Positions 1 to 64,000 of a DNA stretch of 64,000 nt are shown here, one piece after another. The notes beneath the pieces were generated by a model. The model saw only the letters and a program-made list of their open reading frames with translations, was not told the origin of the DNA and searched no databases. Each line of letters opens with the position of its first letter. Position 1 is the stretch's first letter. Where the stretch lies: assembly GCA_965248265.1 (NCBI GenBank), contig CBDFJF010000002.1, positions 3,520,001 through 3,584,000 on the forward strand, written 5' to 3'. Both the position numbers and the translations under genes were made by a program. Origin of the DNA: Candidatus Latescibacterota bacterium (GTDB lineage Bacteria; Latescibacterota; UBA2968; UBA8231).

Positions 1-133
1 AGCTAGTTATCGGCCGACCTGGCATAACGCGTAGGCAGAAAGTGACCATGCCTTCCGGCTCCGCCTTCAATTGGGACAATCAATCGATTAATTCATTGTT
101 AGAGAATAGGTTAGACAATAAGTTAGAACCAGG

Positions 134-1420
134 TCAATCCACAGGGATGACCGTCGATACCCCACAAAAGTCAGGCCGCAAAGCCGTCAGCAACGCATCT
201 TCGGCATCCTCAACGGTGATCTCGGACAGAATCGGAAGGTAGGCGAATGGTTCGCACCCCTGCCGAACGGCAGCAACGACCATTTCGGCACAATCCTGAC
301 CGTCCTCGAAACGAGTGACCAGACTGCCATACATCTTGCGAACGGCACGATCCCAGTTCTGTGTTATGAGCTCGTTCCTGGAGGCGAGTTCGATCTCGGT
401 TCGCACGCGCTCTTCCAGGATCGTTGGCTCCTGGCAATCACCGCTCACCAGACAGAAACAGTAACCAGACTCAGCCTGTACTTCCCACGAAAAACTCTCC
501 TCCTCGATCAGTCCATCGCAGTACTCAACTGTGTAAAATTCACTGGACGGGCCAAAGAGCATGTCCATCAATAACTCCAAGCTCAATTCTCTCTTCAGCA
601 AAGCCTCGCCTGCAGGTGTGCTATTGTCGTGAAAAGCCAGGGCGATTCGTGGTTCTGAGATACTCATCACATGCTGCGATCTGCCCGGTCGCGGTACAGC
701 TGGTGGGCGCAGGGTCTGGACCCCACACAACACCCCGTGTCCGTCGAGTTCGCTGACCATCGACCCGACTCGTTGCCATGTCGACTCTATCTCGAAATCG
801 CCGAAGAGAAACAGCACTGCCCGCTCGGGGCGGTAAAAGGCCTCATGACACCTGGCCAACACCTGGTGATCGATCTGCTCGATACTCTCCAAGGTTCCGG
901 CAATATCCGTGGCAATTGGATGATCGCCGTAGAGCGATTGCAAGCAAGTGAAGAAGGAAACCCAGTCCACATCATCCTGGTACAGCTCCAGTTCGCGCCT
1001 GATGATCGCGCGCTCGCGTGCGATGCCGTCTTCCGTGAAGGATGCTGGCTCAAACACAAGTTCAAACAGTAAACTGAGGGTCTGATCAAAGCCGTCGTTG
1101 CAGGATACCGAATAACCGGTTTCCGTCATCGTCGTATGGGCATCCACGGTCGCACCCAGGTCTGCGAAGCGGGTACTGATATCCCCATATCGCTTTTCGA
1201 AGATGCGATGCTCCAGGAAATGTGCTACCCCAGCCGGAGTCTCAAAACGATGAGCAGGGTCGGTTGCCAGGGCGAAGTTCCTGTCAATCGATCCATAGTC
1301 CAGGGTCAGCAGTGCGTGCCTGCGCCGGGCACTGGCACGCGGGTACAACACCAGGGTCATGCCCCCCACCGTGCCCCAATACGCCTGCTCCTCGAGCACC
1401 GGATGGAGCGCCTCCTTCAT
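134..1420 (-). CDS. M16 family zinc peptidase, YmfH-like
   Basis: Inverted zincin motif in TPAGVAHFLEHRIFEK; HPIATDIAGT; paired with an inactive M16 partner as in Bacillus ymfF-ymfH. Confidence 0.85.
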   Translation of the reverse strand: MKEALHPVLEEQAYWGTVGGMTLVLYPRASARRRHALLTLDYGSIDRNFALATDPAHRFETPAGVAHFLEHRIFEKRYGDISTRFADLGATVDAHTTMTETGYSVSCNDGFDQTLSLLFELVFEPASFTEDGIARERAIIRRELELYQDDVDWVSFFTCLQSLYGDHPIATDIAGTLESIEQIDHQVLARCHEAFYRPERAVLFLFGDFEIESTWQRVGSMVSELDGHGVLCGVQTLRPPAVPRPGRSQHVMSISEPRIALAFHDNSTPAGEALLKRELSLELLMDMLFGPSSEFYTVEYCDGLIEEESFSWEVQAESGYCFCLVSGDCQEPTILEERVRTEIELASRNELITQNWDRAVRKMYGSLVTRFEDGQDCAEMVVAAVRQGCEPFAYLPILSEITVEDAEDALLTALRPDFCGVSTVIPVD

Positions 1421-2769
1421 CGACCGTCCACCCCCTTTCTGCTACCAGAAAGAAAGTATACTGTGTCTGGGTACAGGCCTTTAGCCACCTCGCGCACGTC
1501 GTCGGCGGTCACCTCCTCTATTTGACGAGCAAGCGCCGCACGACGGATTTCTGCTTTCCCGATTCGGCGAGCGAAGTAGAAGCGCATCAACGCATCGCGG
1601 TCATCCGTCAGCGAATGCAGTCGTTGCGTAAGTTGCTTCTTTGCTCTGGCGAGTTCATCGCCACTGGGTCCGGATGAGCCGATTGCACGCCACTCATCCT
1701 CGATACGAGGACGAGCCTCCTCATAGTCGCCGGTATCGATGCCGGCTTCGATGAACATGAGGCGGCACAGCGGTTCCAGAAAAGAGCCGATGTAATAGCA
1801 CAGGCCTGCCTCCTCCCTTACCCTGCGGTGGAGCCGCGAGTGGCCGTCACTGCCCAACACATTGTTCAATACGACAAGCGCAGGAAAAGCAGCGTCTGCC
1901 AGGCCGGTCGAAGTGCGCAAACCGAACACCAGCCGCCCCTGTGACACCTCGTCCGTGTCGACGATTTCGCGAAGACGAGAAGGAAGATGCGGTTCCGCAT
2001 CAAAACCGGGTTCTGTGTCCACGTGAAGCCGCTTGGGAGATGACGCGAAGCGCCGCTCGAATTGAGTCACGGTTTCGGCATCGATCTGGTGCCGACTGCT
2101 GAAAAAGATGTCCAGGGGTCTCGACGTCAGCAGGTGTTGGTGACACTGCCATAAGCTCCGTCCATCTATGGAGTGCAGATCTCGCAGGTCGCCGAGTGCG
2201 AACAAGCCGTAGGGCTCTTGCCCGCACATCTCCTGTACGCAACGGCGCTGGGCGTAAGCGGACTTGTCATTCAAGAGGCTGCCAATCTGTCTGTCCAGGG
2301 CTCGCTTCTCCCGCTCCACCATGCCCGAAGGGAACTCCTCTTCGTTTTCTCGATAAGGGTCGAACAGAACGTCGCGCAGCAAGTCCAGCCCCGGACTGAG
2401 CAGATCCTCTCCGCGGTCGGGCAGGAAGGCGGAGTCCAGGACCTCGAGGCCCAGATGGATAGCTTGGACATCGCCGAACTGATCGATCTCACTGACGTAA
2501 GCCGCACCGAAGAGACCATCGGCAAACTGATTGATGGCGCGCATCGTAGGCAGGGAGTTGGTACCTCGCTCGAGGATGCGTGACAGCAGAGCCAGCTTCG
2601 TGTTCTGTACTGGTCGCAGTCTATCGTGAAGAAAAATGTCGACGCGCGACGCCATGAAATGGGGAGCATGGTGTGCGTGCAGGTACACATGATCCGCGAG
2701 TCGAATCGACTGGTAGTCAACTTCGGCGGTGCTATCGGTGCTGCTTTGCCCCTGATGCGATCCGTACAT
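1417..2769 (-). CDS. M16 family inactive-type subunit, YmfF-like
   Basis: No HxxEH; M16 C-domain motif LNNVLG..HSRLHRRVREEAGLCYYIGS; stop overlaps the start of the ymfH-like gene. Confidence 0.8.
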   Translation of the reverse strand: MYGSHQGQSSTDSTAEVDYQSIRLADHVYLHAHHAPHFMASRVDIFLHDRLRPVQNTKLALLSRILERGTNSLPTMRAINQFADGLFGAAYVSEIDQFGDVQAIHLGLEVLDSAFLPDRGEDLLSPGLDLLRDVLFDPYRENEEEFPSGMVEREKRALDRQIGSLLNDKSAYAQRRCVQEMCGQEPYGLFALGDLRDLHSIDGRSLWQCHQHLLTSRPLDIFFSSRHQIDAETVTQFERRFASSPKRLHVDTEPGFDAEPHLPSRLREIVDTDEVSQGRLVFGLRTSTGLADAAFPALVVLNNVLGSDGHSRLHRRVREEAGLCYYIGSFLEPLCRLMFIEAGIDTGDYEEARPRIEDEWRAIGSSGPSGDELARAKKQLTQRLHSLTDDRDALMRFYFARRIGKAEIRRAALARQIEEVTADDVREVAKGLYPDTVYFLSGSRKGVDGR

Positions 2770-2789
2770 AGGTTCAGATAAAGAAAGAA

Positions 2790-3554
2790 GTGACAGCTCT
2801 GGACAACATCACAGTCGTACTCGTAGAGCCAGCAACACCAGCGAATGTCGGAGCGGTAGCCCGTGTGATGAAGAACACGGGGATCACCAGACTGGCGCTC
2901 GTGAACCCGGCCCAATGGGACACTCCGGAGGCGCGATGGACGGCCCATGCCTCCGGCGAAATCCTCGACCAATGCGTGCTCTACGACGATCTGAAATCAG
3001 CGGTCGCAGGGGCGCATTTCGTGCTGGGGACGACCCACCGACATGGGCGGTTCCGCAAGGTCACCCCAGACTATCGCACCGTCCTCGCCGAGGCGGCCGC
3101 GATAGCGCAATCCCACGAGGTGGCGCTCGTATTCGGGCGCGAGAAGGATGGCCTGTGGCGGCGGGAGCTGACATGTTGCCACCAACTCGTCACCGTGCCA
3201 TCGGCGGTCCCCTACCCTTCGTACAATCTTTCGCACGCGGTGTTGCTGATCGTCCATGAACTCTTTCTCGCCAGCTCACTGAAACACGGCACCATGGACT
3301 CGAACCTCCGTGAAGAATTGTCAGCGCCGCTCGCCAACGCAGCCGAAGTTGAATCCGTCCACGATCAGGTCGTCAATGCCATGCGTTTGATCGGGTTCCG
3401 GCCCTACAACGATGATCCGTCCAATTTCAGCCGCGTGCTGAAGCGTTTTCTGACCCGGACCCCATTGGAGCGCCGTGATGCTATGGTCATTCACCGGATC
3501 TGCGGACAGATTCGCAAGTTCGCCGCTCGCTCCACCGGTGACGATCACGCCTGA
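2790..3554 (+). CDS. trmJ: SPOUT tRNA/rRNA methyltransferase, TrmJ/LasT family
   Basis: VVLVEP..PANVGAVARVMKN, ALVFGREKDGL, YPSYNLSHAV motifs. Confidence 0.85.
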   Translation: MTALDNITVVLVEPATPANVGAVARVMKNTGITRLALVNPAQWDTPEARWTAHASGEILDQCVLYDDLKSAVAGAHFVLGTTHRHGRFRKVTPDYRTVLAEAAAIAQSHEVALVFGREKDGLWRRELTCCHQLVTVPSAVPYPSYNLSHAVLLIVHELFLASSLKHGTMDSNLREELSAPLANAAEVESVHDQVVNAMRLIGFRPYNDDPSNFSRVLKRFLTRTPLERRDAMVIHRICGQIRKFAARSTGDDHA

Positions 3555-3566
3555 TCGAGCACTGAG

Positions 3567-4559
3567 TCAACCGCCCAGTGCCTGCATGTCGTGATCTACC
3601 ATGGCATGGACGAGCTCTTCAAAATCGACCTGAGGCTCCCAACCCAGCACCCGGCGAGCCTTGCTCGGATCTCCGCGCATGACCGCCTTTTCGGGGGACC
3701 GCTTCAGTGATTCATCGACGACAACATGCTCTCGCCAATCGAGATCGACGCGCTCAAAAGCCGTCCGGCAGAAATCGCGGATGCTGCGGTCGACTCCTGT
3801 GGCGATGACGAAGTCATAGGGCTCCTCTTGCTGCAACATTAGCCACATCGCGCGTACATAGTCTCCGGCGTAGCCCCAGTCTCGCCTCGCATCCAGGTCG
3901 CCCAAGTTGAGTTCGTGAGACAACCCCAGCTTGATGCGGGCGACGCCGTTGGTGATCTTGCGCGACACGAATTCCAAACCGCGGCGCGGTGACTCGTGGT
4001 TGAAGAGAATGCCTGCACAAGCGTAGAGTCCGTAGTGCTCGCGATAGGTGATGGTCATATCGTGGGCGTAGGCTTTGCACACGCCGTACGGAGTCCGAGG
4101 GTTGAGGGGAGTTTGCTCGTCCTGAGGAGATGTCGACACCCTACCGAACATGGTACTGGTGCTGGCCTGGTAGAATCTAATGCCATCGTCGATGCTGCGA
4201 ATCGCTTCAAGTAGCCTTGTCACTCCCAGCGCGGTGACCTCGCTGGTGAGCAGGGGCTGCTCCCACGATGCCGGCACGAATGACTGAGCAGCCAGATTAT
4301 ATATTTCGTGTGGCCGGGCGTCCTCGATGGCCGTTTGCAGTGAATTCTGATCCAGCAGGTCGGCGGAAAGCATCTGCAACTTCCCCTGCAGATGCTCGAT
4401 GCGCTCCAGATTCGCCGTGCTGGTACGTCGAACCAGGGCGTACACCTGATACCCCTTGGACACCAGGAATTCAGCCAGGTAGGATCCATCCTGGCCCGTG
4501 ACACCGGTAACGAGCGCTCTCCTTGTGCCGCCGTCCATGTTGGGGGTCTTCCGCTTCAA
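3567..4559 (-). CDS. gmd: GDP-mannose 4,6-dehydratase
   Basis: [45 protein letters not shown]. Confidence 0.95.
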
Positions 4560-7453
4560 GCGCCGGACTCAGGAGAATAGGAATCCATCGGCGGACAGGT
4601 GCACATCAAATTGCGGTCGCCGGCGGCGTTGTCCACCCGGGCCACGTGTGGCCAGAATTTGTGCTCGGACAGCCACGGCGCCGGCATCACGGCCTTCTCG
4701 CGAGAGTACGGGTGAGACCAATTCGCACTCAGCACCTCCGCCAGGCAGTGCGGAGCATTCTTGAGAACGTTGTCCTTTGGATCCGACTCCGCACGCTCTA
4801 TCTCCGCAATCTCGTTCCTGATCGCGATCATCACATCACAGAACCGATCCAGCTCCTTCTGTGACTCGCTCTCCGTGGGTTCCACCATCATCGTGCCGGC
4901 GACCGGAAAGTGGACGGTCGGGGCGTGAAAACCGTAGTCCATCAATCGCTTGGCGACATCGTCGACGTCCAGGCCCACATCCTTGAAGGCCCGCAAATCC
5001 AGAATCGCTTCGTGGGCGACAAGACCGTTCCTGCCTGTATAAAGGACCGGGAAGTGATCCTTCAAGCGATGCGCCACATAATTGGCGTTCAGCAAGGCCA
5101 CGGCCGTTGCCTTCTGTAATCCAGCGCCGCCCATTAACCGTATATAAGCCCAGGAGATCAACAGGATGAGAGCGCTGCCCCAAGGAGCGGAAGAGACGGG
5201 GCCCCCGGCGGAGTCTACTTCCTGGCAGGGGTGTCCGGGCAACCAATCGGCCAGGTGAGGGGCCACCGCGATAGGCCCCATTCCCGGTCCGCCCCCACCG
5301 TGCGGAATGCAAAAGGTCTTGTGCAGGTTGAGGTGGCACACATCGATGCCGATATCCCGAGGCCGGCACACGCCAACCAGGGCATTCATGTTGGCGCCAT
5401 CCATATAGACCTGTCCACCGTGATCGTGGACGATGGCACAAATGTTGGTGATCTCCTCCTCGAAGACACCGTGTGTGGACGGATAGGTCACCATCAACGC
5501 CGCAAGCTCTTCCCGGTGTGAGGCCGCCTTCGCCCGCAGGTCCTCGACATCGATATTACCGGCCTCATCGCATGACACGACCACGACCCGGAGACCCGCC
5601 ATGACCGCGCTGGCCGGGTTGGTCCCATGGGCCGAAGACGGCACCAGACAGACCTGGCGCCGGGCATCTCCCCTGGACTCGTGGTACCTGGTGATGGACA
5701 GCAGGCCGGAATACTCGCCCTGCGCTCCGGAGTTTGGCTGTAGCGACACGGCAGCCATACCAGTGATCTCCACGAGCATGTCAGTTAGCTCAGATACAAT
5801 CTGCTGGTAGCCCTCCATCTGTTCTATTGGTGCGAAGGGGTGGGTACCGCTGAACTCCGGCCACGTGATCGGCATCATCTCGGCGGTAGCATTCAGTTTC
5901 ATGGTGCATGATCCAAGCGGAATCATCGATGTCGTCAGCGATAGGTCGCGAGCATCCAGCCGCCGCATGTAGCGGAGGATCTCGGTTTCGGAGTGATAGC
6001 TGTTGAAGACGGCGTGTTCGAGATAACTCGTAGTCCGGTTCCAGGCGCTCGGCCAGACAGCACTGCCAGTCGAGGCAGCGCCGGCTTCGGGGATATCGAG
6101 GATCTGCAGGAGTTGCATGAGCTCGCCTGTATCCGTCGTTTCGTCCAGACTGATGGCAATGCGGTTCGTATTTCCCTCTAGGCGCCGCAGATTTACCTTG
6201 GCCGCAAGCGCTCGGCCAGCTATGGCGGCCAGCCCACCCTCGTCAGCTTCGATGCAAACCGTATCGAAGTATGCATCGTGTACAAGCTGGAGGGTGTTGC
6301 TCTGTGCCACACTACGTCCGATCACTGCCGCTTTCTGTGCCACTGCGGTCCCAATCTGACGCAGCCCCTGAGGGCCATGATAGACGGCGTACATGCTGGC
6401 GACGACGGCCGGCAACACCTCCGCGGTGCAGATGTTACTTGTTGCGCGTTCACGGCGAATGTGTTGCTCTCTGGTCTGCAGAGCCATGCGCAAGGCCCGC
6501 TTGCCCAGGGCGTCGCTGGAGACCCCGATGATGCGTCCGGGAACGTGGCGGGCGAATTCCGTTCGAGTGGCGAAGTAGGCTGCATGAGGTCCTCCGCAGC
6601 CAATCGGCATGCCGAAGCGCTGCGTGCTCCCGATAGCCACGTCCGCGCCGAACTCCCCTGGCGGCGTGAGCAGGGTCAGGGCCAACAGATCTGCAGCCAC
6701 GGCGACCGTCATGCTGGAAGCATGTGCCCGTTCGCAAAATGCGGAGTAGTCGCAGAGCTGGCCGTCGGTGGCAGGATATTGAAGAAGTGCACCGAAACAG
6801 GAATCGGCTTCTTCCCTCTCAAGGTTCTCGAAGTCGGAGACGATGATTTCCAGTCCGCGTGAGCGCGCTCTTGTACGCACCACTTGGATTGTCTGTGGGT
6901 GGCAGCTCTGGGAGACGAAGAAGCGCTCCCTTCTCGGTGATGACTTGCTCTTGGCCTGAATGGCGTACATCATGGCCATGGCCTCGGCAGCGGCCGTTGC
7001 TTCGTCCAGCAAAGAGGCGTTGGCGACCTCCATCCCGGTGAGATCGGCGACCATCGTCTGAAAATTGAGGAGCGCTTCGAGCCGTCCCTGCGCGATTTCC
7101 GCCTGGTAGGGTGTGTACTGAGTGTACCATGCCGGATTCTCGAGGATATTGCGCTGGATAACCGGAGGGGTGAAACACTCGGAATATCCCATGCCGATGT
7201 AAGAGCGAAATGGCTGATTCCGCGCCCCGATCTGACGCAATTCCCGAAGCAATTCGAACTCGCTCCTTCCACCCTGTAGTTTCAGTGGGCTGCCCGAGCG
7301 GATCGACTCGGGAACCGCCCTGTCGATGAGTTGTTCGAGTCCCTCCATGCCCAGGGATGTGAGCATGTCGTCGATTTCGGTTGCCCGGGGTCCAATATGC
7401 CGGTCTGCGAAGGAAAGCATGTTGGCAGGAGTGCGCTCGGTGGGGGGGGACAT
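4556..7453 (-). CDS. gcvP: glycine dehydrogenase (glycine cleavage P protein, single chain)
   Basis: [29 protein letters not shown] lysine motif [18 protein letters not shown]. Confidence 0.97.
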
Positions 7454-7459
7454 TGCTGC

Positions 7460-8596
7460 TTAGGCTTTCTTTCTGGTCTTGACGTTCGATCGGACGAATG
7501 GCGGCTTTACAATATCCGCTTCGTGCAACTTTCCTCTGATATCCACGGCGAGGATCTGGTCTGCTTCAAGCTTGTCGTTGAGCACAAAGGCGAGAGCGAT
7601 TCCCTTTTGTAACGTCGGCGAGAACGTGCCACTTGTCACCTGTCCGACCTCGTCACCACAGACCAGGATGCGACATCCCGGTCGTGGGATCGCTCGCTGC
7701 TTCAACATGAGTCCGGTCAGGCGCCGCGCGGTACCTTCCTCTGTTGCTGCTCGCAGCGCATCCTTGCCGGGAAAATCGGACGCCTTGCCCAGGTCCATGG
7801 TCCATTTCAAGCCAGCTTCGACGGGTGAAATATCCTCGGCCAACTCGTGCCCGTACAGACAATACCCCATTTCTGTCCTCAGGGTGTCGCGAGCGCCTAA
7901 GCCACAGGGAATGGCGCCGGCAGCGATTACATCATCCCAGAGTGCGGCCGCGGCTGTATGCTCGGTCACAATCTCGAAGCCATCCTCGCCGGTGTACCCA
8001 CTTCGACTGATGAGTACGGTGTTGCCAGCATGGTCGAGCTGCCGGCAGCGGAAATAGCCAAGCTCGTCCAGGTCGACAGCGCCCAGTACGTTTCGCGTGA
8101 TTTCCAGCGCACGGGGGCCCTGGACGGCCAGCATACCGGTTTCAAGCGTACGATCCTCGATGCGGAGCCCGGGGTGTCCAGCTGCGAGGGTCAGGATAAC
8201 ATCGGTGTCCTCAACCACCCGCGATGCGTTCACGACCAGCACGTAGTCGTCTTCCTGTAACTTGCTGACAGCGAGATCATCGACCACGCCTCCGGATTCC
8301 GTACACAATACCGCGTAAGCCATCTGGCCAGATCGTAGTTTGGACAGGTCGCGCGGCAGCAACTCGTCGAGGAAGGACATGCTCCTAGGCCCTTTGACAG
8401 ATAATCGTCCCATGTGGGACACATCAAAAAGGCCGCAGCCCTCCCGGACGGCAGCATGTTCCTCGTTTATTCCGGCGTACGAAATGGGCATCTCCCAGCC
8501 CGCGAAAGGGGCCATGCGTGCGCCGGCAGCGATGTGCCGCTCGTACAAAGGCGTATGTCTCAATGAAGCTGATGTCTGTTTCGCGGAATCCGGCAT
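7460..8596 (-). CDS. gcvT: glycine cleavage T protein (aminomethyltransferase)
   Basis: FAGWEMP, LFDVSHMG, SRSGYTGEDGFE, GLGARDTLRTEMG; start placed at ATG 8596 just after the coaE stop. Confidence 0.95.
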   Translation of the reverse strand: MPDSAKQTSASLRHTPLYERHIAAGARMAPFAGWEMPISYAGINEEHAAVREGCGLFDVSHMGRLSVKGPRSMSFLDELLPRDLSKLRSGQMAYAVLCTESGGVVDDLAVSKLQEDDYVLVVNASRVVEDTDVILTLAAGHPGLRIEDRTLETGMLAVQGPRALEITRNVLGAVDLDELGYFRCRQLDHAGNTVLISRSGYTGEDGFEIVTEHTAAAALWDDVIAAGAIPCGLGARDTLRTEMGYCLYGHELAEDISPVEAGLKWTMDLGKASDFPGKDALRAATEEGTARRLTGLMLKQRAIPRPGCRILVCGDEVGQVTSGTFSPTLQKGIALAFVLNDKLEADQILAVDIRGKLHEADIVKPPFVRSNVKTRKKA

Positions 8597-8598
8597 GC

Positions 8599-9249
8599 TC
8601 AGTTCCGGGTTGATTCGGCTGAATCCGCGCTCATTCGCAGACGCAGCTGCTCCAGATCCAGCCACAGCGCATCAGCACGGTCCCTGAACGCCTTCGTGTC
8701 GCCGTCGTTGTGAACGACAAAGTCAGCCACCGCGAGCTTGTCCTCCACCGAACCTTGTGCTTTGAGGCGTCGCAGGATTTCGTCGCGACCGAGACCGCGG
8801 TTGGATTCGAGCCATCTGATCACAGACTCTTCCTCTTCGACGGTGACGACGACGATGGTATCGAAGCGGCTCTGCATCCCCCACTCGACCAACAAGGCGG
8901 CGTCGACGACGACGATTTCGTCTGACGTACCCCTTGCATGCTCGACACGCTTCCACAATTCGGTGTTCAAGGGTTCGCCTACAATTTGATTGAGAGAAGA
9001 AACGCCCGCAGCATCTTGGAAAGCCAGGGTTGCCAGAGCACGCCGATCCACCTTGCCGTCCTCGCCGATAACCTCCGTTCCAAAGGCTTGCTCGAGGCCG
9101 CGTTTAACCACGGGCCGTTCGAGCATTTCATGGCCGAGCTGATCGGCGTCAACTACTCGAGCGCCATGGCAGCGGAGGTGGCCGGCAAGCGTGGTCTTAC
9201 CTGCTCCCATCTGTCCTGTGAGGCCTACCAGCATGATAGTCTGCTTCAA
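8599..9249 (-). CDS. coaE: dephospho-CoA kinase
   Basis: VGLTGQMGAGKTT P-loop, VVDAD, DRRALA, VVDAALLVE. Confidence 0.92.
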   Translation of the reverse strand: MKQTIMLVGLTGQMGAGKTTLAGHLRCHGARVVDADQLGHEMLERPVVKRGLEQAFGTEVIGEDGKVDRRALATLAFQDAAGVSSLNQIVGEPLNTELWKRVEHARGTSDEIVVVDAALLVEWGMQSRFDTIVVVTVEEEESVIRWLESNRGLGRDEILRRLKAQGSVEDKLAVADFVVHNDGDTKAFRDRADALWLDLEQLRLRMSADSAESTRN

Positions 9250-9384
9250 TCCGGAGGCAGTAAAGCTCTCTGTCTTGTGGTCCGGATTCCAGCGATCTGC
9301 GAGGTGTCACTTATCGGTGCTGACTGGACCAGACGTCGGGGAGGACTCCTCAAGAGCCCCATCACAGAGGTTGGCAGGTAGTGG

Positions 9385-10242
9385 CTATCGACTTCCTTGC
9401 AGGTACTTGAAGAAATCGGTGTCTAGCGGCTGCACCAGAACCGTGTTTTCGTCCAGGGATTTCTCGTAAGCTTCCAGGGTTCTCGTAAACTCGAAAAACT
9501 TTCCCGCGTTCTTGTACGCGGCTGCGTAGATCCGCAAGGCTTCTGCGTCACCTTCACCGCGGGTGCGCTGCGCCGTCTCATACGCCTCCGCGGCGATGGT
9601 GGCAGATTGAAGATCAGTCTCCGCCCTGATCTTTAGCGCTTCCTCTTCGCCTTCCGAGCGGTAGGTTTTGGCTTCGCGAGCACGCTCGGCGCGCATGCGG
9701 TTGAACACGGCCGTTTCGTTCTCGGGAGGAAGGTCAGCTCGTTTTACCCGAACATCGACAACTTCGATCCCGAACTGCCGGGCCGCTTCGTCGGAGCGCT
9801 CGGTCACCAGCTGCATGATAGCGGCTCTGTTCGTGGACACGACATCGACGAGATCGTGCTGACCCAGTTCTTTGCGAAGCTCGGAGTAGACGATGTCGTC
9901 GAGTCGAGCCAGGGCTTCCTGTTCGGTGCGCAACGCCTGCATGAACAGCAACGGATCGACGATGCGCCAGCGGGCGTAATTGTCGAGGATGAGGATCTTC
10001 TTGTCATTGGTGTAGATGGCGTTGGCGTCGGCGTCGTAGTCAAGCATGCGCTTGTCGAAGATGTTCACTTTTTGAATCGGATCAGGCATTTTCCAATACA
10101 GACCGGGCTCAGTAATCGTTCTCACGTGCTCACCGAACTGGGTCACGACGACTTGGGTGTATTCCAGTACTTTGAAGAACACGAGGTTGGCCGCGAACAC
10201 GACAGCGAAGAAGGCTATTAACAGACCGATGACGCCGCGCAT
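9385..10242 (-). CDS. hflC: FtsH protease modulator HflC
   Basis: N-terminal TM plus SPFH domain; DVRVKRADLP, RMRAERAREA, RGEGDAEA. Confidence 0.93.
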   Translation of the reverse strand: MRGVIGLLIAFFAVVFAANLVFFKVLEYTQVVVTQFGEHVRTITEPGLYWKMPDPIQKVNIFDKRMLDYDADANAIYTNDKKILILDNYARWRIVDPLLFMQALRTEQEALARLDDIVYSELRKELGQHDLVDVVSTNRAAIMQLVTERSDEAARQFGIEVVDVRVKRADLPPENETAVFNRMRAERAREAKTYRSEGEEEALKIRAETDLQSATIAAEAYETAQRTRGEGDAEALRIYAAAYKNAGKFFEFTRTLEAYEKSLDENTVLVQPLDTDFFKYLQGSR

Positions 10243-11252
10243 TACTTCACCTCTTTCCCGCTTCGGTTGACGCCTTCGAGATTCAGGATATTGAGCAGAT
10301 TGCCCTTGGCGTCACTCTTGATGATGTATTTTTTGAGGCGAGGAAGAATCGATTCCATCGTCTCCAGGTAGAGTCGGGTTTCCGTCACGTCCGGTGCCTT
10401 CTTGTACTCTTCATACACTGCGCGGAAACGATCCGCGTCACCCTGCGCCCGGCGAACACGTTCGACCTTGTAGGCCTCCGCTTCCTTGATCATCTTCTGC
10501 GCCTCACCCCTGGCCTTGGGAATGATGTCGTTCTGGTAGCCCCTGGCTTCGTTGATGCGGCGCTCTCGATCCTCCTTGGCGCTGGCTACATCCTTGAACG
10601 CGTCGTCCACCTGTTGCGGGGGGCCTACCGTCTGCAGTTGCACTGATTCCACCTTGAGACCGCATTTGTACTTGTTCAACGTTTCTTGGAGCTGCTCCTT
10701 GATCTGGGCCTGGATGGTCACTTTGCCCTCGGTCAGGGCTTCATCGATGGGATGTCGACCGATAACCTGTCTGAGTGCGGTTTCGCTGGCATCGTGAATG
10801 AGGGGTTCTCTTCCCCTTCCGCGCCGCTCGAACACGCCTAGATCTCTCACGCTGAAGAGCGCATCAACGATGCTGCTGACCCGGTACTGAACCACCATTT
10901 CAACATCGATTATGTTCAGCCCCCCGGTAAGCATGAGCGCCTCGTTCGGCATTTTACGGTACTGCGCCGGTGGTCCGGGGTCCCTGGTGCGGAAGCCGAT
11001 CTCCTCGCGGTACACGTTCGTCACCGACTGGATCGATACCATGTCGATCGGGCTGGGCAGATGGTAGTGCAGTCCAGGATCAACGACTTCGAGGAGCTTA
11101 CCGAAGCGCAATACTACTGCCTGCTCATCCTGGGCGACGGTGTAAATGCCGCTTGCCAGCCATAGCACGACGAGCAATCCGAGGATCAGGTACACCGTCT
11201 TCGGATTCATTTTCACAGGAATCTGGCGGGGGAAATCGAATTGCTGTGGCAT
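10242..11252 (-). CDS. hflK: FtsH protease modulator HflK
   Basis: SGIYTV..EQAVVLRFGK, PGLHYHLP, PPQQVDDAFKDV, RLYLETME; start at ATG 11252 because a promoter lies inside the longer ORF call. Confidence 0.93.
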   Translation of the reverse strand: MPQQFDFPRQIPVKMNPKTVYLILGLLVVLWLASGIYTVAQDEQAVVLRFGKLLEVVDPGLHYHLPSPIDMVSIQSVTNVYREEIGFRTRDPGPPAQYRKMPNEALMLTGGLNIIDVEMVVQYRVSSIVDALFSVRDLGVFERRGRGREPLIHDASETALRQVIGRHPIDEALTEGKVTIQAQIKEQLQETLNKYKCGLKVESVQLQTVGPPQQVDDAFKDVASAKEDRERRINEARGYQNDIIPKARGEAQKMIKEAEAYKVERVRRAQGDADRFRAVYEEYKKAPDVTETRLYLETMESILPRLKKYIIKSDAKGNLLNILNLEGVNRSGKEVK

Positions 11253-11363
11253 GGCGAGGCCTTGTCTGGTGGCGAACTCAGGGTTGAGCTTCTTTGAACC
11301 GGGCTTCCGCGCAGGCGCGAGCTTGCGGCCACGCCCTGACGGACATGATCTTTGTTCGAGCGA

Positions 11364-11392
11364 AATGTAGCATTGAGGAAAACCGGTGTCAA
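11364..11392 (-). promoter_or_regulatory. sigma70 promoter of the hflKC(-coaE-gcv) transcript
   Basis: Minus strand TTGACA-N17-TACATT with TGn extension. Confidence 0.65.
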
Positions 11393-11467
11393 CGAGCGCC
11401 ACAAGCGAAAGCAACCAGAGAAGGTCACTGATCCATCCTTCGAAGGTTCTTTGTTTGGCGGCAGATG

Positions 11468-11496
11468 TTGACAGCCATAGAGGCGGATGATATTGT
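11468..11496 (+). promoter_or_regulatory. sigma70 promoter of clpP
   Basis: TTGACA-N17-TATTGT with TGn extension; divergent from the hflK promoter. Confidence 0.6.
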
Positions 11497-11572
11497 CTCT
11501 GGACGCCGCTCCGTGACGGCGTCGAAGTTCCCGCGACCACCCTTCACCCCCACACAAGCACAGACTCGGACC

Positions 11573-12181
11573 ATGGCAATCATCCCAATCGTCATCGAAC
11601 AGACCGGACGCGGCGAGCGCGCCTACGATATTTTCTCACGGCTGCTGAAAGAGCGAATCATTTTCATGGGGATGCCGATCGACGACGCTGAGGCAAACCT
11701 CGTCATCGCGCAGTTGTTGTTCCTCGCCTCTGAAGATCCCAAGAAAGACATCTCTCTCTACATCAACAGCCCGGGGGGCCATATCACCTCCGGCCTGGCC
11801 ATATACGATACCATGCAGCACGTTCCCTGCGACGTTGCCACGCTGTGCGTGGGCCAGGCCTACAGCATGAGTGCGATTCTTCTCGCTGGGGGAACAACAG
11901 GCAAGAGGCATGCGCTTCCGCATTCCCGAATCATGCTGCATCAGCCATGGGGCGGCGTAGGCGGCCAGGCCACGGATGTCGAGATTCACGCTAGGGAAAT
12001 CATGGAGTGGCGCGAGAGGTTGAACATGATCATCGCCGACAACACGGGCCAGAAGCAGGAGACGGTGGAGCAGGTGACCGAGAGGAACTACTTTCTGTCA
12101 CCGGATGAGGCGGTGGAGTTTGGCCTGATAGATGGAATATTCGAGAATTCCTACGAGATGCAGTCGGACGCCGCCGGCTGA
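11573..12181 (+). CDS. clpP: Clp protease proteolytic subunit (Asn at the catalytic Asp position)
   Basis: [32 protein letters not shown]; ERNYFLS where ERDxFLS is usual. Confidence 0.93.
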
Positions 12182-12188
12182 CTCACTC

Positions 12189-13067
12189 CTATTCGAAGAC
12201 CGTCTGGTTGCGCCCCTCTCGTTTCGCCTGATACATCCGGCGATCCGTCAGTTCCACGAAATCCGCGATCGTCGACACTTCGTCCAGGGGCAGGGACACG
12301 ACCCCCGCGCTGATGGTCACTGTTACTGATCTATCCCCGCTCACGCATTTGTTGGCGGCAACCGTTTCGCGCACACGCTCAGCCAATATCGCTGCACCCA
12401 GGCGGTCCGTATGGGGAAGAATCATCGCGAATTCTTCCCCACCGTAGCGGGCCAGTACATCTTCTTTTCGAACTTGCTGTTGCACGAGGTCCGCAGTCTG
12501 TCGCAACACGGCGTCGCCGAACGGATGCCCCATGGTATCGTTGACTTTCTTGAAGTGATCGAGGTCGAACAGCACCAGTGACAACGCCGTTTCGTAGCGT
12601 TTGGCCTCCTCCCACCTTATCGCCAGTTGCTCCTCCATGTAGCGACGATTGTACCTACCGGTGAGTTGATCAATCACGGCCTGCGACCTGAGCTGATCGA
12701 GGCGTTCTTTCAACTGCAGAAACAATCGTTTGCGGTGCCGGAGGTCGTCGTGCTTCGGAGACGCGTCGACGCAGTCGATGATGATCAGGTCGGCGGTGTT
12801 TTCCCCTTCCCGTGGATCATCACCGACGACGATCACGGGAATATCTGCGCCGCGACAGACTTCGAACACTGACTGCAGCTCTTTTTCCGCATCTGATTGC
12901 CTGATCTTACCGTCCAGAACCAGAAGGTGGGGCGCGTCCTCGGACAACAACTGCCGTCCCTCACCCACCGACCGTGCGTTGGTTACCTCATCACTGTCCC
13001 CGGTTACAGCCCGGGACAGGTCCGCGGACAACTCGGCGTCGTCAGACAGTATCAAAACTCGGTTCAT
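12189..13067 (-). CDS. diguanylate cyclase with atypical receiver domain
   Basis: DQLTGRYNRR, DLDHFKKVND, I-site RKED, RYGGEEF; N-terminal REC-like fold (LLVLD) lacking the usual Lys. Confidence 0.88.
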   Translation of the reverse strand: MNRVLILSDDAELSADLSRAVTGDSDEVTNARSVGEGRQLLSEDAPHLLVLDGKIRQSDAEKELQSVFEVCRGADIPVIVVGDDPREGENTADLIIIDCVDASPKHDDLRHRKRLFLQLKERLDQLRSQAVIDQLTGRYNRRYMEEQLAIRWEEAKRYETALSLVLFDLDHFKKVNDTMGHPFGDAVLRQTADLVQQQVRKEDVLARYGGEEFAMILPHTDRLGAAILAERVRETVAANKCVSGDRSVTVTISAGVVSLPLDEVSTIADFVELTDRRMYQAKREGRNQTVFE

Positions 13068-14104
13068 ATGGTGTCACGATCCATTGAGAATGCACGTGTT
13101 TGGTGAATATCGTCTATGCCCGATAACACGGCGATCAACCGGTCCAGACCAAGGGCCATGCCCCCGGCCATTGGCATTTGTCCGTCACTCAACATACGCA
13201 AAAAAGCTTCATCGAGTGGGAGTGTCGATGCTCCTCCCCGGCTTCTTCTTGCAGTGCGCTGCGCCATGAACCGTCGCCGCTGCTCACGTCCATCGGTAAG
13301 TTCGCTGAAGCCGTTGGCCAGTTCGACTCCACCAATGTACAGTTCCAAGCGCTCCGCGACTCGATAGTCAGGAGGACGAAGCCGGGCCAGCGCAGCCAAT
13401 GCCGCTGGATAGTCCTTCAGGAAAACGGCATGGGGCAACACCCCAAGGGCAGGCTCGACTCGCTCTATCATCAGTTTGAAGAATACGTCCTCCCACGAGT
13501 CCGTCTTCCCGATGATGACGCCGCATTGTTCCAGTGCGGCGCGCCGAAAACCCTCGGGATCGGTCTCAGGATAGTCGAGAGGATCGATCCCGGCATAGGT
13601 CATAAACGCTTCTGAAACAGATAGATGCTGCCATTGGGCTGCTATATCCACGGTCCCACAAGCGGTCGTCATCTCGGTTCCCTCGAACACCTTCCTGGAC
13701 AGACGACGGGTCATGTTTTCGAGGTCATCGGCTACCTCGAGGTAGCCGGCCTCTGTCCGGTACCACTCGACCATGGTGAATTCGGGCAGGTGCATGCTCG
13801 ATGATTCCCCATCACGAAAACAGCTGCCAATTTGAAATATCCGTTGGCACCCGTGTCCCAGGAGTCGCTTCATGTGATGCTCGGGCGATGTTACCAGGTA
13901 ACACGTACGGGTACCCGCCTCCTGGTCATCGTATTCGGTCCGAAAGGGGCGAATGTGCGTCTCTTGTCCGGGGGTACTCAGCAGGATGGGAGTCTGGACT
14001 TCGAGAAATCCAGCCTCGTCGAAGAAAGCTCGGATCTCCGAGAGAGCAGCCGCTCGCTGCTCCAGCCGAGCAATCAATCCCTTGTCGTCTGTCTGCTCGC
14101 GCAC
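13064..14104 (-). CDS. epmA: EF-P lysine aminoacylase EpmA/GenX
   Basis: LysRS catalytic domain without anticodon domain; YLVTSPEHHMKRLL, HLPEFTMVEWYR, ELANGFSELTD, GMALGLDRL. Confidence 0.88.
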   Translation of the reverse strand: MREQTDDKGLIARLEQRAAALSEIRAFFDEAGFLEVQTPILLSTPGQETHIRPFRTEYDDQEAGTRTCYLVTSPEHHMKRLLGHGCQRIFQIGSCFRDGESSSMHLPEFTMVEWYRTEAGYLEVADDLENMTRRLSRKVFEGTEMTTACGTVDIAAQWQHLSVSEAFMTYAGIDPLDYPETDPEGFRRAALEQCGVIIGKTDSWEDVFFKLMIERVEPALGVLPHAVFLKDYPAALAALARLRPPDYRVAERLELYIGGVELANGFSELTDGREQRRRFMAQRTARRSRGGASTLPLDEAFLRMLSDGQMPMAGGMALGLDRLIAVLSGIDDIHQTRAFSMDRDTI

Positions 14105-14186
14105 CTGTCCATTTCAGGATACAAGACGGGGGTGGTCATTTTAGATGGGCTGAACGAGAGAGCTAGTGACAGGGCACTTGGGCGCG

Positions 14187-15416
14187 TCACGCCCGCTTCT
14201 TGCGATAAATGAACTCCGGCGGACCCTTGGCAGCAATAAAGTCAGCGGTAATGATACATTCCTTGACATCATCACGTGAGGGCAACTCATACATGATTTC
14301 ATACATGGAGGTCTCAAGGACCGAGCGCAACCCTCTCGCGCCCATATCTTTAGCCTGGGTCATCTCAACGACCTTGTCAATGGCGTCGTCCTCGAATTTC
14401 AGACTCATTCCATCCATTTCAAACAGCTTCTGGTACTGTCGGATTAGGGCGTTCTTTGGCTTGCTCATGATCTCGCGCAGAGCGTCGTTGCTCAGAGGAT
14501 GGAGCGCGCTGACGACTGGCAGGCGGCCAATCAACTCCGGGATGAGACCATACTGGATTAGATCTTCCGGTTCCACCTGCGCGAGTGGATTGATCTCGTC
14601 TGTGCTCCCGTCACTATTAAGCTGGGCACCGAATCCGATAGCATTGCGACCGACCCGGGCGCTGATCACCTTGTCCAGTCCGTCGAAGGCGCCGCCACAA
14701 ATAAACAAGATGTTACGGGTATTGATCTGAACCAATGGCTGCTCGGGATGCTTGCGCCCGCCCTTGGGAGGGACGCCGGAGACCGTACCCTCCAGAATCT
14801 TGAGCAACTCCTGTTGCACACCCTCACCTGAAACATCTCTGGTGATTGACGGATTGCCTGACTTTCGAGCGATCTTGTCAATCTCGTCGATGAACAGGAT
14901 TCCGCGCTCTGCCTGGCTGACTTCGTAATCGGCAGCTTGCAGAATCCGGACCAGGATGTTTTCCACGTCCTCGCCGACGTACCCGGCTTCAGTCAGTACG
15001 GTGGCGTCCACGATCGCGAACGGGACCTGCAGGACCCGTGCCAGCGTTTCCGCAAGCAGCGTCTTTCCGGTGCCCGTCGATCCCAGCAGAAGGATGTTGC
15101 TCTTCGACAACTCAACATCAGAGGCACTCGAGTAGACGCGCTTATAGTGGTTGTACACGGCGACGCATACGGCCTTTTTGGCTCGCTCCTGGCCTATGAC
15201 GTGCTCATCCAGATGTGCTTTGATTTCTGCCGGCTTGGGCAGCGGATGCCCATTCAGGTTGGGTTGCTGTCGACTTTCATCATCCAATACCTCGTTACAC
15301 AACCCCACGCACTCATTGCAGATGTGGACGGAGGGTCCAGTGATGATCTTGTCGACTTGGCCTACACCCTTTCCGCAGAAAGAGCAACTGACCGTATTTC
15401 TGGGTTTTTTCAGCAA
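14187..15416 (-). CDS. clpX: ATP-dependent Clp protease ATP-binding subunit
   Basis: C4 zinc finger CSFCGK...[30 protein letters not shown] loop. Confidence 0.97.
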
Positions 15417-15431
15417 GGATCGTTTACGCCG

Positions 15432-16289
15432 TTATGCCTCGCCGCCTTCGGCGAAGAAACGACTGTCGGCCGTGTCATTATTGTGCTCGGATTCTGAAGC
15501 CTCGTATCCATCTACCGTATCATTATCGGAAGAAATCACGCCAAAGCCAGTCTCCCCCGCTTCATTGGACCGGGACTCTTCTCCCTGCTGCTCGATCTGT
15601 GTGGTTGTGGCCTCTTCTACAGGCTCTCCTACCGTCGATAAGTCCCCTGTCGGGGACTCTGTTCCATGGGATTCGTCCGAACCCTGATCATCCACCACCT
15701 GGGCATGAGGCTCGTCGTCGGACTGAACAACATCGCCAGAGACCCCCCCCTCACTCACGGGCTCTTGCGGTTCCTGTGCATCCTCAGGATCTGCGGGAGC
15801 CCCGCTCCCATCTGTCTCCGACTTCATGACATTCACGGCCTGGAACCCCTTGGCCGTCTTCGTGACCATGAATTCGACCTGGTCGCCCTGGACCAGGGAG
15901 CGGTCCCAGGATGATATGTCGCGCCAGTGCACGAACACATCGGTGTCACTGTCGGTCGAAATGAATCCGTACCCCTTGTCGTTATTGAACCATTTTACTG
16001 AGCCCTTGATCCAGCTGTTCTCCGCGAGAGTGGAGGGTGAATCCCCGTTGGCCTTGGGTTCCGTATTCTTGCCCGCGGCAGGTGCTTTTCCAGTCTCGCT
16101 TTCGAGGATTTGGTCCGAGAACTGCCTGCGCAGTTCCGCTGAGGATCCCTCGCTCTCCAATAGCCAGTTGACCCCGTTGATCAGCCCGATAACGTACGCG
16201 CTGTCCACACCATGCAGACGTCTCGCCTCGACGATTCTGTCGGCCAGCGAGGCGAGGAAAGCGGTAGTCAACGTCAATGACGAACTCAA
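15432..16289 (-). CDS. cold-shock domain protein with N-terminal helical extension and long acidic tail
   Basis: GSVKWFNNDKGYGFI, DVFVH; probable TTG start at 16289 after GGAGAGGGGG. Confidence 0.75.
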   Translation of the reverse strand: MSSSLTLTTAFLASLADRIVEARRLHGVDSAYVIGLINGVNWLLESEGSSAELRRQFSDQILESETGKAPAAGKNTEPKANGDSPSTLAENSWIKGSVKWFNNDKGYGFISTDSDTDVFVHWRDISSWDRSLVQGDQVEFMVTKTAKGFQAVNVMKSETDGSGAPADPEDAQEPQEPVSEGGVSGDVVQSDDEPHAQVVDDQGSDESHGTESPTGDLSTVGEPVEEATTTQIEQQGEESRSNEAGETGFGVISSDNDTVDGYEASESEHNNDTADSRFFAEGGEA

Positions 16290-16435
16290 GGTACACCCCC
16301 TCTCCTTGTGTTGGCCCTTGCCGGCGGCATCCACCATCTGTCGGCGCCTGGCCGGCAGCTAGCTGTATTCCTTATATGAACCATCAATGCCCTGTTCCTG
16401 AGTTAGCTCTAAGTACCAACATGCCCCATGTCTTG

Positions 16436-17866
16436 TCAACCAGTTCCAGGAGCGCGATACCCTTTGATTCCCTCGTAGATGGTCTGCGAACTGACCTTCA
16501 GGATCCCTGTCACGGGTACTGCTATGAGCATACCCGGCAACCCCATCAGATCACTGCCGATCATTACCACTACCAGAACGACCAGGGGATGGAGGTTGAC
16601 GCTGCGGGCGACGACGAGGGGCTGAATTAGGACATTGTCGATAACCTGAATCGCCAGGAACAGGATGATTACTTTCGTGACCATCGCGGAACCACCGCCG
16701 ATCGCGATGGCGACGATCGAGGCCGAGACGATTCCTATCAGGGGACCGACGTAAGGAATCATGTTGGACAAGCCAGCCAACAGCCCAACTGGCAACGCGT
16801 ACGTCAGACCGATTATCTGTAGACCAAGTGTTGCCAGTGAGGCAACGACGGTCACAGCCAGCAGTTGTCCTCGTATGTATCCTCCGATCTGACCATTGAT
16901 CTGATGCAGAAGGTTCAGGAACAGTTCGAAGTAGGCGTTGGGCACCAGCTCGACGAGCCCGTGGTTGATGCGGCGCCCTTCCTTCATGAAAAAGAAAGCA
17001 ACAAACGGCACGATGATGACGTAAATCAGGCCGGAAAACACACCACTCAACAGGTCGGTCGTGCGTCCGAGGAGCTTGTTGATCAACAGACTGCCATGCT
17101 CTTTGATCAACGAGGCCAGGTCGGTCTCCGTGGAAGTGTACTGCTGAATCAAGGGTTCCAACTCCTGAGCCTTGGCGCTGATCCGGGTGATGATATTCGG
17201 CCCGGCGCTACCGAAATCCAAAAGCCTGGAAGATAGCGTAACCCCATCCCACGTCCTGCCTTCGGCGTAATGGGCGTCGTTGGAGTCAGGTGACTTGTTG
17301 CCGAGCAATTTCAGGATTTCGGAACGTTCGGTATCTGGACGCTTGAGTTTTATGCGACCGCTGTGCGGATTCACGTCACCTGGAGCGAAGCGGAACCTCA
17401 GGGTATCGGTCTTACCCGGTAGCAGCTCGAAGTGCAGGTCTTCGCCAGAAATCGTCGAAAACGGACTCCCAGAGGATTGCCACACAAACTTGCCGTTGAT
17501 GATAACGGGAATCCCATCCTTGTCATTGGATACGACGATGCCCCGTTCCACTGACTCCTTGCGCATGAACTCCTCAATCAACTGGCCAAGTTCTTGTTTC
17601 AGTTTATTCCCAAGCGTGAACAGGCCGAGAGCGACACCGGAGATGGCGATCAGAAATATGATCAGGATACTCCAGGTGCGCCCCACGCCCCGGCCCTCCA
17701 TGCGATCGACGAGGGGCGTCAGCACATAAGACAACACGAATGCCAGGACGAAGGGTGCCAGGATTCCCTGCAGCGAGTAAACGATCCAGACCAGAGCCAG
17801 GCCCGCCGCCACCAGGAGAAGGGGCTTCAATCGCAGTCCGAGAAAGGGGGTTGATCGCTCTTCCAA
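16436..17866 (-). CDS. AI-2E family transporter with inserted soluble beta domain
   Basis: PFVLAFVLSYVLTPLVDRME, YIRGQL, IPYVGP, QVIDNVLIQP, LHPL; ~125-aa insertion after TM3. Confidence 0.85.
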   Translation of the reverse strand: MEERSTPFLGLRLKPLLLVAAGLALVWIVYSLQGILAPFVLAFVLSYVLTPLVDRMEGRGVGRTWSILIIFLIAISGVALGLFTLGNKLKQELGQLIEEFMRKESVERGIVVSNDKDGIPVIINGKFVWQSSGSPFSTISGEDLHFELLPGKTDTLRFRFAPGDVNPHSGRIKLKRPDTERSEILKLLGNKSPDSNDAHYAEGRTWDGVTLSSRLLDFGSAGPNIITRISAKAQELEPLIQQYTSTETDLASLIKEHGSLLINKLLGRTTDLLSGVFSGLIYVIIVPFVAFFFMKEGRRINHGLVELVPNAYFELFLNLLHQINGQIGGYIRGQLLAVTVVASLATLGLQIIGLTYALPVGLLAGLSNMIPYVGPLIGIVSASIVAIAIGGGSAMVTKVIILFLAIQVIDNVLIQPLVVARSVNLHPLVVLVVVMIGSDLMGLPGMLIAVPVTGILKVSSQTIYEGIKGYRAPGTG

Positions 17867-17873
17867 TGCTCAT

Positions 17874-18506
17874 TCACCCAGCTTGTGAAGACGCTGGTGA
17901 CGGGGATTCATCCTTCGCGTCGGCGGCGCTGTCATCCTCAGCTTGCTGCTCCTCGGCCTGGGCGCGGATTGCAGCCTGCTCTTTCTCCACTCGCTCGTCT
18001 TCTCGCGCCCGGGCTTCCTTCAGTAACCGGTTTGTGTGTCTGAGTCTGACCGACATCATCTGAGACAGACGCAAGACGATCTTGAGGCCGAGCCTCGGGT
18101 TGCGCTCGATCAATTCCAAGAGGTCCGGCCGAAAGAAGCCCACAGCCCGACAGGGCGCGCGCGCAATGGCGGAAGCTGTCCGGGCTGACTCGTCGACGAG
18201 TACCTGATCGCCGAAGAAATCGCCTGCGCCGAAACTCGCAAGACGAACATCCTCGCCATTCTCAGCGGTATGCACTATTTCGACCTCTCCTGAGAGGATC
18301 ACGTACATACCGACGCCCATGTCTCCTTCCGTGACAATACACTCGTCGGCTGCGTAGGAGCGTCGATGCAAAATACTCTCGATCTTCTTAAACTCGCGTC
18401 GGTTCAGATCCTTGAAGATGGGCACCTTGATAAGTATTTCGTAGAGCTCATCTTCCGATTGAGAATTGCGACGGAATATGTTGGACCAAAAAGGATCGTC
18501 TGCCAT
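17874..18506 (-). CDS. cyclic nucleotide-binding domain protein (no HTH)
   Basis: PIFKDL, EGDMGVGMYVILSGEVEI, GDFFGD, RTASAIA. Confidence 0.85.
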   Translation of the reverse strand: MADDPFWSNIFRRNSQSEDELYEILIKVPIFKDLNRREFKKIESILHRRSYAADECIVTEGDMGVGMYVILSGEVEIVHTAENGEDVRLASFGAGDFFGDQVLVDESARTASAIARAPCRAVGFFRPDLLELIERNPRLGLKIVLRLSQMMSVRLRHTNRLLKEARAREDERVEKEQAAIRAQAEEQQAEDDSAADAKDESPSPASSQAG

Positions 18507-18642
18507 GAGTATCCCGAGTGTCGTTTACTGATCTACAGCGCAGCGCACCAAAGGTGCGCTCGTGCACCGTGCACGAAACATCGACCGTCCCAATTTAGGG
18601 ACGTCACCGCTCTGAGTGAAGTGGTGTACTGATTCCGACACC

Positions 18643-18677
18643 AAAAAAAACGGCGCACTCAAAAAGAGGCGCCGTTT
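18643..18677 (-). terminator. intrinsic terminator after trxA
   Basis: Minus strand AAACGGCGC-CTC-TTTTT-GAG-T-GCGCCG followed by a T8 tract. Confidence 0.75.
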
Positions 18678-18742
18678 GGAGCATGCCGTTTGGAACATTG
18701 TTGTCAGATGTCGCAACGTGCCTGACATCGGGAAAAACGCGT

Positions 18743-19072
18743 TCAGTTGGTGAGCACGGCATCCAGCTTTTCGGTGATCTGCGTCTTGGGAACGGCACCG
18801 ATCACCTGGTCAGCGACCTTGCCCTCTTTGAAAATCAGCAGGGTCGGAATACTGCGGATACCAAACTCACCAGCGGTTTTTTGCGCCGCGTCGACGTCGA
18901 GTTTACACACCTTGGCGCGACCGTCGTACTCCCCCGCTAGCTCCTCAACAATCGGGGCGACCATCCTGCATGGTCCGCACCAGGCTGCCCAGAAATCTAC
19001 CAGTACCGGTTGATCTGATTGTAGTACCTCTTCAGAGAAATTGTCATCCGTCAAAGCTATTGGTTCGCTCAT
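18743..19072 (-). CDS. trxA: thioredoxin
   Basis: VLVDFWAAWCGPC, IRSIPTL. Confidence 0.97.
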   Translation of the reverse strand: MSEPIALTDDNFSEEVLQSDQPVLVDFWAAWCGPCRMVAPIVEELAGEYDGRAKVCKLDVDAAQKTAGEFGIRSIPTLLIFKEGKVADQVIGAVPKTQITEKLDAVLTN

Positions 19073-19138
19073 TCAATCCTCGCGGCGCTGGGGAACGCAT
19101 TATAAGTGGCAAATTAACAGCATGTTATGCGATTTGTC

Positions 19139-19167
19139 AATATAACTTTCTGCAGAAACCATGTCAA
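19139..19167 (-). promoter_or_regulatory. sigma70 promoter of trxA
   Basis: Minus strand TTGACA-N17-TATATT. Confidence 0.65.
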
Positions 19168-19187
19168 CCCTCAGGAAGCGAGGGTGG

Positions 19188-20228
19188 TCAATTCGCCGGA
19201 GGAGTGCCGATTTGTACACGACTCAGGCACAGGTCCATGATCAAACCGCTGTGTCTTCGGCTGTGTGACTTGAGGTTGAGATCGGCTTCAGACAAAGCCT
19301 CAAGCCCCTTCCAGAGTTCACGTGAATTCGCCCGGCCTGCCTGCGATCGGTAGGTGCGCAGGAAGTAAGGCGAAACACCCAATCGGCGACTCAGTTCTGC
19401 CGCTGGCAACCCCTGAGCCTCGAGGGCAGCTGTTTTCAGCAGCAGATTGAGGTGACGATTGATCATGGCCACGATCCGAATGGGCTCTTCGCCCTGATTC
19501 AGAAGCGTCTGCAGAAGGGAAGAGGCCTTCTTTCTGTCACCAACAGCAATCGCGTCGGTAAGCCCAAAGATACTGGCTTCTCCGGAACTGCTGGCCAGGG
19601 CGATAACAGAATCTCGGGTGATGGGGTTCCCCACACCCACGTACAGAGCGAGTTTGTCGATTTCACTGGCGAGTTCGCGAGGGTGGGGACCGACATAGAT
19701 TCGCAATACATCCGCCCCCTCGGGTTCGATGGCGATCCCCTCTTCACGGCAGTGGCGCGTTATCCAGGCAGGGACTTCGTTGTCGTAGAGTGCGGGGAAT
19801 TCCACTCCCTGCCCCAAGGCAGCCATCTGTTTGAACAGCCGCCGTCTTGCATCGACCTTTTCTCCGGTGGCGATAACGATCGTGGAGTCGACCGGATCGC
19901 TGACAATCGGTTCCAGCGCCCGACACTGATCAGCAGACAACCGTTCACAACCCTTGAGCGTCAATACGCGCCTATCCGCCATCACCGGGTAGGCACGGTA
20001 GGCGTCGAGCAGGCGCTCGACTTCGAGGCTGTCGGCGTGGAAGGTTTCCACGTTGAACTCGCGCGCTGCGGTGGGTGCCAAACGCTCGAACAGCCAGCGC
20101 ACGGCACGGTTCCGTCCAAACTCCTCGGCCCCATGAAGGAGATAATATCCGGCCGGATCACTCTCATCCTCAATCTGCGCGCGCAGATCCTCCCAGCCGG
20201 GCTTGCGGCCCTTACCGCGTTTGCTCAA
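19188..20228 (-). CDS. holA: DNA polymerase III delta subunit
   Basis: YYLLHGAEEF, FNVETF, ELASEIDKLALY, IFGLTDAI, LGVSPYF. Confidence 0.88.
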   Translation of the reverse strand: MSKRGKGRKPGWEDLRAQIEDESDPAGYYLLHGAEEFGRNRAVRWLFERLAPTAAREFNVETFHADSLEVERLLDAYRAYPVMADRRVLTLKGCERLSADQCRALEPIVSDPVDSTIVIATGEKVDARRRLFKQMAALGQGVEFPALYDNEVPAWITRHCREEGIAIEPEGADVLRIYVGPHPRELASEIDKLALYVGVGNPITRDSVIALASSSGEASIFGLTDAIAVGDRKKASSLLQTLLNQGEEPIRIVAMINRHLNLLLKTAALEAQGLPAAELSRRLGVSPYFLRTYRSQAGRANSRELWKGLEALSEADLNLKSHSRRHSGLIMDLCLSRVQIGTPPAN

Positions 20229-20380
20229 TCGACATCCTCGAAATCTGCATCGATGACCTTCTTCTTCTTCACGAAGGGGCCCGAGCGCCTGCGCGCCTTC
20301 TGGTCACGTCGCCAGCCCAGCGAGCGCGCGAGTTGAAAACACAAGGTACCAAACAGAATGGCAAGCGCGACCTTGAGCAT
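20225..20380 (-). CDS. 51-aa membrane-anchored small protein (absent from ORF track)
   Basis: Manual translation MLKVALAILFGTLCFQLARSLGWRRDQKARRRSGPFVKKKKVIDADFEDVD; AGGAG SD; stop overlaps the holA start (TTGA). Confidence 0.7.
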   Translation of the reverse strand: MLKVALAILFGTLCFQLARSLGWRRDQKARRRSGPFVKKKKVIDADFEDVD

Positions 20381-20405
20381 AGAAGCTTATCTCCTGTGCA
20401 CCGGG

Positions 20406-20867
20406 TCAATCACCAGACGAGGGCCACTTCAGTGGGAAGGGCTCAGTCTTGCCGGCTTGCGTCCACAGCTTCTCCAGGTTCTCAAAATGGTCTTCAACGG
20501 ATCGGCGAATGGTACGAATCTGTTTGCTGGCACTGACAGTAAATGTTGGGAAATCGGGTTCGACGATCTGCTTCAAACCGCGGTCGAGCGCTCTCCCAAG
20601 GGCGTTGTGCGTCGCCTTGATGAACTTGTCGTCGGGACTACCCAGTTTGTCCAATTCTTCCCTATACGCCTGAATGATCTCTCTGACATCACGAGCCTGG
20701 CGTTCGAGCCCTGGGTTACCCAGGTACACCTGGTAGCGTGATAGCTGCTCATTGTACTTCTGTAATGGCCCGAACTGGGTCACGTAGGGAGTCAATTCAT
20801 CCGGCGGTTCCGCGCATCCTCCCACAGCGACCGCCACAACCGCGAGCGAGAGCAAGGTCTTGTACAT
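20406..20867 (-). CDS. hypothetical helical lipoprotein
   Basis: Lipoprotein signal MYKTLLSLAVVAVAVGG-C; GGAG SD before ATG 20867. Confidence 0.7.
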   Translation of the reverse strand: MYKTLLSLAVVAVAVGGCAEPPDELTPYVTQFGPLQKYNEQLSRYQVYLGNPGLERQARDVREIIQAYREELDKLGSPDDKFIKATHNALGRALDRGLKQIVEPDFPTFTVSASKQIRTIRRSVEDHFENLEKLWTQAGKTEPFPLKWPSSGD

Positions 20868-20905
20868 GGCCTTTGTCTCCTTTGAGTTGGACATCCCTTC
20901 CACGT

Positions 20906-21805
20906 TCAGGGTGCCCGCTTGTTGAGTTTCAATTTGACTAGGTTCGCGTTCAGTTCGCCACCCAACAGCAGGGTAAAGGCGATCAGGTACGCCGAGAGAA
21001 GCAGCAGAATCACACCGTACAGAAGTCCGTGAACAAAGTTGTAATAGCCCAAATTCTGCCCGATAAAGTAACCGAATCCGGCAGCGATAAGTGACCATAG
21101 GAGCAAGAACAGGAAACTGCCTGGAAGAACATCCACCCAGCGCTGGTCCACGTTGGGACCGATCCGGTAGATGACAGCCGCCACGACCAGCGCGCCGACG
21201 ATGCCTGCCGCGCGGCGGACAAGACTGGCCAGGGAGGGCATCTGCGTCGACAGGTGCCAGTTGAGACGCAGCCAGTGTTCCACCTGCTCACTGAAGGCGA
21301 TCAGGTTGAACAGAAACACCATGACGATTCCCATCGTCAGGATGAGAATAATCGACAGGATTCGTCTCGACCAGAACGACCGGGATTCATCGGTCTCATA
21401 CGCTCGATTGAGCGCATTCATCGTCGTCGACATGCTGGCCGATGCCGGCCACACAACGCCGAGAATGCCGATGAAGAAAAGACTTTCGGAGGATTCCAAC
21501 ACGTGTTGAACATTATCCGTTACTATGCCTCCCAGATGCCCGGGCACGACGATTCCCAGATCAGTCACCAGTTCGGCGAAGTCCTGAACTGAGATGTCGA
21601 GTACGGAGAGCAGGGTGGTCACCACGAGAATTCCAGGGAACAGGGCGAAGACAAAATCAAAAGCCATGGCAGCCGCTGCATCCGGACACTCATGCTGGTA
21701 CGCGGAGCGGATGGTCTGGCGCAGGACCATGTACCACGGAGTCGTCGCGGACGAATTCGGTTTCAGTTTAGCAGAGGTCCCTTCAGTCCCACGCACCATC
21801 ATCAC
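20906..21805 (-). CDS. YihY/BrkB family membrane protein
   Basis: AAAMAFDFVFALFP, ALNRAY...RSFW, LPGS, LLGGELNA. Confidence 0.88.
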   Translation of the reverse strand: MMMVRGTEGTSAKLKPNSSATTPWYMVLRQTIRSAYQHECPDAAAAMAFDFVFALFPGILVVTTLLSVLDISVQDFAELVTDLGIVVPGHLGGIVTDNVQHVLESSESLFFIGILGVVWPASASMSTTMNALNRAYETDESRSFWSRRILSIILILTMGIVMVFLFNLIAFSEQVEHWLRLNWHLSTQMPSLASLVRRAAGIVGALVVAAVIYRIGPNVDQRWVDVLPGSFLFLLLWSLIAAGFGYFIGQNLGYYNFVHGLLYGVILLLLSAYLIAFTLLLGGELNANLVKLKLNKRAP

Positions 21806-22644
21806 GTTCCGAGAATGACAGAGCGCAGGTCCCGCAACAGCTTGAGGGCGGCTTCGAGGTCGCCGGCTTGGTCCGGGGAGTATTCCCTTTCGATGGTCAG
21901 GGCGCCGGTGTATCCGAATGCATGGAGCCGTCGCAGAAACGCCTCTATGTCGACGTCGCCCTCTCCCAGCGGGCAGTCCTCATACCAGGGCTGACCGGCT
22001 TCTCTCTTGTACCGGGCATCCTTGCAGTGCACGCTGCGAATGTAAGTTCCCAGCAGGTCCATGGCTTCGAGCGGGTTTCCGGCATCATAGAGGATCATGT
22101 TGGCCGGATCGAAGTTGACTGCCAGGTTAGGTCGGTCAACCGCCTCGAGGAATGCCAGCAATTCGGCTGCCGTCTCCTGCCCGGTTTCGAGGTGGAAGCT
22201 CTGGCCGTTTCTGCCGCAGCGATCACACACTGCACGCGTCACTTCCACAAGCGGTGCGAACTGAAGGGCCTGGGGATCGCCCGGCACCGCCCCCAGATGC
22301 ATGCCGATGGCTGGAACGCCAAGCGCGTGAGCGAAATCCGCGATCTCCAGGGTCTGCTGCAGCCTGTCTTGCCGGGTGTGCTCGGGAACCAGTCCAACCG
22401 ATTCCTCGACACGTCGAATACTTGAGTAGTCGTCGTCCTCAAAGCCGACGAAAACCACCGTGATGTTGATTCCTGAGTCGTCGAAATTACGCTTGAGCGT
22501 CTCAGCTTGCTCCGGAGTTCGTTGGTCACGATGAGGGGCATGCAGGTGCACGGTTGTCGCCCCGAGTCGGCGCACCTGCTCGAGTCCAGCACCGAGCCCG
22601 GCGCCGGCCGACGTGAATATCCCGGAAGCCCATGGCTCCATCAT
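21802..22644 (-). CDS. sugar phosphate isomerase/epimerase (TIM barrel)
   Basis: LETGQE, VNFDPANM, VHCKD, PLGEGDVD, LTIERE. Confidence 0.85.
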   Translation of the reverse strand: MMEPWASGIFTSAGAGLGAGLEQVRRLGATTVHLHAPHRDQRTPEQAETLKRNFDDSGINITVVFVGFEDDDYSSIRRVEESVGLVPEHTRQDRLQQTLEIADFAHALGVPAIGMHLGAVPGDPQALQFAPLVEVTRAVCDRCGRNGQSFHLETGQETAAELLAFLEAVDRPNLAVNFDPANMILYDAGNPLEAMDLLGTYIRSVHCKDARYKREAGQPWYEDCPLGEGDVDIEAFLRRLHAFGYTGALTIEREYSPDQAGDLEAALKLLRDLRSVILGT

Positions 22645-22732
22645 ACACTCCCTGTATTGTGGTCAGGCGCCCGTGGCACGAGGGGGGGTTGTGCGGCCTT
22701 CGAAAACAGCTCTGGCGGTGTTCGGAGTCTCA

Positions 22733-24508
22733 CTAGAAACGTGTGGAATTGTGAACTTCCGCCGTGTTGCCGCCTTTTTCCTTGGCCCGGTAGAGTGTGG
22801 CAAGGAGAGCATCGTACACAGCGTCCACGGCCTCAGTATCCGATTCGCCGACCCTCCGTTCGACGGTAACGACTCCCAGGCTGGAGGCCAGCGGCAGGCT
22901 CATATCGTCTACCTTGATGTTTGCCGTTCCGAGGGTCCGCCTCATCTCGGTTGCCCGTTGCCGTGCCGCATTGCTATCCATTTGACCCGTCAAGACGAAA
23001 TTAGCCCCGTCCAGCCGATATAACTCGTCTCCTTCTTGCAGGAACCGACGAAGCCCTCTACCAGACTCCTTCAACATCCGGTCGCCGATGTTCCAACCGT
23101 GCTCGCGGTTTACCTTCGACACGTGGTCCAGACCGATAGCGATGCAGGAAATTGGTCCGGATTGCACCAGTGCACGCAGGATCTTTGGCAGGTTGATCCG
23201 GAAAAAGGTCAGTTTATTCGGCAAGCCAGTGAGTGAATCCTTGCCGATCAATTGTCGCCATTTCTTGTTGTCGGCTTCGAGTTCCTTAACCTGCTCTTTG
23301 AGGGTGGTGACTTCACCCTCCAGAACCGACACCTTGCGGGTGGCCTGGTCCTTGTCGGCAGCCGTCCCTTCCTCTACCTCGCTTTCACCCGCCGCCGCGG
23401 CCGTGCCCTTGTCAGCTGCCGGTGGGGAGGATTTGCGCTTGCCCTTGGTGGTCCCCGATTGATCGGCAGGCACCGGGCTCCCGTTCTTCTTGCTCTTCTT
23501 CTTCTTGGTCCCCTTCCCCTTAGCCGGTGCGGGGGTGGCTCCGTCTTCAGCAGCTTCTGTTCCGCCGCGGCTCTTATGTAAAGCGCGCAGCTCACGTCCG
23601 CGCTCGCCCGCCTTCTCCAACATCTCGCGAGCCCGGTTGACTGCGCCACCGACGATGGTCTTGTCGGAGATGATACTCAAACACTGCTGCATCGTCCCAC
23701 TGAAGAAGGTCGCCGCCTTCTTGTGGTCGTCCGCATCATCCGTAAGGGTGTACAGGCGAAACCCGATCTCGGCCAGGAGATACCGCAGACGTAGTTCGTC
23801 TTCAGCCTTGGCTTCCTTCAGGGTCTCGTAGTTGCGTTCGAAATAGGTACGGCTTTGTCTGAGCGCTTCGACCTCGCTCAGTACCACACTGGGCGATCGC
23901 GGATAGTCCTCGTGCGCAGGGAGGTCTTTCTTCCAACGACCCTTGGCTTTCGCCAGACTGGCTGAGATCGATTCAACCGAGGAGTCCGGATAAAACATCT
24001 CCTGATCGCGGTAGAGCCAACCGAGGCGCAGATAGTATCGGGCAATGTTGCCCGGGACGATGCGCATGCGACAGCACTGGCTGAATATGGCGAGATGAAA
24101 CTTGGCGATCGTGCTGCCGAGCTCATCCTCTTCGGCAACCCGCTTCAACAGCGATTGGGTAATGCCTTTACCGGAAGAGCTGGCGTTCTTGATCTGCTGC
24201 AGGGCGGGCTCGTTGAAACTGCGCTTGTAGGTTTGCGCGTCATCTCCAGAGGTTCGGTACTCGGCTTCGTCCAGCTCTCCCGTGAATCCGCATTTGGAGC
24301 ACGTTCCCAGGAAAAACATTTTGGGATCGACCGAGTCGAACCCCGGCTTCCCCCACTTGTAGGTAATCGGGTGACCGTCCCCATCCGTTTTTGCCGCTCG
24401 CGCCATATCCCGCTTGAGCCGGTAGAAGCTGTTGGCGGTCGAGCACACAGCGCACTTGATCTCGTAGGCGCGGCAAATTTGCTGGATCTCTTCCTGTGAG
24501 AGCTTCAA
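22733..24508 (-). CDS. DUF2225-like Zn-finger/helical protein fused to a degenerate GGDEF domain
   Basis: CAVC...CSKCGF, LRLGWLYR, YLLAEI; Lys-rich linker; coiled coil; DSLTGLPN...YRLDGANF. Confidence 0.7.
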   Translation of the reverse strand: MKLSQEEIQQICRAYEIKCAVCSTANSFYRLKRDMARAAKTDGDGHPITYKWGKPGFDSVDPKMFFLGTCSKCGFTGELDEAEYRTSGDDAQTYKRSFNEPALQQIKNASSSGKGITQSLLKRVAEEDELGSTIAKFHLAIFSQCCRMRIVPGNIARYYLRLGWLYRDQEMFYPDSSVESISASLAKAKGRWKKDLPAHEDYPRSPSVVLSEVEALRQSRTYFERNYETLKEAKAEDELRLRYLLAEIGFRLYTLTDDADDHKKAATFFSGTMQQCLSIISDKTIVGGAVNRAREMLEKAGERGRELRALHKSRGGTEAAEDGATPAPAKGKGTKKKKSKKNGSPVPADQSGTTKGKRKSSPPAADKGTAAAAGESEVEEGTAADKDQATRKVSVLEGEVTTLKEQVKELEADNKKWRQLIGKDSLTGLPNKLTFFRINLPKILRALVQSGPISCIAIGLDHVSKVNREHGWNIGDRMLKESGRGLRRFLQEGDELYRLDGANFVLTGQMDSNAARQRATEMRRTLGTANIKVDDMSLPLASSLGVVTVERRVGESDTEAVDAVYDALLATLYRAKEKGGNTAEVHNSTRF

Positions 24509-24583
24509 ATCAACATCCCGTCTGTCTGTTTTTCTGGGCCATACCGAGCAAGTGAAAAACTACGTCGTATGCTCTTGGCGCAC

Positions 24584-24621
24584 AACAAAAGGGGAATGAC
24601 ATCGAATAATGCCACTCCCCT
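24584..24621 (-). terminator. intrinsic terminator after sigma factor and small ORF
   Basis: Minus strand AGGGGAGTGGCAT-tattcg-ATGTCATTCCCCT-TTTGTT. Confidence 0.7.
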
Positions 24622-24649
24622 CTTCGGATTCGCCTGTGAATGAGCCTTG

Positions 24650-24802
24650 CTACATTGGTTGCTTGCTCTCGGCGGGATCAGCCCCTCCGTCCGGTTGGGC
24701 AGAACGAAGCACTGCTCTCACTTCCTTTCTCAAGTTTTGAATTCTGGCGTCTACTTCCTCGATCGAACGCAACAGCTCATCTTCCATCGCATCGGTGGGC
24801 AC
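24650..24802 (-). CDS. 50-aa coiled-coil small protein (absent from ORF track)
   Basis: GTG start 7 nt after AGGAGG; MPTDAMEDELLRSIEEVDARIQNLRKEVRAVLRSAQPDGGADPAESKQPM; followed by a terminator. Confidence 0.6.
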   Translation of the reverse strand: MPTDAMEDELLRSIEEVDARIQNLRKEVRAVLRSAQPDGGADPAESKQPM

Positions 24803-24904
24803 GGAAAGGCCTCCTGATAAATAAAAGCGACAGGGAGAAGGAGGAGGTACAAAACCACCCCTCGGCGCCGGAGTACACGCTTAGAGGCTTACCTGGGAGG
24901 GAAT

Positions 24905-25765
24905 TCAGGCCTTACTGTAGGTTCTCAACTGGTCGCAGCGACTGGGGTGTCGCAGGCGATGTAGTGCTTTCTCCTTGATCTGACGAACGCGCTCTCGTGT
25001 TAAGCCAAAACGAGCCCCGATCTGATCAAGCGTCATGGGCTCCTCTCCATCCAGCCCGAAGTAAAGCTTGACGATTTCGGCTTCGCGGCCTACAAGCGAG
25101 CCCAGTGCCGTGTCGATCTGGCCACGAAGACAACCACGCATGACCTGATTTTCAGGTGACTCCTGGCGGTCGTCGGCGAGAATATCGAGCAGGCTATGAT
25201 CTTCTTCTTCCTTGAAGGTGGCGTCGAGTGAGCGCATCGAACGTCCGCACAGTAAGGTCTCTCTGACCTCCTCCACGGGAACATCCAGCTCCTTGGCGAT
25301 ATCCTCGGGCTTGGGTGCATCGGAACGCTCTTGCTGAAGAAGGCGGGAGGCTTTCGAGATCTTGTAGAGCAGTCCGATCTTGTTCAACGGTAACCTGACG
25401 GTGCGGGACTGCTCCGCCAGAGCCTGCAGGATCGCCTGCCGGATCCACCATACCGCGTAGGAAATGAACTTGAACCCCTTCTTTTCATCGAAGCGTTCAG
25501 CCGCCGTTATCAAGCCCATGTTGCCGGCACTGATAAGATCCGTCAGCGGCACTCCGCGATTCTGATATTCCTTCGCAACGCTGACAACAAAACGCAGGTT
25601 GGCCTCAACGAGTCGGTTGCGGGCGTACTCGTCCCCTTTTTTTATCTTGCGTGCGAGATTCACCTCTTCCGATGACGACAGAGGTTTAGAGCTTGCGATT
25701 TCCCCAAGGTAACAACCGAGGGAATCTTCCATGTCCCAAAAAGAAGCCTTAGCTGTCTCGGCCAT
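24905..25765 (-). CDS. RNA polymerase sigma70 factor, RpoD/SigA family, lacking region 1.1
   Basis: ANLRFVVSVAK, GFKFISYAVWWIRQAI, LTRERVRQIKEKAL; 286 aa. Confidence 0.93.
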   Translation of the reverse strand: MAETAKASFWDMEDSLGCYLGEIASSKPLSSSEEVNLARKIKKGDEYARNRLVEANLRFVVSVAKEYQNRGVPLTDLISAGNMGLITAAERFDEKKGFKFISYAVWWIRQAILQALAEQSRTVRLPLNKIGLLYKISKASRLLQQERSDAPKPEDIAKELDVPVEEVRETLLCGRSMRSLDATFKEEEDHSLLDILADDRQESPENQVMRGCLRGQIDTALGSLVGREAEIVKLYFGLDGEEPMTLDQIGARFGLTRERVRQIKEKALHRLRHPSRCDQLRTYSKA

Positions 25766-25865
25766 GGGCCCGTCCTGAGTTGAGGGTTCGAAGACGCCAG
25801 TTCAAGATGCGCTACTACCTCACCATGATCAACGGAGCATGAATTCACACCACGATCAGGCACTA

Positions 25866-25894
25866 AAAATAGCCGGGGCGAAAAAAACTGTCAA
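25866..25894 (-). promoter_or_regulatory. sigma70 promoter of the sigma factor gene
   Basis: Minus strand TTGACA-N17-TATTTT. Confidence 0.55.
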
Positions 25895-25937
25895 GCCGAA
25901 ATATCCGCCCACTCAAACTGCGTCAACCTCAAGAAGT

Positions 25938-26669
25938 TCAATGGGTTGCCGCCAGGGCTTCGGATTGCAACGCCAGTAGCTTCTCGATCCCCGACCAGGC
26001 CATCTCGAGCATCTGTGCTGCCTCTGACCGGGAGAACGACTGGCCTTCGGCAGTGGCCTGGATTTCCACCAATTTACCGTCGCCTGTCATGACGACGTTC
26101 ATGTCCGTATCGGCTTGCGAATCCTCCCGGTAGCAAAGATCCAGCAGAACACGACCCTCAAGAATGCCGACACTTACAGCAGCAATCGCTTGTTGGAGAG
26201 GACTTTTTACTAGTTTACTATCTGATATAATAGCATTAACTGTATCTGCCAGAGCAACATACGCTCCAGTTACAGACGCTGTTCTGGTGCCGCCGTCAGC
26301 TTGAATCACGTCACAATCGATATGAATCGTGCGCTCTCCAAGCAGTTTGAGGTCCAAGGCCGCTCGCAGGCTGCGTCCGATCAGGCGCTGAATCTCCCGG
26401 CCCCGGCTGTTGACTTTGCCGGTTGAAGACTCACGCGGGATACGCTTGGGAGAGGACCCGGGAAGCATGCCATACTCCGCCGTCAACCACCCCTGGCCAG
26501 AGCCGACTAGAAAGCCGGGCACACTGTCCTCTATTGAGGCGGTGCACAATACCTTGGTATCGCCCATGCAGAGGAGGGCAGATCCGGGGACCGTATTCAG
26601 GTACCCACGGGTAATTTCAACAGAACGTAGCTGGTCAGGCAGCCTGCCGTCTCCTCGTGTCGTCGGCAT
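25938..26669 (-). CDS. rph: ribonuclease PH
   Basis: GWLTAEYGMLP, EIQRLIGRSLR, DCDVIQADGGTRTA, DMNVVM. Confidence 0.96.
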   Translation of the reverse strand: MPTTRGDGRLPDQLRSVEITRGYLNTVPGSALLCMGDTKVLCTASIEDSVPGFLVGSGQGWLTAEYGMLPGSSPKRIPRESSTGKVNSRGREIQRLIGRSLRAALDLKLLGERTIHIDCDVIQADGGTRTASVTGAYVALADTVNAIISDSKLVKSPLQQAIAAVSVGILEGRVLLDLCYREDSQADTDMNVVMTGDGKLVEIQATAEGQSFSRSEAAQMLEMAWSGIEKLLALQSEALAATH

Positions 26670-26681
26670 CCTACTCCAGTC

Positions 26682-27524
26682 TCAAGCGGATTGGGTGAAC
26701 ATCCGGTAGTCTTCTCCCTCCATGTCCACCATGTAGCACATTTCCAATAACCTGGAGTGGATCCGGCCCTCGGACAGCTGCTGAATTTCAGCAACGGGTT
26801 TGTTCGTCGTGATCACGGTCAGGCGCTCGTCCGCGTACCGGGCGTCCACCAGATCGTAGAGCATTTCAGTTTCCCAGTCGGTGCCACGTTGCACACCAAA
26901 GTCATCGAGTATCAGGTAAGGCATGTCGCACAATTCCTGCATGATCTGCCAGGTACGCCCATAATGATCACTGCCCGACGAGTAGGTGTCGCGCAATTGC
27001 TGGAAGTATTTACGTGACAGATTCAGGAACCGGCCTGGGCGGCCTCGGTGCAGGATCAGCTCATTGAGGATCACACAGGCCAGCAGCGTCTTTCCCGTCC
27101 CCGGGGGGCCATGCAGGAGATACCCTCGACGAGGGTCCCCTCCGTCTTCCAAAACGGCGCCCAGATAGTCAAGCACGGGCTTCACGTTGCGCGTCACTCG
27201 GAGACCAGAGCCACCGCCGGGAGCTGACCAGGAGAAATCTGCTCGGAACTTCCAGCGGAAACGACTCGGCAAGTCAGCGGCTGAGAACAACCGGCCCAGA
27301 CGAGTGAGCTGTCGCCTTGCGGCCGCGCAGGGACAGTATTGCCGACGGGATTCCTCGTCCCAGTACTGAAAAGGAGACTGACCGCCGCAGCGACACAACT
27401 CTTGCACGCAAGCGCACAACTTCAATGTGCCGTGGCGTCCAATAGCAACCTCTGGATCGAACACGACTCCTCGTCCTTGGCAACTGGGACATACAGAAGT
27501 CTGTTCCTGAACCTGTGCGGTCAC
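26682..27524 (-). CDS. DnaC/DnaI/IstB-like AAA+ ATPase with Cys-rich N-terminus
   Basis: GPPGTGKT, LILDDFG, LVDARY, ITTN, RIHSRL; N-terminal CPSC, CAC..CRC, CPC. Confidence 0.82.
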   Translation of the reverse strand: MTAQVQEQTSVCPSCQGRGVVFDPEVAIGRHGTLKLCACVQELCRCGGQSPFQYWDEESRRQYCPCAAARRQLTRLGRLFSAADLPSRFRWKFRADFSWSAPGGGSGLRVTRNVKPVLDYLGAVLEDGGDPRRGYLLHGPPGTGKTLLACVILNELILHRGRPGRFLNLSRKYFQQLRDTYSSGSDHYGRTWQIMQELCDMPYLILDDFGVQRGTDWETEMLYDLVDARYADERLTVITTNKPVAEIQQLSEGRIHSRLLEMCYMVDMEGEDYRMFTQSA

Positions 27525-28004
27525 TCACCCCACCTCTTTCAAAGCGCGTTGAATCGCTCGATCGGCATCTCTTCGTGCGATATCCTGGCGTTTATCGTAC
27601 TCGCGTTTTCCACGAACCACGGCAAGCTCGACCTTGGCAAATCCGCGAACGTTGAAGTAAACCCGCAAGGGGACGACGGTCAGTCCCTTTTGCTGGGTCT
27701 GCTCAGTTAGTTTGCTGATCTCCCTGCGATGCAAGAGCAGCTTCTTCGGCCTGTCTGGATCATGATTGAAATGAGTCGCCGCGAGATATGGACTGATATG
27801 TACGTTGTGAAGGTAGAGTTCGACGCCGTCAACGCGAGCGTAACTATCCCGAAGATTGAGCTTGGCCGTGCGTAGCGACTTTACTTCGGTTCCGCTCAGG
27901 ACAAGCCCCGCTTCGTAGGTATCAAGCACCTCGTAGTCATGCCTGGCTTTGCGATTTTGCGCGACAACCTTGATCCCAGGGTTGGAATCGCTCGATTTTG
28001 ACAT
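27525..28004 (-). CDS. smpB: SsrA-binding protein
   Basis: NRKARHDY, AGLVLSGTEVKSLR, KLLLHRREI, GKREYDKR. Confidence 0.97.
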   Translation of the reverse strand: MSKSSDSNPGIKVVAQNRKARHDYEVLDTYEAGLVLSGTEVKSLRTAKLNLRDSYARVDGVELYLHNVHISPYLAATHFNHDPDRPKKLLLHRREISKLTEQTQQKGLTVVPLRVYFNVRGFAKVELAVVRGKREYDKRQDIARRDADRAIQRALKEVG

Positions 28005-28073
28005 CCTTCCTTACCTTTTTGCAACCCATCATCACCTTGACTGTGACGGGCTCTCCCTTAATTTAGCAAGCGT

Positions 28074-28107
28074 GCCGAAGTGGCGAAATTGCCGAAGTGG
28101 CGAAATT
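28074..28107 (+). repeat. 17-bp perfect tandem duplication of the tRNA-Leu 5' end
   Basis: GCCGAAGTGGCGAAATT at 28074-28090 and 28091-28107. Confidence 0.9.
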
Positions 28108-28178
28108 GGTAGACGCGCTACGTTCAGGGCGTAGTGGGGTTAATCCCCGTGTGGGTTCGAGTCCCTCCTTCGGCACCA
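28091..28178 (+). tRNA. tRNA-Leu(CAG)
   Basis: GCCGAAG/CTTCGGC acceptor stem, anticodon arm CTACG-TTCAGGG-CGTAG, long variable arm, GGTTCGAGTCC, encoded CCA. Confidence 0.95.
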
Positions 28179-28207
28179 TTCTATAACTTGCACTGGCAGA
28201 ATAAATT

Positions 28208-28240
28208 AGCCGGGCCATCTGTTCGATGGCCCGGCTTTTT
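28208..28240 (+). terminator. intrinsic terminator after tRNA-Leu
   Basis: AGCCGGGCCATC-tgttc-GATGGCCCGGCT-TTTT. Confidence 0.85.
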
Positions 28241-28306
28241 AATGTAGGTCTGAACGGCCCTGGCGTCCAAGAGTACGGACACCCAGGGCCGTCTTCGCGC
28301 AACCAG

Positions 28307-30373
28307 CTATTCGTCGGGATGCTCGCCGTTACCATCCTGGTGCTGGCGGTCTTCCCAGAAGCGCTCCATTTCCTCCTCCATGGCCCGGATCTCGTCTTCC
28401 AGCTGTTCCAGCTGAGCTTGGAAACGGCGTTCGATGGAGCGGCGTGCCCGATCGGAGGCAGGGCCGTGAGGTACGCCCATGTCGTCTATCGCGCGAAAAG
28501 CCTCATGCATCTGTTCCTCCAGGCGCATGCGGCGCTCCTCCAACTCCTGTCTGCGTGCCATGTGGGCTTTCTCAAACTGGTAGCCCTCCTCGTCGAAATG
28601 CTCTCCGTCTTCTGCACGTCGACGCTCCTGCTCGTCCTCCCACTCGTTCATGTGGCCTTCCATCTCTGAGCGCTGACGGTTGGCCCAATACCGCTGCATC
28701 TCGTCATCCAGAGCCCGGAACTCCGCTTCCAGTTCCTCCATCTGCTCCTCATGCCGACGCTCAATCGAGCGCTGCTCCACATCGTACATCGGCCCTGGCA
28801 GGTCTTTCTCATTCAGCGCCTTGAACGCCTCGTGCAACTGCTCCTCCAGACGCATGCGACGTTCATCCAGCTGTTGCCGGCGTGCCATCTGGGCTCTCTC
28901 GAACTCGTAGGCTTCCTCGTCGAAATGCTCACCCTCTTCTTGACGACGGCGATCCTGCTCCTGCTCTCATTCATTATGGTGCCGTTCTTGCTCCGAGCGC
29001 TGCCTGTTGGTCCAGTATTCGTGGGTCTCGTCATCCAGAGCCCGATACTCAGCCTTTAATGCTTCCATCTGTGTTTCGTGCCGGCGCTCGATTGCCTCAC
29101 GCTCGCGATCGTGCTGCGGGCCCGGGATGTCCCTGTCGTCCAGGGCTCGAAAGGCCTCGTGAATCTCCTCCTCGAGGCGCATGCGGCGCTCATCCAGCTG
29201 CTGCCGGCGTGCCATCTGTGCCTTTTCGAACTCATAGGCCTGCTCGTCGAAGTGCTCCCCCTCTTCCTCGCGCCGCCGTTGTTGATCGGCCTCCCATTCT
29301 TGCTGGTGACGCTCCTGCTCCATACGCTGCCGGTTGGCCCAATACTGCTGCATCTCATCATCCAAGGCCCGGAACTGGGCCTGCAGCTCGTCCATCTGAG
29401 CTTCGTGCCGGCGCTCGATCTCCGTGCGCTCGGCGTCAAATTCATCTCCTAAAAGCCTCTGTTCTGCCAGCTCCTTGAACGCTTCGTTCAGCTGCTCTTC
29501 AAACTGAATCCGGCGCCCCTCCAACTCCTGCCGACGGGCCATCTGAGCCCTCTCGAACTCGTGGGCTTCTTCGTCGAAATACTCACCCTCGTCCTCGCGA
29601 CGGCGCTCCTGCTCAGCGTCCCACTCCTGCGCCTGACGATCCATATCGGAGCGCTGCCTGTCAGTCCAATAATGCTGATTGGCTTCATCGAGCTCGCGGA
29701 ACTGTGCCTCCAGTTCGTCACGCTGTTCGCGCTCACGACGTTGCAGCTCCTCCCGTTCCTGCTCATATCGCTCGTCGAGGGCGCGATAGGCCTCATGGAT
29801 CTCCTCATCCAGCGCTGTCCGGCGCTCCTCCAGTTCACGACGGCGCTCCATTTGACCCTTCTCGAACTCATAGGCCTGTTCGTCAAAATGCTCACCTTCT
29901 TCCTGACGGCGACGTTCCTGCTCCTCCTCCCACTCACGCATGTGGCGTTCCGTCTCTGTGCGCTGACGGTTGAGCCAATACTGGTGAGCCTCTTCATCCA
30001 GAGCGTGAAGGGCTGCCTCTATCTCCTCCATTTGCAGATGGTGTTGGCGCTCGATGGCCTGGCTCTCCTGGTCATATATCATGCCAGGGAGCCCTCTCCG
30101 ATCCAAAGCCCGAAAGGCTTCGTGGATCTGATCTTCAAGGAGTACTCGCCGTTCTTCCAGTTCCTGACGCCGAGCCATCTGTGATTTCTCAAATTCGTAG
30201 GCCGCCTCGTCGAAATGCTCTCCTTCCTCTGCACGTCGCCTGTCCTGGTCGCTTTCCCACTCCTGTCTCTCACGGTCTCTGTCCATCGATTGGGCGGACA
30301 GATCCGTCGGCACGGTCATCTGTGTCAGGCTCAGACCGAGCAAGGTTAGCAGTAGTTTCATTCTATAGGTCAT
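28307..30373 (-). CDS. secreted Glu/Arg-rich helical protein of six ~109-aa repeats; in-frame TGA at 28967-28969 (readthrough, nonsense allele or error)
   Basis: ORF-track entries 28967..30457 and 28307..28888 share a frame; AAGGAG SD before ATG 30373; signal peptide MTYRMKLLLTLLGLSLTQMTVPTDLSA; repeat EW..EQ.RRR.EEGEHFDE.AYEFE.AQMARRQ.L. Confidence 0.8.
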
Positions 30374-30811
30374 TTCCGGTCTCCTTTGACGCATTTGGAA
30401 GTACATACCCTCGACGCTAACAGCGGAAGCTGCGCAATATCCATGTGAACGAGGCAACTGGCGCGAGACCTAAGTAATGATTCTGTGCCGGGAATGACAA
30501 TGATTTTCATCACAAAAATATGCAAAAAGCGCATTCTCTGCGGTTTTTTCGACCTGGGAATCATTGGCCGGTGACCAGCTCTCGGAGAATAACGTCTATT
30601 TGTAGACAGAACAGCACTCTTTCTTGAACTTTATGCAACAACTTTTAAGTGACTTAAAAACCGGGACTTACATCTTTTTTTTGAGTGCCATATATTGGTT
30701 CATTACCTTTTCTCGAGCTTTGCCTCAAGTTGAGGAGCATGAAGCCGATAACATTAGATATGAAATAGTATTAACTCTTCACATGTCATAAAGACAAGGA
30801 GGTCTTTATCC

Positions 30812-31066
30812 ATGGCAGGGAGAAAAACGAAGCTGGTTGGCATCGAGGAAGCTGCCAAGCTATTCGGTAAATCCATCCACCAGATGCGCGAGTACAAGTC
30901 AAAAGGACTACTCAAGGTAGCAGATTGTCACGGCAATAAGGATCTATATGACATGGCTGAAGTGATCCTGCTCAAACATCTGATCCACGAAATGCGTGTG
31001 CAGGAGGGGCTTTCGCTCTCGCAGATATCACGTCGACTCGACCAAATGATGGGACGGGCGGCATAG
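30812..31066 (+). CDS. stand-alone MerR-like HTH protein
   Basis: AAGGAGG SD; IEEAAKLFGKS..QMREY..KGLL...LY...EGLSLSQI. Confidence 0.75.
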   Translation: MAGRKTKLVGIEEAAKLFGKSIHQMREYKSKGLLKVADCHGNKDLYDMAEVILLKHLIHEMRVQEGLSLSQISRRLDQMMGRAA

Positions 31067-31202
31067 GGACGATTTCAGCACCCGCCACACTCGCCAGTCA
31101 GCTCTGGAGTGGCGAGAACGCTGTTGAAGGAAAACTGGGCCTGCCTCTCTTTGAGGCGGGCCCTGCTTGGTGTGGTTCAAGCGGATCTTGGCTTGAATGC
31201 TG

Positions 31203-32363
31203 TCAAGATCTGCGTGGTGGCGGTCCGGCTCCGGGAGGCGTTACCGAGCGGTCGCAGGTCTCGTTCACGATACCCATCAACTCGTCGAACAGCTCCCCCA
31301 CCCAGCTTGGAAGCTGACCTACGCGGTCCGAATGCAATGCGGCAGCGAACTGGCGTCTGGCCCGGTTGAGTTCCCCGGCTCCCGGCGGCCCTCCAAGCCC
31401 GAGAAGCTGAGCTGCAGCCAGATTCCTGAGTGGGGTAAGATCGATTCTCAACGGGGTAGCACTCCCGGCCCCACGGCGGGCTTCGGCCGCGGCCGCCCGG
31501 TGTGCCATTTCCCGTAGGCGCTCGTCCAACTTTACGTACTCGGACCGAAGTCGCTGCAGCTCGTTGATCGAATCCCTGCTTTCGCGTTCGACCTTGATTC
31601 GCCTGCTGCGCTCCTGCCTGAGTTTCTCGCCGTTTTCTCGCTCCTCTCGCAGCTGCCGGCGCATCTGCTTCGACTCAGATTCGAAGCTCTTCGCTCGTTG
31701 ATGAGCCCGCGTCGCGCGGTCTTCGGCGACCTCCAGTTCTTCACCTAGGGTCTTGAGGCTCTCCTCCTGACGCCGGGCAACATCCCTCAACCTTTCCAAC
31801 TCCGCTGACGAAGGTGTCCCCTCATCAATAGGATCAATTCCGTCGAGTGCCTGTAGAAATCGATCGAGAAGGTGCTCTCCGCTGCTGATCTCACCATCCG
31901 TGGGAGCCATCAGTGAGCAATCGCGCAACCAGGACCACGTGTTCTTGTATCGCTCGCGCATGATATTCAGCAACGCGGAGCGGCGTGCTGGAGGAGTGCC
32001 AGAATCGAGCAGCCGACGATAGATGCCCATCTTGTCGACGGGACCGCCTATGGTGATCACTTCCGGCGCAATGCCCTCCAGCCGTTGCCACATGCCCCTG
32101 ATGCGTTCGCAGGCGGCGATTTCGAAAGCCAGTGAGCGTTCCCCCAAGCCGTAAACGGAACCGTCATCCAACAGAATTTTGCCGAGCCACTGGTTCAATT
32201 CATCCAGGCCAGTGCCTGAGCGCAGGCGCTTCCCATAGTCCAGGTACCGGCGCAACGATCTCGGCGATTGCGATTCCGTCAGCTCGCGAAGGTCCTGCAG
32301 ATCCTCGTCCGTCAATCGGGGACGGCCTTCTGTGCGCAGGTCTGGATTTTTCCGAGCATCCAA
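31203..32363 (-). CDS. coiled-coil protein with C-terminal J-domain-like module (HSD in place of HPD)
   Basis: ~110-aa coiled coil, then LLGL...ELNRARRQFAAALHSDRV...MGIVNET; start uncertain (TTG 32363). Confidence 0.6.
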   Translation of the reverse strand: MDARKNPDLRTEGRPRLTDEDLQDLRELTESQSPRSLRRYLDYGKRLRSGTGLDELNQWLGKILLDDGSVYGLGERSLAFEIAACERIRGMWQRLEGIAPEVITIGGPVDKMGIYRRLLDSGTPPARRSALLNIMRERYKNTWSWLRDCSLMAPTDGEISSGEHLLDRFLQALDGIDPIDEGTPSSAELERLRDVARRQEESLKTLGEELEVAEDRATRAHQRAKSFESESKQMRRQLREERENGEKLRQERSRRIKVERESRDSINELQRLRSEYVKLDERLREMAHRAAAAEARRGAGSATPLRIDLTPLRNLAAAQLLGLGGPPGAGELNRARRQFAAALHSDRVGQLPSWVGELFDELMGIVNETCDRSVTPPGAGPPPRRS

Positions 32364-32377
32364 GGCGACATCCCGGG

Positions 32378-33870
32378 TCAGGTAGAATCCGCAGTGACAG
32401 ACGTGGACCCGCGTTGCGACTGGGCGGTTCGTGAGTACTCCGGATAGTAGGCTCGAATGAAATCGCGAGCGGTACGGCCACCGATGAGATCGTGACCGTG
32501 CCGCCGGCACCATACATTGAATCTGGCCAGTAACTGCTCCTCGTCCACTTCGATACCAGCGCGCCTGGCGTAGGAAAGCATCATATGCTCGTACTCCGAC
32601 TTCCTCGGCAAATCCAGAAACACCTTGAGGCCGAATCGGTCATCCACTGCCCTAGCTGAATCGAGGCGTTCAAACTGTTGCGAGTCGTAAGAAGCCACCC
32701 CTGAGTCGGACGCTGTCACGCCGTCGACCTGTAAAGGGGGGGCGCTGTGGGATGTCTTCCCTCCCTATCGACGAGGTCTTTGAAGTTGGACGTTGCATAG
32801 AAGATCAGGTTGTCGGGAACACACTCCAGACCACCATCGAGAGCGGTTCCGATCTGTCTAAAGCTGGCATCATGGGGATCCCAGCTCAAGTTGTCGAGTA
32901 CGGCAATGAAATGCTGAGGTAGTCTCCGGACTACCTCGAAGAGCTCATCGAAGCGACCGTAGCAATCTTCCCCCAGTTCCAGACCACGCAAGCCGCGGGC
33001 GTAGTATTTAGTTATCAGACCCCTGATTAGGGACGATTTACCGCATCCGCGCGGACCGAAAATCAGCGTGTTGTGGGCGCGAAAGCCATCGAGAAAGTTC
33101 AGCGTGTTCTCTTCAACGATGTCGATGCGGCTGCTATTCCCTTCGAGCCACTTCGAGTCAAACGCAGCGAAATCGGCGATCGGCCGTAGCATCAGTCCGG
33201 CACCGGTTGCTTTGACGCGCAGCGCTGGATTCCCCTGGAGTCTTCCCGTTCCATGGCTGAATGCCAGATCAGCCAATCGGGAAGTGAGTGACGACCACTG
33301 ATCGGACCGCGAGAACAACGCGATGAGTTCATCGTGGACGACCTCAAGATCCCATGCCGTTCGATCTTCTGCTGTATTCGCCACAGTTCCGTTATCGATA
33401 TCCTGCAACGAAGATGCGCCCAGGGTCTCGAGCCAACCGCCGATGTCACATCGTGCCAGTACCATCAGGCTGTTGAGATCCCGCTCCATCGCGCGCACCG
33501 TTGCTGCGGTCATCTCACCATGCGGACTTGAGGCCGCAAGCACCATGAACGGGTGCTCACTGATGAACAGGCGTCTGAGAATGTACTCCTGCAGATGCCC
33601 AACACCCCGGTGATTGCATGCTATCAGAGGTTGCTCAGCCAGGACCTGCAACAGGAGGTCTTGATATAGGCGCTCGGGAACAGCAGGAACGGATCCATGA
33701 TTCGCTGAGATCAGCTCACTCTGCTGCAGGATGGACTCGAACAGCTTGTCGAGGTTGGAACGAACCGTGGGTGAAAGGACGTCACAGAACGAGGAGAGCA
33801 ATGTCAGGTGGTTGCGAGCGCAATCTGCCTGTTGCTGAATTGATGCTGCGGAGGCTGGAGCGCCTGCCAC
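32378..33870 (-). pseudogene. DUF815-family AAA+ ATPase split by a -1 frameshift at a C7 run
   Basis: 5' ORF has ENTLNF, GPRGCGKSS, LDGGLE, YATSN; 3' ORF has DDRFGL and GGRTARDF; one extra C in the run at 32736-32742 joins them. Confidence 0.72.
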
Positions 33871-33874
33871 CAGG

Positions 33875-35761
33875 TCAGCCCTTGGTTTCTATCCAGGCGC
33901 CCTCGCGATTCCTCTCGATGTGCCTCTTCTGCCCCCTCTTCTTGGCGGGCACCAGTTCCTGGGTCTCCGGGTCGCGCGAAACGATGACAAACAGCGTTGG
34001 ATCATCCGGATCCGGCATGATCTTCTGAGGTATTCGCCGCGTGCTGCCAGCCACCCGCATTTCGACACGGCCGATCTGAACACCCTTCTGGATTTCTTCT
34101 TCTGACAGCTCCATCTCGTCGCCATCACCAGACGCTGGCTTTTCTGTCGCCGCCGCGGTTTCCTTCTTCTCGCGAGCTTCCTTGGTCTGAGCCTGCCGCT
34201 CATCGCGGATGCGATCCTCAATCTGGTCCATCATCACTGTACTGCGTTGCTTCAGTTCGGCGGCCTCGTCGGAGGTCATGTCCGGAAACAATCGCCTCAT
34301 GCGCCGGTTGAGAAAATTCTCTGCCTGGTGACGGGCCTCCTTCATATCCGAAGTGCCCTGATAGAATTCCTCGACGGTTCTGGCAATGCGTAGTAGACGC
34401 AATTCTTTGCGAAAGGGTGTCTTCTTGGCTACGTGGTCGACGAGGGAGATCATACAGCGCATGTCGGCCGCCGGCCTCACTCTCTTCAGTTGATCTGAAG
34501 AGTTGAGGCGTTCTGACATGCCATCAGAATCGAGTTTGTCCAGATCCTCGATGAAGGTCTCGTCGATGATCATGTTGCCAATACGTTCGAGGCCGCGCCC
34601 CATGATTGAGTTGTACGGATGTAGACGCACCGAGATCATGCGAAGCTCCTGGTCTTTGCGCTCCATGATGTCGATACAGCGATCCAACATCTCGACATCT
34701 TCCATAAGCGCCTTCAGCGTCGCGCTCAGATCCGTATCGCCCTGGGCGATCACGGCCTGCTTGTGCTCGATCAGGAAGGTCAGCGCGTCATGGTAGCTGG
34801 GATCAATCTTCTGCATTGATTCAAAGACCTGGAGATAGCGCACGGAATCAGCGACCGCTTCCCTGACCTTGCGTTCCAGCTTGTCCCGGGTCTCGCCCGT
34901 GAGAATGCTGTTGCGGATGCTGGTGGCCTCTTTTTCGTCGATCTCCCCCTTCTTGACGCGCTCATCGATCTCTCGCAATTGCTTTATCTGATCGGCTTCA
35001 GTCTCGGTCACGACACCCTGATCCACGAGGGAGTCCAGATTCTTCGGGACCTTCTCCAGCTCCCGCTCTTCCAGTTCGGAGCGTCGCTTTTCCTGCTGCT
35101 GTACGCGCTGCTTGGCCTCGGCCCCATCCACCTCACCGCTGGCGACCGCCTCATCTACGGCTTCGTCTTCCGGGCTCTTGGCAGCCGGGGTGGGCGCCTC
35201 TTGTGGGGGCTCCGGGATGAGTGGCTCAGAGACAACGGGTTGTATTTCGGCCTGCTGTTCGGGGGCAGCTGGTTTTTCCTCTCGCGGCCCGCTGATCTGA
35301 TCGACCATCTGCTTGACGCCGGAAAGCACGTCGATGTTGTCAGTCGACAGATTCACCTCATCGAGGAAATCCCGTACCTCCTCCCGTTGACTGAACCGAC
35401 GCAACGATTGCGCTCCCTTTTCCTGGATCTTGGCCAGATCCCAGTTCAACCGTTTCACCCCTTCCTCGAAGGCGCTGTTGATCTTGTTCTGAAAGCCCTT
35501 GGCCAGGTAGGTATCGGGACGGGACCGGTTCACGGCCTCCACCATGTGGCGTATCTGTAAACGTGTGGTGTCAGATACCTCTGATGCGGTCACATCGGAG
35601 TAAACTTGCTCGGCGGCCTCGACGAAATCGCCATTGGTCAACAATGGCTCGCCGTCTTTCAGCCTGTCCGTTATGCGCGCCCAGATCTCCTTGCACACAT
35701 TCTGCGGCAAAGGTCCGGCAGCGTCGGACGCGGATAGATTTTGATTTGCGGTTTTTGACAT
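33875..35761 (-). CDS. large helical hypothetical protein with three SHOCT-like motifs
   Basis: Long ORF with host-like codon use; VASGEVDGAEA, VDQGVVTETEA, VKKGEIDEKEA; start ATG 35761 (alternative 35791). Confidence 0.7.
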   Translation of the reverse strand: MSKTANQNLSASDAAGPLPQNVCKEIWARITDRLKDGEPLLTNGDFVEAAEQVYSDVTASEVSDTTRLQIRHMVEAVNRSRPDTYLAKGFQNKINSAFEEGVKRLNWDLAKIQEKGAQSLRRFSQREEVRDFLDEVNLSTDNIDVLSGVKQMVDQISGPREEKPAAPEQQAEIQPVVSEPLIPEPPQEAPTPAAKSPEDEAVDEAVASGEVDGAEAKQRVQQQEKRRSELEERELEKVPKNLDSLVDQGVVTETEADQIKQLREIDERVKKGEIDEKEATSIRNSILTGETRDKLERKVREAVADSVRYLQVFESMQKIDPSYHDALTFLIEHKQAVIAQGDTDLSATLKALMEDVEMLDRCIDIMERKDQELRMISVRLHPYNSIMGRGLERIGNMIIDETFIEDLDKLDSDGMSERLNSSDQLKRVRPAADMRCMISLVDHVAKKTPFRKELRLLRIARTVEEFYQGTSDMKEARHQAENFLNRRMRRLFPDMTSDEAAELKQRSTVMMDQIEDRIRDERQAQTKEAREKKETAAATEKPASGDGDEMELSEEEIQKGVQIGRVEMRVAGSTRRIPQKIMPDPDDPTLFVIVSRDPETQELVPAKKRGQKRHIERNREGAWIETKG

Positions 35762-35864
35762 CAGCGGTAGATGGAAAACAGTATCCCTCAAAAAAGCCCT
35801 GAAATTCCTAGATTGTCAAGTGAAGCGCTATGCCTTAGGTGGTTGTCCTGGAAAGAGTTCTCTA

Positions 35865-37304
35865 CTATTTCCAGGCCCACTTACTGCCCTCTGGAGAGTC
35901 TCTCACTTCGATCCCGGCCGCGGCCAGCTCATCCCGAAGCCTGTCAGCCTCACTCCAGTCTTTAGAGCGTCGTGCCTCGTCCCGCTGTCGCAATAGCTGC
36001 TCCAATTCTGGAGTCAATGCCTGCGGTTCGGTTGCTCCCTCACCATCTCGGCCGTGGAAGAGACCGAGCACCGACTCGATCTCCTCGAGGAACCCCAGGC
36101 CACTTTTGGCTGCAGTGACATCGACGCCCGTTGTCGTGAATCGCCGCTCAGCCTCGTTGACGAACCCGAAGACGGCAGCCATGCCTTTGGGCACGTTGAG
36201 GTCGTCATCCATACCTTCGCGGAAACCTGAGCGAGCCTGAACGATCATCTCCATCCAGGTTTGATTATCCGTCTGGGGGTTCCCCGAGTCCGCCGTGCTG
36301 GACACTGAAAGGCCTTGGCGCAGCCGGTCTCGCAGCCGACGCAAGCGACTCAGGGCACTCTTGCTGGCGGCGAGTGCCGCCGGCGTGAAGTTGAGGGTCG
36401 AACGGTAGTGAGCGGTGACCGCAAAATAGCGGAACGCCTCTATTTCATCGCGATCTCCGATATCGCTTAGGCGCAGGTTGTTACCCTCACTCTTCGACAT
36501 TCCAACCCCATCGATGTTGACGAACTCGTTGTGCATCCAGCGACAGACGAACGGTTTCCCCGTAGCCCCCTGGCTTTGGGCGATCTCGTTCTGGTGATGG
36601 GGAAATATCAGATCCACGCCACCGGTGTGGATGTCGAACACCTGCCCGAGGTATTTCATCGACATGGCAGAGCATTCCAAGTGCCATCCCGGACGGCCAC
36701 GGCCATAGGGAGATTCCCAGCAGACATCGCCATCGGCTTCCGTCCATGCTTTCCACAACACGAAGTCTCTGGCGTCATCCTTGTCGTACTTATCGGTGTC
36801 GACACGCGCTCCGTCCCTCATCCCAGCCATGTCCAGGCGGGCAAATTCTCCGTACTCGGTAAAAGCGGAAATCGAGTAGTACACAGACCCATCGCGCTCA
36901 TAGGCGACACCCCGTTGGATGAGCGTCGAGATCAACTCGATCATCTCGTGGATGTGCCCGCTTGGACGTGGGTAGACATCGGCGGGCTCAAGGTTGAGTG
37001 CCTCGGCGTCCTGGAAGAATGCTTGCGCGTAACGCTCGGTGTACTCCTCCAGGGACATACCCTCCTGCCCCACCCGCTGGACGATGCGGTCATCCACATC
37101 GGTGAGATTCATCACGTGATAAACCTCGTAGCCGCAATAGCGCAGGTAACGCTTGAGCACGTCAGCGAAGAGGAAGCTGCGGAAGTTTCCGATGTGGGCA
37201 TGATCCCAGATGGTTGGACCGCAGGTATAGATCCGCACCCGCCCCTGCTCCAGCGGCTGGAATGCCGTCTTCTCCCGTGTGGCGGTGTCATATAGTTGTA
37301 GCAT
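35865..37304 (-). CDS. cysS: cysteine--tRNA ligase
   Basis: YTCGPT, HIGN, DFVLWK, GRPGWHLECSAM, FPHHQNE, MSKS. Confidence 0.97.
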   Translation of the reverse strand: MLQLYDTATREKTAFQPLEQGRVRIYTCGPTIWDHAHIGNFRSFLFADVLKRYLRYCGYEVYHVMNLTDVDDRIVQRVGQEGMSLEEYTERYAQAFFQDAEALNLEPADVYPRPSGHIHEMIELISTLIQRGVAYERDGSVYYSISAFTEYGEFARLDMAGMRDGARVDTDKYDKDDARDFVLWKAWTEADGDVCWESPYGRGRPGWHLECSAMSMKYLGQVFDIHTGGVDLIFPHHQNEIAQSQGATGKPFVCRWMHNEFVNIDGVGMSKSEGNNLRLSDIGDRDEIEAFRYFAVTAHYRSTLNFTPAALAASKSALSRLRRLRDRLRQGLSVSSTADSGNPQTDNQTWMEMIVQARSGFREGMDDDLNVPKGMAAVFGFVNEAERRFTTTGVDVTAAKSGLGFLEEIESVLGLFHGRDGEGATEPQALTPELEQLLRQRDEARRSKDWSEADRLRDELAAAGIEVRDSPEGSKWAWK

Positions 37305-37384
37305 TGCTGTCCTGAGATCGCTGGTCTAAGTTAGCTGCCAACACATGAAACTCACTTCACAATCGACCTCTTGAGATCGAGTTG

Positions 37385-38620
37385 ATGATGAAACGCATAC
37401 CGCTGCATTGGCAAATCGCCGTGGCCCTGGTGGCTGGTGTTCTGGCCGGCCTGGGTGCCGGGGAATCGGTCCTGCACCTGAAGTTTCTCGGAGACCTGTT
37501 TCTCAAAGGTCTGAAGATGATCATCGTGCCACTGATTGCCTCTTCTATCATCTGCGGCATGGCCGGCATTGGTGCTTCGGGGGCCATGGGCCGCATCGGT
37601 GCGAAGACCTTCGGATACTATCTGTGCACCAGCCTCTTCGCCATAGTCACCGGATTGTTTCTGGCCAACATCGTACGACCCGGAGATGGCGTCGCCCTGG
37701 GACTGCTGGAGCGCCCTGACGAGAGACTTGCTTCATCTCTTGAGAAGTTCGGCGATTCTCCCTTCTCCGCCGCCCAGCGTCTCCTGCTCGATCTGGTCCC
37801 GAGCAACTTCTTCGAGGCCATGGCCGAGGGGCACATGCTGCAGATCATCTTCTTCTGCCTGCTGTTCGGCGTTTTCATCTCCCGCGCGGACACGCCACAT
37901 CGGGACCGCTTGGTCGGGTTCTTCGAGGCCGTCTTCGAAGTGGTCATGCGTCTGACACGCTTCGTTCTGGCCTTCGCCCCGATCGGTATCTTCGCCCTCG
38001 TGGCCACAACAGTCGCCACCACCGGACTGGAGGCGTTTAAGGGGTTAGGGCTCTACGCTTTGACCGTGCTTGCCGGCTTGCTCATTCACGCCTGCATCAC
38101 CCTACCCGCACTGCTGTACGTGATCGGCCGTTGTTCGCCCAAGCGGCATGCACAGGCCATGTCTCCGGCCTTGCTGACAGCTTTTTCCACCTCTTCTTCT
38201 TCGGCAACGCTACCCCTGACCATGAACAGCCTGGAAAAACGGGCCGGCATCTCCAACCGGGTCACCAGCTTCGTGGCACCGCTGGGGGCGACCATCAATA
38301 TGGACGGCACTGCCCTGTACGAATGCGTCGCCGCCATGTTCATCGCTCAGGCCTATGGCATCGAGTTGACCATCATCCAGCAGGTCATCCTCGTGGTCAC
38401 AGCGCTGTTGGCCTCCATAGGAGCGGCGGGCATCCCCATGGCTGGACTGGTAATGATCTCCGTTATCCTTACGGCCCTGGGCCTGCCACTGGAAGGTGTA
38501 GGCCTGATCCTGGCCGTAGACCGGGTACTGGATATGTGCCGGACCACGGTCAATGTTTGGAGTGACTCTACAGGTGCCGCCATCATCGCCCGCAGCGAGG
38601 GAGAGCACCCGAATGTCTGA
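37385..38620 (+). CDS. dicarboxylate/amino acid:cation symporter (GltP family)
   Basis: LKMIIVPLI, AFSTSSSSATLP, PLGATINMDGTALY, DRVLDMCRTTVNV. Confidence 0.93.
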   Translation: MMKRIPLHWQIAVALVAGVLAGLGAGESVLHLKFLGDLFLKGLKMIIVPLIASSIICGMAGIGASGAMGRIGAKTFGYYLCTSLFAIVTGLFLANIVRPGDGVALGLLERPDERLASSLEKFGDSPFSAAQRLLLDLVPSNFFEAMAEGHMLQIIFFCLLFGVFISRADTPHRDRLVGFFEAVFEVVMRLTRFVLAFAPIGIFALVATTVATTGLEAFKGLGLYALTVLAGLLIHACITLPALLYVIGRCSPKRHAQAMSPALLTAFSTSSSSATLPLTMNSLEKRAGISNRVTSFVAPLGATINMDGTALYECVAAMFIAQAYGIELTIIQQVILVVTALLASIGAAGIPMAGLVMISVILTALGLPLEGVGLILAVDRVLDMCRTTVNVWSDSTGAAIIARSEGEHPNV

Positions 38621-38632
38621 GAAGGCACAAGC

Positions 38633-39379
38633 TCAATCGCCGTCGCCCAGATAACTGGGAAACCGCGTCTGGTCGTCGGTTTCGGCTTCGTCAGTTTGTT
38701 GTCGCGTGAGGCCAAGGGCGTCCAGAAAGTCAGCCGCCTGCAGTTGAGTACCCTTCATTTCGACCCCGGCCAAACGCGCATCCTGCACCTGGGCACTGGA
38801 AAGGTCTGCGTCGCTGAGATCTCCGCCCTGCAAGTCCACGTCCTGTAGGTTGATTTCTTTGCAGTTGGCTCTGCGAAGGTCCGCCAAAAACAGGTTGGCA
38901 CCCTTGCAATATGCTCCCTCCAGGTCGGCCCCTTGGAGCCTGCTTTCCAGCAAGTCAGCGTCTCGTAGATCGGCACGCTGCAGGTTGGCTTTGCGCAGAT
39001 CGGCGCCCTGGAGATTCGCCTGTATTAGGTGTGCTCCCTCCATGTTGGCCTCGCGCAGGTTGGATTGCTGCAGACTGGCATGCTGGAGGTTTGCTTGGGT
39101 AAGGTCAGCACGATAGAGATTTGCATTCTGAAGCTCGGCTCCGTGCAGACTCGCCTGGCTGAAGTTGGCACCGCGCAGATCGGCTCCCTGGAAGTAGGCA
39201 TCCTGGAGGAAGGCGCGGTGGAAGTCGGCCTTCTCGCCGTCCTCACCTTTTGATTCAAGCCATTCCCGATGTCTGTTGAGCATCCGTTCCAATTCCTCCG
39301 CTGGAATGGCTTTCGGCTCAGCATTCGCGTCCGGGGCGTCTTCATCCCCCTCTGGCGGTATGTCGATTTGTTCTGTCAT
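38633..39379 (-). CDS. pentapeptide repeat protein
   Basis: Long A(D/N)Lxx array; N-cap HREWLESKGEDGEKADF. Confidence 0.9.
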   Translation of the reverse strand: MTEQIDIPPEGDEDAPDANAEPKAIPAEELERMLNRHREWLESKGEDGEKADFHRAFLQDAYFQGADLRGANFSQASLHGAELQNANLYRADLTQANLQHASLQQSNLREANMEGAHLIQANLQGADLRKANLQRADLRDADLLESRLQGADLEGAYCKGANLFLADLRRANCKEINLQDVDLQGGDLSDADLSSAQVQDARLAGVEMKGTQLQAADFLDALGLTRQQTDEAETDDQTRFPSYLGDGD

Positions 39380-39492
39380 GGCTGAGGCTCGATCGCCGGA
39401 CGGCTATCAATGGGCTCCGACGCTGTCCCGGAGGAATCGCGAAACCAACCACCCTCTGGCCTCGCGAAACCCGCCGACTCCCCAAGGGTTTT

Positions 39493-39528
39493 GGAGACTC
39501 TCTACATTAGGGAGACTCTCTACATTAG
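39493..39528. repeat. 18-bp perfect tandem repeat
   Basis: GGAGACTCTCTACATTAG at 39493-39510 and 39511-39528. Confidence 0.9.
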
Positions 39529-39698
39529 ATAGGGTGGTGAACAGATGGGATAGTGAAAGGAAACTTAACGGCATCAACTCCATACTGCAATCTCCTTGAA
39601 CCACAATTACTTATACCGATTGATTGCAGCACCGTTTGCCGCTGCGGACACCCTCCAGATACGGTGAAACCGCAACCGTTGCGCCAGCCAACAGTGTG

Positions 39699-39773
39699 TG
39701 GTGGTCCCGCCGGGAATCGAACCCAGATTTGAGGATTAGGAATCCTCCGTTCTATCCGTTGAACTACGGGACC
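39699..39773 (-). tRNA. tRNA-Arg(CCT)
   Basis: Minus strand GGTCCCG/CGGGACC acceptor stem, GAGGA-TTCCTAA-TCCTC anticodon arm, GGTTCGATTCC, encoded CCA. Confidence 0.95.
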
Positions 39774-39812
39774 GATCTGCGCCGCGTGTGGCACCCCAGC
39801 TGAATCGGCGTC

Positions 39813-40016
39813 CTACGTCCTCCTCTTCACGTTCACTGCGACCGGCCCCCTTGGGCCTTCCTGGACTTCGAATTCGATCTCGTCCCCGGCCGCCAAGACC
39901 TGTGCAGACTCCTCTTCGATTTCGCTGAAATGAACGAACGCATCCTCACCTTCCCAATCGATAAAACCGTACCCCCGTTTTTCGCTGTAGAACTTGACGA
40001 CACCGGTAGGTGACAT
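39813..40016 (-). CDS. cold-shock protein
   Basis: GVVKFYSEKRGYGFI, AFVHFSEI, GPRGPVAVNV; GGAG SD. Confidence 0.9.
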   Translation of the reverse strand: MSPTGVVKFYSEKRGYGFIDWEGEDAFVHFSEIEEESAQVLAAGDEIEFEVQEGPRGPVAVNVKRRT

Positions 40017-40254
40017 GTGAACTCCGGGTAGGGAGCAGATCGCCACGGCGATCCGGCATGAGGTATCCGCTTGGGGTCGCCAACTGCTGCGGCGCCGGCA
40101 CTCGCGCGAAGTTTGCGGCTGATTTCAGACGAGAAGCGCCGGTTTGATTGGTGTGCGTGTAATGGGGATTCAATTATAAAGTGAGGAATTTTGCGCAGTC
40201 AAGGCCGCTGCCCTGGCGACCTGGCCTGGATGCACGGAATCCTTGATGTTGACT

Positions 40255-40283
40255 TTGCCCGATGTAGCATACTTTACTATACT
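40255..40283 (+). promoter_or_regulatory. sigma70 promoter of the ACIII-oxidase operon
   Basis: TTGCCC-N17-TATACT about 90 nt upstream of actA. Confidence 0.5.
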
Positions 40284-40375
40284 TCATTTTCCGGCTGTAC
40301 CACCACCCCCTTCACATGTAGTTTGGTGGTCGCCTTCCACCTATAGCGGCCCCCAAGCCACTCCGAAAACAGCGT

Positions 40376-41035
40376 ATGCCGCCGCAGATATTCCGCCGCA
40401 GCATCAATTGGTTTGCCAATGTAACCATCATTGGCGCGGTCGTTGTCCCCGGACTGCTGCTGACCATTCTCCTCAACATCAATCGGCTGGACTATGTCAG
40501 TCACGTGGGCATGCCCAAGGATCAACCTGTGCCCTTCAGCCATAAACACCACGTAACTGGCATGGGTATCGACTGCCGCTATTGCCACACGACGGTGGAG
40601 GAAACAGCGTTTGCCGGTATCCCACCGACGGAGACCTGTATGACCTGTCACTCCCAAATTTGGACCGAAGCATCTATGCTCGAGCCGGTGAGGGCGAGCT
40701 TCCGAGATAACACCTCCTTGCAGTGGACGCGCATCCACGACTTGCCGGATTTTGTCTACTTCAAGCACGACATACACATCAACAAGGGCATCGGGTGCGA
40801 GACCTGTCACGGTCGTGTAGACCGCATGCCCCTAGCCATGAAAGCGCAGACACTGAACATGGAGTGGTGTCTGGATTGTCATCGGGCCCCTGAACTGTTC
40901 ATTCGGCCCCGGGAGGAGGTCTTCAACATGGCCTGGACCTATCCCCTCGATCAAGAGGCGGCGGGCATGAAACTGGTCCAGCAGTACGGCGTTCAGACGT
41001 CCCAGCTCACCGATTGCTCAGTGTGCCATCTATGA
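40376..41035 (+). CDS. actA: alternative complex III pentaheme cytochrome c
   Basis: TM anchor, QPVPFSHKHH, five CxxCH motifs. Confidence 0.93.
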   Translation: MPPQIFRRSINWFANVTIIGAVVVPGLLLTILLNINRLDYVSHVGMPKDQPVPFSHKHHVTGMGIDCRYCHTTVEETAFAGIPPTETCMTCHSQIWTEASMLEPVRASFRDNTSLQWTRIHDLPDFVYFKHDIHINKGIGCETCHGRVDRMPLAMKAQTLNMEWCLDCHRAPELFIRPREEVFNMAWTYPLDQEAAGMKLVQQYGVQTSQLTDCSVCHL

Positions 41036-44000
41036 CCGAAGCATCCGTTACCCGCAAACAGCTGGACATGAACGATCTGCGCGCTCGCCTCGCTGAGGGT
41101 GGTGGCCGGGACTACTGGCGCAGCCTGGAGGAGTTGGCTGAAACCGAGGAATTCGAGGAATTGCTCCACAGGGAATTCCCGGAGAGCGCCTCCGAGTGGA
41201 CCGACGGGGTGAGTCGGCGCAACTTTCTGAGGCTCATGGGTGCGTCGCTGGCATTTGGCGGCCTCACGAACTGTACCATCCAACCTGAGGAGAAGATCGT
41301 TCCCTGGGTAAGGGCACCGGAGAACCTGATTCCGGGCAGGCCACTGTTCTACGCCACCGCGATGCCTGTGGGCGGCATCGGCACGGGCATTCTGGTGGAG
41401 AGCCACATGGGGCGGCCCACGAAGATTGAGGGCAACCCCGGGCATCCCTCCAGTCTGGGCGGCACCGACGCCATCACCCAGGCCTCCATCCTCGACTTGT
41501 ACGATCCCGACCGCGCCACCGCGGTCAAGAACGCGGGTCGGATAGGCACCTGGAGCAGCTTCCTGCAGAGTCTCGACAAGGAGCTCTCTTTCCAGCGGCT
41601 GAAGAATGGAGCAGGACTGCGAATCCTCACCGAAACAGTAGGCTCACCCACGCTCGGACAGCAGCTGGGCTTCGTCCTGGAAGAGTTCCCAGAGGCTCAC
41701 TGGCATCAGTTCGAGCCTGCCAACCGGGATAATGTCCGAAACGGTTCAACGCTGGCTTTCGGTGAGCCCGTCAATACCTATTTCGATATCGCCAAGGCAG
41801 ATGTCATTCTCTCATTAGACGCCGACTTCCTCTACAGCGGCCCCGGCAGTGTGCGCTATGCCCGCGATTTTGCATCACGGCGGCGACCTCGCGATGGAAA
41901 GGGGGATGAGTTCAATCGGCTTTACGTCGCCGAGACATCCCCTTCCGCGACGGGGAGTATGGCCGATCACCGTGTCGCTCTGGACAGCGGCGCCATCGAG
42001 GCCTTCGCCTTGGCTTTGGCTGGGCAATTGGGAGTTAAATTCCGCGCCGAAGGAGAGATCCCGCCTTTCGACGACCGCACTGGATGGCTTGCGGCACTGG
42101 CGCGGGATCTGCGCAAGGCAGGCAGCTCCGGCCTCGTCATCGCCGGCGACTACCAGGCTCCCGTCCTGCACGCTCTGGCCCATGCCATCAACGACTCCCT
42201 CGGCAGCGTTGGTACGACAGTCTATTATACGGATCCGCTGGAAGTGGAACCCGTGGACGAATCCGAATCCATCCGGGAACTGGTGGCGTCCATGAAGGCC
42301 GATGAGGTGGAAGTCCTCATCATCGTGGGTGGCAATCCCGTCTTCAACGCACCGGCTGACCTCGACTTTGCCGAAGCCCTGGGCCATGTGGGGTTCCGGG
42401 CCCAGTTGAGTCCTTTCGAGGACGAGACCTCAGAGTTGTGCCACTGGCACGTGCCTGAGTCTCACTACCTGGAATCGTGGAGTGACATCCGCGCGTATGA
42501 CAGCACTGCCGCGATAGTGCAGCCGCTGATCCAGCCTCTCTACAACAGCAAGTCCGCCCACGAGTTGGTCGGGGCCATGATCGGCCAGGCCGGGTCTGGG
42601 ATCAGAGACCTTCTCAGGGAGTTCTGGCGACAAGAGACCTTCGCCGCGGATTTCGAGGAGTTCTGGGTTCGGGCTCTCCACGATGGCGTGCTCGCCGATA
42701 TGGCCTTCTACCCACGCCGGGTGAGCTTGCGTACTCCAATCAGAATCCCGACGGGATTCGCCCAACCCGCCGGTGAAGAGCAGATGGAACTCGCCCTGCG
42801 TCCCGATCCCCTGATATGGGATGGCCGCTTCGTCAACAACGGCTGGCTCCAGGAGACCCCCAAGCCAGTGACCAAGTTGACCTGGGATAACGCCGCTCTG
42901 GTGAGCCCGGAGACGGCCCAGAGACTGGGTCTCAAGAACGAGCAAGTGGTCGAACTGAGTCACGCTGGAAGATCCGTGAAAGCGCCTGTGTGGATCGTCC
43001 CGGGTCAGGCTCGTGAAGTCGTAACAGTTCAGCTCGGATACGGTCGCCGCCAGTCCGGTCGGGTGGGCCAAGGCATCGGATTCGATGCCAATGCGGTGCG
43101 GACGGCCGATAACATGTGGCGGGCAACAGGTCTGAAGGTTGTCATGTCCTTCGACCGGCATGCGCTCGCCTGCACCCAGGACCACCAGCTCATGGAAGAC
43201 CGACACCTGGTCAGGCACGCCGACATGGAGCACTATCGGCATCATCCCGAATTCGCTCAGCACGAGGTCCATGTGCCCCCTGCCTCTCTCACGCTCTTCA
43301 ACAATGGCGAATTCCAGTCCTCCACAGGCAACTCCTGGGGCATGGCCATCGATCTCAACGCCTGCATCGGTTGCAATGCCTGTGCCGTCGCCTGCCAGGC
43401 GGAGAACAACATTCCCATAGTGGGCAAGGAGGAAGTTCTCAACGGCCGAGAGATGCCGTGGATCCGCATTGATCGGTATTACGCGGGAGATCTGGACGAT
43501 CCCGAGATTCTCCACCAGCCTGTTCCCTGCCAGCAATGCGAAAACGCTCCTTGTGAGCTGGTCTGTCCGGTCGGGGCCACTTTGCACAGCGAAGAGGGCT
43601 TGAACGACATGGTGTACAATCGGTGCGTAGGAACCCGCTATTGTTCCAACAACTGTCCGTACAAGGTGAGACGGTTCAATTACCTCCAGTACGCGGATCG
43701 GGATACTCCCAGTCTCAAGCTCCAGCGCAACCCGGACGTGACCGTTCGGGCCCGGGGGGTCATGGAGAAATGCACGTACTGCACCCAGCGCATCAACGCC
43801 GCCCGCATCGTCGCAAAGAAGCGTGGCGGCCCCATACAGGATGGGGAAATCCAGACCGCCTGCCAGCAGGCGTGTCCTACTGAGGCCATTGTCTTCGGGA
43901 ACATCCAGGATGAGGACAGTCGAGTGTCCAAATGGAAGGGCTCGTCCCTGAACTACAGCATCCTCGCCGATCTGAACACCAGACCGCGCACGACCTACCT

Positions 44001-44040
44001 GGCCAGAGTCACCAACCCCAACCCCGAGATCAAGGGATAG
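41032..44040 (+). CDS. actB: alternative complex III molybdopterin-oxidoreductase-like plus Fe-S subunit
   Basis: YWRSLEEL, TAT motif SRRNFL, GRPTKIEGNP, CIGCNAC, CQQCENAPC, CVGTRYCSNNCPY, MEKCTYC. Confidence 0.95.
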   Translation: MTEASVTRKQLDMNDLRARLAEGGGRDYWRSLEELAETEEFEELLHREFPESASEWTDGVSRRNFLRLMGASLAFGGLTNCTIQPEEKIVPWVRAPENLIPGRPLFYATAMPVGGIGTGILVESHMGRPTKIEGNPGHPSSLGGTDAITQASILDLYDPDRATAVKNAGRIGTWSSFLQSLDKELSFQRLKNGAGLRILTETVGSPTLGQQLGFVLEEFPEAHWHQFEPANRDNVRNGSTLAFGEPVNTYFDIAKADVILSLDADFLYSGPGSVRYARDFASRRRPRDGKGDEFNRLYVAETSPSATGSMADHRVALDSGAIEAFALALAGQLGVKFRAEGEIPPFDDRTGWLAALARDLRKAGSSGLVIAGDYQAPVLHALAHAINDSLGSVGTTVYYTDPLEVEPVDESESIRELVASMKADEVEVLIIVGGNPVFNAPADLDFAEALGHVGFRAQLSPFEDETSELCHWHVPESHYLESWSDIRAYDSTAAIVQPLIQPLYNSKSAHELVGAMIGQAGSGIRDLLREFWRQETFAADFEEFWVRALHDGVLADMAFYPRRVSLRTPIRIPTGFAQPAGEEQMELALRPDPLIWDGRFVNNGWLQETPKPVTKLTWDNAALVSPETAQRLGLKNEQVVELSHAGRSVKAPVWIVPGQAREVVTVQLGYGRRQSGRVGQGIGFDANAVRTADNMWRATGLKVVMSFDRHALACTQDHQLMEDRHLVRHADMEHYRHHPEFAQHEVHVPPASLTLFNNGEFQSSTGNSWGMAIDLNACIGCNACAVACQAENNIPIVGKEEVLNGREMPWIRIDRYYAGDLDDPEILHQPVPCQQCENAPCELVCPVGATLHSEEGLNDMVYNRCVGTRYCSNNCPYKVRRFNYLQYADRDTPSLKLQRNPDVTVRARGVMEKCTYCTQRINAARIVAKKRGGPIQDGEIQTACQQACPTEAIVFGNIQDEDSRVSKWKGSSLNYSILADLNTRPRTTYLARVTNPNPEIKG

Positions 44041-44057
44041 GCCCTCACAGCCGCACC

Positions 44058-45437
44058 ATGTCAGAGCAGGCAACGCGACAGCAATACACACCGCCTCCTC
44101 CCGAATTGGGTCCGGGTCAGACGTCCTACACGTCGATAACGGAGAAGGTAAGCTCTTTCGTTCTGACTCCCCACACACCGTGGCAGTGGTTCTTCGTCGT
44201 ATTCGTGGGTCTGATGGGGGTGGGACTCCTGCAGTTGGCCATCGGCTACTTGTTGTACGAGGGAATCGGCATCTGGGGTCTCAACGTCCCCGTCGGCTGG
44301 GGTTTCGCCATCGTCCACTTCGTCTGGTGGATAGGAATCGGCCACGCAGGCACGCTCATTTCCGCCATCCTTCTGCTCTTTCGCCAGAAGTGGCGCACCT
44401 CCATCAACCGGTCGGCCGAAGCCATGACCATCTTCGCCGTCATGTGCGCCGGCATGTTCCCCCTGATCCATACCGGGCGCCCCTGGTTGGCCATATACTG
44501 GCTATTCCCCTACCCGAACTCCATGGATGTATGGCCCCAGTTCCGATCTCCCCTGATCTGGGATGTCTTTGCGGTGAGCACTTACTTCACCGTATCGCTC
44601 GTCTTCTGGTATATGGGGATGGTTCCCGATCTTGCCACTTTTCGCGATCGAGCCAAGTCTCCGATCGTCAAGCGCCTGTACGGGATGTTCGCCATGGGCT
44701 GGCGGGGATCGGCCATCCACTGGGAGCGCTACGAGATGGCGTCCCTCATGTTGGCCGGCCTGGCCACCCCGTTGGTCCTGTCCGTGCACAGCGTCATAAG
44801 TCTGGACTTCGCCGTCTCGATCATACCCGGGTGGCACACCACGATTTTTCCTCCCTATTTCGTAGCTGGCGCCATCTACGCAGGATTCGCCATGGTGCTC
44901 ATTCTGGTGATTCCCCTGAGGCGGCTGTACGGATTGCAAGATTTCGTCACCATACGGCACCTGGAGAACATGGGCAAGGTGATGCTCACCGCCGGGCTTA
45001 TCGTCGCATACGGCTACTTCATGGAACAGTTTATAGCCTGGTATAGTGCCAGCGTTTATGAATCGTTCATGATGCACAATCGGATGTTCGGCCCGTATGG
45101 AAGCTACTACTGGGCCCTCATTCTCTGTAACATCCTCATTCCGCAGGCCCTGTGGTCCAAGAGGGTGCGACGGAACACCACCTGGCTCTTCTTTATCTCC
45201 GTGGTCATTAGCGTGGGCATGTGGCTGGAGCGATTCGTCATCGTCATTACCAGTCTGCACGCAGACTACATGCCCTCTTCCTGGGACATGTTCTACCCCA
45301 CCTTCTGGGATTGGGCCACCTACGCGGGTACCATAGGCTTCTTCCTCCTCGCGTTCTTTCTCTTCGTGCGAGCACTGCCATTGATCGCCGCCCACGAAAT
45401 CCGAACCCTTCTCCCCTTCGGGAAAAAGGTGAAATAG
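44058..45437 (+). CDS. actC: alternative complex III NrfD-family membrane subunit
   Basis: FVWWIGIGHAGTLISA, HTGRPW, FRSPLIWDVFAVSTY, PGWHTTIFPPYF. Confidence 0.95.
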   Translation: MSEQATRQQYTPPPPELGPGQTSYTSITEKVSSFVLTPHTPWQWFFVVFVGLMGVGLLQLAIGYLLYEGIGIWGLNVPVGWGFAIVHFVWWIGIGHAGTLISAILLLFRQKWRTSINRSAEAMTIFAVMCAGMFPLIHTGRPWLAIYWLFPYPNSMDVWPQFRSPLIWDVFAVSTYFTVSLVFWYMGMVPDLATFRDRAKSPIVKRLYGMFAMGWRGSAIHWERYEMASLMLAGLATPLVLSVHSVISLDFAVSIIPGWHTTIFPPYFVAGAIYAGFAMVLILVIPLRRLYGLQDFVTIRHLENMGKVMLTAGLIVAYGYFMEQFIAWYSASVYESFMMHNRMFGPYGSYYWALILCNILIPQALWSKRVRRNTTWLFFISVVISVGMWLERFVIVITSLHADYMPSSWDMFYPTFWDWATYAGTIGFFLLAFFLFVRALPLIAAHEIRTLLPFGKKVK

Positions 45438-45464
45438 CGGGGCGTCGAACCTGCTTCGATACTT

Positions 45465-46007
45465 ATGAACCAGACTGGATCTGACACCTACGGCCTCATG
45501 GCCGAGTTCGAGACGCCCGAGGATCTGTTGGAGGCTGCCAGGCGCACCTACTCGGAAGGATACCGAACCATGGACGCCTACGCCCCTTTGCCCATCCACG
45601 GCCTGGCCGCTGCCATCGGATTTCCAAGAACCAATCTGCCCATCTTTACTTTCATCTGCGGTGCCGTGGGTGCGATCGCCGGGTACGCCATGCAGTACTG
45701 GATTCACGTCATCGACTTTCCCTTGAATATCGGTGGAAGACCGTTGCACAGTGGTCCCATGTTCATCCCCGTGACCTTCGAGTTGACCATACTGTTTGCC
45801 GCCTTGGGCACTTTCATAGGTCTGTGGATTCGCAACGGACTGCCCATGCCTTACCACCCGGTTTTTAATGTGGAAGGCTTCGAGCGCGCCAGTCAGGACC
45901 GTTTCTTCCTCTGCATCGAATCCGGGGATCCCCTCTTTAATGCCGATCGCACTGGCTCTTTCCTGCGGGGCTTGAATCCGGTAGAGGTATCGACCGTTGA
46001 CTGGTAA
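45465..46007 (+). CDS. actD: alternative complex III subunit D (DUF3341)
   Basis: GLMAEFETP, DAYAPLPIHGL, NIGGRP, PVTFELTILFA. Confidence 0.92.
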   Translation: MNQTGSDTYGLMAEFETPEDLLEAARRTYSEGYRTMDAYAPLPIHGLAAAIGFPRTNLPIFTFICGAVGAIAGYAMQYWIHVIDFPLNIGGRPLHSGPMFIPVTFELTILFAALGTFIGLWIRNGLPMPYHPVFNVEGFERASQDRFFLCIESGDPLFNADRTGSFLRGLNPVEVSTVDW

Positions 46008-46008
46008 G

Positions 46009-46596
46009 ATGCCGCGATGGCGCCATAGAGCGGCCCTGCCTACAGCACTCGCCCTTGCAGGGGCGCTGCTCCTGGGTGGTTGCGAACTCCGGCAGGCAAT
46101 GTATGACCAGCCGAAGTACGAGAGTCTCGAGGCCTCCGACCTGTTCGAGGACGGACTTTCTGCCCGCCAACCTATGGAGGGAACGGTGGCCCGAGGACAG
46201 CTCCGCCTTGACACTCACCTGTATGAGGGTAAGGTGAACGGCGAGTTGGCAACCACCATGCCTCTGGCGCTCACAGACGAACTCCCCATCCGAGGCAGAC
46301 AGCGCTACGACATATTCTGTTCCCCTTGCCATGACCGCACGGGCACGGGCAACGGAATGATTGTAAAGCGCGGGCTCAAGCAACCTCCCTCATACCACAT
46401 CGACCGTCTTAGAGAGGTCCCTATCGGATACTTCTTCGATGTCATCACCAACGGCTTTGGTGCGATGTACGGTTATGCGGATAAAATTCCCGTCAAAGAC
46501 CGGTGGGCTATCGCCGCCTACATGCGCGCTCTCCAGTTCAGCCAGCGCGCCCGGTTCGACGAACTGCCCGCAGAGGATCAGAGGCAGCTACAATGA
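46009..46596 (+). CDS. actE: alternative complex III monoheme cytochrome c lipoprotein
   Basis: Lipobox LLLGG-C, MYDQPK, GTVARG, CSPCH. Confidence 0.9.
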   Translation: MPRWRHRAALPTALALAGALLLGGCELRQAMYDQPKYESLEASDLFEDGLSARQPMEGTVARGQLRLDTHLYEGKVNGELATTMPLALTDELPIRGRQRYDIFCSPCHDRTGTGNGMIVKRGLKQPPSYHIDRLREVPIGYFFDVITNGFGAMYGYADKIPVKDRWAIAAYMRALQFSQRARFDELPAEDQRQLQ

Positions 46597-47801
46597 ACCA
46601 GGAGATTATTCGACAGTCGGAGGCCCTGAAGCCGCAGTTCGACTCCTATAGGAAGAAAGCCCTCGTCTGCGGCTTGGTGGCGGCCGCCTTCGCGATCTTG
46701 GGGTTATTCCTCGACCACGACCAGTTTTTTCGATCTTACCTGCTGGCTTTCGTCTACTGGGTGAGCCTGTCCCTGGGCAGTCTCCTGCTCCTCATGACTC
46801 ACCACCTGGCGGGAGGAAGGTGGGGATTCGCTATTCGTCGTCTCCTGGAAGGTGGTACGCGGACTCTGCTACTCATGTTCGTGCTGGGCATCCCCGTGCT
46901 GCTGGGTATTCACGAGCTCTACGAGTGGAGTCACGAAGATGTAGTGGCCGGCGACGAGATCCTCCAGATGAAGGCCTCGTTTCTGAATCCGACTTTCTTC
47001 GTGATCCGCTACGTCATCTATTTTCTGATATGGGGCGCTATGGCTGCCCTCCTCAACAGGTGGACAGCTGAGCAGGACTCCACGACGGAGACCTCCCCCA
47101 CGCGGAGAATGCAGATCCTGAGCGGGCCGGGAGTAGTCGTGTTCGTCCTCGTCGCCACCTTCGCCGCCACCGACTGGATCATGTCCCTGGAACCTCACTG
47201 GTTTTCCACCATCTACGCGGCTATTTACATCATCGGACAGATCCTGCTGACGTTTGCCTTTATGACCCTGGTGGCCGTCCGACTGTCGCGATACCAGCCT
47301 TTGAGTGCGCTGCTGACCAACGACCGTTTGAGAGATCTGGGTACCTTCATGCTCGCCTTTGTCATGCTCTGGGCTTACACCTCCTTCTCCCAGTTTCTCA
47401 TCATCTGGTCCGGCAACCTTCCCGAGGAAATCACTTGGTACTATACCCGTCTCACGGGCGGCTGGCAGCACGTGGGGTATCTGTTGGTGTTTTTTCATTT
47501 CGGCCTGCCTTTTGTTCTGCTAGTCTCCAGCCGACTCAAGGCACGAATCCCCATTCTGGTCTCCATTGCAGCCGGCCTAATGGCCATGCGGCTGCTGGAC
47601 CTTTTCTGGATCACTGCCCCTGCTTTCGATAAGACGGGCTTCACCATCCACTGGCTGGACGTGGTGCTGCCCATCGCCATGGGCGGCCTCTGGTTGTACG
47701 TCTTTTACGGGCAGCTGAGGAAGCGATCCCTCGTCCCCCTGAACGATCCGCGCTTCGATTTCTCCGCTCTTGCCGCCGCCAGCGAGGAAGCCCATGGCTG
47801 A
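46593..47801 (+). CDS. actF: alternative complex III membrane subunit F
   Basis: LYEWSH, DWIMSLEPHWFST, FSQFLIIWSGNLPEE. Confidence 0.92.
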   Translation: MNQEIIRQSEALKPQFDSYRKKALVCGLVAAAFAILGLFLDHDQFFRSYLLAFVYWVSLSLGSLLLLMTHHLAGGRWGFAIRRLLEGGTRTLLLMFVLGIPVLLGIHELYEWSHEDVVAGDEILQMKASFLNPTFFVIRYVIYFLIWGAMAALLNRWTAEQDSTTETSPTRRMQILSGPGVVVFVLVATFAATDWIMSLEPHWFSTIYAAIYIIGQILLTFAFMTLVAVRLSRYQPLSALLTNDRLRDLGTFMLAFVMLWAYTSFSQFLIIWSGNLPEEITWYYTRLTGGWQHVGYLLVFFHFGLPFVLLVSSRLKARIPILVSIAAGLMAMRLLDLFWITAPAFDKTGFTIHWLDVVLPIAMGGLWLYVFYGQLRKRSLVPLNDPRFDFSALAAASEEAHG

Positions 47802-48210
47802 GCCGATTGCACCTGAGAGTGAGAAGGACGCTCGTGGATACGAGCAGTCGGATGCATCGGCCGGCCCGATGGCAAAGGTGGCCATCGCCCTGGCGGTTTC
47901 TCTGGTGTGTATCTTCGTCGGGATCCTGGTTCTTTTCAAAGTGTTCAGCTATGCGCAACCTCGGCTGTTCGATCGGGAGCCTCACCCGCTGGCCCAGACC
48001 AGGCAACTGGCCTCCGGGACCCGCCTGCAGCTTGATCCTCCGCAGCTGAAGATCGACATGCTGGCCAACGAGAACGAGGTGTTGACTACCCACGCCTGGG
48101 TAGACCGCGAACAGGGGCTTGTGCGCATTCCCATAGATCGAGCCATCTCCATTCTGGCGAAATCGGGCCGACTGCCGCAGAAAACGGACAGCACGGAGGT
48201 CGAGCAGTAG
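47794..48210 (+). CDS. actG: alternative complex III subunit G-like membrane protein
   Basis: YEQSDA, single TM, RLQ, WVD...VRIPIDRAI; position after actF. Confidence 0.72.
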   Translation: MAEPIAPESEKDARGYEQSDASAGPMAKVAIALAVSLVCIFVGILVLFKVFSYAQPRLFDREPHPLAQTRQLASGTRLQLDPPQLKIDMLANENEVLTTHAWVDREQGLVRIPIDRAISILAKSGRLPQKTDSTEVEQ

Positions 48211-48212
48211 CG

Positions 48213-49103
48213 ATGATCGCCGTTGACTCCGCCCGATTCAATCTCCGTGCACGAAGTGCGGACGCCTGTCGCAAGACCGGGAGGCGCGGCGCTGTGAGTG
48301 CGGTCGCCGTCGTCGCCATCCAGACGTGTGTGGCCGGTGCACAGCCCCTCGACTCGCAGTTGCTGGACCAGATCGGGCTGGATCAGAATCTGGAGACGCA
48401 AATACCTCTCGACCTCACCTTTTCCGACGACAAGGGCCGCACGGTCGCCATCGGAGACCTCCTGGGTGACAGGCCGGCTCTGCTGACCTTGGTGTATTAC
48501 GAGTGCCCCATGCTCTGCACCCAGATCCTCAATGGACTGACGCGCAGTTTGCGCGTGCTCTCCTTCGATGTGGGGAAAGAGTTCGATGTTATCACCGTCA
48601 GCATTGACCCGGATGAGACTTCGAGTCTAGCCGCGGCGAAGAAGAAGGAGTACGTGAAGCGCTACGGCCGGACCAGCGCCGATCGTGGGTGGCACTTTCT
48701 CACTGGACGCCAGGATCAGATCGACCGACTGGCACAGGCCGTGGGATTCCGTTATCAATACGACCCGGAAACCGATCTGTACCTTCACGCCAGCGGCATT
48801 ATGCTGCTGACCCAAGAGGGAAAGCTGGCCCGTTACTTCTATGGAGTCGAATACGCTCCCAAGGACGTGCGTCTTGGACTCATCGAGGCATCGCAGGGCA
48901 GGATCGGCTCTCCGGTGGACCAGTTGCTCTTGTTGTGCTATCAGTACGACCCGTCAACCGGGAAGTACGGTCTGGTAATAATGAATTCCGTGCGCATCGC
49001 CGGCGGGCTGACGGTAGTGACAATAGTGTCTTTCATTGTCCTCATGCTGCGCCGGGAGCGCCGCGCGAAACTGAGGCACCGGACCGCCGAGCTCCCTGCA
49101 TAG
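48213..49103 (+). CDS. SCO family copper chaperone
   Basis: YYECPMLC, VSIDP, HASG, LCYQYDPSTGKY. Confidence 0.9.
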   Translation: MIAVDSARFNLRARSADACRKTGRRGAVSAVAVVAIQTCVAGAQPLDSQLLDQIGLDQNLETQIPLDLTFSDDKGRTVAIGDLLGDRPALLTLVYYECPMLCTQILNGLTRSLRVLSFDVGKEFDVITVSIDPDETSSLAAAKKKEYVKRYGRTSADRGWHFLTGRQDQIDRLAQAVGFRYQYDPETDLYLHASGIMLLTQEGKLARYFYGVEYAPKDVRLGLIEASQGRIGSPVDQLLLLCYQYDPSTGKYGLVIMNSVRIAGGLTVVTIVSFIVLMLRRERRAKLRHRTAELPA

Positions 49104-49156
49104 GTAATCCGGTGTGCCATCGAGGTGTGACGAATCGTGAGATTAGCTGACTGAAG

Positions 49157-50092
49157 ATGTCCGACCACTTTCCACTATTTCCCGAGCAAGCCTCTACCTT
49201 TGCACTACAGGTGGATGGCCTCTATTTTTTATTGCTCTCCTTGGGTGCGTTCTTCGCGATAGGTGTGGTCTTCTTCATCATCCTGTTTGCGGCCAAATAC
49301 CGACGGCGATCCGAGGACGAGCGCCCGAAACCGATCGAAGGCTCCATCCCACTCGAATTGGCCTGGAGTATCATTCCTCTAGTGCTCTCCGTCGTGGTTT
49401 TTACCCTCGGTGCGGGAGTCTTTTTCAGGATGTACAGTGCCCCGGCGAATGCGATTGATATCAACGTCGTTGGCAAGCAATGGATGTGGAAGATCCAGCA
49501 CCCTCAGGGCAAGCGCGAGATCAATGAGTTGCACGTTCCGGTAAACCAGCCTGTACGGCTTACGCTGGCCTCAGAGGACGTGATCCACGCCTTTTTCGTC
49601 CCCGCCTTCCGGGTCAAGAAAGACGTGGTTCCCGGGCGATATAACACCATGTGGTTCGAGGCCACGAAGGTGGGAGAGTACCACCTCTTCTGCGCCGAAT
49701 ACTGCGGCACTCAGCATTCCGGTATGACCGGGCGCATCGTCGTCATGGAACAGGAGGAGTTTCAGGCCTGGCTAAGCGGCGGAGCTACGGGCGAAACCAT
49801 GGTGGAAGCGGGAGCCCGCCAGTTCCAGCAACTGGGTTGTGAGACGTGTCACAAGGAGTCCGGCCAGGGAAGGGGTCCGAAATTGATGGGTCTGTTTGGG
49901 ACTCCGGTACAAATCACTACGGGAGAAACAGTGCTCGCTGACAAGGATTATCTGCGCACCTCGATCCTGGACCCCGGCAGCCAAATCGTTGGAGGGTACA
50001 AGCCTATCATGCCCACCTTCCAGGGACAGATCAGCGAGGAGACGCTGATGCAGATTATCAGCTACATCCAATCTTTGAGTGATTCCGAGTAA
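49157..50092 (+). CDS. coxB: cytochrome c oxidase subunit II with fused cytochrome c (caa3 type)
   Basis: CuA ligands DVIH and CAEYCGTQHSGM; C-terminal CETCH...MP. Confidence 0.95.
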   Translation: MSDHFPLFPEQASTFALQVDGLYFLLLSLGAFFAIGVVFFIILFAAKYRRRSEDERPKPIEGSIPLELAWSIIPLVLSVVVFTLGAGVFFRMYSAPANAIDINVVGKQWMWKIQHPQGKREINELHVPVNQPVRLTLASEDVIHAFFVPAFRVKKDVVPGRYNTMWFEATKVGEYHLFCAEYCGTQHSGMTGRIVVMEQEEFQAWLSGGATGETMVEAGARQFQQLGCETCHKESGQGRGPKLMGLFGTPVQITTGETVLADKDYLRTSILDPGSQIVGGYKPIMPTFQGQISEETLMQIISYIQSLSDSE

Positions 50093-50116
50093 GGTCCGGG
50101 TGGAAAGCAGATAGAG

Positions 50117-51814
50117 ATGACAACCGACACAGCAATCACCCACACCAACGGCAGGGACGTTAACTACCTGAACGCCAGTTACGGCATCAAGTCCTGGCTT
50201 CTGACCCTCGACCACAAGCGCGTCGGCATACTCTATCTGGTTATGACGACGGTCTTCTTCATGATCGGCGGGATCTTCGCCTCTCTTATTCGTCTCGAGC
50301 TACTGACCCCTCAGGGTGATGTGTTCGAATCAGATACGTATAACAAGCTGTTCACCATGCACGGCGTGGCGATGATCTTCTTCTTCCTCATTCCCTCCGT
50401 GCCGGCTATACTGGGAAACTTCCTCTTGCCGATCCAGATCGGCGCTCGGGATGTTGCGTTTCCCAAGCTCAACCTTCTCAGCTGGTACTGCTACATGGTC
50501 GGCGGCACCGTGGCCACGGTCGCCATCGTCGCGGGCGGTGTCGACACGGGATGGACCTTCTATACGCCTTACAGCAGCACCTACTCCAGCTACTACGTGG
50601 CACTGGCTCTCACCGGCGTATTCATCAACGGCTTCTCTTCCATCCTCACCGGTGTCAACTTCCTGACCACCGTCCACAAGATGCGTGCCCCGGGCATGAC
50701 GTGGTTCCGGCTGCCGCTTTTCATCTGGGCGCAGTACGCCTCCAGCATCATCATGATCCTGGGCACACCGGTCGTGGCGATCACGCTCCTGCTCGTGGCT
50801 CTGGAGAACCTGCTCGGAATTGGGATTTTCGATCCGGCCCTGGGTGGTGACCCGATCCTGTTTCAGCACATGTTCTGGTTCTACTCACACCCGGCGGTGT
50901 ACATCATGATCGTGCCCGGTTTCGGTGTGATCAGCGAGGTGATCGCCTGTTTCGCCCGCAAGCGCATTTTCGGTTACTCCTTTGTCGCTTTTTCCAGCCT
51001 GGCTATCGCGCTTCTCGGCTTTCTGGTATGGGGGCATCACATGTTCACCACCGGTCAGTCCATGTACGCCGGCATGGTGTTCTCCTTTATCTCCTTTCTC
51101 GTGGGGGTCCCAACCGCGGTTAAGATCTTCAACTGGACCGCCACCCTGTACAAGGGGTCGATCTCCTTGGAGACCCCCATGTATTATGCCCTGGGATTCA
51201 TAGGCCTGTTCCTCCTTGGCGGCCTCACTGGCCTGTTTCTGTCCACCATCGCCGTGGACATCCATCTCCACGACACCTACTTCGTGGTCGCTCACTTTCA
51301 CTTTGTTATGGTGGGAGGGATGGTGATGGCATACCTGGCCGGAATCCACTTCTGGTGGCCAAAAATCACCGGCCGCATGTACTCCGAAGGATGGGCCAAG
51401 GCCAGTGCCCTTCTGATCTTCTTCGGATTCAACCTCACCTTCTTCCCCCAATTCGTTCTCGGGTATCTGGGAATGCCCCGAAGATACCACGTATACCCGG
51501 AGGAATTCCAGATCCTCAACGTCATGTCAACGGCAGGAGCTAGCATTCTGGCCGCGGGCTATGTGATCCTCTTTGCCTACCTGATTGTCTCCCTGTTCGC
51601 GGGGCGCAAGGCTGGCTCGAACCCCTGGCGAGCCGTTGGGCTGGAGTGGGAGATACCCTCCCCCCCCGGTCTTCACAACTTCGATGGTACACCGATAGTG
51701 ACGAGGGAAGCCTACGCGTACGAGGAAGAGGATGTCACCCGCGCTGATGCCGGTGCCCCCGCCGGGGAACAGATGCCTCAAGATGCAGATACGCGTAGAG
51801 GCCCAGACCGATGA
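50117..51814 (+). CDS. coxA: heme-copper oxidase subunit I, type A2
   Basis: [18 protein letters not shown] (YS signature of A2), [21 protein letters not shown]. Confidence 0.96.
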
Positions 51815-52455
51815 GCTCGCACTCCCATTCTCCAGCCCTGAATCACCAGTTCGACGATCTGCAGCAGCAGTACGAAGCCGCCAACATGGGTATGTGGGCC
51901 TTCATCGCCCAGGAGATCATGTTCTTCGGCGGACTCTTCGGCGGATACGCCGTATACCGCTACAAGTATCTGGCTGCGTTCGCTGAGGGCAGCAACCATC
52001 TCCCGATCGAGTTGGGCGCGCTCAACACGGCGGTTCTGATCGCCAGCAGCTTTACCATGGCCATGGCAGTTCGAGCCGCCCAGCAAGGAGAGAAGGACGG
52101 ACTCCTGCGGTGGATTCTGGCCACCATGACTCTGGGTACGATCTTCCTGGTCGTCAAGGTCTTCGAGTATGCTGACAAGTATCACCATGGTCTCGTGCCG
52201 GGAGTTTCTTTTGACGGCTCGGGCCAGATGAAGATCTTCTTTTCATTCTACTTCGCCATGACGGGTATGCACGCCCTGCACATGATCATCGGGCTGGGAA
52301 TCATGATTTGGCTGATTCCGAAGATCCGTCGGGGCATCTATACGCGTGAATACTTCTCCCCGATCGAGAACTTCGGCCTCTACTGGCACTTCGTCGATAT
52401 CGTTTGGATCTTTCTGTTTCCTCTGCTGTACCTGATCGGACGGGAGCCGTGGTAA
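51811..52455 (+). CDS. coxC: cytochrome c oxidase subunit III
   Basis: [38 protein letters not shown]. Confidence 0.94.
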
Positions 52456-52757
52456 ATCATGTAGTTCCGGTAAGGCTGTACTTGACGATCGTGGGGTGCC
52501 TGTTCGTCCTCACTGTGATCACGGTTCTGGCCGCGTTCATCGAGCTGGGCGCTCTGAATACGCCAGTGGCTCTCGGAATCGCCATTCTCAAGGCGACGCT
52601 CGTCGTCCTGTTCTTCATGCACGTCCGCTACAACACCCCGCTGATGTGGGTGTTCGCCGCCGCCGGGTTCTTCATGTTCCTCCTTCTTCTCGTCCTGATG
52701 ATGCAAGACTATATGAGCCGTGATTGGGAGGCGCTTCCAGTGGAGTTCTTGCTCTGA
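52449..52757 (+). CDS. coxD: cytochrome c oxidase subunit IV
   Basis: Three TMs, [16 protein letters not shown]. Confidence 0.85.
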
Positions 52758-52763
52758 CGCGCC

Positions 52764-53492
52764 TCACTTCTTCTTCCTGCTGGGCGGCTTGAGGCCGAAA
52801 TTCACCGTCACCGCACCGTCCGCCACCTCGATCTCCTGTACCTGGTCCGTGAAAAACTCGTGCCACGCCTCAAGGGTGTATTTCCCGGGGGGTACGTTCT
52901 CGATGGCGAAGCTGCCGTCGGCCGCACTCACGGCAAAGAAGGGATGCGGCAGGACGCCGATGTACGCCGTCATCCAGGGGTGTACGTCGCACTTGAAGGG
53001 GACCATGACCTCCGGCTGCGCAAACATGGTGCCCGGCACCGGCAGCTTCCTGATACGGGCTGGCATGGCCTTGTTGAACTCCTCGTTGACCTTGGGCATC
53101 ATGTGCACGTTGTGTAAGAGGCGGTCGCTGTTGAGGATCCTCAGAGGCTGTCCCACCATTAGACCCAGCACCCGCGGCGTGTAGGCGCAGCCGATCTGAT
53201 CCAATTCCCCAGGTCTCTTGGGGGATTCGAACGTCTGCCCCTCCAGGCCGGTCTTTATGTACACGAAGACGTTCTTCACGTTCTTGTCGGCATCGAGAAC
53301 GTAGCGCTCCGACATGTGTGGCTCCGTGTGCTTGGCCACGCAACCGGGATCGGTCTCCATCTTTACCGGCTTCGCCGGAGGGATCTTCTTCGCAACTACC
53401 TTCACCACCCCGCTGATCGTGCCCGACACCACGGGACCGGCCGACAGAGCGATAGCGGCGGCGAGTGCGATTGACAGCTTTCCAACGACCAT
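52764..53492 (-). CDS. secreted cupredoxin-like / carboxypeptidase-regulatory-like domain protein
   Basis: Signal peptide; LDQIGCAY.P, NSD..LHNVH, CDVHPWM, DGSFAIENVPPGKYTLEAWH. Confidence 0.75.
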   Translation of the reverse strand: MVVGKLSIALAAAIALSAGPVVSGTISGVVKVVAKKIPPAKPVKMETDPGCVAKHTEPHMSERYVLDADKNVKNVFVYIKTGLEGQTFESPKRPGELDQIGCAYTPRVLGLMVGQPLRILNSDRLLHNVHMMPKVNEEFNKAMPARIRKLPVPGTMFAQPEVMVPFKCDVHPWMTAYIGVLPHPFFAVSAADGSFAIENVPPGKYTLEAWHEFFTDQVQEIEVADGAVTVNFGLKPPSRKKK

Positions 53493-53493
53493 C

Positions 53494-55209
53494 TCATTCT
53501 CCTTCTACAGTTGAGTTTCTGTTGACTAACAATTGACTCCTGCGCCGAAAGCTCCTCCTCGCCGCGAACTGGACGGCGATTGTCAGCAAGGCGCCCACGA
53601 GGCCAAGGAGAATGGGCTTATTGGTGGTGGGCTTCTGCAGAAGCAGGTAGTACCAGGTGGATACCGAGCACCGAGTTCCCGCCTCCCCGTTGGACCCGTC
53701 CCAGGCTGCAAAGGCGATTGGAATGAACGCTCCCACTTCGAGCTGGAGGTCGTTCTTATCCTCCGTCCGCAAAGATCTGTGGATCAATAGCTGGTAGCGG
53801 CCATGCGAATAGGTGATCCTACCACGCACGTCCTGGGTATCAGCCGGTTGCTCCTGGAACCGGGTCATGCCCTTCGCCCTTCCCTCGCTGACTTCCACCG
53901 ACACCCCGCTCGCCTCCGGTGACACAGATGGGCTCGCATGCCAGACCCACGCGTACGCGGCACGTCGCGCATCACCCATGAGGAAGTAGGGACGCACCGC
54001 TCCGTCGGATATCTTGGTGGGAAACTGCACGGCCAGGGCGTCGTCCAGCACCGCCTGCTGCTCTAACACGCCCTGATCTTCGACGGCCGCCTCGCCATTT
54101 GCCTCGTCGGCTGTGGCGATGCTCAGCGAGGGGTCGTGCCAGGTGACGAGAAGCGCCACCTCCTCCCCGTTGTGCATGGACTTGCCGAACACGGCTGTCA
54201 CGGTCGGCGCAAAGAGGCGTGGCTCAATGATCACCTGCCCGGCAAGGGGAAACATTGCGCCCTCCCCTTCCCCCCAGCGCGGGTCATCTGCTCGCTGCGG
54301 CAGCTCCCCTTCCACGAGCGCAGATTCCAGGACGATGGCCACTTCCGGTTTCTGCGCCGGCGACAGCGAACGCACGTAGTTGGCCAGATGCCATGTCTTG
54401 ACGCGTATCTCGCGCATGGCGTCGTCGTACCTCTCCCGTTCCTCAGCAGAGATTTCCTCCTCGTCCTCTATCATGATCTGAATGTCCTCGACCTCCATAT
54501 CCATCGGAAAACTCTCTTTGATCGAGGGCATTGGGGTCCCCGCCAACCCGCCCATGAAGCGCCTGTACAGATCCTCCTCCGCATCCCCGCCCCGAAATCG
54601 CCAGCTCATGGTCAGATCAGCGGGTCGGGTCGGATAATTCCACTCATCCAGCAGGGTCAGAGCCGAAGGACCGTCGCCGCGTCCCTGCTGGCCGTGACAT
54701 TTGGCGCATTCGAGCATCTCGAAGACTCTGCGTCCCTCTGACACGCTTTCCTCAGAACCGGGGACTCTATCCACCAACGCTATCTCCAGCGGCGGGGCAG
54801 TGGCGCGCTCGAAGTGCTTCGCGAAGGTCTTGATGTACGCCACGACCGCGAGTCGCTCCTCGTCGCTGAGTCCGGGCCAGCCCGGCATGGACGTACCCGG
54901 CATGCCGTCGGTGACGATGCGGAGCAGGTCGGCGTCCGTGGGCAGCTCCCGGGACGCGGTGGAACGGATCTTATACAACCCTCGGGTGAAGTCCCGCGGG
55001 CGTGGGTTCAAACGCTCGGCCCCGGAGCCGTCCCCCGCTCCTCCCGCACCGTGACAGTGTGCGCATTTGTTGTCGTATATGGCCTTGCCTGGCCCGATGG
55101 CCCCCACGTTCCCGGCCTGTGCTTGGGCTTGCCCGACAACCCCCGCCCCCAGGGCGCAGGCCATGGCGACCGCAAACAGGGCGAGCTGTTTCGAAACTGG
55201 CATACTCAT
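53494..55209 (-). CDS. diheme cytochrome c with DOMON/EbdC-like heme-binding domain and C-terminal TM
   Basis: CAHCH, PRPRDF, GMPGTSMP, CAKCH, GTPMP; DALAVQFP, PYFLMG, AFAAWDG; ATGA overlap with the upstream gene. Confidence 0.8.
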   Translation of the reverse strand: MSMPVSKQLALFAVAMACALGAGVVGQAQAQAGNVGAIGPGKAIYDNKCAHCHGAGGAGDGSGAERLNPRPRDFTRGLYKIRSTASRELPTDADLLRIVTDGMPGTSMPGWPGLSDEERLAVVAYIKTFAKHFERATAPPLEIALVDRVPGSEESVSEGRRVFEMLECAKCHGQQGRGDGPSALTLLDEWNYPTRPADLTMSWRFRGGDAEEDLYRRFMGGLAGTPMPSIKESFPMDMEVEDIQIMIEDEEEISAEERERYDDAMREIRVKTWHLANYVRSLSPAQKPEVAIVLESALVEGELPQRADDPRWGEGEGAMFPLAGQVIIEPRLFAPTVTAVFGKSMHNGEEVALLVTWHDPSLSIATADEANGEAAVEDQGVLEQQAVLDDALAVQFPTKISDGAVRPYFLMGDARRAAYAWVWHASPSVSPEASGVSVEVSEGRAKGMTRFQEQPADTQDVRGRITYSHGRYQLLIHRSLRTEDKNDLQLEVGAFIPIAFAAWDGSNGEAGTRCSVSTWYYLLLQKPTTNKPILLGLVGALLTIAVQFAARRSFRRRSQLLVNRNSTVEGE

Positions 55210-55964
55210 TCCCATGTCCTCGGAACCTGGCCGGTGGCCTCGTACATGAAGAGGATGACCTGCCAGATCTCCTCCTCCGTGAGCATTTCCTCCCAAGCGG
55301 GCATGGCCGAGCTCCACGGCGCCGAGATCGCGGGCAATCCCGGTCCCCCCTTGCTCACGCGCCAGAACACGAACGATTCCTGGAGCATGGCGAGGGTCCC
55401 GGGATCTGTGAAGTCCGCGGGGGGGGGACTGAAGGCGTGGGCGAACATGCCGTTGCCATCCAGGTCGTCGCCGTGGCAGAAGTGACAGTTCTGATAGTAA
55501 GTGGCCCGTCCCGCCTCCATGTGCCGGTCGTGGTTGCCGCCGTCATGACGCAGCGGGTTCTCCAGGCCGGCCAGGTCGATGTCCCGGCCGCGAAACTGAA
55601 TCGAGGCTGGAGGCGCTGGGTGAACGGTCCTCAGCTCCGCCGGGGGAACGCTGCTGACGGATGAGTTCGTGAACACGACAAAGGCCACCGCCAGAGGCAG
55701 GAAGGTGAAAACGACGATGCGGTGACGGGCTTTGTCTTCGTCGGCCAGCAGCTCCCCGATGGGACGGATGAACTCCCTAAGCCTTTCGTTTTCGACGCCG
55801 ATCTGCGACAGGATCCCGATGATGATGAGACCCATGTACAAGTAGACGATACTCGCCGGCAGCGGCGGCCTGACGCCGTAGGCCAGGCCGACGTAGCACA
55901 CGGCGACCAGGATCACCGCCTTTGAGAAACTCGAAAGCTGCCTCACGGCCTCCTCATTCGGCAC
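55206..55964 (-). CDS. membrane-bound monoheme cytochrome c
   Basis: Three TMs, ELRTVHPAPP, CHFCHG, SAMPAW. Confidence 0.85.
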   Translation of the reverse strand: MPNEEAVRQLSSFSKAVILVAVCYVGLAYGVRPPLPASIVYLYMGLIIIGILSQIGVENERLREFIRPIGELLADEDKARHRIVVFTFLPLAVAFVVFTNSSVSSVPPAELRTVHPAPPASIQFRGRDIDLAGLENPLRHDGGNHDRHMEAGRATYYQNCHFCHGDDLDGNGMFAHAFSPPPADFTDPGTLAMLQESFVFWRVSKGGPGLPAISAPWSSAMPAWEEMLTEEEIWQVILFMYEATGQVPRTWE

Positions 55965-57342
55965 TTTCAGGCACAGAGCCCTTGAGGCTGGCCAGATAGG
56001 CGACCAGGTCGCGAAATTGCCTCACGGTGATGACGTCGTCGAATTTGGGCATTTTGGACTGCACCAGAAGCCTGCGCCCGGCAACGTTGGAGAGATCGCT
56101 CTTGGCGATCGTCAGCGTAGTGTCGGCGCTGCGGATCGTCAGGCTGGCCTCGTCTTCGTGCTCTATTGGGCCGCTCACCTTGTTCTCGCCGTCGCCGACG
56201 ACGGCGCTGATCCAGAAGTAACCCCGATCGGAAATCGACCGCGTATCGGCTATGGGCAGAAGCGCCAGATCGTCACGCTGCACGAGTCGCTCAGCACCCC
56301 CAGAGGCACTTTCGTCAACCGCTACTTCCTCCACCTCCTCCACATCTTCTTCCTCCTCCTCCTCACCCCATCCCCAGTCGTCGTCCTCCGCTTCCTCCAC
56401 CACGTCCAGTTGCAACACCAGCGCATCGCCCTCTTCCCTGACGAGTCTTCCCGCGAGCTCCTCGCCGTTGGCCAGGCTGAGCGTCGTCGATCCGTACCCC
56501 TGAACGATCTTGGCGTTGGGATCTAGGATCGATTCCTCCATGTAGTCCAACGTGTTGAGGGCCCCGATCTCCGTCAATTCGGGACCGACCTCCAGCTGGA
56601 CCTCGGCTGCGCCTACGCGGTGGCATTTGTCGCACTGCAGCTCCTCGACAAAGACCAGTCGACCGGCCTCGGGATCTCCCTGGGCTACCTTCTCGGGGAC
56701 CGCGGCGGCCGCGGTGATATCGATGGGCGGCACGATGGCCGTCAAATCCGGTTCGCCGCCCTGGCTCTGGAGAAAGGCGATCAGCGTTTCGATTTCCAGG
56801 GGGGAGAGGGCGATGGGAGGCTTCCACGCCGGAGGCATTATGTTGCCGTACCCCTTTACCAGATAAGCCTCCGGTAGGTACAGCGCCTCCACCAGATAAT
56901 CCCGGGTCGACGTGTCTTCCTGGCGTCCTCCGCCCGCGATGCCGATATCGCTCAGGTCCGGACAGCGCGGCGTAGTCGCCGACGCTCCGATGACGTGGCA
57001 GGTGGAGCACTTGCCCTTGCCGTAGAAGATCGACTTCCCCGCCGCGACAAAAGCTTCTGGGGTGCGCTCGATGTCACCGACGGCCACGGCGGCGCCGGAG
57101 CTACCCTGGGGGATGAGATTTCCCAGTAGGGCGTAGGACCAGATCACGGCCAGCGCGAAAGTCGCCAGCCGCATCAGATTCTGTTGTAGCGCCATGTTGG
57201 CGCAGATGGCCAGGAAGACCCACACCGACCACGACAGGATGTTCTGGTCAGCCAGGGGAAAAGGCGCAGCTCCCATCAGGAAAGCCCCCAGGCTCAACAG
57301 GAGAAGGGCGAAGATGAGAATCTTTACAGGTGCCCGGTGCAT
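55954..57342 (-). CDS. membrane-bound diheme cytochrome c
   Basis: N-terminal TMs, CSTCH...MP, CDKCH, GPEL, ESILDP, C-terminal SKMP. Confidence 0.82.
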   Translation of the reverse strand: MHRAPVKILIFALLLLSLGAFLMGAAPFPLADQNILSWSVWVFLAICANMALQQNLMRLATFALAVIWSYALLGNLIPQGSSGAAVAVGDIERTPEAFVAAGKSIFYGKGKCSTCHVIGASATTPRCPDLSDIGIAGGGRQEDTSTRDYLVEALYLPEAYLVKGYGNIMPPAWKPPIALSPLEIETLIAFLQSQGGEPDLTAIVPPIDITAAAAVPEKVAQGDPEAGRLVFVEELQCDKCHRVGAAEVQLEVGPELTEIGALNTLDYMEESILDPNAKIVQGYGSTTLSLANGEELAGRLVREEGDALVLQLDVVEEAEDDDWGWGEEEEEEDVEEVEEVAVDESASGGAERLVQRDDLALLPIADTRSISDRGYFWISAVVGDGENKVSGPIEHEDEASLTIRSADTTLTIAKSDLSNVAGRRLLVQSKMPKFDDVITVRQFRDLVAYLASLKGSVPESAE

Positions 57343-57359
57343 GGATTTCGTCTCCGCCC

Positions 57360-59087
57360 TCAGTTGGCAGCTTCCTCTTTCTTATCGCCCAACGATCCGA
57401 GCCAGAAGATGAAGCAGATCAAGGCGCCGAAAACGATGACGATGGCGGCGATGATGTTGGACGCGTCACCCACGGTCGGGGTGAAGGCATCTGGTGATGT
57501 GTCCCTCATGACGCCGTATATGTGCCAGTCCTCCCGGATGCCCGACCGCACGTACCCCATGAGTCCCATCATGGCGCAGAATGTGACAGCCAGCAATATG
57601 AGGATGTACTGAGACTGGTCCGTCATCTTACCCCACTGCACTTCGCCGGTGGATGAGGCCCGTCGATAGAGGATGACATCGAGGACGGTCACCGAGAACA
57701 GGACCGCCAGAACGACTACCACCTGTCCAGGGGTCAGGACGTTCACCCGCTCCAGACTGGGCACGTAGTACCCCATAACGCCAAGAACGACCACGATGGC
57801 GGCGGCGGCGGCGAAGATGGTGAACACCACGACGTTGACGGGTTTGGACCACCTCAATGTCGGGGTTTTGCCGGATCTGCGGTAAAAGAGAAAGGTCAGG
57901 AACGTGGTGAGGATGATGAGGTTTACGGCCGTGTTCTTGGCCGACATAACTCCGAAGACTCCCACGAGCGGATGGTGTTCACCGCCGATGGCCGCCTTCT
58001 CCACCGGGCTCAGGATCAGGGTCCTGGGAGTTGCCCACACGGCAATGCAGGCGATGAGGACCGCGAATACGAAAGGTCGGTACCGGCTGTATCGCTCGGC
58101 GCCTTTGATGCGGCCCATCCCCGACCACAGGTAGAAGTTCACGCCCAGGAAGAGTACGCCGATCATGGCCGCCTGAATGATGAACAGCCAGGAGAACAGG
58201 CTGCCCATCATGTTGATGCCCATGGTCTGGTTGAACTCGTAGATCTCCTTGGCGAGCCAGTACCCGGCAAAGGGCAGGGGGATGAGGGCGCAGACGGCGA
58301 TAAAGTTTCCGGTGTACCCCATCCAGTCGTAGTGGGCTTTGTCCGATTCGCTCGTGGCCGTGAGGAATCGGACCGCCGCGTAGGCAGCCACGACGGCTCC
58401 CCCGAAGGCGATGTTGGCGATGAAGCGATGTATGTTGATCGGCATCCAGGTGAAGTTGTAAACCGCATCCCCAAGACTGATCAGAGCTCCCTGCTCATCT
58501 ATTCCTGCCGGGCTGGTCATGAAGGTGAGCCAGGAATTGGCCACGCACATGATCGCCGTACCGAAGACGTTGAGTAGCACGCCGAAGGTCAGGTGCAGCC
58601 ACTTCCGGTTCATCAGCCGGTCCCACGTGTACCAATACAGATAGAGGCTGAAGGTCTCTCCGAAGAAGAGCGCCACGTAGAGGACGTACGTGGGCGTGAA
58701 AATATTGGTCATGTAGCCAAAGAAGCGGGGATAGAACCCGATCATCAGAAACAGCAGCACGGCACCGAACATGGCCGTGGTGGAAAACGCCACGAGACAC
58801 AGCTTGATGAACTCGCGGGCCATGCGGTCGTAGCGCGGGTCGCCGGTGCGCACACCGACGAACTCGATGATGAGGGCAAAGAGTGGGACACCGAGGATGA
58901 AGGCGGCGAACATGAGGTGGAGCTGGGCCGCAACCCAGACCGCGACCCGGCTGCCTACCACGGGGAATTCTCGGTACTCTGGGATGTCGGAGAAGGCGCC
59001 CTGGGACCAGGCCGGTGTGCTCGTGAAGAGAAGTATCAGACCGAAGGAGATGGCCGTCAGTGGCGGTGAACTGTGGCCCTCTGGCAT
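57360..59087 (-). CDS. cytochrome bd-like oxidase subunit I (no Q-loop motif, no cydB in the operon)
   Basis: QLHLMFAAF, FFGET, ANSW..FMTSPAG, NIHRF align with CydA; C-terminus GYVRSGIREDWHIYGVMR; start ATG 59087 (alternative 59198). Confidence 0.8.
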   Translation of the reverse strand: MPEGHSSPPLTAISFGLILLFTSTPAWSQGAFSDIPEYREFPVVGSRVAVWVAAQLHLMFAAFILGVPLFALIIEFVGVRTGDPRYDRMAREFIKLCLVAFSTTAMFGAVLLFLMIGFYPRFFGYMTNIFTPTYVLYVALFFGETFSLYLYWYTWDRLMNRKWLHLTFGVLLNVFGTAIMCVANSWLTFMTSPAGIDEQGALISLGDAVYNFTWMPINIHRFIANIAFGGAVVAAYAAVRFLTATSESDKAHYDWMGYTGNFIAVCALIPLPFAGYWLAKEIYEFNQTMGINMMGSLFSWLFIIQAAMIGVLFLGVNFYLWSGMGRIKGAERYSRYRPFVFAVLIACIAVWATPRTLILSPVEKAAIGGEHHPLVGVFGVMSAKNTAVNLIILTTFLTFLFYRRSGKTPTLRWSKPVNVVVFTIFAAAAAIVVVLGVMGYYVPSLERVNVLTPGQVVVVLAVLFSVTVLDVILYRRASSTGEVQWGKMTDQSQYILILLAVTFCAMMGLMGYVRSGIREDWHIYGVMRDTSPDAFTPTVGDASNIIAAIVIVFGALICFIFWLGSLGDKKEEAAN

Positions 59088-59282
59088 GCATTTGCCTTGC
59101 GTACGGCAGGGAGCTAATTGGCGGGTCAAAGTTGTTCGAATTCTCCTGCCTTCTTGTGGCCTCGCTTGAAACTGGCCAACCTGTTGAGCAAGGTCCACTA
59201 CATGCAGATGGCAGCTGTCGACCGACAGAGCTGGTGATCGTCAGCTGGATACTCTCAGTCCAGCCGCTGACCCAGATACGCT

Positions 59283-59316
59283 ATAGCAAGTGGTTGCAAA
59301 TAGCAAGTGGTCACAA
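59283..59316. repeat. 17-bp near-perfect tandem repeat
   Basis: ATAGCAAGTGGTtgCAA ATAGCAAGTGGTcaCAA. Confidence 0.75.
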
Positions 59317-59543
59317 GGAATTGAGACGATTTCGTCCCACATCGTCGTCGCCATGACTGCCCCACTCCATACGGACACATGTGGAGGGCGTCGGCCTGCC
59401 AGCGCCGCGTTTGACTGCGCCGCACTATACCGTATATCCTGCCTAACCGTCAATCAAGAAAAAGCGGATTGAGCGGGGGAACGGTTTGTGTTGAGGCGAA
59501 TTGGAGACAAAACTGAAAGTGAAAACTAGCATTCGTCTTTTAT

Positions 59544-59565
59544 CATTATGATGTACATCATAATG
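59544..59565. promoter_or_regulatory. perfect 22-bp palindrome, candidate operator
   Basis: CATTATGATGT-ACATCATAATG, 25 nt upstream of the CopD-like start. Confidence 0.6.
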
Positions 59566-59590
59566 CACATCCCTTAACACTCCACGTGAC

Positions 59591-60091
59591 GTGCTTACCT
59601 TCGAAACCTTCATTCTTTGGCTACATCTGGCAGCTGCAGTAATTTGGTTTGGAGGCATGTCCTTCGTGACCTTCGTACTACTGCCACTATTGCAACGCTC
59701 CACCTCCTCCCCGAGAGAATTCTCTGGGATAATCGAGAGGGCAGTGAGGCGTTTTCAAACCATCAGTTGGGAGGCGGTCGCAATCATATTTATTACGGGA
59801 ATTTTCAATCTAACCAATGCCGGGATTGTGCGTGAATTTAATTTTAGCGTGGCCTATTTGCATGTAGTGGCCATAAAGCTGCTTCTCCTTGTCGTGATCA
59901 TTGCCATCCAGTCGTTTCAAAGCTACAGTATTTTGCCAAAACTTATTTGTGCGCCATCGTCGGACGAAAACTTGCCGTCGAGGTCGGACTCCTTCGACAG
60001 ACTTCGCAAGAAGACAATATTCCTGTCAATTCTGAATTTAGTATTGGCCGGCTCAGTGATTTATTTAGGGTTGGGGCTGAGGTATCAATAA
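59591..60091 (+). CDS. CopD/DUF4149-like four-TM membrane protein
   Basis: WLHLAAAVIWFGG, ITGIFN, IKLLL. Confidence 0.7.
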   Translation: MLTFETFILWLHLAAAVIWFGGMSFVTFVLLPLLQRSTSSPREFSGIIERAVRRFQTISWEAVAIIFITGIFNLTNAGIVREFNFSVAYLHVVAIKLLLLVVIIAIQSFQSYSILPKLICAPSSDENLPSRSDSFDRLRKKTIFLSILNLVLAGSVIYLGLGLRYQ

Positions 60092-60105
60092 GGAGAAGGC
60101 GAGGC

Positions 60106-60624
60106 TTAGGCTGTTAGGGATCGCTTCCAGTCCATCTGGGCGAAGATAATTCGCAAATCCGGGCTGTCGAGTGACTTGGCCAAGAATTCCCTAAACATCT
60201 CAAATATTCCACACCGCAGGGCATCCGCATCCAGCGCGAATAGGTCTAAGAGGTTCCCGGCGTCTTTTACCATATTGCTCCAGGTGTCGTTTTGCGGCCA
60301 ATCGCCTGTTTCCCTTCTAGAGACGGGTACCATTCCAAGTCTCAGTTCGAAGAAATGATGGAAGCGTTCCAAGGCTTTGAATTCATCCTGAGTGAAATCC
60401 TCCGCAAATTTTGCGATAGCCTTCTCAGAATAGTCGCCCTTCAAACCACCATCAAGATACCGTCTACCCGGCAAATAAATGTCGTCGAACCAGACGCGGG
60501 CTAATTCGAACGCCAATTTTTCGGGAGCGATGAACTTGTGGCACGCCTTCAAACTCTCCTCCGAGGTGAGAAATAGGAGGAAAACGATCACGTGTTCCCT
60601 GGTCTTTACTGTCTCCATCGCCAT
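60106..60624 (-). CDS. hypothetical protein
   Basis: 172-aa ORF with globular composition that fills the gap between neighbours. Confidence 0.6.
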   Translation of the reverse strand: MAMETVKTREHVIVFLLFLTSEESLKACHKFIAPEKLAFELARVWFDDIYLPGRRYLDGGLKGDYSEKAIAKFAEDFTQDEFKALERFHHFFELRLGMVPVSRRETGDWPQNDTWSNMVKDAGNLLDLFALDADALRCGIFEMFREFLAKSLDSPDLRIIFAQMDWKRSLTA

Positions 60625-60703
60625 CTTGTATTGAGACTATTCGATGATAGACTCGGAGTATACCAGCAGGCCACTGCAGCCTCGCTGAGCCGGCGATCCG
60701 TCT

Positions 60704-61219
60704 TCACCTAGCCAACTTTTCAGGCACTTCCGGAGAATAATCGAATTTGTCCGAAAGCGCTGCCTTGGCCGCAAAGGCGAAAAGGGTAATCAATCCCCAG
60801 GATAAACCCACCACAACCCCCACGTCGATGATGCCCCGCCAAGGCTGGTCGATACGCTGTATGACGATAATCAAGATGATTATTGCCGCGGTGAGCACCA
60901 CGATATTTCGCTGTCTATTCCCGAGTACGTGAAAGTAGCCAACACAGAACAGCGGCGCGAGGAAAACATGCAAGGCTTTCGGATTTTGGCGCAGATATTT
61001 ACACCTTGCCGTGACCCTTGGCGAGAAGCTGTTCTGGAAGCCGCGATATCCCTCCGAATAAGCCATGAATAACGTATTGATAACCAGCAACGCCCAATGA
61101 TACCAAACCAAATCATACAGAAAAGCCTCTGCCGCGACCGGCGTCAATCGATATAAGGCAAAACCGATCAACAATGCGATTCCGGCAAATCCCCATATTG
61201 CTCCCAATAAGCCGATCAT
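60704..61219 (-). CDS. hypothetical membrane protein
   Basis: Four to five TMs; MAYSEGYRGFQNSFSPRV, QPWRGIIDVGVV look like conserved motifs. Confidence 0.7.
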   Translation of the reverse strand: MIGLLGAIWGFAGIALLIGFALYRLTPVAAEAFLYDLVWYHWALLVINTLFMAYSEGYRGFQNSFSPRVTARCKYLRQNPKALHVFLAPLFCVGYFHVLGNRQRNIVVLTAAIIILIIVIQRIDQPWRGIIDVGVVVGLSWGLITLFAFAAKAALSDKFDYSPEVPEKLAR

Positions 61220-61241
61220 TGTATCAGAGTATCAGAAAAAA

Positions 61242-61604
61242 TCAAAAGTCAATTCCCGGCAAATTCTCCCATTTGGGTTCGCCTTCCGGCTTGAAATTTC
61301 GCGTACAAACGAAATTCAATTCGTGATGATGAAAATTTAGTTTGAATTTGCCGCCGCCAAAATTTTTCAGTAGATAATTCATGGGATCGTTAACCAGCGG
61401 GGTCATATCTTTTCCATTGAAGCGCGCAAGTCCTTTGAATTGGACTGAGTTTTGCCATGGTGTCTGAACCAATACCGTTACCGATGATTCGCGCAATGTC
61501 TGGAAAAAGGCATTTTGCAGGTCATCCTGAGACGGATTCGGATTTCCCAAACGTTCCAGCTCCCGGGTAACGTATTCTTCATACATTTCCCAAACCCATT
61601 CCAT
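61242..61604 (-). CDS. hypothetical protein
   Basis: 120-aa ORF, GAGG SD, co-oriented with the next gene. Confidence 0.65.
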   Translation of the reverse strand: MEWVWEMYEEYVTRELERLGNPNPSQDDLQNAFFQTLRESSVTVLVQTPWQNSVQFKGLARFNGKDMTPLVNDPMNYLLKNFGGGKFKLNFHHHELNFVCTRNFKPEGEPKWENLPGIDF

Positions 61605-62464
61605 ACGTAACCTCTGGTGAAGAACTTCGCTAATATCAGAGCGAAGGAGGGCCTATCCCTCGGCCAGCACTCTCTGCACCACCCTCGTGACACACGGCGC
61701 AACCGTGCCTTTGATATAGCACTTTCCCATGCAGGATCGCTTCGGCTCGGGTCTCTTCTCGCCCCCTCTCCGCCGAGCAACCGACAGCCAGAAGGAACAA
61801 CAGACTGAAACTGGCCGCCAGTACAGGGCTACCCCGGCCTCGTCAGCATCAGCCCAATTCTCCCGTCGGAAGTCTTTCTAAGAGCGTCAGAAGAGCAGGA
61901 TCTCCACTGTTATTTACTACTTAAGTACAAGTTTTTATTGAGCTTATTGGCTGTGGCGAGCATCTGGTTCGAGAGCTCGATTCTGTCTCGGCTCGCCTCA
62001 GATGGCACGCTTAGTCCTCCTCCTGTCGCGAGGCGTAACGGGCTCCGCTCTCGCTCACAGGCAAACAAAAACGCTGGCAGTTGGGAATCGGTCGTAGAGA
62101 GGCACGTGTGGAGTCGTATTCGCTGAATGGTCAGCGGCGTTCAACATCAGCTCGTGTCGGATCTCCAGCGCTGCACGCCGACTGATGACCCATCTCGGCG
62201 CTGAGATGGTTCACAGCGAACAGATGTGTCCGAAGGGCCGAGGTCGTCGTGCGTGCGCGAAGGCCGATCTCCCCCGCTGACGGTCCAACCATGACGTCTC
62301 ATGCCGGTCGAGGTCACCGCCAAGCGCCGAGACGGGCAACGAGGCTCGACCAGAATCCCCTTGACCGCTACCGATAATACAGCTTAATCTTGGAGCTTCG
62401 TACCGCAATTTGCAATCCAAAATCTATTCGACTCAGTCCTCTCTCATCTGATCATATTACGTAG

Positions 62465-63700
62465 ATGGTTTCCCATAACGAGTACCGCCCGTCCCTGATC
62501 TCCTGGAACCTCACGAAGATGTGCAACCTGCGGTGTCCGCACTGTTACCTAGACGCCGGCAAGAAAGAGGAGGATGAGCTCACCACCAATGAGTGCTTTG
62601 CGCTTATTGACGAGATGAAGGTATTGGGAACGGAAATGCTCATTCTTACCGGTGGGGAGCCACTATTGCGAAAGGATATCTATGATATCGCAAAGTATGC
62701 TTCCGAGCGGGGCATTTGGGTTGTTATGGGCACAAACGGCGTTTTAGTTACTGACAAAGTTGTGCAGAAAATGTTGGAATGTGGCGTAAAAGGCGTGGGC
62801 ATCAGCATTGATTCAGTGGATCCCGAGAAGCACGATGGATTTCGCGGGGGTCCCAAATCATGGGAATATTCGGTTCGGGCGTTGGAAATCTCTCGAGCCT
62901 ACGGTTTGGAAGTCCTGGTTCAAACGACGATCATGGAAACCAATTACGACGAGATTCCCCAACTGATTGACTTTGCCAGAGAGAAGGGAGCCTGGTCCTT
63001 CAACCTCTATTTTCTGGTGCAGACAGGCCGCGGCCAGGAAATGAACGATCTATCTCCACAGCAGACCGAGGCGATGCTCACGAACCTGGTTGAGTTACAG
63101 AACGAGTATCGACCCATGCTGGTGCGCTCCAAATGTGCACCGCACTTCAAACGCATTGCCTTTGAGAGAGCACTGGGGGGTCTAGAGAGCGGGGGGTGCA
63201 TGGCAGGCACTCAATATGGGCGGATTACACCTGAAGGAAATGTGACGCCATGCCCGTACATGACGGTCGTTGCAGGCAACATTAGAGAAAACAGACTCAC
63301 AGAAATCTGGCAGACTGCTCCAGTTTTTCAGGAATTAAGGAATCTGAACCAACTGAAAGGCCGCTGTGGAGGCTGTGAGTTTAAGGAGTTGTGTGGCGGC
63401 TGTCGCTGTCGGGCCTACGCTGCTTATGGCGACTATTTGCAGGAAGATCCGGCCTGTACATATCAACCATCCGGCCAGCCATTACAATTCGAAACAATCA
63501 CTTGGAATGCCGAGGCCAAGTCTCGTCTCGGGCGCATCCCTATTGCCTTTATTCGTGAGAAGGTTAAGAAGGGAGTGGAGACCTATGCGCAGCGTATTGG
63601 GGCTCGTGTCATCACCGCAGAATTGATGAAGATGGCTACGGCCGGCATGGAACGGCCGGCGACTTTCAATAAATTAAGAGAAAGTGAACATCACGAATGA
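62465..63700 (+). CDS. radical SAM/SPASM protein (NirJ/AhbC/AhbD-like) with C-terminal PCP_red-like domain
   Basis: CNLRCPHC, TGGEPLLR, CMAG...VTPC, CGGCEFKELCGGCRCRA; tail WNAEAKSRLGRIP.AFIREKVKKGVETYA. Confidence 0.85.
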   Translation: MVSHNEYRPSLISWNLTKMCNLRCPHCYLDAGKKEEDELTTNECFALIDEMKVLGTEMLILTGGEPLLRKDIYDIAKYASERGIWVVMGTNGVLVTDKVVQKMLECGVKGVGISIDSVDPEKHDGFRGGPKSWEYSVRALEISRAYGLEVLVQTTIMETNYDEIPQLIDFAREKGAWSFNLYFLVQTGRGQEMNDLSPQQTEAMLTNLVELQNEYRPMLVRSKCAPHFKRIAFERALGGLESGGCMAGTQYGRITPEGNVTPCPYMTVVAGNIRENRLTEIWQTAPVFQELRNLNQLKGRCGGCEFKELCGGCRCRAYAAYGDYLQEDPACTYQPSGQPLQFETITWNAEAKSRLGRIPIAFIREKVKKGVETYAQRIGARVITAELMKMATAGMERPATFNKLRESEHHE

Positions 63701-63836
63701 CTCATCTAAGCAGAATTCATGATTGAATTAGATACAGCCGCGTTGACGAAACATGTCCATGTGTCAAACGGCGTAGCCCATCTGAGGCAGGACGACACCA
63801 TTCGTGAATTCGCAATTTGATCATCTTGTAGACCCC

Positions 63837-64000
63837 ATGCAGCTCAGCAACCCGAAACCCCATTGGAACGAACTCGAATTTCTTAGCTGGAAAGAATTCA
63901 AGCAGATGGCGCCCTCTATCATCCAGCTGGAAATATCCCGCATCGGAGACATAGTCAATGCCCCGGCTACGGACATCGACTTGTGCAACGTGTTCGTGAA
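63837..64000 (+). CDS. hypothetical protein, 5' part (runs off the window)
   Basis: Open frame MQLSNPKPHWNELEFLSWKEFKQMAPSIIQLEISRIG... to the window end. Confidence 0.45.
   Translation, partial: MQLSNPKPHWNELEFLSWKEFKQMAPSIIQLEISRIGDIVNAPATDIDLCNVFV

Follow-up and report, generated by a model that had tools for sequence, protein, structure and literature searches.

Spectrin repeats are about 106 amino acids long and carry a conserved Trp in helix A. Glu/Arg-rich segments that form ER/K single alpha-helices (SAH) are thought to be rigid spacers. In bacteria, the cytokinesis regulator EzrA is built from serial antiparallel triple-helical bundles of ~100 amino acids arranged head to tail; it is cytoplasmic and membrane-anchored, its repeats share no mutual sequence similarity and the handedness of its bundles is reversed relative to spectrin. 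Periscope proteins are bacterial surface proteins with repeat stalks of variable length; a review (PMC9704523) defines this class by highly identical repeats, which allow recombination to change the length, and names three-helix bundles among the stalk folds. Here, we analyze a gene for a protein of six tandem ~109-aa repeats with a signal-peptide-like leader and a predicted spectrin-like topology. It is found in the window, i.e. the whole 64-kb stretch of DNA under study.

Results

Gene layout and leader sequence

The gene is encoded on the minus strand, with its ATG at 30373 and its final stop (TAG) at 28307-28309 as read from the sequence. The ancestral six-repeat frame (28307..30373, minus strand) comprises 688 codons plus TAG and contains one internal TGA; the uninterrupted homologue P0001 aligns colinearly with it (78% identity, one gap). 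A ribosome-binding site, AGGAG, can be read at 30381..30385 (minus strand), 7 nt 5' of the start codon (30373-30371), and the start Met has equivalents in four homologues (P0002, P0005, P0012 and P0018). Amino acids 1-27 (30293..30373, minus strand) show the features of a leader with predicted cleavage after LSA. In this leader, MTYRMKLLLTLLGLSLTQMTVPTDLSA followed by QS, an R/K-containing n-region precedes the hydrophobic stretch LLLTLLGLSL, and the end reads 'SAQ'; it looks like the signal peptide that the earlier note had recognized here. A crude pattern found similar leaders in 25/44 Met-starting family sequences; a leader is visible in two further sequences that the pattern did not flag (P0023 and L003), and the remaining 17 open in the repeat region without a leader and are apparent fragments. 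Judged from the leader, the protein would be exported via Sec, while the more specific 'periplasmic' placement proposed earlier goes beyond this evidence. Between the final stop and a convergent tRNA-Leu lies a stem-loop (28208..28236, no strand assigned) of 12 pairs, nine of them G-C, which is placed after the second stop (TAG) and not after the internal TGA. This hairpin has the appearance of a terminator serving both strands, with a weak T-run on the minus strand.

Six tandem repeats under purifying selection

Behind the leader, six tandem repeats start at amino acids 38, 147, 250, 359, 468 and 577 and are 109, 103, 109, 109, 109 and 112 amino acids long, in agreement with the six ~109-aa units and the shorter repeat 2 first read from the sequence. 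All six lie on the minus strand and score 131-175 bits against the repeat profile: repeat 1 (aa 38-146, 29936..30262) with 168 bits, repeat 2 (aa 147-249, 29627..29935) with 131 bits, repeat 3 (aa 250-358, 29300..29626), which forms part of the AF2 modeling, with 157 bits, repeat 4 (aa 359-467, 28973..29299), which is contained in both AF2 models, with 171 bits, repeat 5 (aa 468-576, 28646..28972), which lies behind the TGA, with 175 bits, the top score of the six, and repeat 6 (aa 577-688, 28310..28645) with 156 bits. Repeat 2 is reduced by 6-7 amino acids, the Pro/Gly loop that links helix B to helix C being absent. Repeat 6 is a variant specific to the terminal position and carries the acidic tail HQDGNGEHPDE; terminal repeats of this type are also found in P0014, P0019 and P0025, the latter two again with an acidic tail. 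The 327-bp period was recovered by TRF (2.9 copies, score 859, at 28480-29420). Between repeats, identity amounts to 46-72% for protein and 61-71% for DNA, and dN/dS was 0.04-0.17 in 9/15 repeat pairs, dS being saturated in the other six; the repeats are under purifying selection. No further copy of the gene is present within the 64-kb window. The mature protein is rich in Glu (23.4%), Arg (15.8%) and Gln (10.3%) and has zero Cys, as previously described, and Lys makes up only 1.2%. Its net charge is -93 over 659 amino acids (~-14 per 100 aa), compared with a median of -1.8 in the 49 other ORFs of the window.

Predicted structure and fold searches

AF2 modeled a single unit (pLDDT 95.7, pTM 0.80) as three helices of 36-38 residues connected by turns of two and four residues, and two repeats (mean pLDDT 96.3, pTM 0.81) as helices 2-38, 41-77, 83-147, 150-186 and 191-239, with the 65-residue helix 83-147 spanning both repeats. 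According to these models, helices A and B of each repeat are predicted to be joined by a tight, conserved EEGExFDE turn and helices B and C by a short Pro/Gly loop; helix C would run unbroken into helix A of the following repeat and produce a serial up-down-up topology like that of spectrin and EzrA rods. Hydrophobic residues are spaced by 3-4 in helix B; helix A is poor in them and has mainly two Trp and one Met. The six helical repeats would probably form one stiff rod, whose length is estimated at ~25-30 nm from the helix lengths. We infer the three-helix packing in three dimensions as well as the rod shape, the location and the spacer function.

Foldseek searches against the PDB returned 21 matches for the two-repeat model, all with E >= 2, and 119 for the single-unit model, all with E >= 1.1, i.e. 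neither model has a PDB match at E <= 0.001. Neither gene piece had a match above cut-off in Pfam or NCBIfam: the 468-aa product had no Pfam match, and the only one of the 219-aa piece was PF21097 (SR_plectin_7; E 0.11, 13.3 bits versus a cut-off of 27). The PDB sequence profiles A1 and A3 reached best E values of 0.02 and 0.052, both with designed or coiled-coil chains, and the ESM Atlas yielded no usable match. The inability of the earlier note to assign a family was thus borne out by Pfam, NCBIfam, the PDB sequence profiles and Foldseek. With regard to spectrin itself, the repeat model PF00435 appeared at E <= 1 neither in the scans of the two gene pieces nor among the matches listed for 29 family sequences (25 of 51 families), which contained no spectrin family. 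Foldseek aligned the two-repeat model poorly with spectrin (1s35; E 4.2, TM 0.23-0.25, rmsd 16 Å) and with a utrophin repeat (3uul; E 9.3, TMt 0.32), and spectrin repeats were absent from the best 50 of the 119 single-unit matches. EzrA was not among the Foldseek matches listed for either model. Since Foldseek is weak on all-helical folds, the poor superposition leaves a similar topology possible.

Relatives and family architecture

The six-repeat profile found only 37 matches among 1.84 billion protein representatives, and genomic relatives are located in Latescibacterota and Gemmatimonadetes MAGs. These hits suggest a rare, undescribed family, so far confined to MAGs of these two groups and to metagenome proteins; no published description was found in the literature on bacterial spectrin-like repeats and on Latescibacteria cohesin, dockerin or cellulosome. 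Members carry one to six repeats, numbers that are lower bounds because many of the sequences are fragments. Close relatives differ in repeat number too: compared with P0001 and the gene in the window, P0012 has a fused repeat made from the start of repeat 1 and the end of repeat 2.

A cohesin-like C-terminus is present in 9/52 family sequences: P0011 (25.9 bits) and P0017 (27.8 bits) pass the cut-off of Pfam Cohesin (PF00963, 24.1), and the others were assigned by BLAST to P0017. P0029 passes the cut-off of TIGR04183, a T9SS type A sorting domain, three sequences share another C-terminal domain and one has ankyrin repeats. Among the matches listed for the Pfam scan of 29 family sequences (25 of 51 families), no family occurred in more than four members. 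The window protein is a repeat-only member in which nothing but a 10-aa acidic tail is added to the signal peptide and the repeats; cohesin PF00963 is absent, and Pfam and NCBIfam recognized no anchor or end domain. This simple architecture, the interruption of the gene and the lack of a significant Foldseek match speak against a spacer.

Conserved hydrophobic positions across the family include F17, Y22, M29, L35, L53 and L88. Column 2 is aromatic (W in 31 and F in 19 of 51), and W96 is found in 39/54. The most conserved block is the acidic turn E12/E13-G14-E15-x-F17-D18-E19. Invariant charged residues are found at R9, R10, E13, D18, E19, E25, R31 and R32; they exceed what a passive spacer needs and hint at a binding function.

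Histidines, negative charge and metal binding

The earlier note had proposed multivalent metal binding through ExxH motifs in most repeats. The motifs themselves are present, the EGEH and the xxIH/xxLH His each in five of the six repeats and the ERRH/ERQH His in four. Among 79 repeats from more distant relatives, however, the GEHFDE His (H16) is His in 23/54, the helix-B His (H47) in 26/53, and the three most frequent residues at the ERRH position (H74) do not include His. This lack of family-wide His conservation weakens the ExxH argument. A ferritin-like or di-iron ExxH bundle was rejected, given the unconserved His, three instead of four helices and no ferritin-like Pfam match among those listed.

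A broader version, in which the protein binds or buffers cations in the envelope (Ca2+, Mg2+ or transition metals) with at least one site per repeat, is unlikely in our view, although several features fit it. The ligands would come from the acidic helices, the His/Met residues and the invariant EEGExFDE turn, consistent with the extreme net charge and with the position of the acidic turn as the most conserved block, and several relatives (e.g. P0006, P0011 and P0003) have linkers or tails rich in His, Asp and Gly. The E2 domains of APP and APLP1 are among the best partial fold matches, and 3umi (APP E2) was deposited with zinc, but with E >= 3 these matches are not significant. Furthermore, a small MerR-type HTH gene is located divergently upstream at 30812-31066. 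It encodes only 84 amino acids without an evident sensor domain, however, and the ORF lists for the surroundings of the homologues L001 and L002 showed no conspicuous small HTH gene. In these lists the genes around L001 and L002 differ from those in the window; no conserved neighborhood and no functional link from neighboring genes were seen. Metal binding is further disfavored by the His residues being unconserved outside close relatives, by the absence of Cys and of any metal-binding family among the Pfam and NCBIfam matches listed, and by a unit of three helices where a ferritin-like bundle has four. The G-x-x-F-D turn may just as well serve to cap a helix and staple the hairpin.

An in-frame TGA in repeat 5

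The earlier note had treated the reading frame as uninterrupted and overlooked a TGA at codon 469 (28967..28969, minus strand). It replaces the Trp of the 'EW' motif of repeat 5, a position occupied by Trp in the five other repeats and in P0001. With the invariant Trp codon lost, four repeats are all that the sequence encodes as it stands: translation with table 11 gives a product of 468 amino acids, and 219 further codons stay open behind the TGA, with no additional stop or frameshift. TGA is the commonest stop in the window and terminates 33/49 long ORFs (the two pieces of the repeat gene excluded). This usage and the Trp aligned in the paralogous repeats and in P0001 led us to reject an alternative code or selenocysteine. 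Identity to P0001 is 77.9% downstream of the TGA versus 78.6% upstream, and repeat 5, at 88%, is the best conserved against its counterpart in P0001. TGA being the commonest stop and the part behind it being equally conserved, the sequence suggests that the stop arose recently, that it reflects a sequencing error or that it is read through. As written, the lesion is a TGG-to-TGA change giving a four-repeat product unless the assembly is in error or UGA is occasionally read as Trp.

That the gene has become a pseudogene by a recent nonsense mutation, and is inactive or makes only the truncated four-repeat product, appears rather improbable to us. The loss of an otherwise constant Trp codon to a triplet that is a normal stop in this organism would fit such an origin, and the repeat frame is disrupted in two homologues as well: P0002, the next closest relative, departs from the repeat frame ~20 codons earlier, its tail matching the window DNA in another frame, and L002 is frameshifted at a CCCC run. 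On the other side, there is no sign of decay past the stop, neither in the identity to P0001 nor in the 219 open codons, and a sequencing error is a plausible source. This assembly has at least one other suspect lesion, a DUF815 gene whose frame shifts within a stretch of seven C near 32735-32745, which together with the C-run frameshift in L002 keeps sequencing error a live alternative, even though the change here is a substitution and not an indel. The locus is best annotated as an interrupted copy and flagged as such until the reads are checked.

Discussion

In our best explanation, to which we assign a probability of roughly 0.5, the gene encodes a Sec-exported, extremely acidic helical-repeat protein. 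Its six serial three-helix repeats would assemble into one stiff rod with a mechanical role, most likely as a cell-envelope or surface stalk or spacer with a fixed length; in paralogues, the repeat array precedes cohesin-like, T9SS-sorted or other C-terminal domains. It is the fact that some relatives end in such domains that favors this role. Of the two functions considered from the sequence at the outset, the rod or spacer appears better supported than metal binding, with continuous helices predicted by AF2 and one to six repeats placed between a signal peptide and varied C-terminal domains.

In an extended version of the rod reading, which we regard as speculative and quite unlikely, the family would represent exported rods of the spectrin/EzrA type, the first outside the cytoplasm, and provide length-adjustable stalks that hold cohesin-type or T9SS modules away from the cell in Latescibacterota and Gemmatimonadota. 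A leaky break near the border of repeats 4 and 5 would set the ratio of short to long forms in the clade of the window, a four-repeat form arising at the break and a six-repeat form when the UGA at the Trp codon is read back by near-cognate tRNA-Trp; in P0002 a frameshift would take the place of the UGA.

Alternatively, the protein could self-assemble into an extracellular or periplasmic fiber or matrix, with the long helices pairing between molecules in a coiled-coil or domain-swapped manner and not within the chain. We consider this very unlikely. The few hydrophobic residues of helix A suggest that intrachain packing may be weak, and the composition is coiled-coil-like, sub-threshold Pfam matches being to the coiled-coil families FlxA, Remorin_C and Mu Gam; yet AF2 is confident for the monomer, and the strong negative charge disfavors self-association without counter-ions. 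A hydrophilic protein of envelope stress or with a chaperone-like role (Spy/CpxP- or hydrophilin-like) that shields other proteins would likewise be exported, highly charged, helical and devoid of Cys, but is highly improbable given that the LTXXQ/CpxP/Spy and LEA models were unmatched at E <= 1 among the matches listed and that the repeat architecture and the end domains fused in paralogues are unlike a free chaperone.

If the predicted rod holds, spectrin-like rods would extend beyond eukaryotic cytoskeletons and EzrA, so far their one example in bacteria, and stalks of this type would be exported to the envelope or surface in poorly known phyla. The family would also give a starting point for understanding the display of cohesin-like modules by Latescibacterota. 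The ~109-aa module, with its confident model and unusual salt-bridge-rich composition, could be solved experimentally and, being well-behaved in these respects, used as a nanoscale spacer.

How does the protein compare with known systems? The best partial fold matches were the E2 domains of APP and APLP1 (TMq 0.48-0.55 over 76-83 columns, E >= 3, single-unit model) and LapD2. Taken together, the long antiparallel helices of these matches superpose with TMq 0.48-0.55 and an rmsd of 1.9-3.3 Å over 76-93 columns; with E values of 3-6 the matches are not significant, and they are partial and come from biologically unrelated proteins that lack similarity in sequence. Glu/Arg-rich helices are shared with SAH domains, from which the window protein differs in that Lys is almost absent and in that the G14-x-x-F17-D18 turns, the Pro/Gly loop and the conserved hydrophobic residues are predicted to split the chain into packed helices. 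It resembles periscope proteins in that one chain carries foldable repeats in tandem and is expected to adopt a rod shape, the repeat number varying from one to six between relatives, and in the end domain of paralogues that such a stalk could project. In contrast to periscope proteins, its repeats are not highly identical, with low DNA identity and saturated synonymous sites, and a recognizable anchor or end domain is missing. Its signal peptide and the mutual similarity of its repeats set it apart from EzrA. With spectrin it shares tandem units of similar length (~109 aa), three long, predicted up-down-up helices, a last helix predicted to be continuous with the next unit, conserved aromatic/Trp positions and a heptad-like hydrophobic spacing. 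Unlike spectrin, the protein is predicted to be exported and not cytoskeletal, is far more charged and comes from bacteria of uncultured phyla.

A six-repeat protein behind a leader

The repeat gene occupies 30373-28307 on the minus strand and opens with an ATG (30373-30371) that is preceded by AGGAG at 7 nt. The encoded protein starts with the leader MTYRMKLLLTLLGLSLTQMTVPTDLSA, which carries basic residues and a hydrophobic stretch and has small residues at its end, before the break and the following QS. Six repeats follow, as the earlier note had described (first residues 38, 147, 250, 359, 468 and 577; lengths 109, 103, 109, 109, 109 and 112 aa): Tandem Repeats Finder scored 28480-29420 at 859, as 2.9 copies of a 327-bp period, and a profile of the six repeats gave 131-175 bits for each single repeat. 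Repeats share 61-71% DNA identity and 46-72% protein identity, synonymous sites between them are saturated, and dN/dS is 0.04-0.17 in the computable pairs (9/15). The repeats are old and selected. The mature protein is rich in Glu (23.4%), Arg (15.8%) and Gln (10.3%), contains 1.2% Lys and is free of Cys, again in line with the earlier description; its net charge is -93, the median of the other ORFs in the window (n = 49) being -1.8 per 100 residues. No second copy of the gene was found within the window.

An in-frame TGA and other disrupted copies

The reading frame had been described without a stop, which overlooked an in-frame TGA at 28967-28969 (codon 469). The TGA replaces the Trp of the 'EW' motif that is invariant in all five other repeats. 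As written, the gene stops after four repeats and 468 aa; past the TGA, a further 219 codons are open. The closest homologue, P0001 (655 aa, 78% identity, one gap), is intact with Trp at this position; identity to it is 77.9% behind the TGA versus 78.6% before it, and repeat 5, which lies behind the TGA, is the best conserved repeat (88%). A strong hairpin (28208-28236) comes after the second stop rather than after the TGA. Given the intact homologue, the absence of decay downstream and the position of the hairpin, the TGA either arose recently, reflects an error of assembly or is tolerated by way of read-through. TGA terminates 33 of the 49 other long ORFs in the window, which excludes an alternative genetic code.

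The second-closest homologue, P0002, departs from the repeat frame about 20 codons ahead of the window's TGA, after 'FRALDD', and its 30-residue tail corresponds to window DNA translated in another frame. The Latescibacterota homologue at locus L002 is frameshifted within a repeat at a CCCC run after 'FRA' (L002:6230-6260). Together with the window copy, three copies in this small family are disrupted. Of the three closest relatives, two break off close to the repeat 4/5 border. The assembly contains at least one further suspect lesion, a DUF815-family ATPase gene (32378-33870, minus strand) that is split near 32716-32745 into ORFs of 384 and 113 aa in different frames, covering positions 5-158 and 170-246 of the 249 in the Pfam profile. 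A run of seven C, about 20 nt upstream of the ORF junction, marks the frameshift, which is either genuine or a homopolymer error of the sequencing.

A rare family with variable repeat number

Scans against Pfam and NCBIfam gave no match above cut-off, and the statement that the protein has no assignable family therefore holds. A word-indexed protein search returned 11 relatives, and the six-repeat profile found 37 among 1.84 billion representative proteins at E <= 0.001 (28 of them at E <= 1e-10). In GTDB (one genome per species), 157 stretches fitted two search patterns and seven loci were confirmed, on five contigs from three Latescibacterota MAGs and two from Gemmatimonadetes MAGs; because the patterns required GE[HY]FDE, more distant members were missed, and the window's own genome, which probably belongs to Latescibacterota or a neighbouring phylum, was absent among the matches. 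The gene is real, and the family that it represents is rare and undescribed. A single Latescibacterota MAG holds at least four paralogues: two are adjacent (L006:2-2576, plus strand), each with a helical repeat and a C-terminal cohesin-like domain, and two more lie on other contigs (L004 and L007).

Members with a true N-terminus share a similar leader with 'AQ' at its end, which a crude pattern flagged in 25 of the 44 family sequences that begin with Met; in P0023 and L003 it is visible though unflagged, and the remaining 17 open in repeat-region sequence without a leader and appear to be fragments. Family proteins contain 1-6 repeats. A cohesin-like C-terminus is present in 9/52 sequences (two above the Pfam Cohesin cut-off, the others joined to those two by BLAST), three sequences share a further C-terminal domain of unassigned type, a T9SS type A sorting domain passes the TIGR04183 cut-off in one sequence, and one carries ankyrin repeats. 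Other members, like the window protein, have repeats alone ahead of a short acidic tail that is often rich in His/Asp; no anchor or end domain was found in the window protein.

Genomic neighbourhood

One flank of the repeat gene comprises tRNA-Leu(CAG), smpB, an IstB/DnaC-like ATPase, RNase PH and a sigma-70 factor, the other a small MerR-type helix-turn-helix gene, an unknown coiled-coil protein, the split DUF815 gene and cysS. These neighbours are housekeeping genes without a link to the repeat gene, and a comparison by ORF lists alone shows other neighbours at L001 and L002. The MerR-type gene (30812-31066, plus strand, 84 aa) is transcribed away from the repeat gene, with a 438-bp spacer between the two; it has no evident sensor domain, and no such gene was seen beside the homologues in the ORF lists of L001 or L002.

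A perfect 17-bp tandem duplication (TGCCGAAGTGGCGAAAT, two copies) is found at 28073-28108 (plus strand), its second copy being the 5' end of tRNA-Leu(CAG) (28091-28178); it may have arisen by duplication or as an artefact of assembly, or be the scar of an old insertion. Two large minus-strand ORFs, 31203-32513 (436 aa, with an Arg/Glu-rich, coiled-coil-like second half) and 33875-35791 (638 aa), have no Pfam match. A plus-strand respiratory cluster (40376-52455) encodes a multihaem cytochrome c7/c3-like protein, a 1008-aa 4Fe-4S protein, unassigned membrane ORFs, SCO1/SenC and cytochrome oxidase subunits II (with fused cytochrome c), I and III, an arrangement which we take to resemble alternative complex III plus caa3 oxidase. 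Three adjacent minus-strand genes (53494-59198) encode cytochrome c domains, an ethylbenzene-dehydrogenase-like haem domain and a 612-aa protein with a partial match to cytochrome bd oxidase subunit I.

Predicted structure and function

AlphaFold2 modelled repeats 3-4 (29-row alignment) with a mean pLDDT of 96.3 and a pTM of 0.81, placing helices at 2-38, 41-77, 83-147, 150-186 and 191-239; a single unit (pLDDT 95.7, pTM 0.80) was modelled as three helices of 36-38 residues with turns of 2 and 4 residues. From these boundaries, each repeat is predicted to run from helix A through the conserved turn EEGExFDE to helix B, and from there through a Pro/Gly loop to helix C, which would merge with the next helix A into one 65-residue helix. 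The helix lengths suggest about 4 nm per repeat and about 25-30 nm for six. The best reading, favoured by the confidence of the helical prediction, the variation in repeat number and the end domains of paralogues, is a putative Sec-exported rod of serial three-helix units acting as a stalk or spacer, one of the two roles that the earlier note had proposed.

The other role, metal binding with ExxH motifs, is weakened by 79 repeats from more distant relatives. Near-invariant in this set are E1, E3, E5, R9, R10, E13, G14, F17, D18, E19, Y22, E25 and M29 and, further along the repeat, R31, R32, L35, R39, L53, L88, E91 and R99; position 2 is aromatic (W 31/51, F 19/51) and W96 is conserved in 39/54 repeats. 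The G-x-x-F-D turn may cap a helix and staple the hairpin, and salt bridges between helices are probably formed by the invariant Arg/Glu pairs. His occupies position 16 in 23/54 repeats (D or N in the rest) and position 47 in 26/53, and H74 falls outside the three commonest residues at its position; of the unconserved and dispersed His residues that the earlier note had set against its reading, the unconserved half is what these repeats display. Cation binding as such is still a live rival to the rod: the acidic turn is invariant, the negative charge is extreme and relatives carry His/Asp-rich tails, although the lack of His conservation across distant repeats weakens the case for a route via ExxH.

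Comparison with known rods

Spectrin and EzrA have the serial up-down-up topology that is predicted here, and a statement by the EzrA authors in 2014 presents EzrA as the only bacterial protein of serial spectrin-like repeats (PMC4243239). Pfam scans gave no spectrin match above cut-off for the gene, and no spectrin family among the 25 of 51 matched families listed for 29 family sequences. Foldseek, which is weak on all-helical folds, returned nothing significant for the two-repeat model (spectrin 1s35, TM 0.23-0.25; utrophin 3uul, TMt 0.32), and a search with the single unit peaked at a TMq of about 0.55 (APLP1 E2 domain and LapD2, all E > 1). The confident helical model has no significant match among solved structures, and membership in the spectrin family is unsupported by sequence or significant structural match. 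Periscope proteins, as defined in one account, require highly identical repeats (PMC9704523), unlike those of the window protein with their 61-71% DNA identity; its lack of an anchor or end domain likewise counts against membership. The best reading is that the window protein, although its membership in these families is unsupported, would work like a spectrin/EzrA-type or periscope-type stalk.

Follow-up and report, generated by a model that had tools for sequence, protein, structure and literature searches.

Among the bd-like enzymes, the OR-N group (Murali, Gennis and Hemp 2021) is defined, in the sections of the source drawn on here (10.1101/2021.01.16.426971), by 14 transmembrane helices, by the lack of a quinol site and of any haem c motif within subunit I, and by an operon encoding alternative electron donors; OR-N2 operons carry a single CydA-like gene, and most "a"-type subfamilies keep both E99 and E107. 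O2 reduction has been proposed for these enzymes (cited parts of 10.1101/2021.01.16.426971, PMC10839748 and PMC12342949), and in the literature no member of the bd-like family considered below has been purified or assayed. Nitrospira-type clusters are described, in the portions of PMC6606698, PMC3578206 and 10.1101/2021.11.15.468770 cited here, as encoding a bd-like protein with 14 predicted helices and no Q-loop, a pair of membrane-bound c cytochromes and an NxrC-like protein that contains two CxxCH motifs as well as a transmembrane helix, with cupredoxins nearby. The same module is represented by bd-like_3 and alt_NxrC_2 of Nitrospira moscoviensis, TO_1 of Ca. Manganitrophus, the bd-like cluster of Nitrospina gracilis and the Kuenenia nxr gene cluster, from which Kustd1711 has been crystallised (7zs0_A) and found to hold haems near +350 mV (PMC11791136, in part).

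The cluster analyzed here occupies positions 52764-59087 on the minus strand of the window (the entire 64,000-nucleotide stretch of DNA) and consists of five genes, G1-G5 (Table 1), which lie where the initial annotation had placed them and are as tightly coupled as it had claimed. G1 and G2 are 17 nt apart, G2 and G3 share an 11-nt overlap, G3 and G4 overlap by 10 nt if the ATG at 55215 is the start of G4, and 1 nt separates G4 from G5; the longest open reading frames of G1 and G4 start at 59198 (GTG) and 55317, respectively. The proposed list of parts (a CydA-like protein, diheme and monoheme cytochromes c, a diheme c plus DOMON/EbdC-like protein and a cupredoxin-like protein) was likewise recovered by Pfam matches, CxxCH motifs and folds. 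A promoter match upstream of G1 agrees with the consensus at 10 of 12 positions, in a consensus scan only that yielded 4 sites in the region vs. 2.1 expected.

In gene content and order, as well as by its Kustd1711 match, the cluster conforms to the Nitrospira/Nitrospina/anammox type, supporting the earlier proposal of a conserved multi-subunit membrane redox module of this kind. Its 14 helices, c-cytochrome partners and retained His19 equivalent, together with the lack of K....E and CxxCH motifs in G1, place it with OR-N (N1/N2 type), and its single CydA-like gene is as in OR-N2; it differs from most "a"-type subfamilies in having Tyr for Glu99. Differences from the Nitrospira-type clusters include the absence of nxr genes from the window, a position beside alternative complex III (ACIII) and caa3 oxidase, a host related to a Latescibacterota MAG, translational coupling of G5 to G4, and the residues at the EbdC ligand positions (Met/Cys here, Phe or Trp plus Arg in most relatives, His/His in a Nitrospinae locus). 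We consider the chances about even that the cluster encodes a cytochrome c/cupredoxin-fed, CydB-less, quinol-independent terminal oxidase of the 14-helix OR-N type.

Table 1. Features of the cluster and its surroundings, in positions of the window
Feature	Coordinates	Strand	Description	Basis
G1	57360..59087	-	CydA-like "bd-like" subunit, 575 aa	Pfam, AF2, Foldseek
G2	55954..57342	-	membrane-anchored diheme cytochrome c, 462 aa	Pfam, TIGR02603, PDB match
G3	55206..55964	-	monoheme membrane cytochrome c, 252 aa	Pfam, complex model
G4	53494..55215	-	signal peptide, diheme cytochrome c, EbdC/DOMON-like domain and C-terminal anchor	
G5	52764..53492	-	predicted type-1 copper cupredoxin domain and CarboxypepD_reg-like beta-sandwich, 242 aa; anchored or secreted	
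Sigma-70-like promoter match	59424..59453	-	upstream of G1; TTGACG, 18 nt spacer, TATAGT	
Alternative complex III, actA-F-like	40376-48210	+	complete ACIII, ActC/F-like subunits included	Pfam/NCBIfam matches
SCO1	48213-49103	+		Pfam/NCBIfam matches
caa3 oxidase coxBACD	49157-52757	+		Pfam/NCBIfam matches
AhbD/NirJ2-like radical SAM/SPASM protein	62465..63700	+	C-terminal PCP_red domain; divergent from cluster	
CopD-like small membrane protein	59591..60091	+	divergent from G1	Pfam CopD, E 6.7e-11

G1 belongs to the cytochrome bd superfamily by sequence, fold and a His19-type ligand, H57. It matches Pfam Cyt_bd_oxida_I (PF01654; E 5.5e-23) over the N-terminal 240 profile positions only, and the top 10 matches in a Foldseek search of the PDB are all CydA chains (best 7oy2_C, E 1e-10; TMt 0.51-0.60 against canonical CydA). 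Alignment of the G1 family profile with E. coli CydA by hhalign (probability 94.6%, residues 46-246 on 8-212) pairs H57 with His19, Y137 with Glu99, E144 with Glu107 and H220 with His186, in agreement with the by-eye assignment of both histidines and of Tyr for Glu99 in the initial annotation. The missing quinol-binding Q-loop was also correctly noted: there is no K....E motif anywhere in G1, the hhalign alignment ends at E. coli residue 212, and the AF2 model (pLDDT 85.5, pTM 0.86) shows helices in that region. In this model a helix at 9-27, probably an N-terminal signal or anchor helix, is followed by 14 long helices predicted to span the membrane. H57, E144, H165, H220, H372, M507, M510, R514, R518, W521 and H522 are kept in 79-81 of 81 orthologues (H57 in 79; E144, H165 and H220 in all 81). 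The suggested equivalence of RSGIREDW to the GRQPW region held up only in part, since the local score of 35 (shuffle mean 31.4, sd 6.4) is not significant by sequence and E519 is present in only 18/81 orthologues; R514, R518 and W521, as well as H522, are each found in 81/81.

No residue of G1 could be aligned with Met393 or Glu445; this, like the Tyr at the Glu99 position, is an observation against a terminal oxidase. So is the lack of CydB, a subunit that in canonical bd enzymes helps to form the region of the active site: in accord with the earlier claim, no Pfam match to the CydB family exists among 56 scanned window ORFs, and a low-sensitivity tblastn search of the window and 80 related loci with E. 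coli CydB gave 0 matches at E<1e-3.

Canonical quinol-oxidising CydAB (qOR; E. coli 6rko, Geobacillus 5doq) has its fold in common with G1 at ~13-17% identity, and the first four to five helices hold the His19, Glu107, His126-like and His186 equivalents in G1 too; with respect to the qOR proton channel, Glu107 is kept (E144, 81/81) and Glu99 is Tyr (Y137, 80/81). G1 differs from it in the lack of Q-loop residues K252/E257 and of CydB, and in having five extra helices, the N-terminal signal or anchor helix, and cytochrome c and copper partners. Assignment to qOR was rejected on account of the absent K....E motif and the absence of an adjacent cydB. The OR-C group (CydA with C-terminal haem c domains) is similar in that cytochrome c is the presumed donor, and some G1 relatives are natural fusions with a G2-like or other c domain (3 of 18 compared representatives, at least 640 aa; P0121, P0126, P0130); G1 itself was not assigned to OR-C, having no CxxCH motif and 14 helices vs. 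about 8.

G2 has three N-terminal hydrophobic segments, haem motifs CSTCH at 112 and CDKCH at 237, an acidic insertion and one additional domain at the C terminus; it matches Pfam Cytochrom_C and TIGR02603, and its residues 54-314 match 7zs0_A (E 2.1e-39). Haems at ~+350 mV, as in Kustd1711, suit a donor to an oxidase and not a quinone reductant. This potential belongs to the homologue and not to G2 itself, a point that counts against the terminal oxidase. G3 (about three N-terminal transmembrane segments, CHFCH at 160; Pfam Cytochrome_CBB3, E 3.5e-9) is the best conserved partner, with 40-82% identity over 27 homologues. Multimer modelling, which the initial annotation had suggested for all five proteins, placed G3 residues 31-62 against G1 residues 314-353, 357-375 and 489-491 with an ipSAE of 0.68 vs. 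0.00 for the best of 3 controls, at least 50% of contacts in common between runs and a partner pLDDT of at least 74; of 80 solved complexes, 58 reach the mark applied, as do 2 of 110 mismatched pairs (own alignments were used, and these counts are only rough).

G4 carries haem motifs CAHCH at 51 and CAKCH at 170 and a C-terminal transmembrane anchor at 534-552, and matches Pfam Cytochrom_C and EB_dh (E 3.5e-12); its diheme domain matches 6h5l_B (E 1.6e-48), and its EB_dh part matches EbdC, 2ivf_C (E 1e-4). The axial ligands of the EbdC haem b are Met108 and Lys201, and M and K do stand there in 2ivf_C; the corresponding residues in G4 are M413 and C516. Across the family (n=70), the commonest residues in the Met column are F (31), W (14) and M (7), the Lys column holds R (54), G (9), C (2) and H (2) with Lys in 0/70, and the Nitrospinae locus L063 has His/His at both positions. 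Thus, judged from these alignments, a point that the initial annotation did not raise is that the Met/Lys ligand pair is not conserved across the G4 family, and the EbdC-like domain may therefore be no cytochrome b. G4 was rejected as a regular type II DMSO-reductase gamma subunit, as this pair is not kept and the TIGR03477 match (haem b subunit; E 3.9e-24, 85 bits) lies below the 170-bit cut-off.

By Pfam, G5 shows a weak CarboxypepD_reg C-terminal domain alone. Its AF2 model (pLDDT 89.4) retrieves amicyanin, pseudoazurin and plastocyanin by Foldseek (E 1e-5 to 1e-3, TMt 0.55-0.74), and the candidate ligands H127, C168, H171 and M174 (C-x2-H-x2-M) are invariant in 22/22 aligned homologues; this combination of fold and invariant His/Cys/His/Met set shows the label "cupredoxin-like" to have been right, and G5 is identified as a type-1 copper cupredoxin with predicted copper binding. 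The ACIII of Chloroflexus pairs with the blue-copper carrier auracyanin, a tethered type-1 copper protein encoded, as in the window, beside ACIII and a terminal oxidase; compared by description, G5 differs in its extra CarboxypepD_reg-like domain and in being co-transcribed with bd-like genes.

Relatives of the cluster occur in at least 579 species genomes, so that it is not rare, and the best 80 loci were fetched for comparison. Synteny, on which the initial annotation had made its proposal depend, extends over G1-G4, which are colinear in 71/80 loci (the remaining 9 are contig-truncated, each ending <2.3 kb past G1), and a G5 homologue lies directly 3' of G4 in 28/80. These 80 loci come mostly from Acidobacteriota, Poribacteria and Gemmatimonadota, with Rhodothermota and others too; a Latescibacterota MAG is the closest relative, and only 2 are labelled Nitrospinae (L063 and L079; G1 52-53% identical, genes colinear). 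As a lead on the OR-N subfamily, the nearest clusters in the ESM Atlas are of the PF01654 family and found most often in Nitrospirota (score 0.97). Occurrence in an apparent non-nitrifier, which the initial annotation had singled out, is not an oddity but the norm, and the enzyme type, known yet never purified, is common well beyond nitrifying bacteria.

The ACIII/SCO1/caa3 block (40376..52757) and the cluster are convergent, with 6 nt between the stops of coxD and G5. An ActB or CoxA homologue is found within 10 kb of G1 in 52/80 related loci, and in Gemmatimonadota loci coxB directly follows G5. In 32/80 loci (Acidobacteriota type), genes for ActA-like, ActB-like and monoheme c proteins stand directly 5' of G1 on the same strand, without ActC/ActF, an arrangement that hints at a quinone-linked G1 and so speaks against a terminal oxidase.

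Sequence, fold and modelling show G1 as the haem-b-binding membrane core, G2, G3 and G4 as membrane-tethered periplasmic c-type cytochromes with five c haems in total, and G5 as a predicted type-1 copper protein. According to our preferred reading, electrons of the quinol pool would be handed on by the adjacent ACIII to high-potential carriers, soluble or tethered and G5 among them. The c haems of G2, G3 and G4 would receive these electrons next, and the His186-equivalent haem of G1 (H220) would relay them to an active-site haem pair at the His19 equivalent (H57), where O2 would be reduced to water. Proton uptake via the retained Glu107/His126-like channel (E144, H165) would make this charge separation add to the proton motive force, and the cluster would form a second oxidase branch in addition to caa3, with no link to nitrite oxidation in this host. 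This reading is supported by family and fold, kept active-site residues, the absence of a Q-loop and of CxxCH from G1, colinear G1-G4, the fusions, the G1-G3 model and the haem potential of the G2 homologue, as well as by the ACIII/SCO1/caa3 neighbourhood in the window, ActB/CoxA in 52/80 loci and the published proposals of O2 reduction.

The initial annotation had further inferred electron exchange with periplasmic carriers rather than quinol. Its first half agrees with the partners being only c-haem or copper proteins, the fusions and the G1-G3 model, and the exclusion of quinol agrees with the absence of a Q-loop and of CydB in view. In an unlikely alternative, the family-specific helices 6-14 of G1 would carry a new quinol/quinone site and the complex would be a quinone-linked electron hub, ACIII-like or working uphill to quinone. 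Both roles are already in print for Nitrospina/Nitrospira bd-like complexes (cited parts of PMC3578206 and PMC6606698), and in the 32/80 loci without ActC/ActF, no large polytopic membrane protein other than G1 is encoded; nevertheless, G1 has neither a K....E motif nor a Q-loop alignment, quinone reduction from haems at +350 mV, as in the G2 homologue, would be steeply uphill (PMC11791136, in part), and the window already contains a complete ACIII with ActC/F-like subunits.

It is improbable that the complex is a non-catalytic membrane anchor and electron collector whose NxrC/EbdC-like G4 domain docks a periplasmic molybdoenzyme, a role that has been put forward for NXR: G1 strictly conserves residues of active-site type, which is hard to square with a mere anchor, no molybdopterin catalytic subunit except ActB was found among the 56 scanned window ORFs, and Phe or Trp plus Arg predominate at the ligand positions (Met 7/70, Lys 0/70), even though G4 matches TIGR03477 and EB_dh, nitrifiers and anammox bacteria have the cluster inside or close to their nxr genes (PMC6606698 and PMC11791136, in part), and L063 has His/His at the EbdC positions. 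The change of Glu99 to Tyr and the failure to find Glu445 indicate an active site different from canonical bd, whose NO and H2O2 side activities (cited in PMC10839748, in part) could point to an enzyme that reduces or detoxifies a different small oxidant instead of a respiratory O2 reductase; we regard this as improbable too, as nothing specific points to it and the neighbours are genes of aerobic respiration, not of denitrification or stress. No result here favours a non-O2 substrate, the option that the initial annotation had left open.

An extended form of the terminal-oxidase reading, which as a whole we hold only tentatively and think rather doubtful, would make the G1-G4 core a free-standing, NXR-independent oxidase running on high-potential cytochrome c and cupredoxin, and a major oxidase that has gone unnoticed in Acidobacteriota, Gemmatimonadota, Poribacteria and Latescibacterota. 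If so, the DOMON-like domain would have lost haem b outside nitrifiers; the Acidobacteriota cluster would have captured ActAB(E) without ActC/F, so that the extra helices of G1 may hold a new quinol site; and the linked AhbD/NirJ-like radical-SAM, PCP_red and Mrp set would make or insert a special haem for the oxidase. The AhbD/NirJ-like radical-SAM module does travel with the cluster, a further new point: a homologue is present in 31/80 loci, and the window protein scores 350.6 bits against TIGR04055 and 322.3 bits against TIGR04545, both under the 500-bit cut-off. The CopD-like protein matches NF033808 below cut-off (E 3.6e-13), and its gene occupies the same place in one related locus (L001) with 77% identity.

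The five minus-strand genes G1-G5 form the tightly coupled cluster described in the initial annotation, as confirmed by the ORF map and by their head-to-tail packing: the gaps measure 17 nt for G1/G2 and 1 nt for G4/G5, and G2/G3 and G3/G4 share 11 nt and 10 nt, respectively (the latter given a G4 start at ATG 55215). The promoter/terminator scan yielded a sigma-70-like site upstream of G1 that is a weak consensus match only, and Rfam matched two tRNAs and nothing else over the window. By its parts list, the cluster is the known OR-N/bd-like module of the cytochrome bd superfamily, described in four places. It resembles the Nitrospira moscoviensis set of bd-like_3, alt_NxrC_2 (one membrane helix, two haem c motifs) and two membrane c cytochromes, where the genes of the bd-like_3 cluster are highly transcribed (PMC6606698); the Nitrospina gracilis protein with 14 helices, retained haem b ligands, three helices replacing the Q-loop and cupredoxins nearby (PMC3578206); the TO_1 module of Ca. 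Manganitrophus (10.1101/2021.11.15.468770); and OR-N1 and OR-N2 of Murali, Gennis and Hemp, which have 14 helices, as does G1 (10.1101/2021.01.16.426971). The last source describes OR-N as widely distributed in Bacteria and OR-N2 as often the sole cydA-like gene in its operon. According to these OR-N/bd-like papers, the characterisation of an OR-N enzyme is still lacking. The cluster is, accordingly, an additional representative of an already known module.

Features of the window and, where an L-number is given, of related loci from other genomes
Feature	Position	Strand or orientation	Assignment and basis
tRNA-Leu	28091-28178		
Secreted-looking 496-aa protein	28967-30457	minus	highly charged Glu/Arg/Gln-rich repeats of ~110 residues; no Pfam match
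Several large ORFs	31203-35791		no Pfam match
Complete ACIII (actA to actF-like)	40376-48210	convergent with cluster	family matches
SCO1	between ACIII and caa3	convergent with cluster	
caa3 oxidase	49157-52757	convergent with cluster	
Cluster G1-G5	52764-59087	minus	
G1		minus	CydA-like; PF01654, E 5.5e-23, N-terminal half of profile only
G2		minus	diheme cytochrome c, three N-terminal hydrophobic segments (family scans, hydropathy/motif script)
G3		minus	monoheme cytochrome c, about three membrane segments (family scans, hydropathy/motif script)
G4		minus	signal peptide, diheme c, EB_dh/TIGR03477 (EbdC/NxrC-like) domain, C-terminal membrane helix
G5		minus	weak CarboxypepD_reg match only (family scans)
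Sigma-70-like site	59453-59424		
CopD-like small membrane protein and three small ORFs	59591-61604		between cluster and radical SAM gene
The three small ORFs	60106-60624, 60704-61219, 61242-61604		no family match
Stretch of ~860 nt upstream of radical SAM gene	61605-62464		no convincing ORF, no Rfam match
Radical SAM/SPASM protein	62465-63700	plus	AhbD/NirJ2-like, C-terminal PCP_red domain
ActA-like, ActB-like and monoheme c genes, L018	5466-9788	same strand as G1	directly 5' of G1
Radical SAM module, L001	386-6957		
Radical SAM module, L018	14775-20544		
Radical SAM module, L067	6636-9981		
G5-like cupredoxin genes, L004	9076-9840, 17940-18728		

Of the 8000 candidates scored in a word-indexed protein search, 7130 proved to be relatives, the best of those with a name being from Candidatus Poribacteria. 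A library of representatives (50% identity clusters) gave 1281 matches at E<=0.001, of which 209 reach E<=1e-30, and a one-genome-per-species scan matched at least 591 stretches, with at least 579 confirmed relatives. The 80 best loci of that scan carry the phylum labels Acidobacteriota (33), Poribacteria (16), Gemmatimonadota (11), Rhodothermota (4), Myxococcota, Chloroflexota and Nitrospinota (2 each) and five further labels (1 each), 7 loci being unlabelled. Occurrence in an apparent non-nitrifier, as initially noted, is therefore the rule for this module and no exception. In the FastTree phylogeny, the window G1 is sister (support 100, 93% amino-acid identity) to that of L001, a Candidatus Latescibacterota MAG collinear with the window over 14.6 kb at 86.5% nucleotide identity, followed by L002 and then by a Poribacteria clade; E. 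coli CydA, the only canonical sequence of a tree that does not cover the whole superfamily, sits on a branch of ~5 changes per site. The ESM Atlas clusters nearest to G1 belong to PF01654 and are commonest in Nitrospirota (0.97), which is a lead only. The literature searches listed no paper on bd-like oxidases of Poribacteria, Latescibacterota, Gemmatimonadota or Acidobacteriota, and one of them listed only papers on nitrifiers or Nitrospirota; Murali et al. may, however, break the distribution down by phylum in their supplement.

The part of G1 that can be aligned to solved structures comprises approximately the first 200 residues (top match Geobacillus CydA, 5doq_A, E 6e-13), and the family profile places residues 46-246 on 8-212 of E. 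coli CydA with 94.6% probability. In this profile alignment, with E. coli residue identities taken from the K-12 record, H57 corresponds to His19, Y137 to Glu99, E144 to Glu107 and H220 to His186, and H165 lies close to His126, at a distance of a few residues. The retention of both histidines, the replacement of Glu99 by Tyr and the loss of the quinol-binding Q-loop, all previously read by eye, hold on closer analysis, and no K....E motif is found anywhere in G1. Among the window protein and 80 fetched orthologues, H57 and H252 are each conserved in 79/81 and Y137 in 80/81 sequences, and E144, H165, H220, H372, M507, M510, R514, R518, W521 and H522 in all 81. The proposed equivalence of RSGIREDW with the E445/GRQPW region did not withstand scrutiny: because its score is not significant by sequence (35; shuffle mean 31.4, sd 6.4) and E519 is poorly conserved (Glu in 18/81), a Glu445 equivalent is not established. 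The AF2 model of G1 (pLDDT 85.5, pTM 0.86) has 14 long helices behind an N-terminal signal/anchor helix, and helical segments occupy the position of the canonical CydA Q-loop; its top ten Foldseek PDB matches are CydA chains only (E 1e-10 to 2e-6, TMt 0.51-0.60), CydB chains being weaker matches. Canonical, quinol-oxidising CydAB is ruled out by the missing Q-loop, the lack of a CydB match in the window and 80 related loci and the restriction of alignable sequence to those ~200 residues, and an OR-C identity by the absence of CxxCH from the G1 sequence. A CydAA' hetero-pair with a second CydA-like paralogue is not the rule for the cluster either, since a second G1-like gene occurs in only 1/80 related loci (L025), a single-gene arrangement like that of OR-N2.

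Among the partners, residues 54-314 of G2 match 7zs0_A (E 2.1e-39), which is Kustd1711, a diheme cytochrome c of Kuenenia stuttgartiensis encoded in its nxr gene cluster, whose haem potentials lie at ~ +350 mV and whose surface is strongly negative (PMC11791136); an acidic insert is present in G2 (compare this negative surface). The diheme domain of G4 matches 6h5l_B (E 1.6e-48), a Kuenenia HAO entry according to a 2026 preprint. The C-terminal domain of G4 aligns to EbdC (2ivf_C), with Met108 falling on M413 and Lys201 on C516. These two EbdC residues, whose numbers coincide with an M and a K in the 2ivf_C chain, are its haem b ligands. Over 70 G4 homologues, the three commonest residues of the Met column are F (31), W (14) and M (7), and the Lys column holds R (54), G (9), C (2) and H (2) with Lys in none of the 70; the closest relative, L001, has Arg in the Lys column, and L063, the sole Nitrospinae sequence of the set, has His at both positions. 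Because these ligand columns are not conserved, the label of periplasmic cytochrome b is doubtful for G4 outside the nitrifier lineage, and the alignment suggests that haem binding by the EbdC-like domain is lineage-specific.

For G5, neither Pfam nor NCBIfam gave a cupredoxin match, and recognition needed structure: its AF2 model (pLDDT 89.4) matches amicyanin, pseudoazurin and plastocyanin, and H127, C168, H171 and M174 are invariant in 22/22 aligned homologues. In agreement with the cupredoxin-like fifth gene of the initial annotation, G5 is, as judged from this predicted fold, a cupredoxin of the type-1 copper kind that carries an extra beta-sandwich domain. A homologue directly follows G4 in 28/80 loci, lies elsewhere in the locus in 8/80 and was not detected in the remaining 44/80. 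A G5-like gene is also found directly upstream of G1 in five Poribacteria loci. In L003, L004 and L005 it comes in addition to the gene downstream of G4; it is the only match in L007 and L011, the latter ending before the downstream position.

Gene order, natural fusions and structural modelling of G1 with G3 support the association of the G1-G4 products in one complex. The anticipated synteny in other genomes was recovered, with the order G1-G2-G3-G4 on one strand in 71/80 loci as counted on match positions (over-long ORFs in GC-rich loci distort a count on ORF boundaries, 63/80), and with sequence ending less than 2.3 kb after G1 in the other 9. Comparison of 18 long representatives (640 aa or more) revealed G1 fused in one polypeptide to a G2-like diheme domain (P0121, E 3e-35), to a G2-like monoheme domain (P0130) and to another cytochrome c domain (P0126); these fusions blur the published OR-N/OR-C boundary. 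The model of G1 (36-575) with G3 scored 0.68 (runs 0.71, 0.64, 0.68; best control 0.00), the runs having at least 50% of contacts in common and partner pLDDT of at least 74; the mark applied is reached by 58/80 solved complexes and 2/110 mismatched pairs and is rough here, as own alignments were used. In the model, the second membrane helix of G3 (31-62) packs against G1 helices 8-9 (314-353) and the 357-375 loop carrying the invariant H372, and the G3-facing stretches are family-specific parts of G1. Since no bd-like protein with a cytochrome c partner was found among the solved structures searched, the prediction is unlikely to be recall of one, and it supports a putative binding of G3 to G1.

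With respect to the genomic neighbourhood, no NXR-like (nitrite oxidoreductase) or other molybdoenzyme catalytic subunit except ActB was found among the 56 window ORFs scanned. Homologues of ActB, a component of alternative complex III (ACIII), occur in 32/80 loci, of CoxA in 26/80, and of either in 52/80. In L018 and 31 further Acidobacteriota-type loci (e.g., L024, L031, L052, L061), genes for a pentahaem cytochrome resembling ActA, for an Fe-S protein resembling ActB and for a monoheme c directly precede G1 on its own strand, and no ActC/ActF membrane subunits accompany them (L018 examined). The locus L049 has both an ActA/ActB-like pair and a separate canonical ACIII with ActC.

Our favoured reading of G1-G5, held at about even confidence, is that of a terminal oxidase that receives its electrons from high-potential carriers in the periplasm. 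It is based on the strict retention of bd active-site residues, on partners that are exclusively c-haem or copper proteins, on the high potential of the G2 homologue Kustd1711 and on the company of aerobic respiratory genes, with reservations arising from Tyr in place of Glu99 and from Met393 and Glu445 equivalents that alignment did not place in G1. A quinone-linked role for the complex is kept alive by the Acidobacteriota arrangement of ActAB without ActC upstream of G1. In key nitrifiers and manganese oxidisers, bd-like (OR-N) enzymes are regarded as the principal O2 reductases, and in nitrifiers the cluster has been interpreted as belonging to the nitrite-oxidising machinery. In a Latescibacterota relative the module adjoins ACIII and caa3, and it is carried by hundreds of genomes whose phyla are not known to nitrify, which speaks for a general role in respiration. 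Such wide occurrence provides a broader choice of organisms for studying the enzyme, and concrete leads come from the haem-b ligands that the NxrC-like domain does not conserve and from the travelling radical-SAM module.

The radical SAM protein encoded beyond the cluster stays below the cut-off for the haem b synthase model as well as for the NirJ2 model, and its radical SAM/PCP_red homologues occur in 31/80 loci. A Usp+PCP_red protein adjoins the radical SAM gene in all three loci scanned, namely L001 (Latescibacterota), L018 (Acidobacteriota) and L067 (Gemmatimonadota), and L001 and L018 also carry an Mrp/NBP35 ATPase and a small PCP_red protein; the radical SAM protein may serve as a coproheme decarboxylase that needs no O2, or else as a dedicated haem maturase. 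The CopD-like gene and the three small ORFs that lie ahead of the radical SAM gene are conserved in L001 (77-89% identity), and for two of these four a few loci of Rhodothermales or Calditrichia also hold homologues. At a distance from the cluster, the gene for the secreted-looking repeat protein precedes the large ORFs, adjoins tRNA-Leu and smpB, and lies in a region of strong strand skew (GC skew -0.17, AT skew -0.26).
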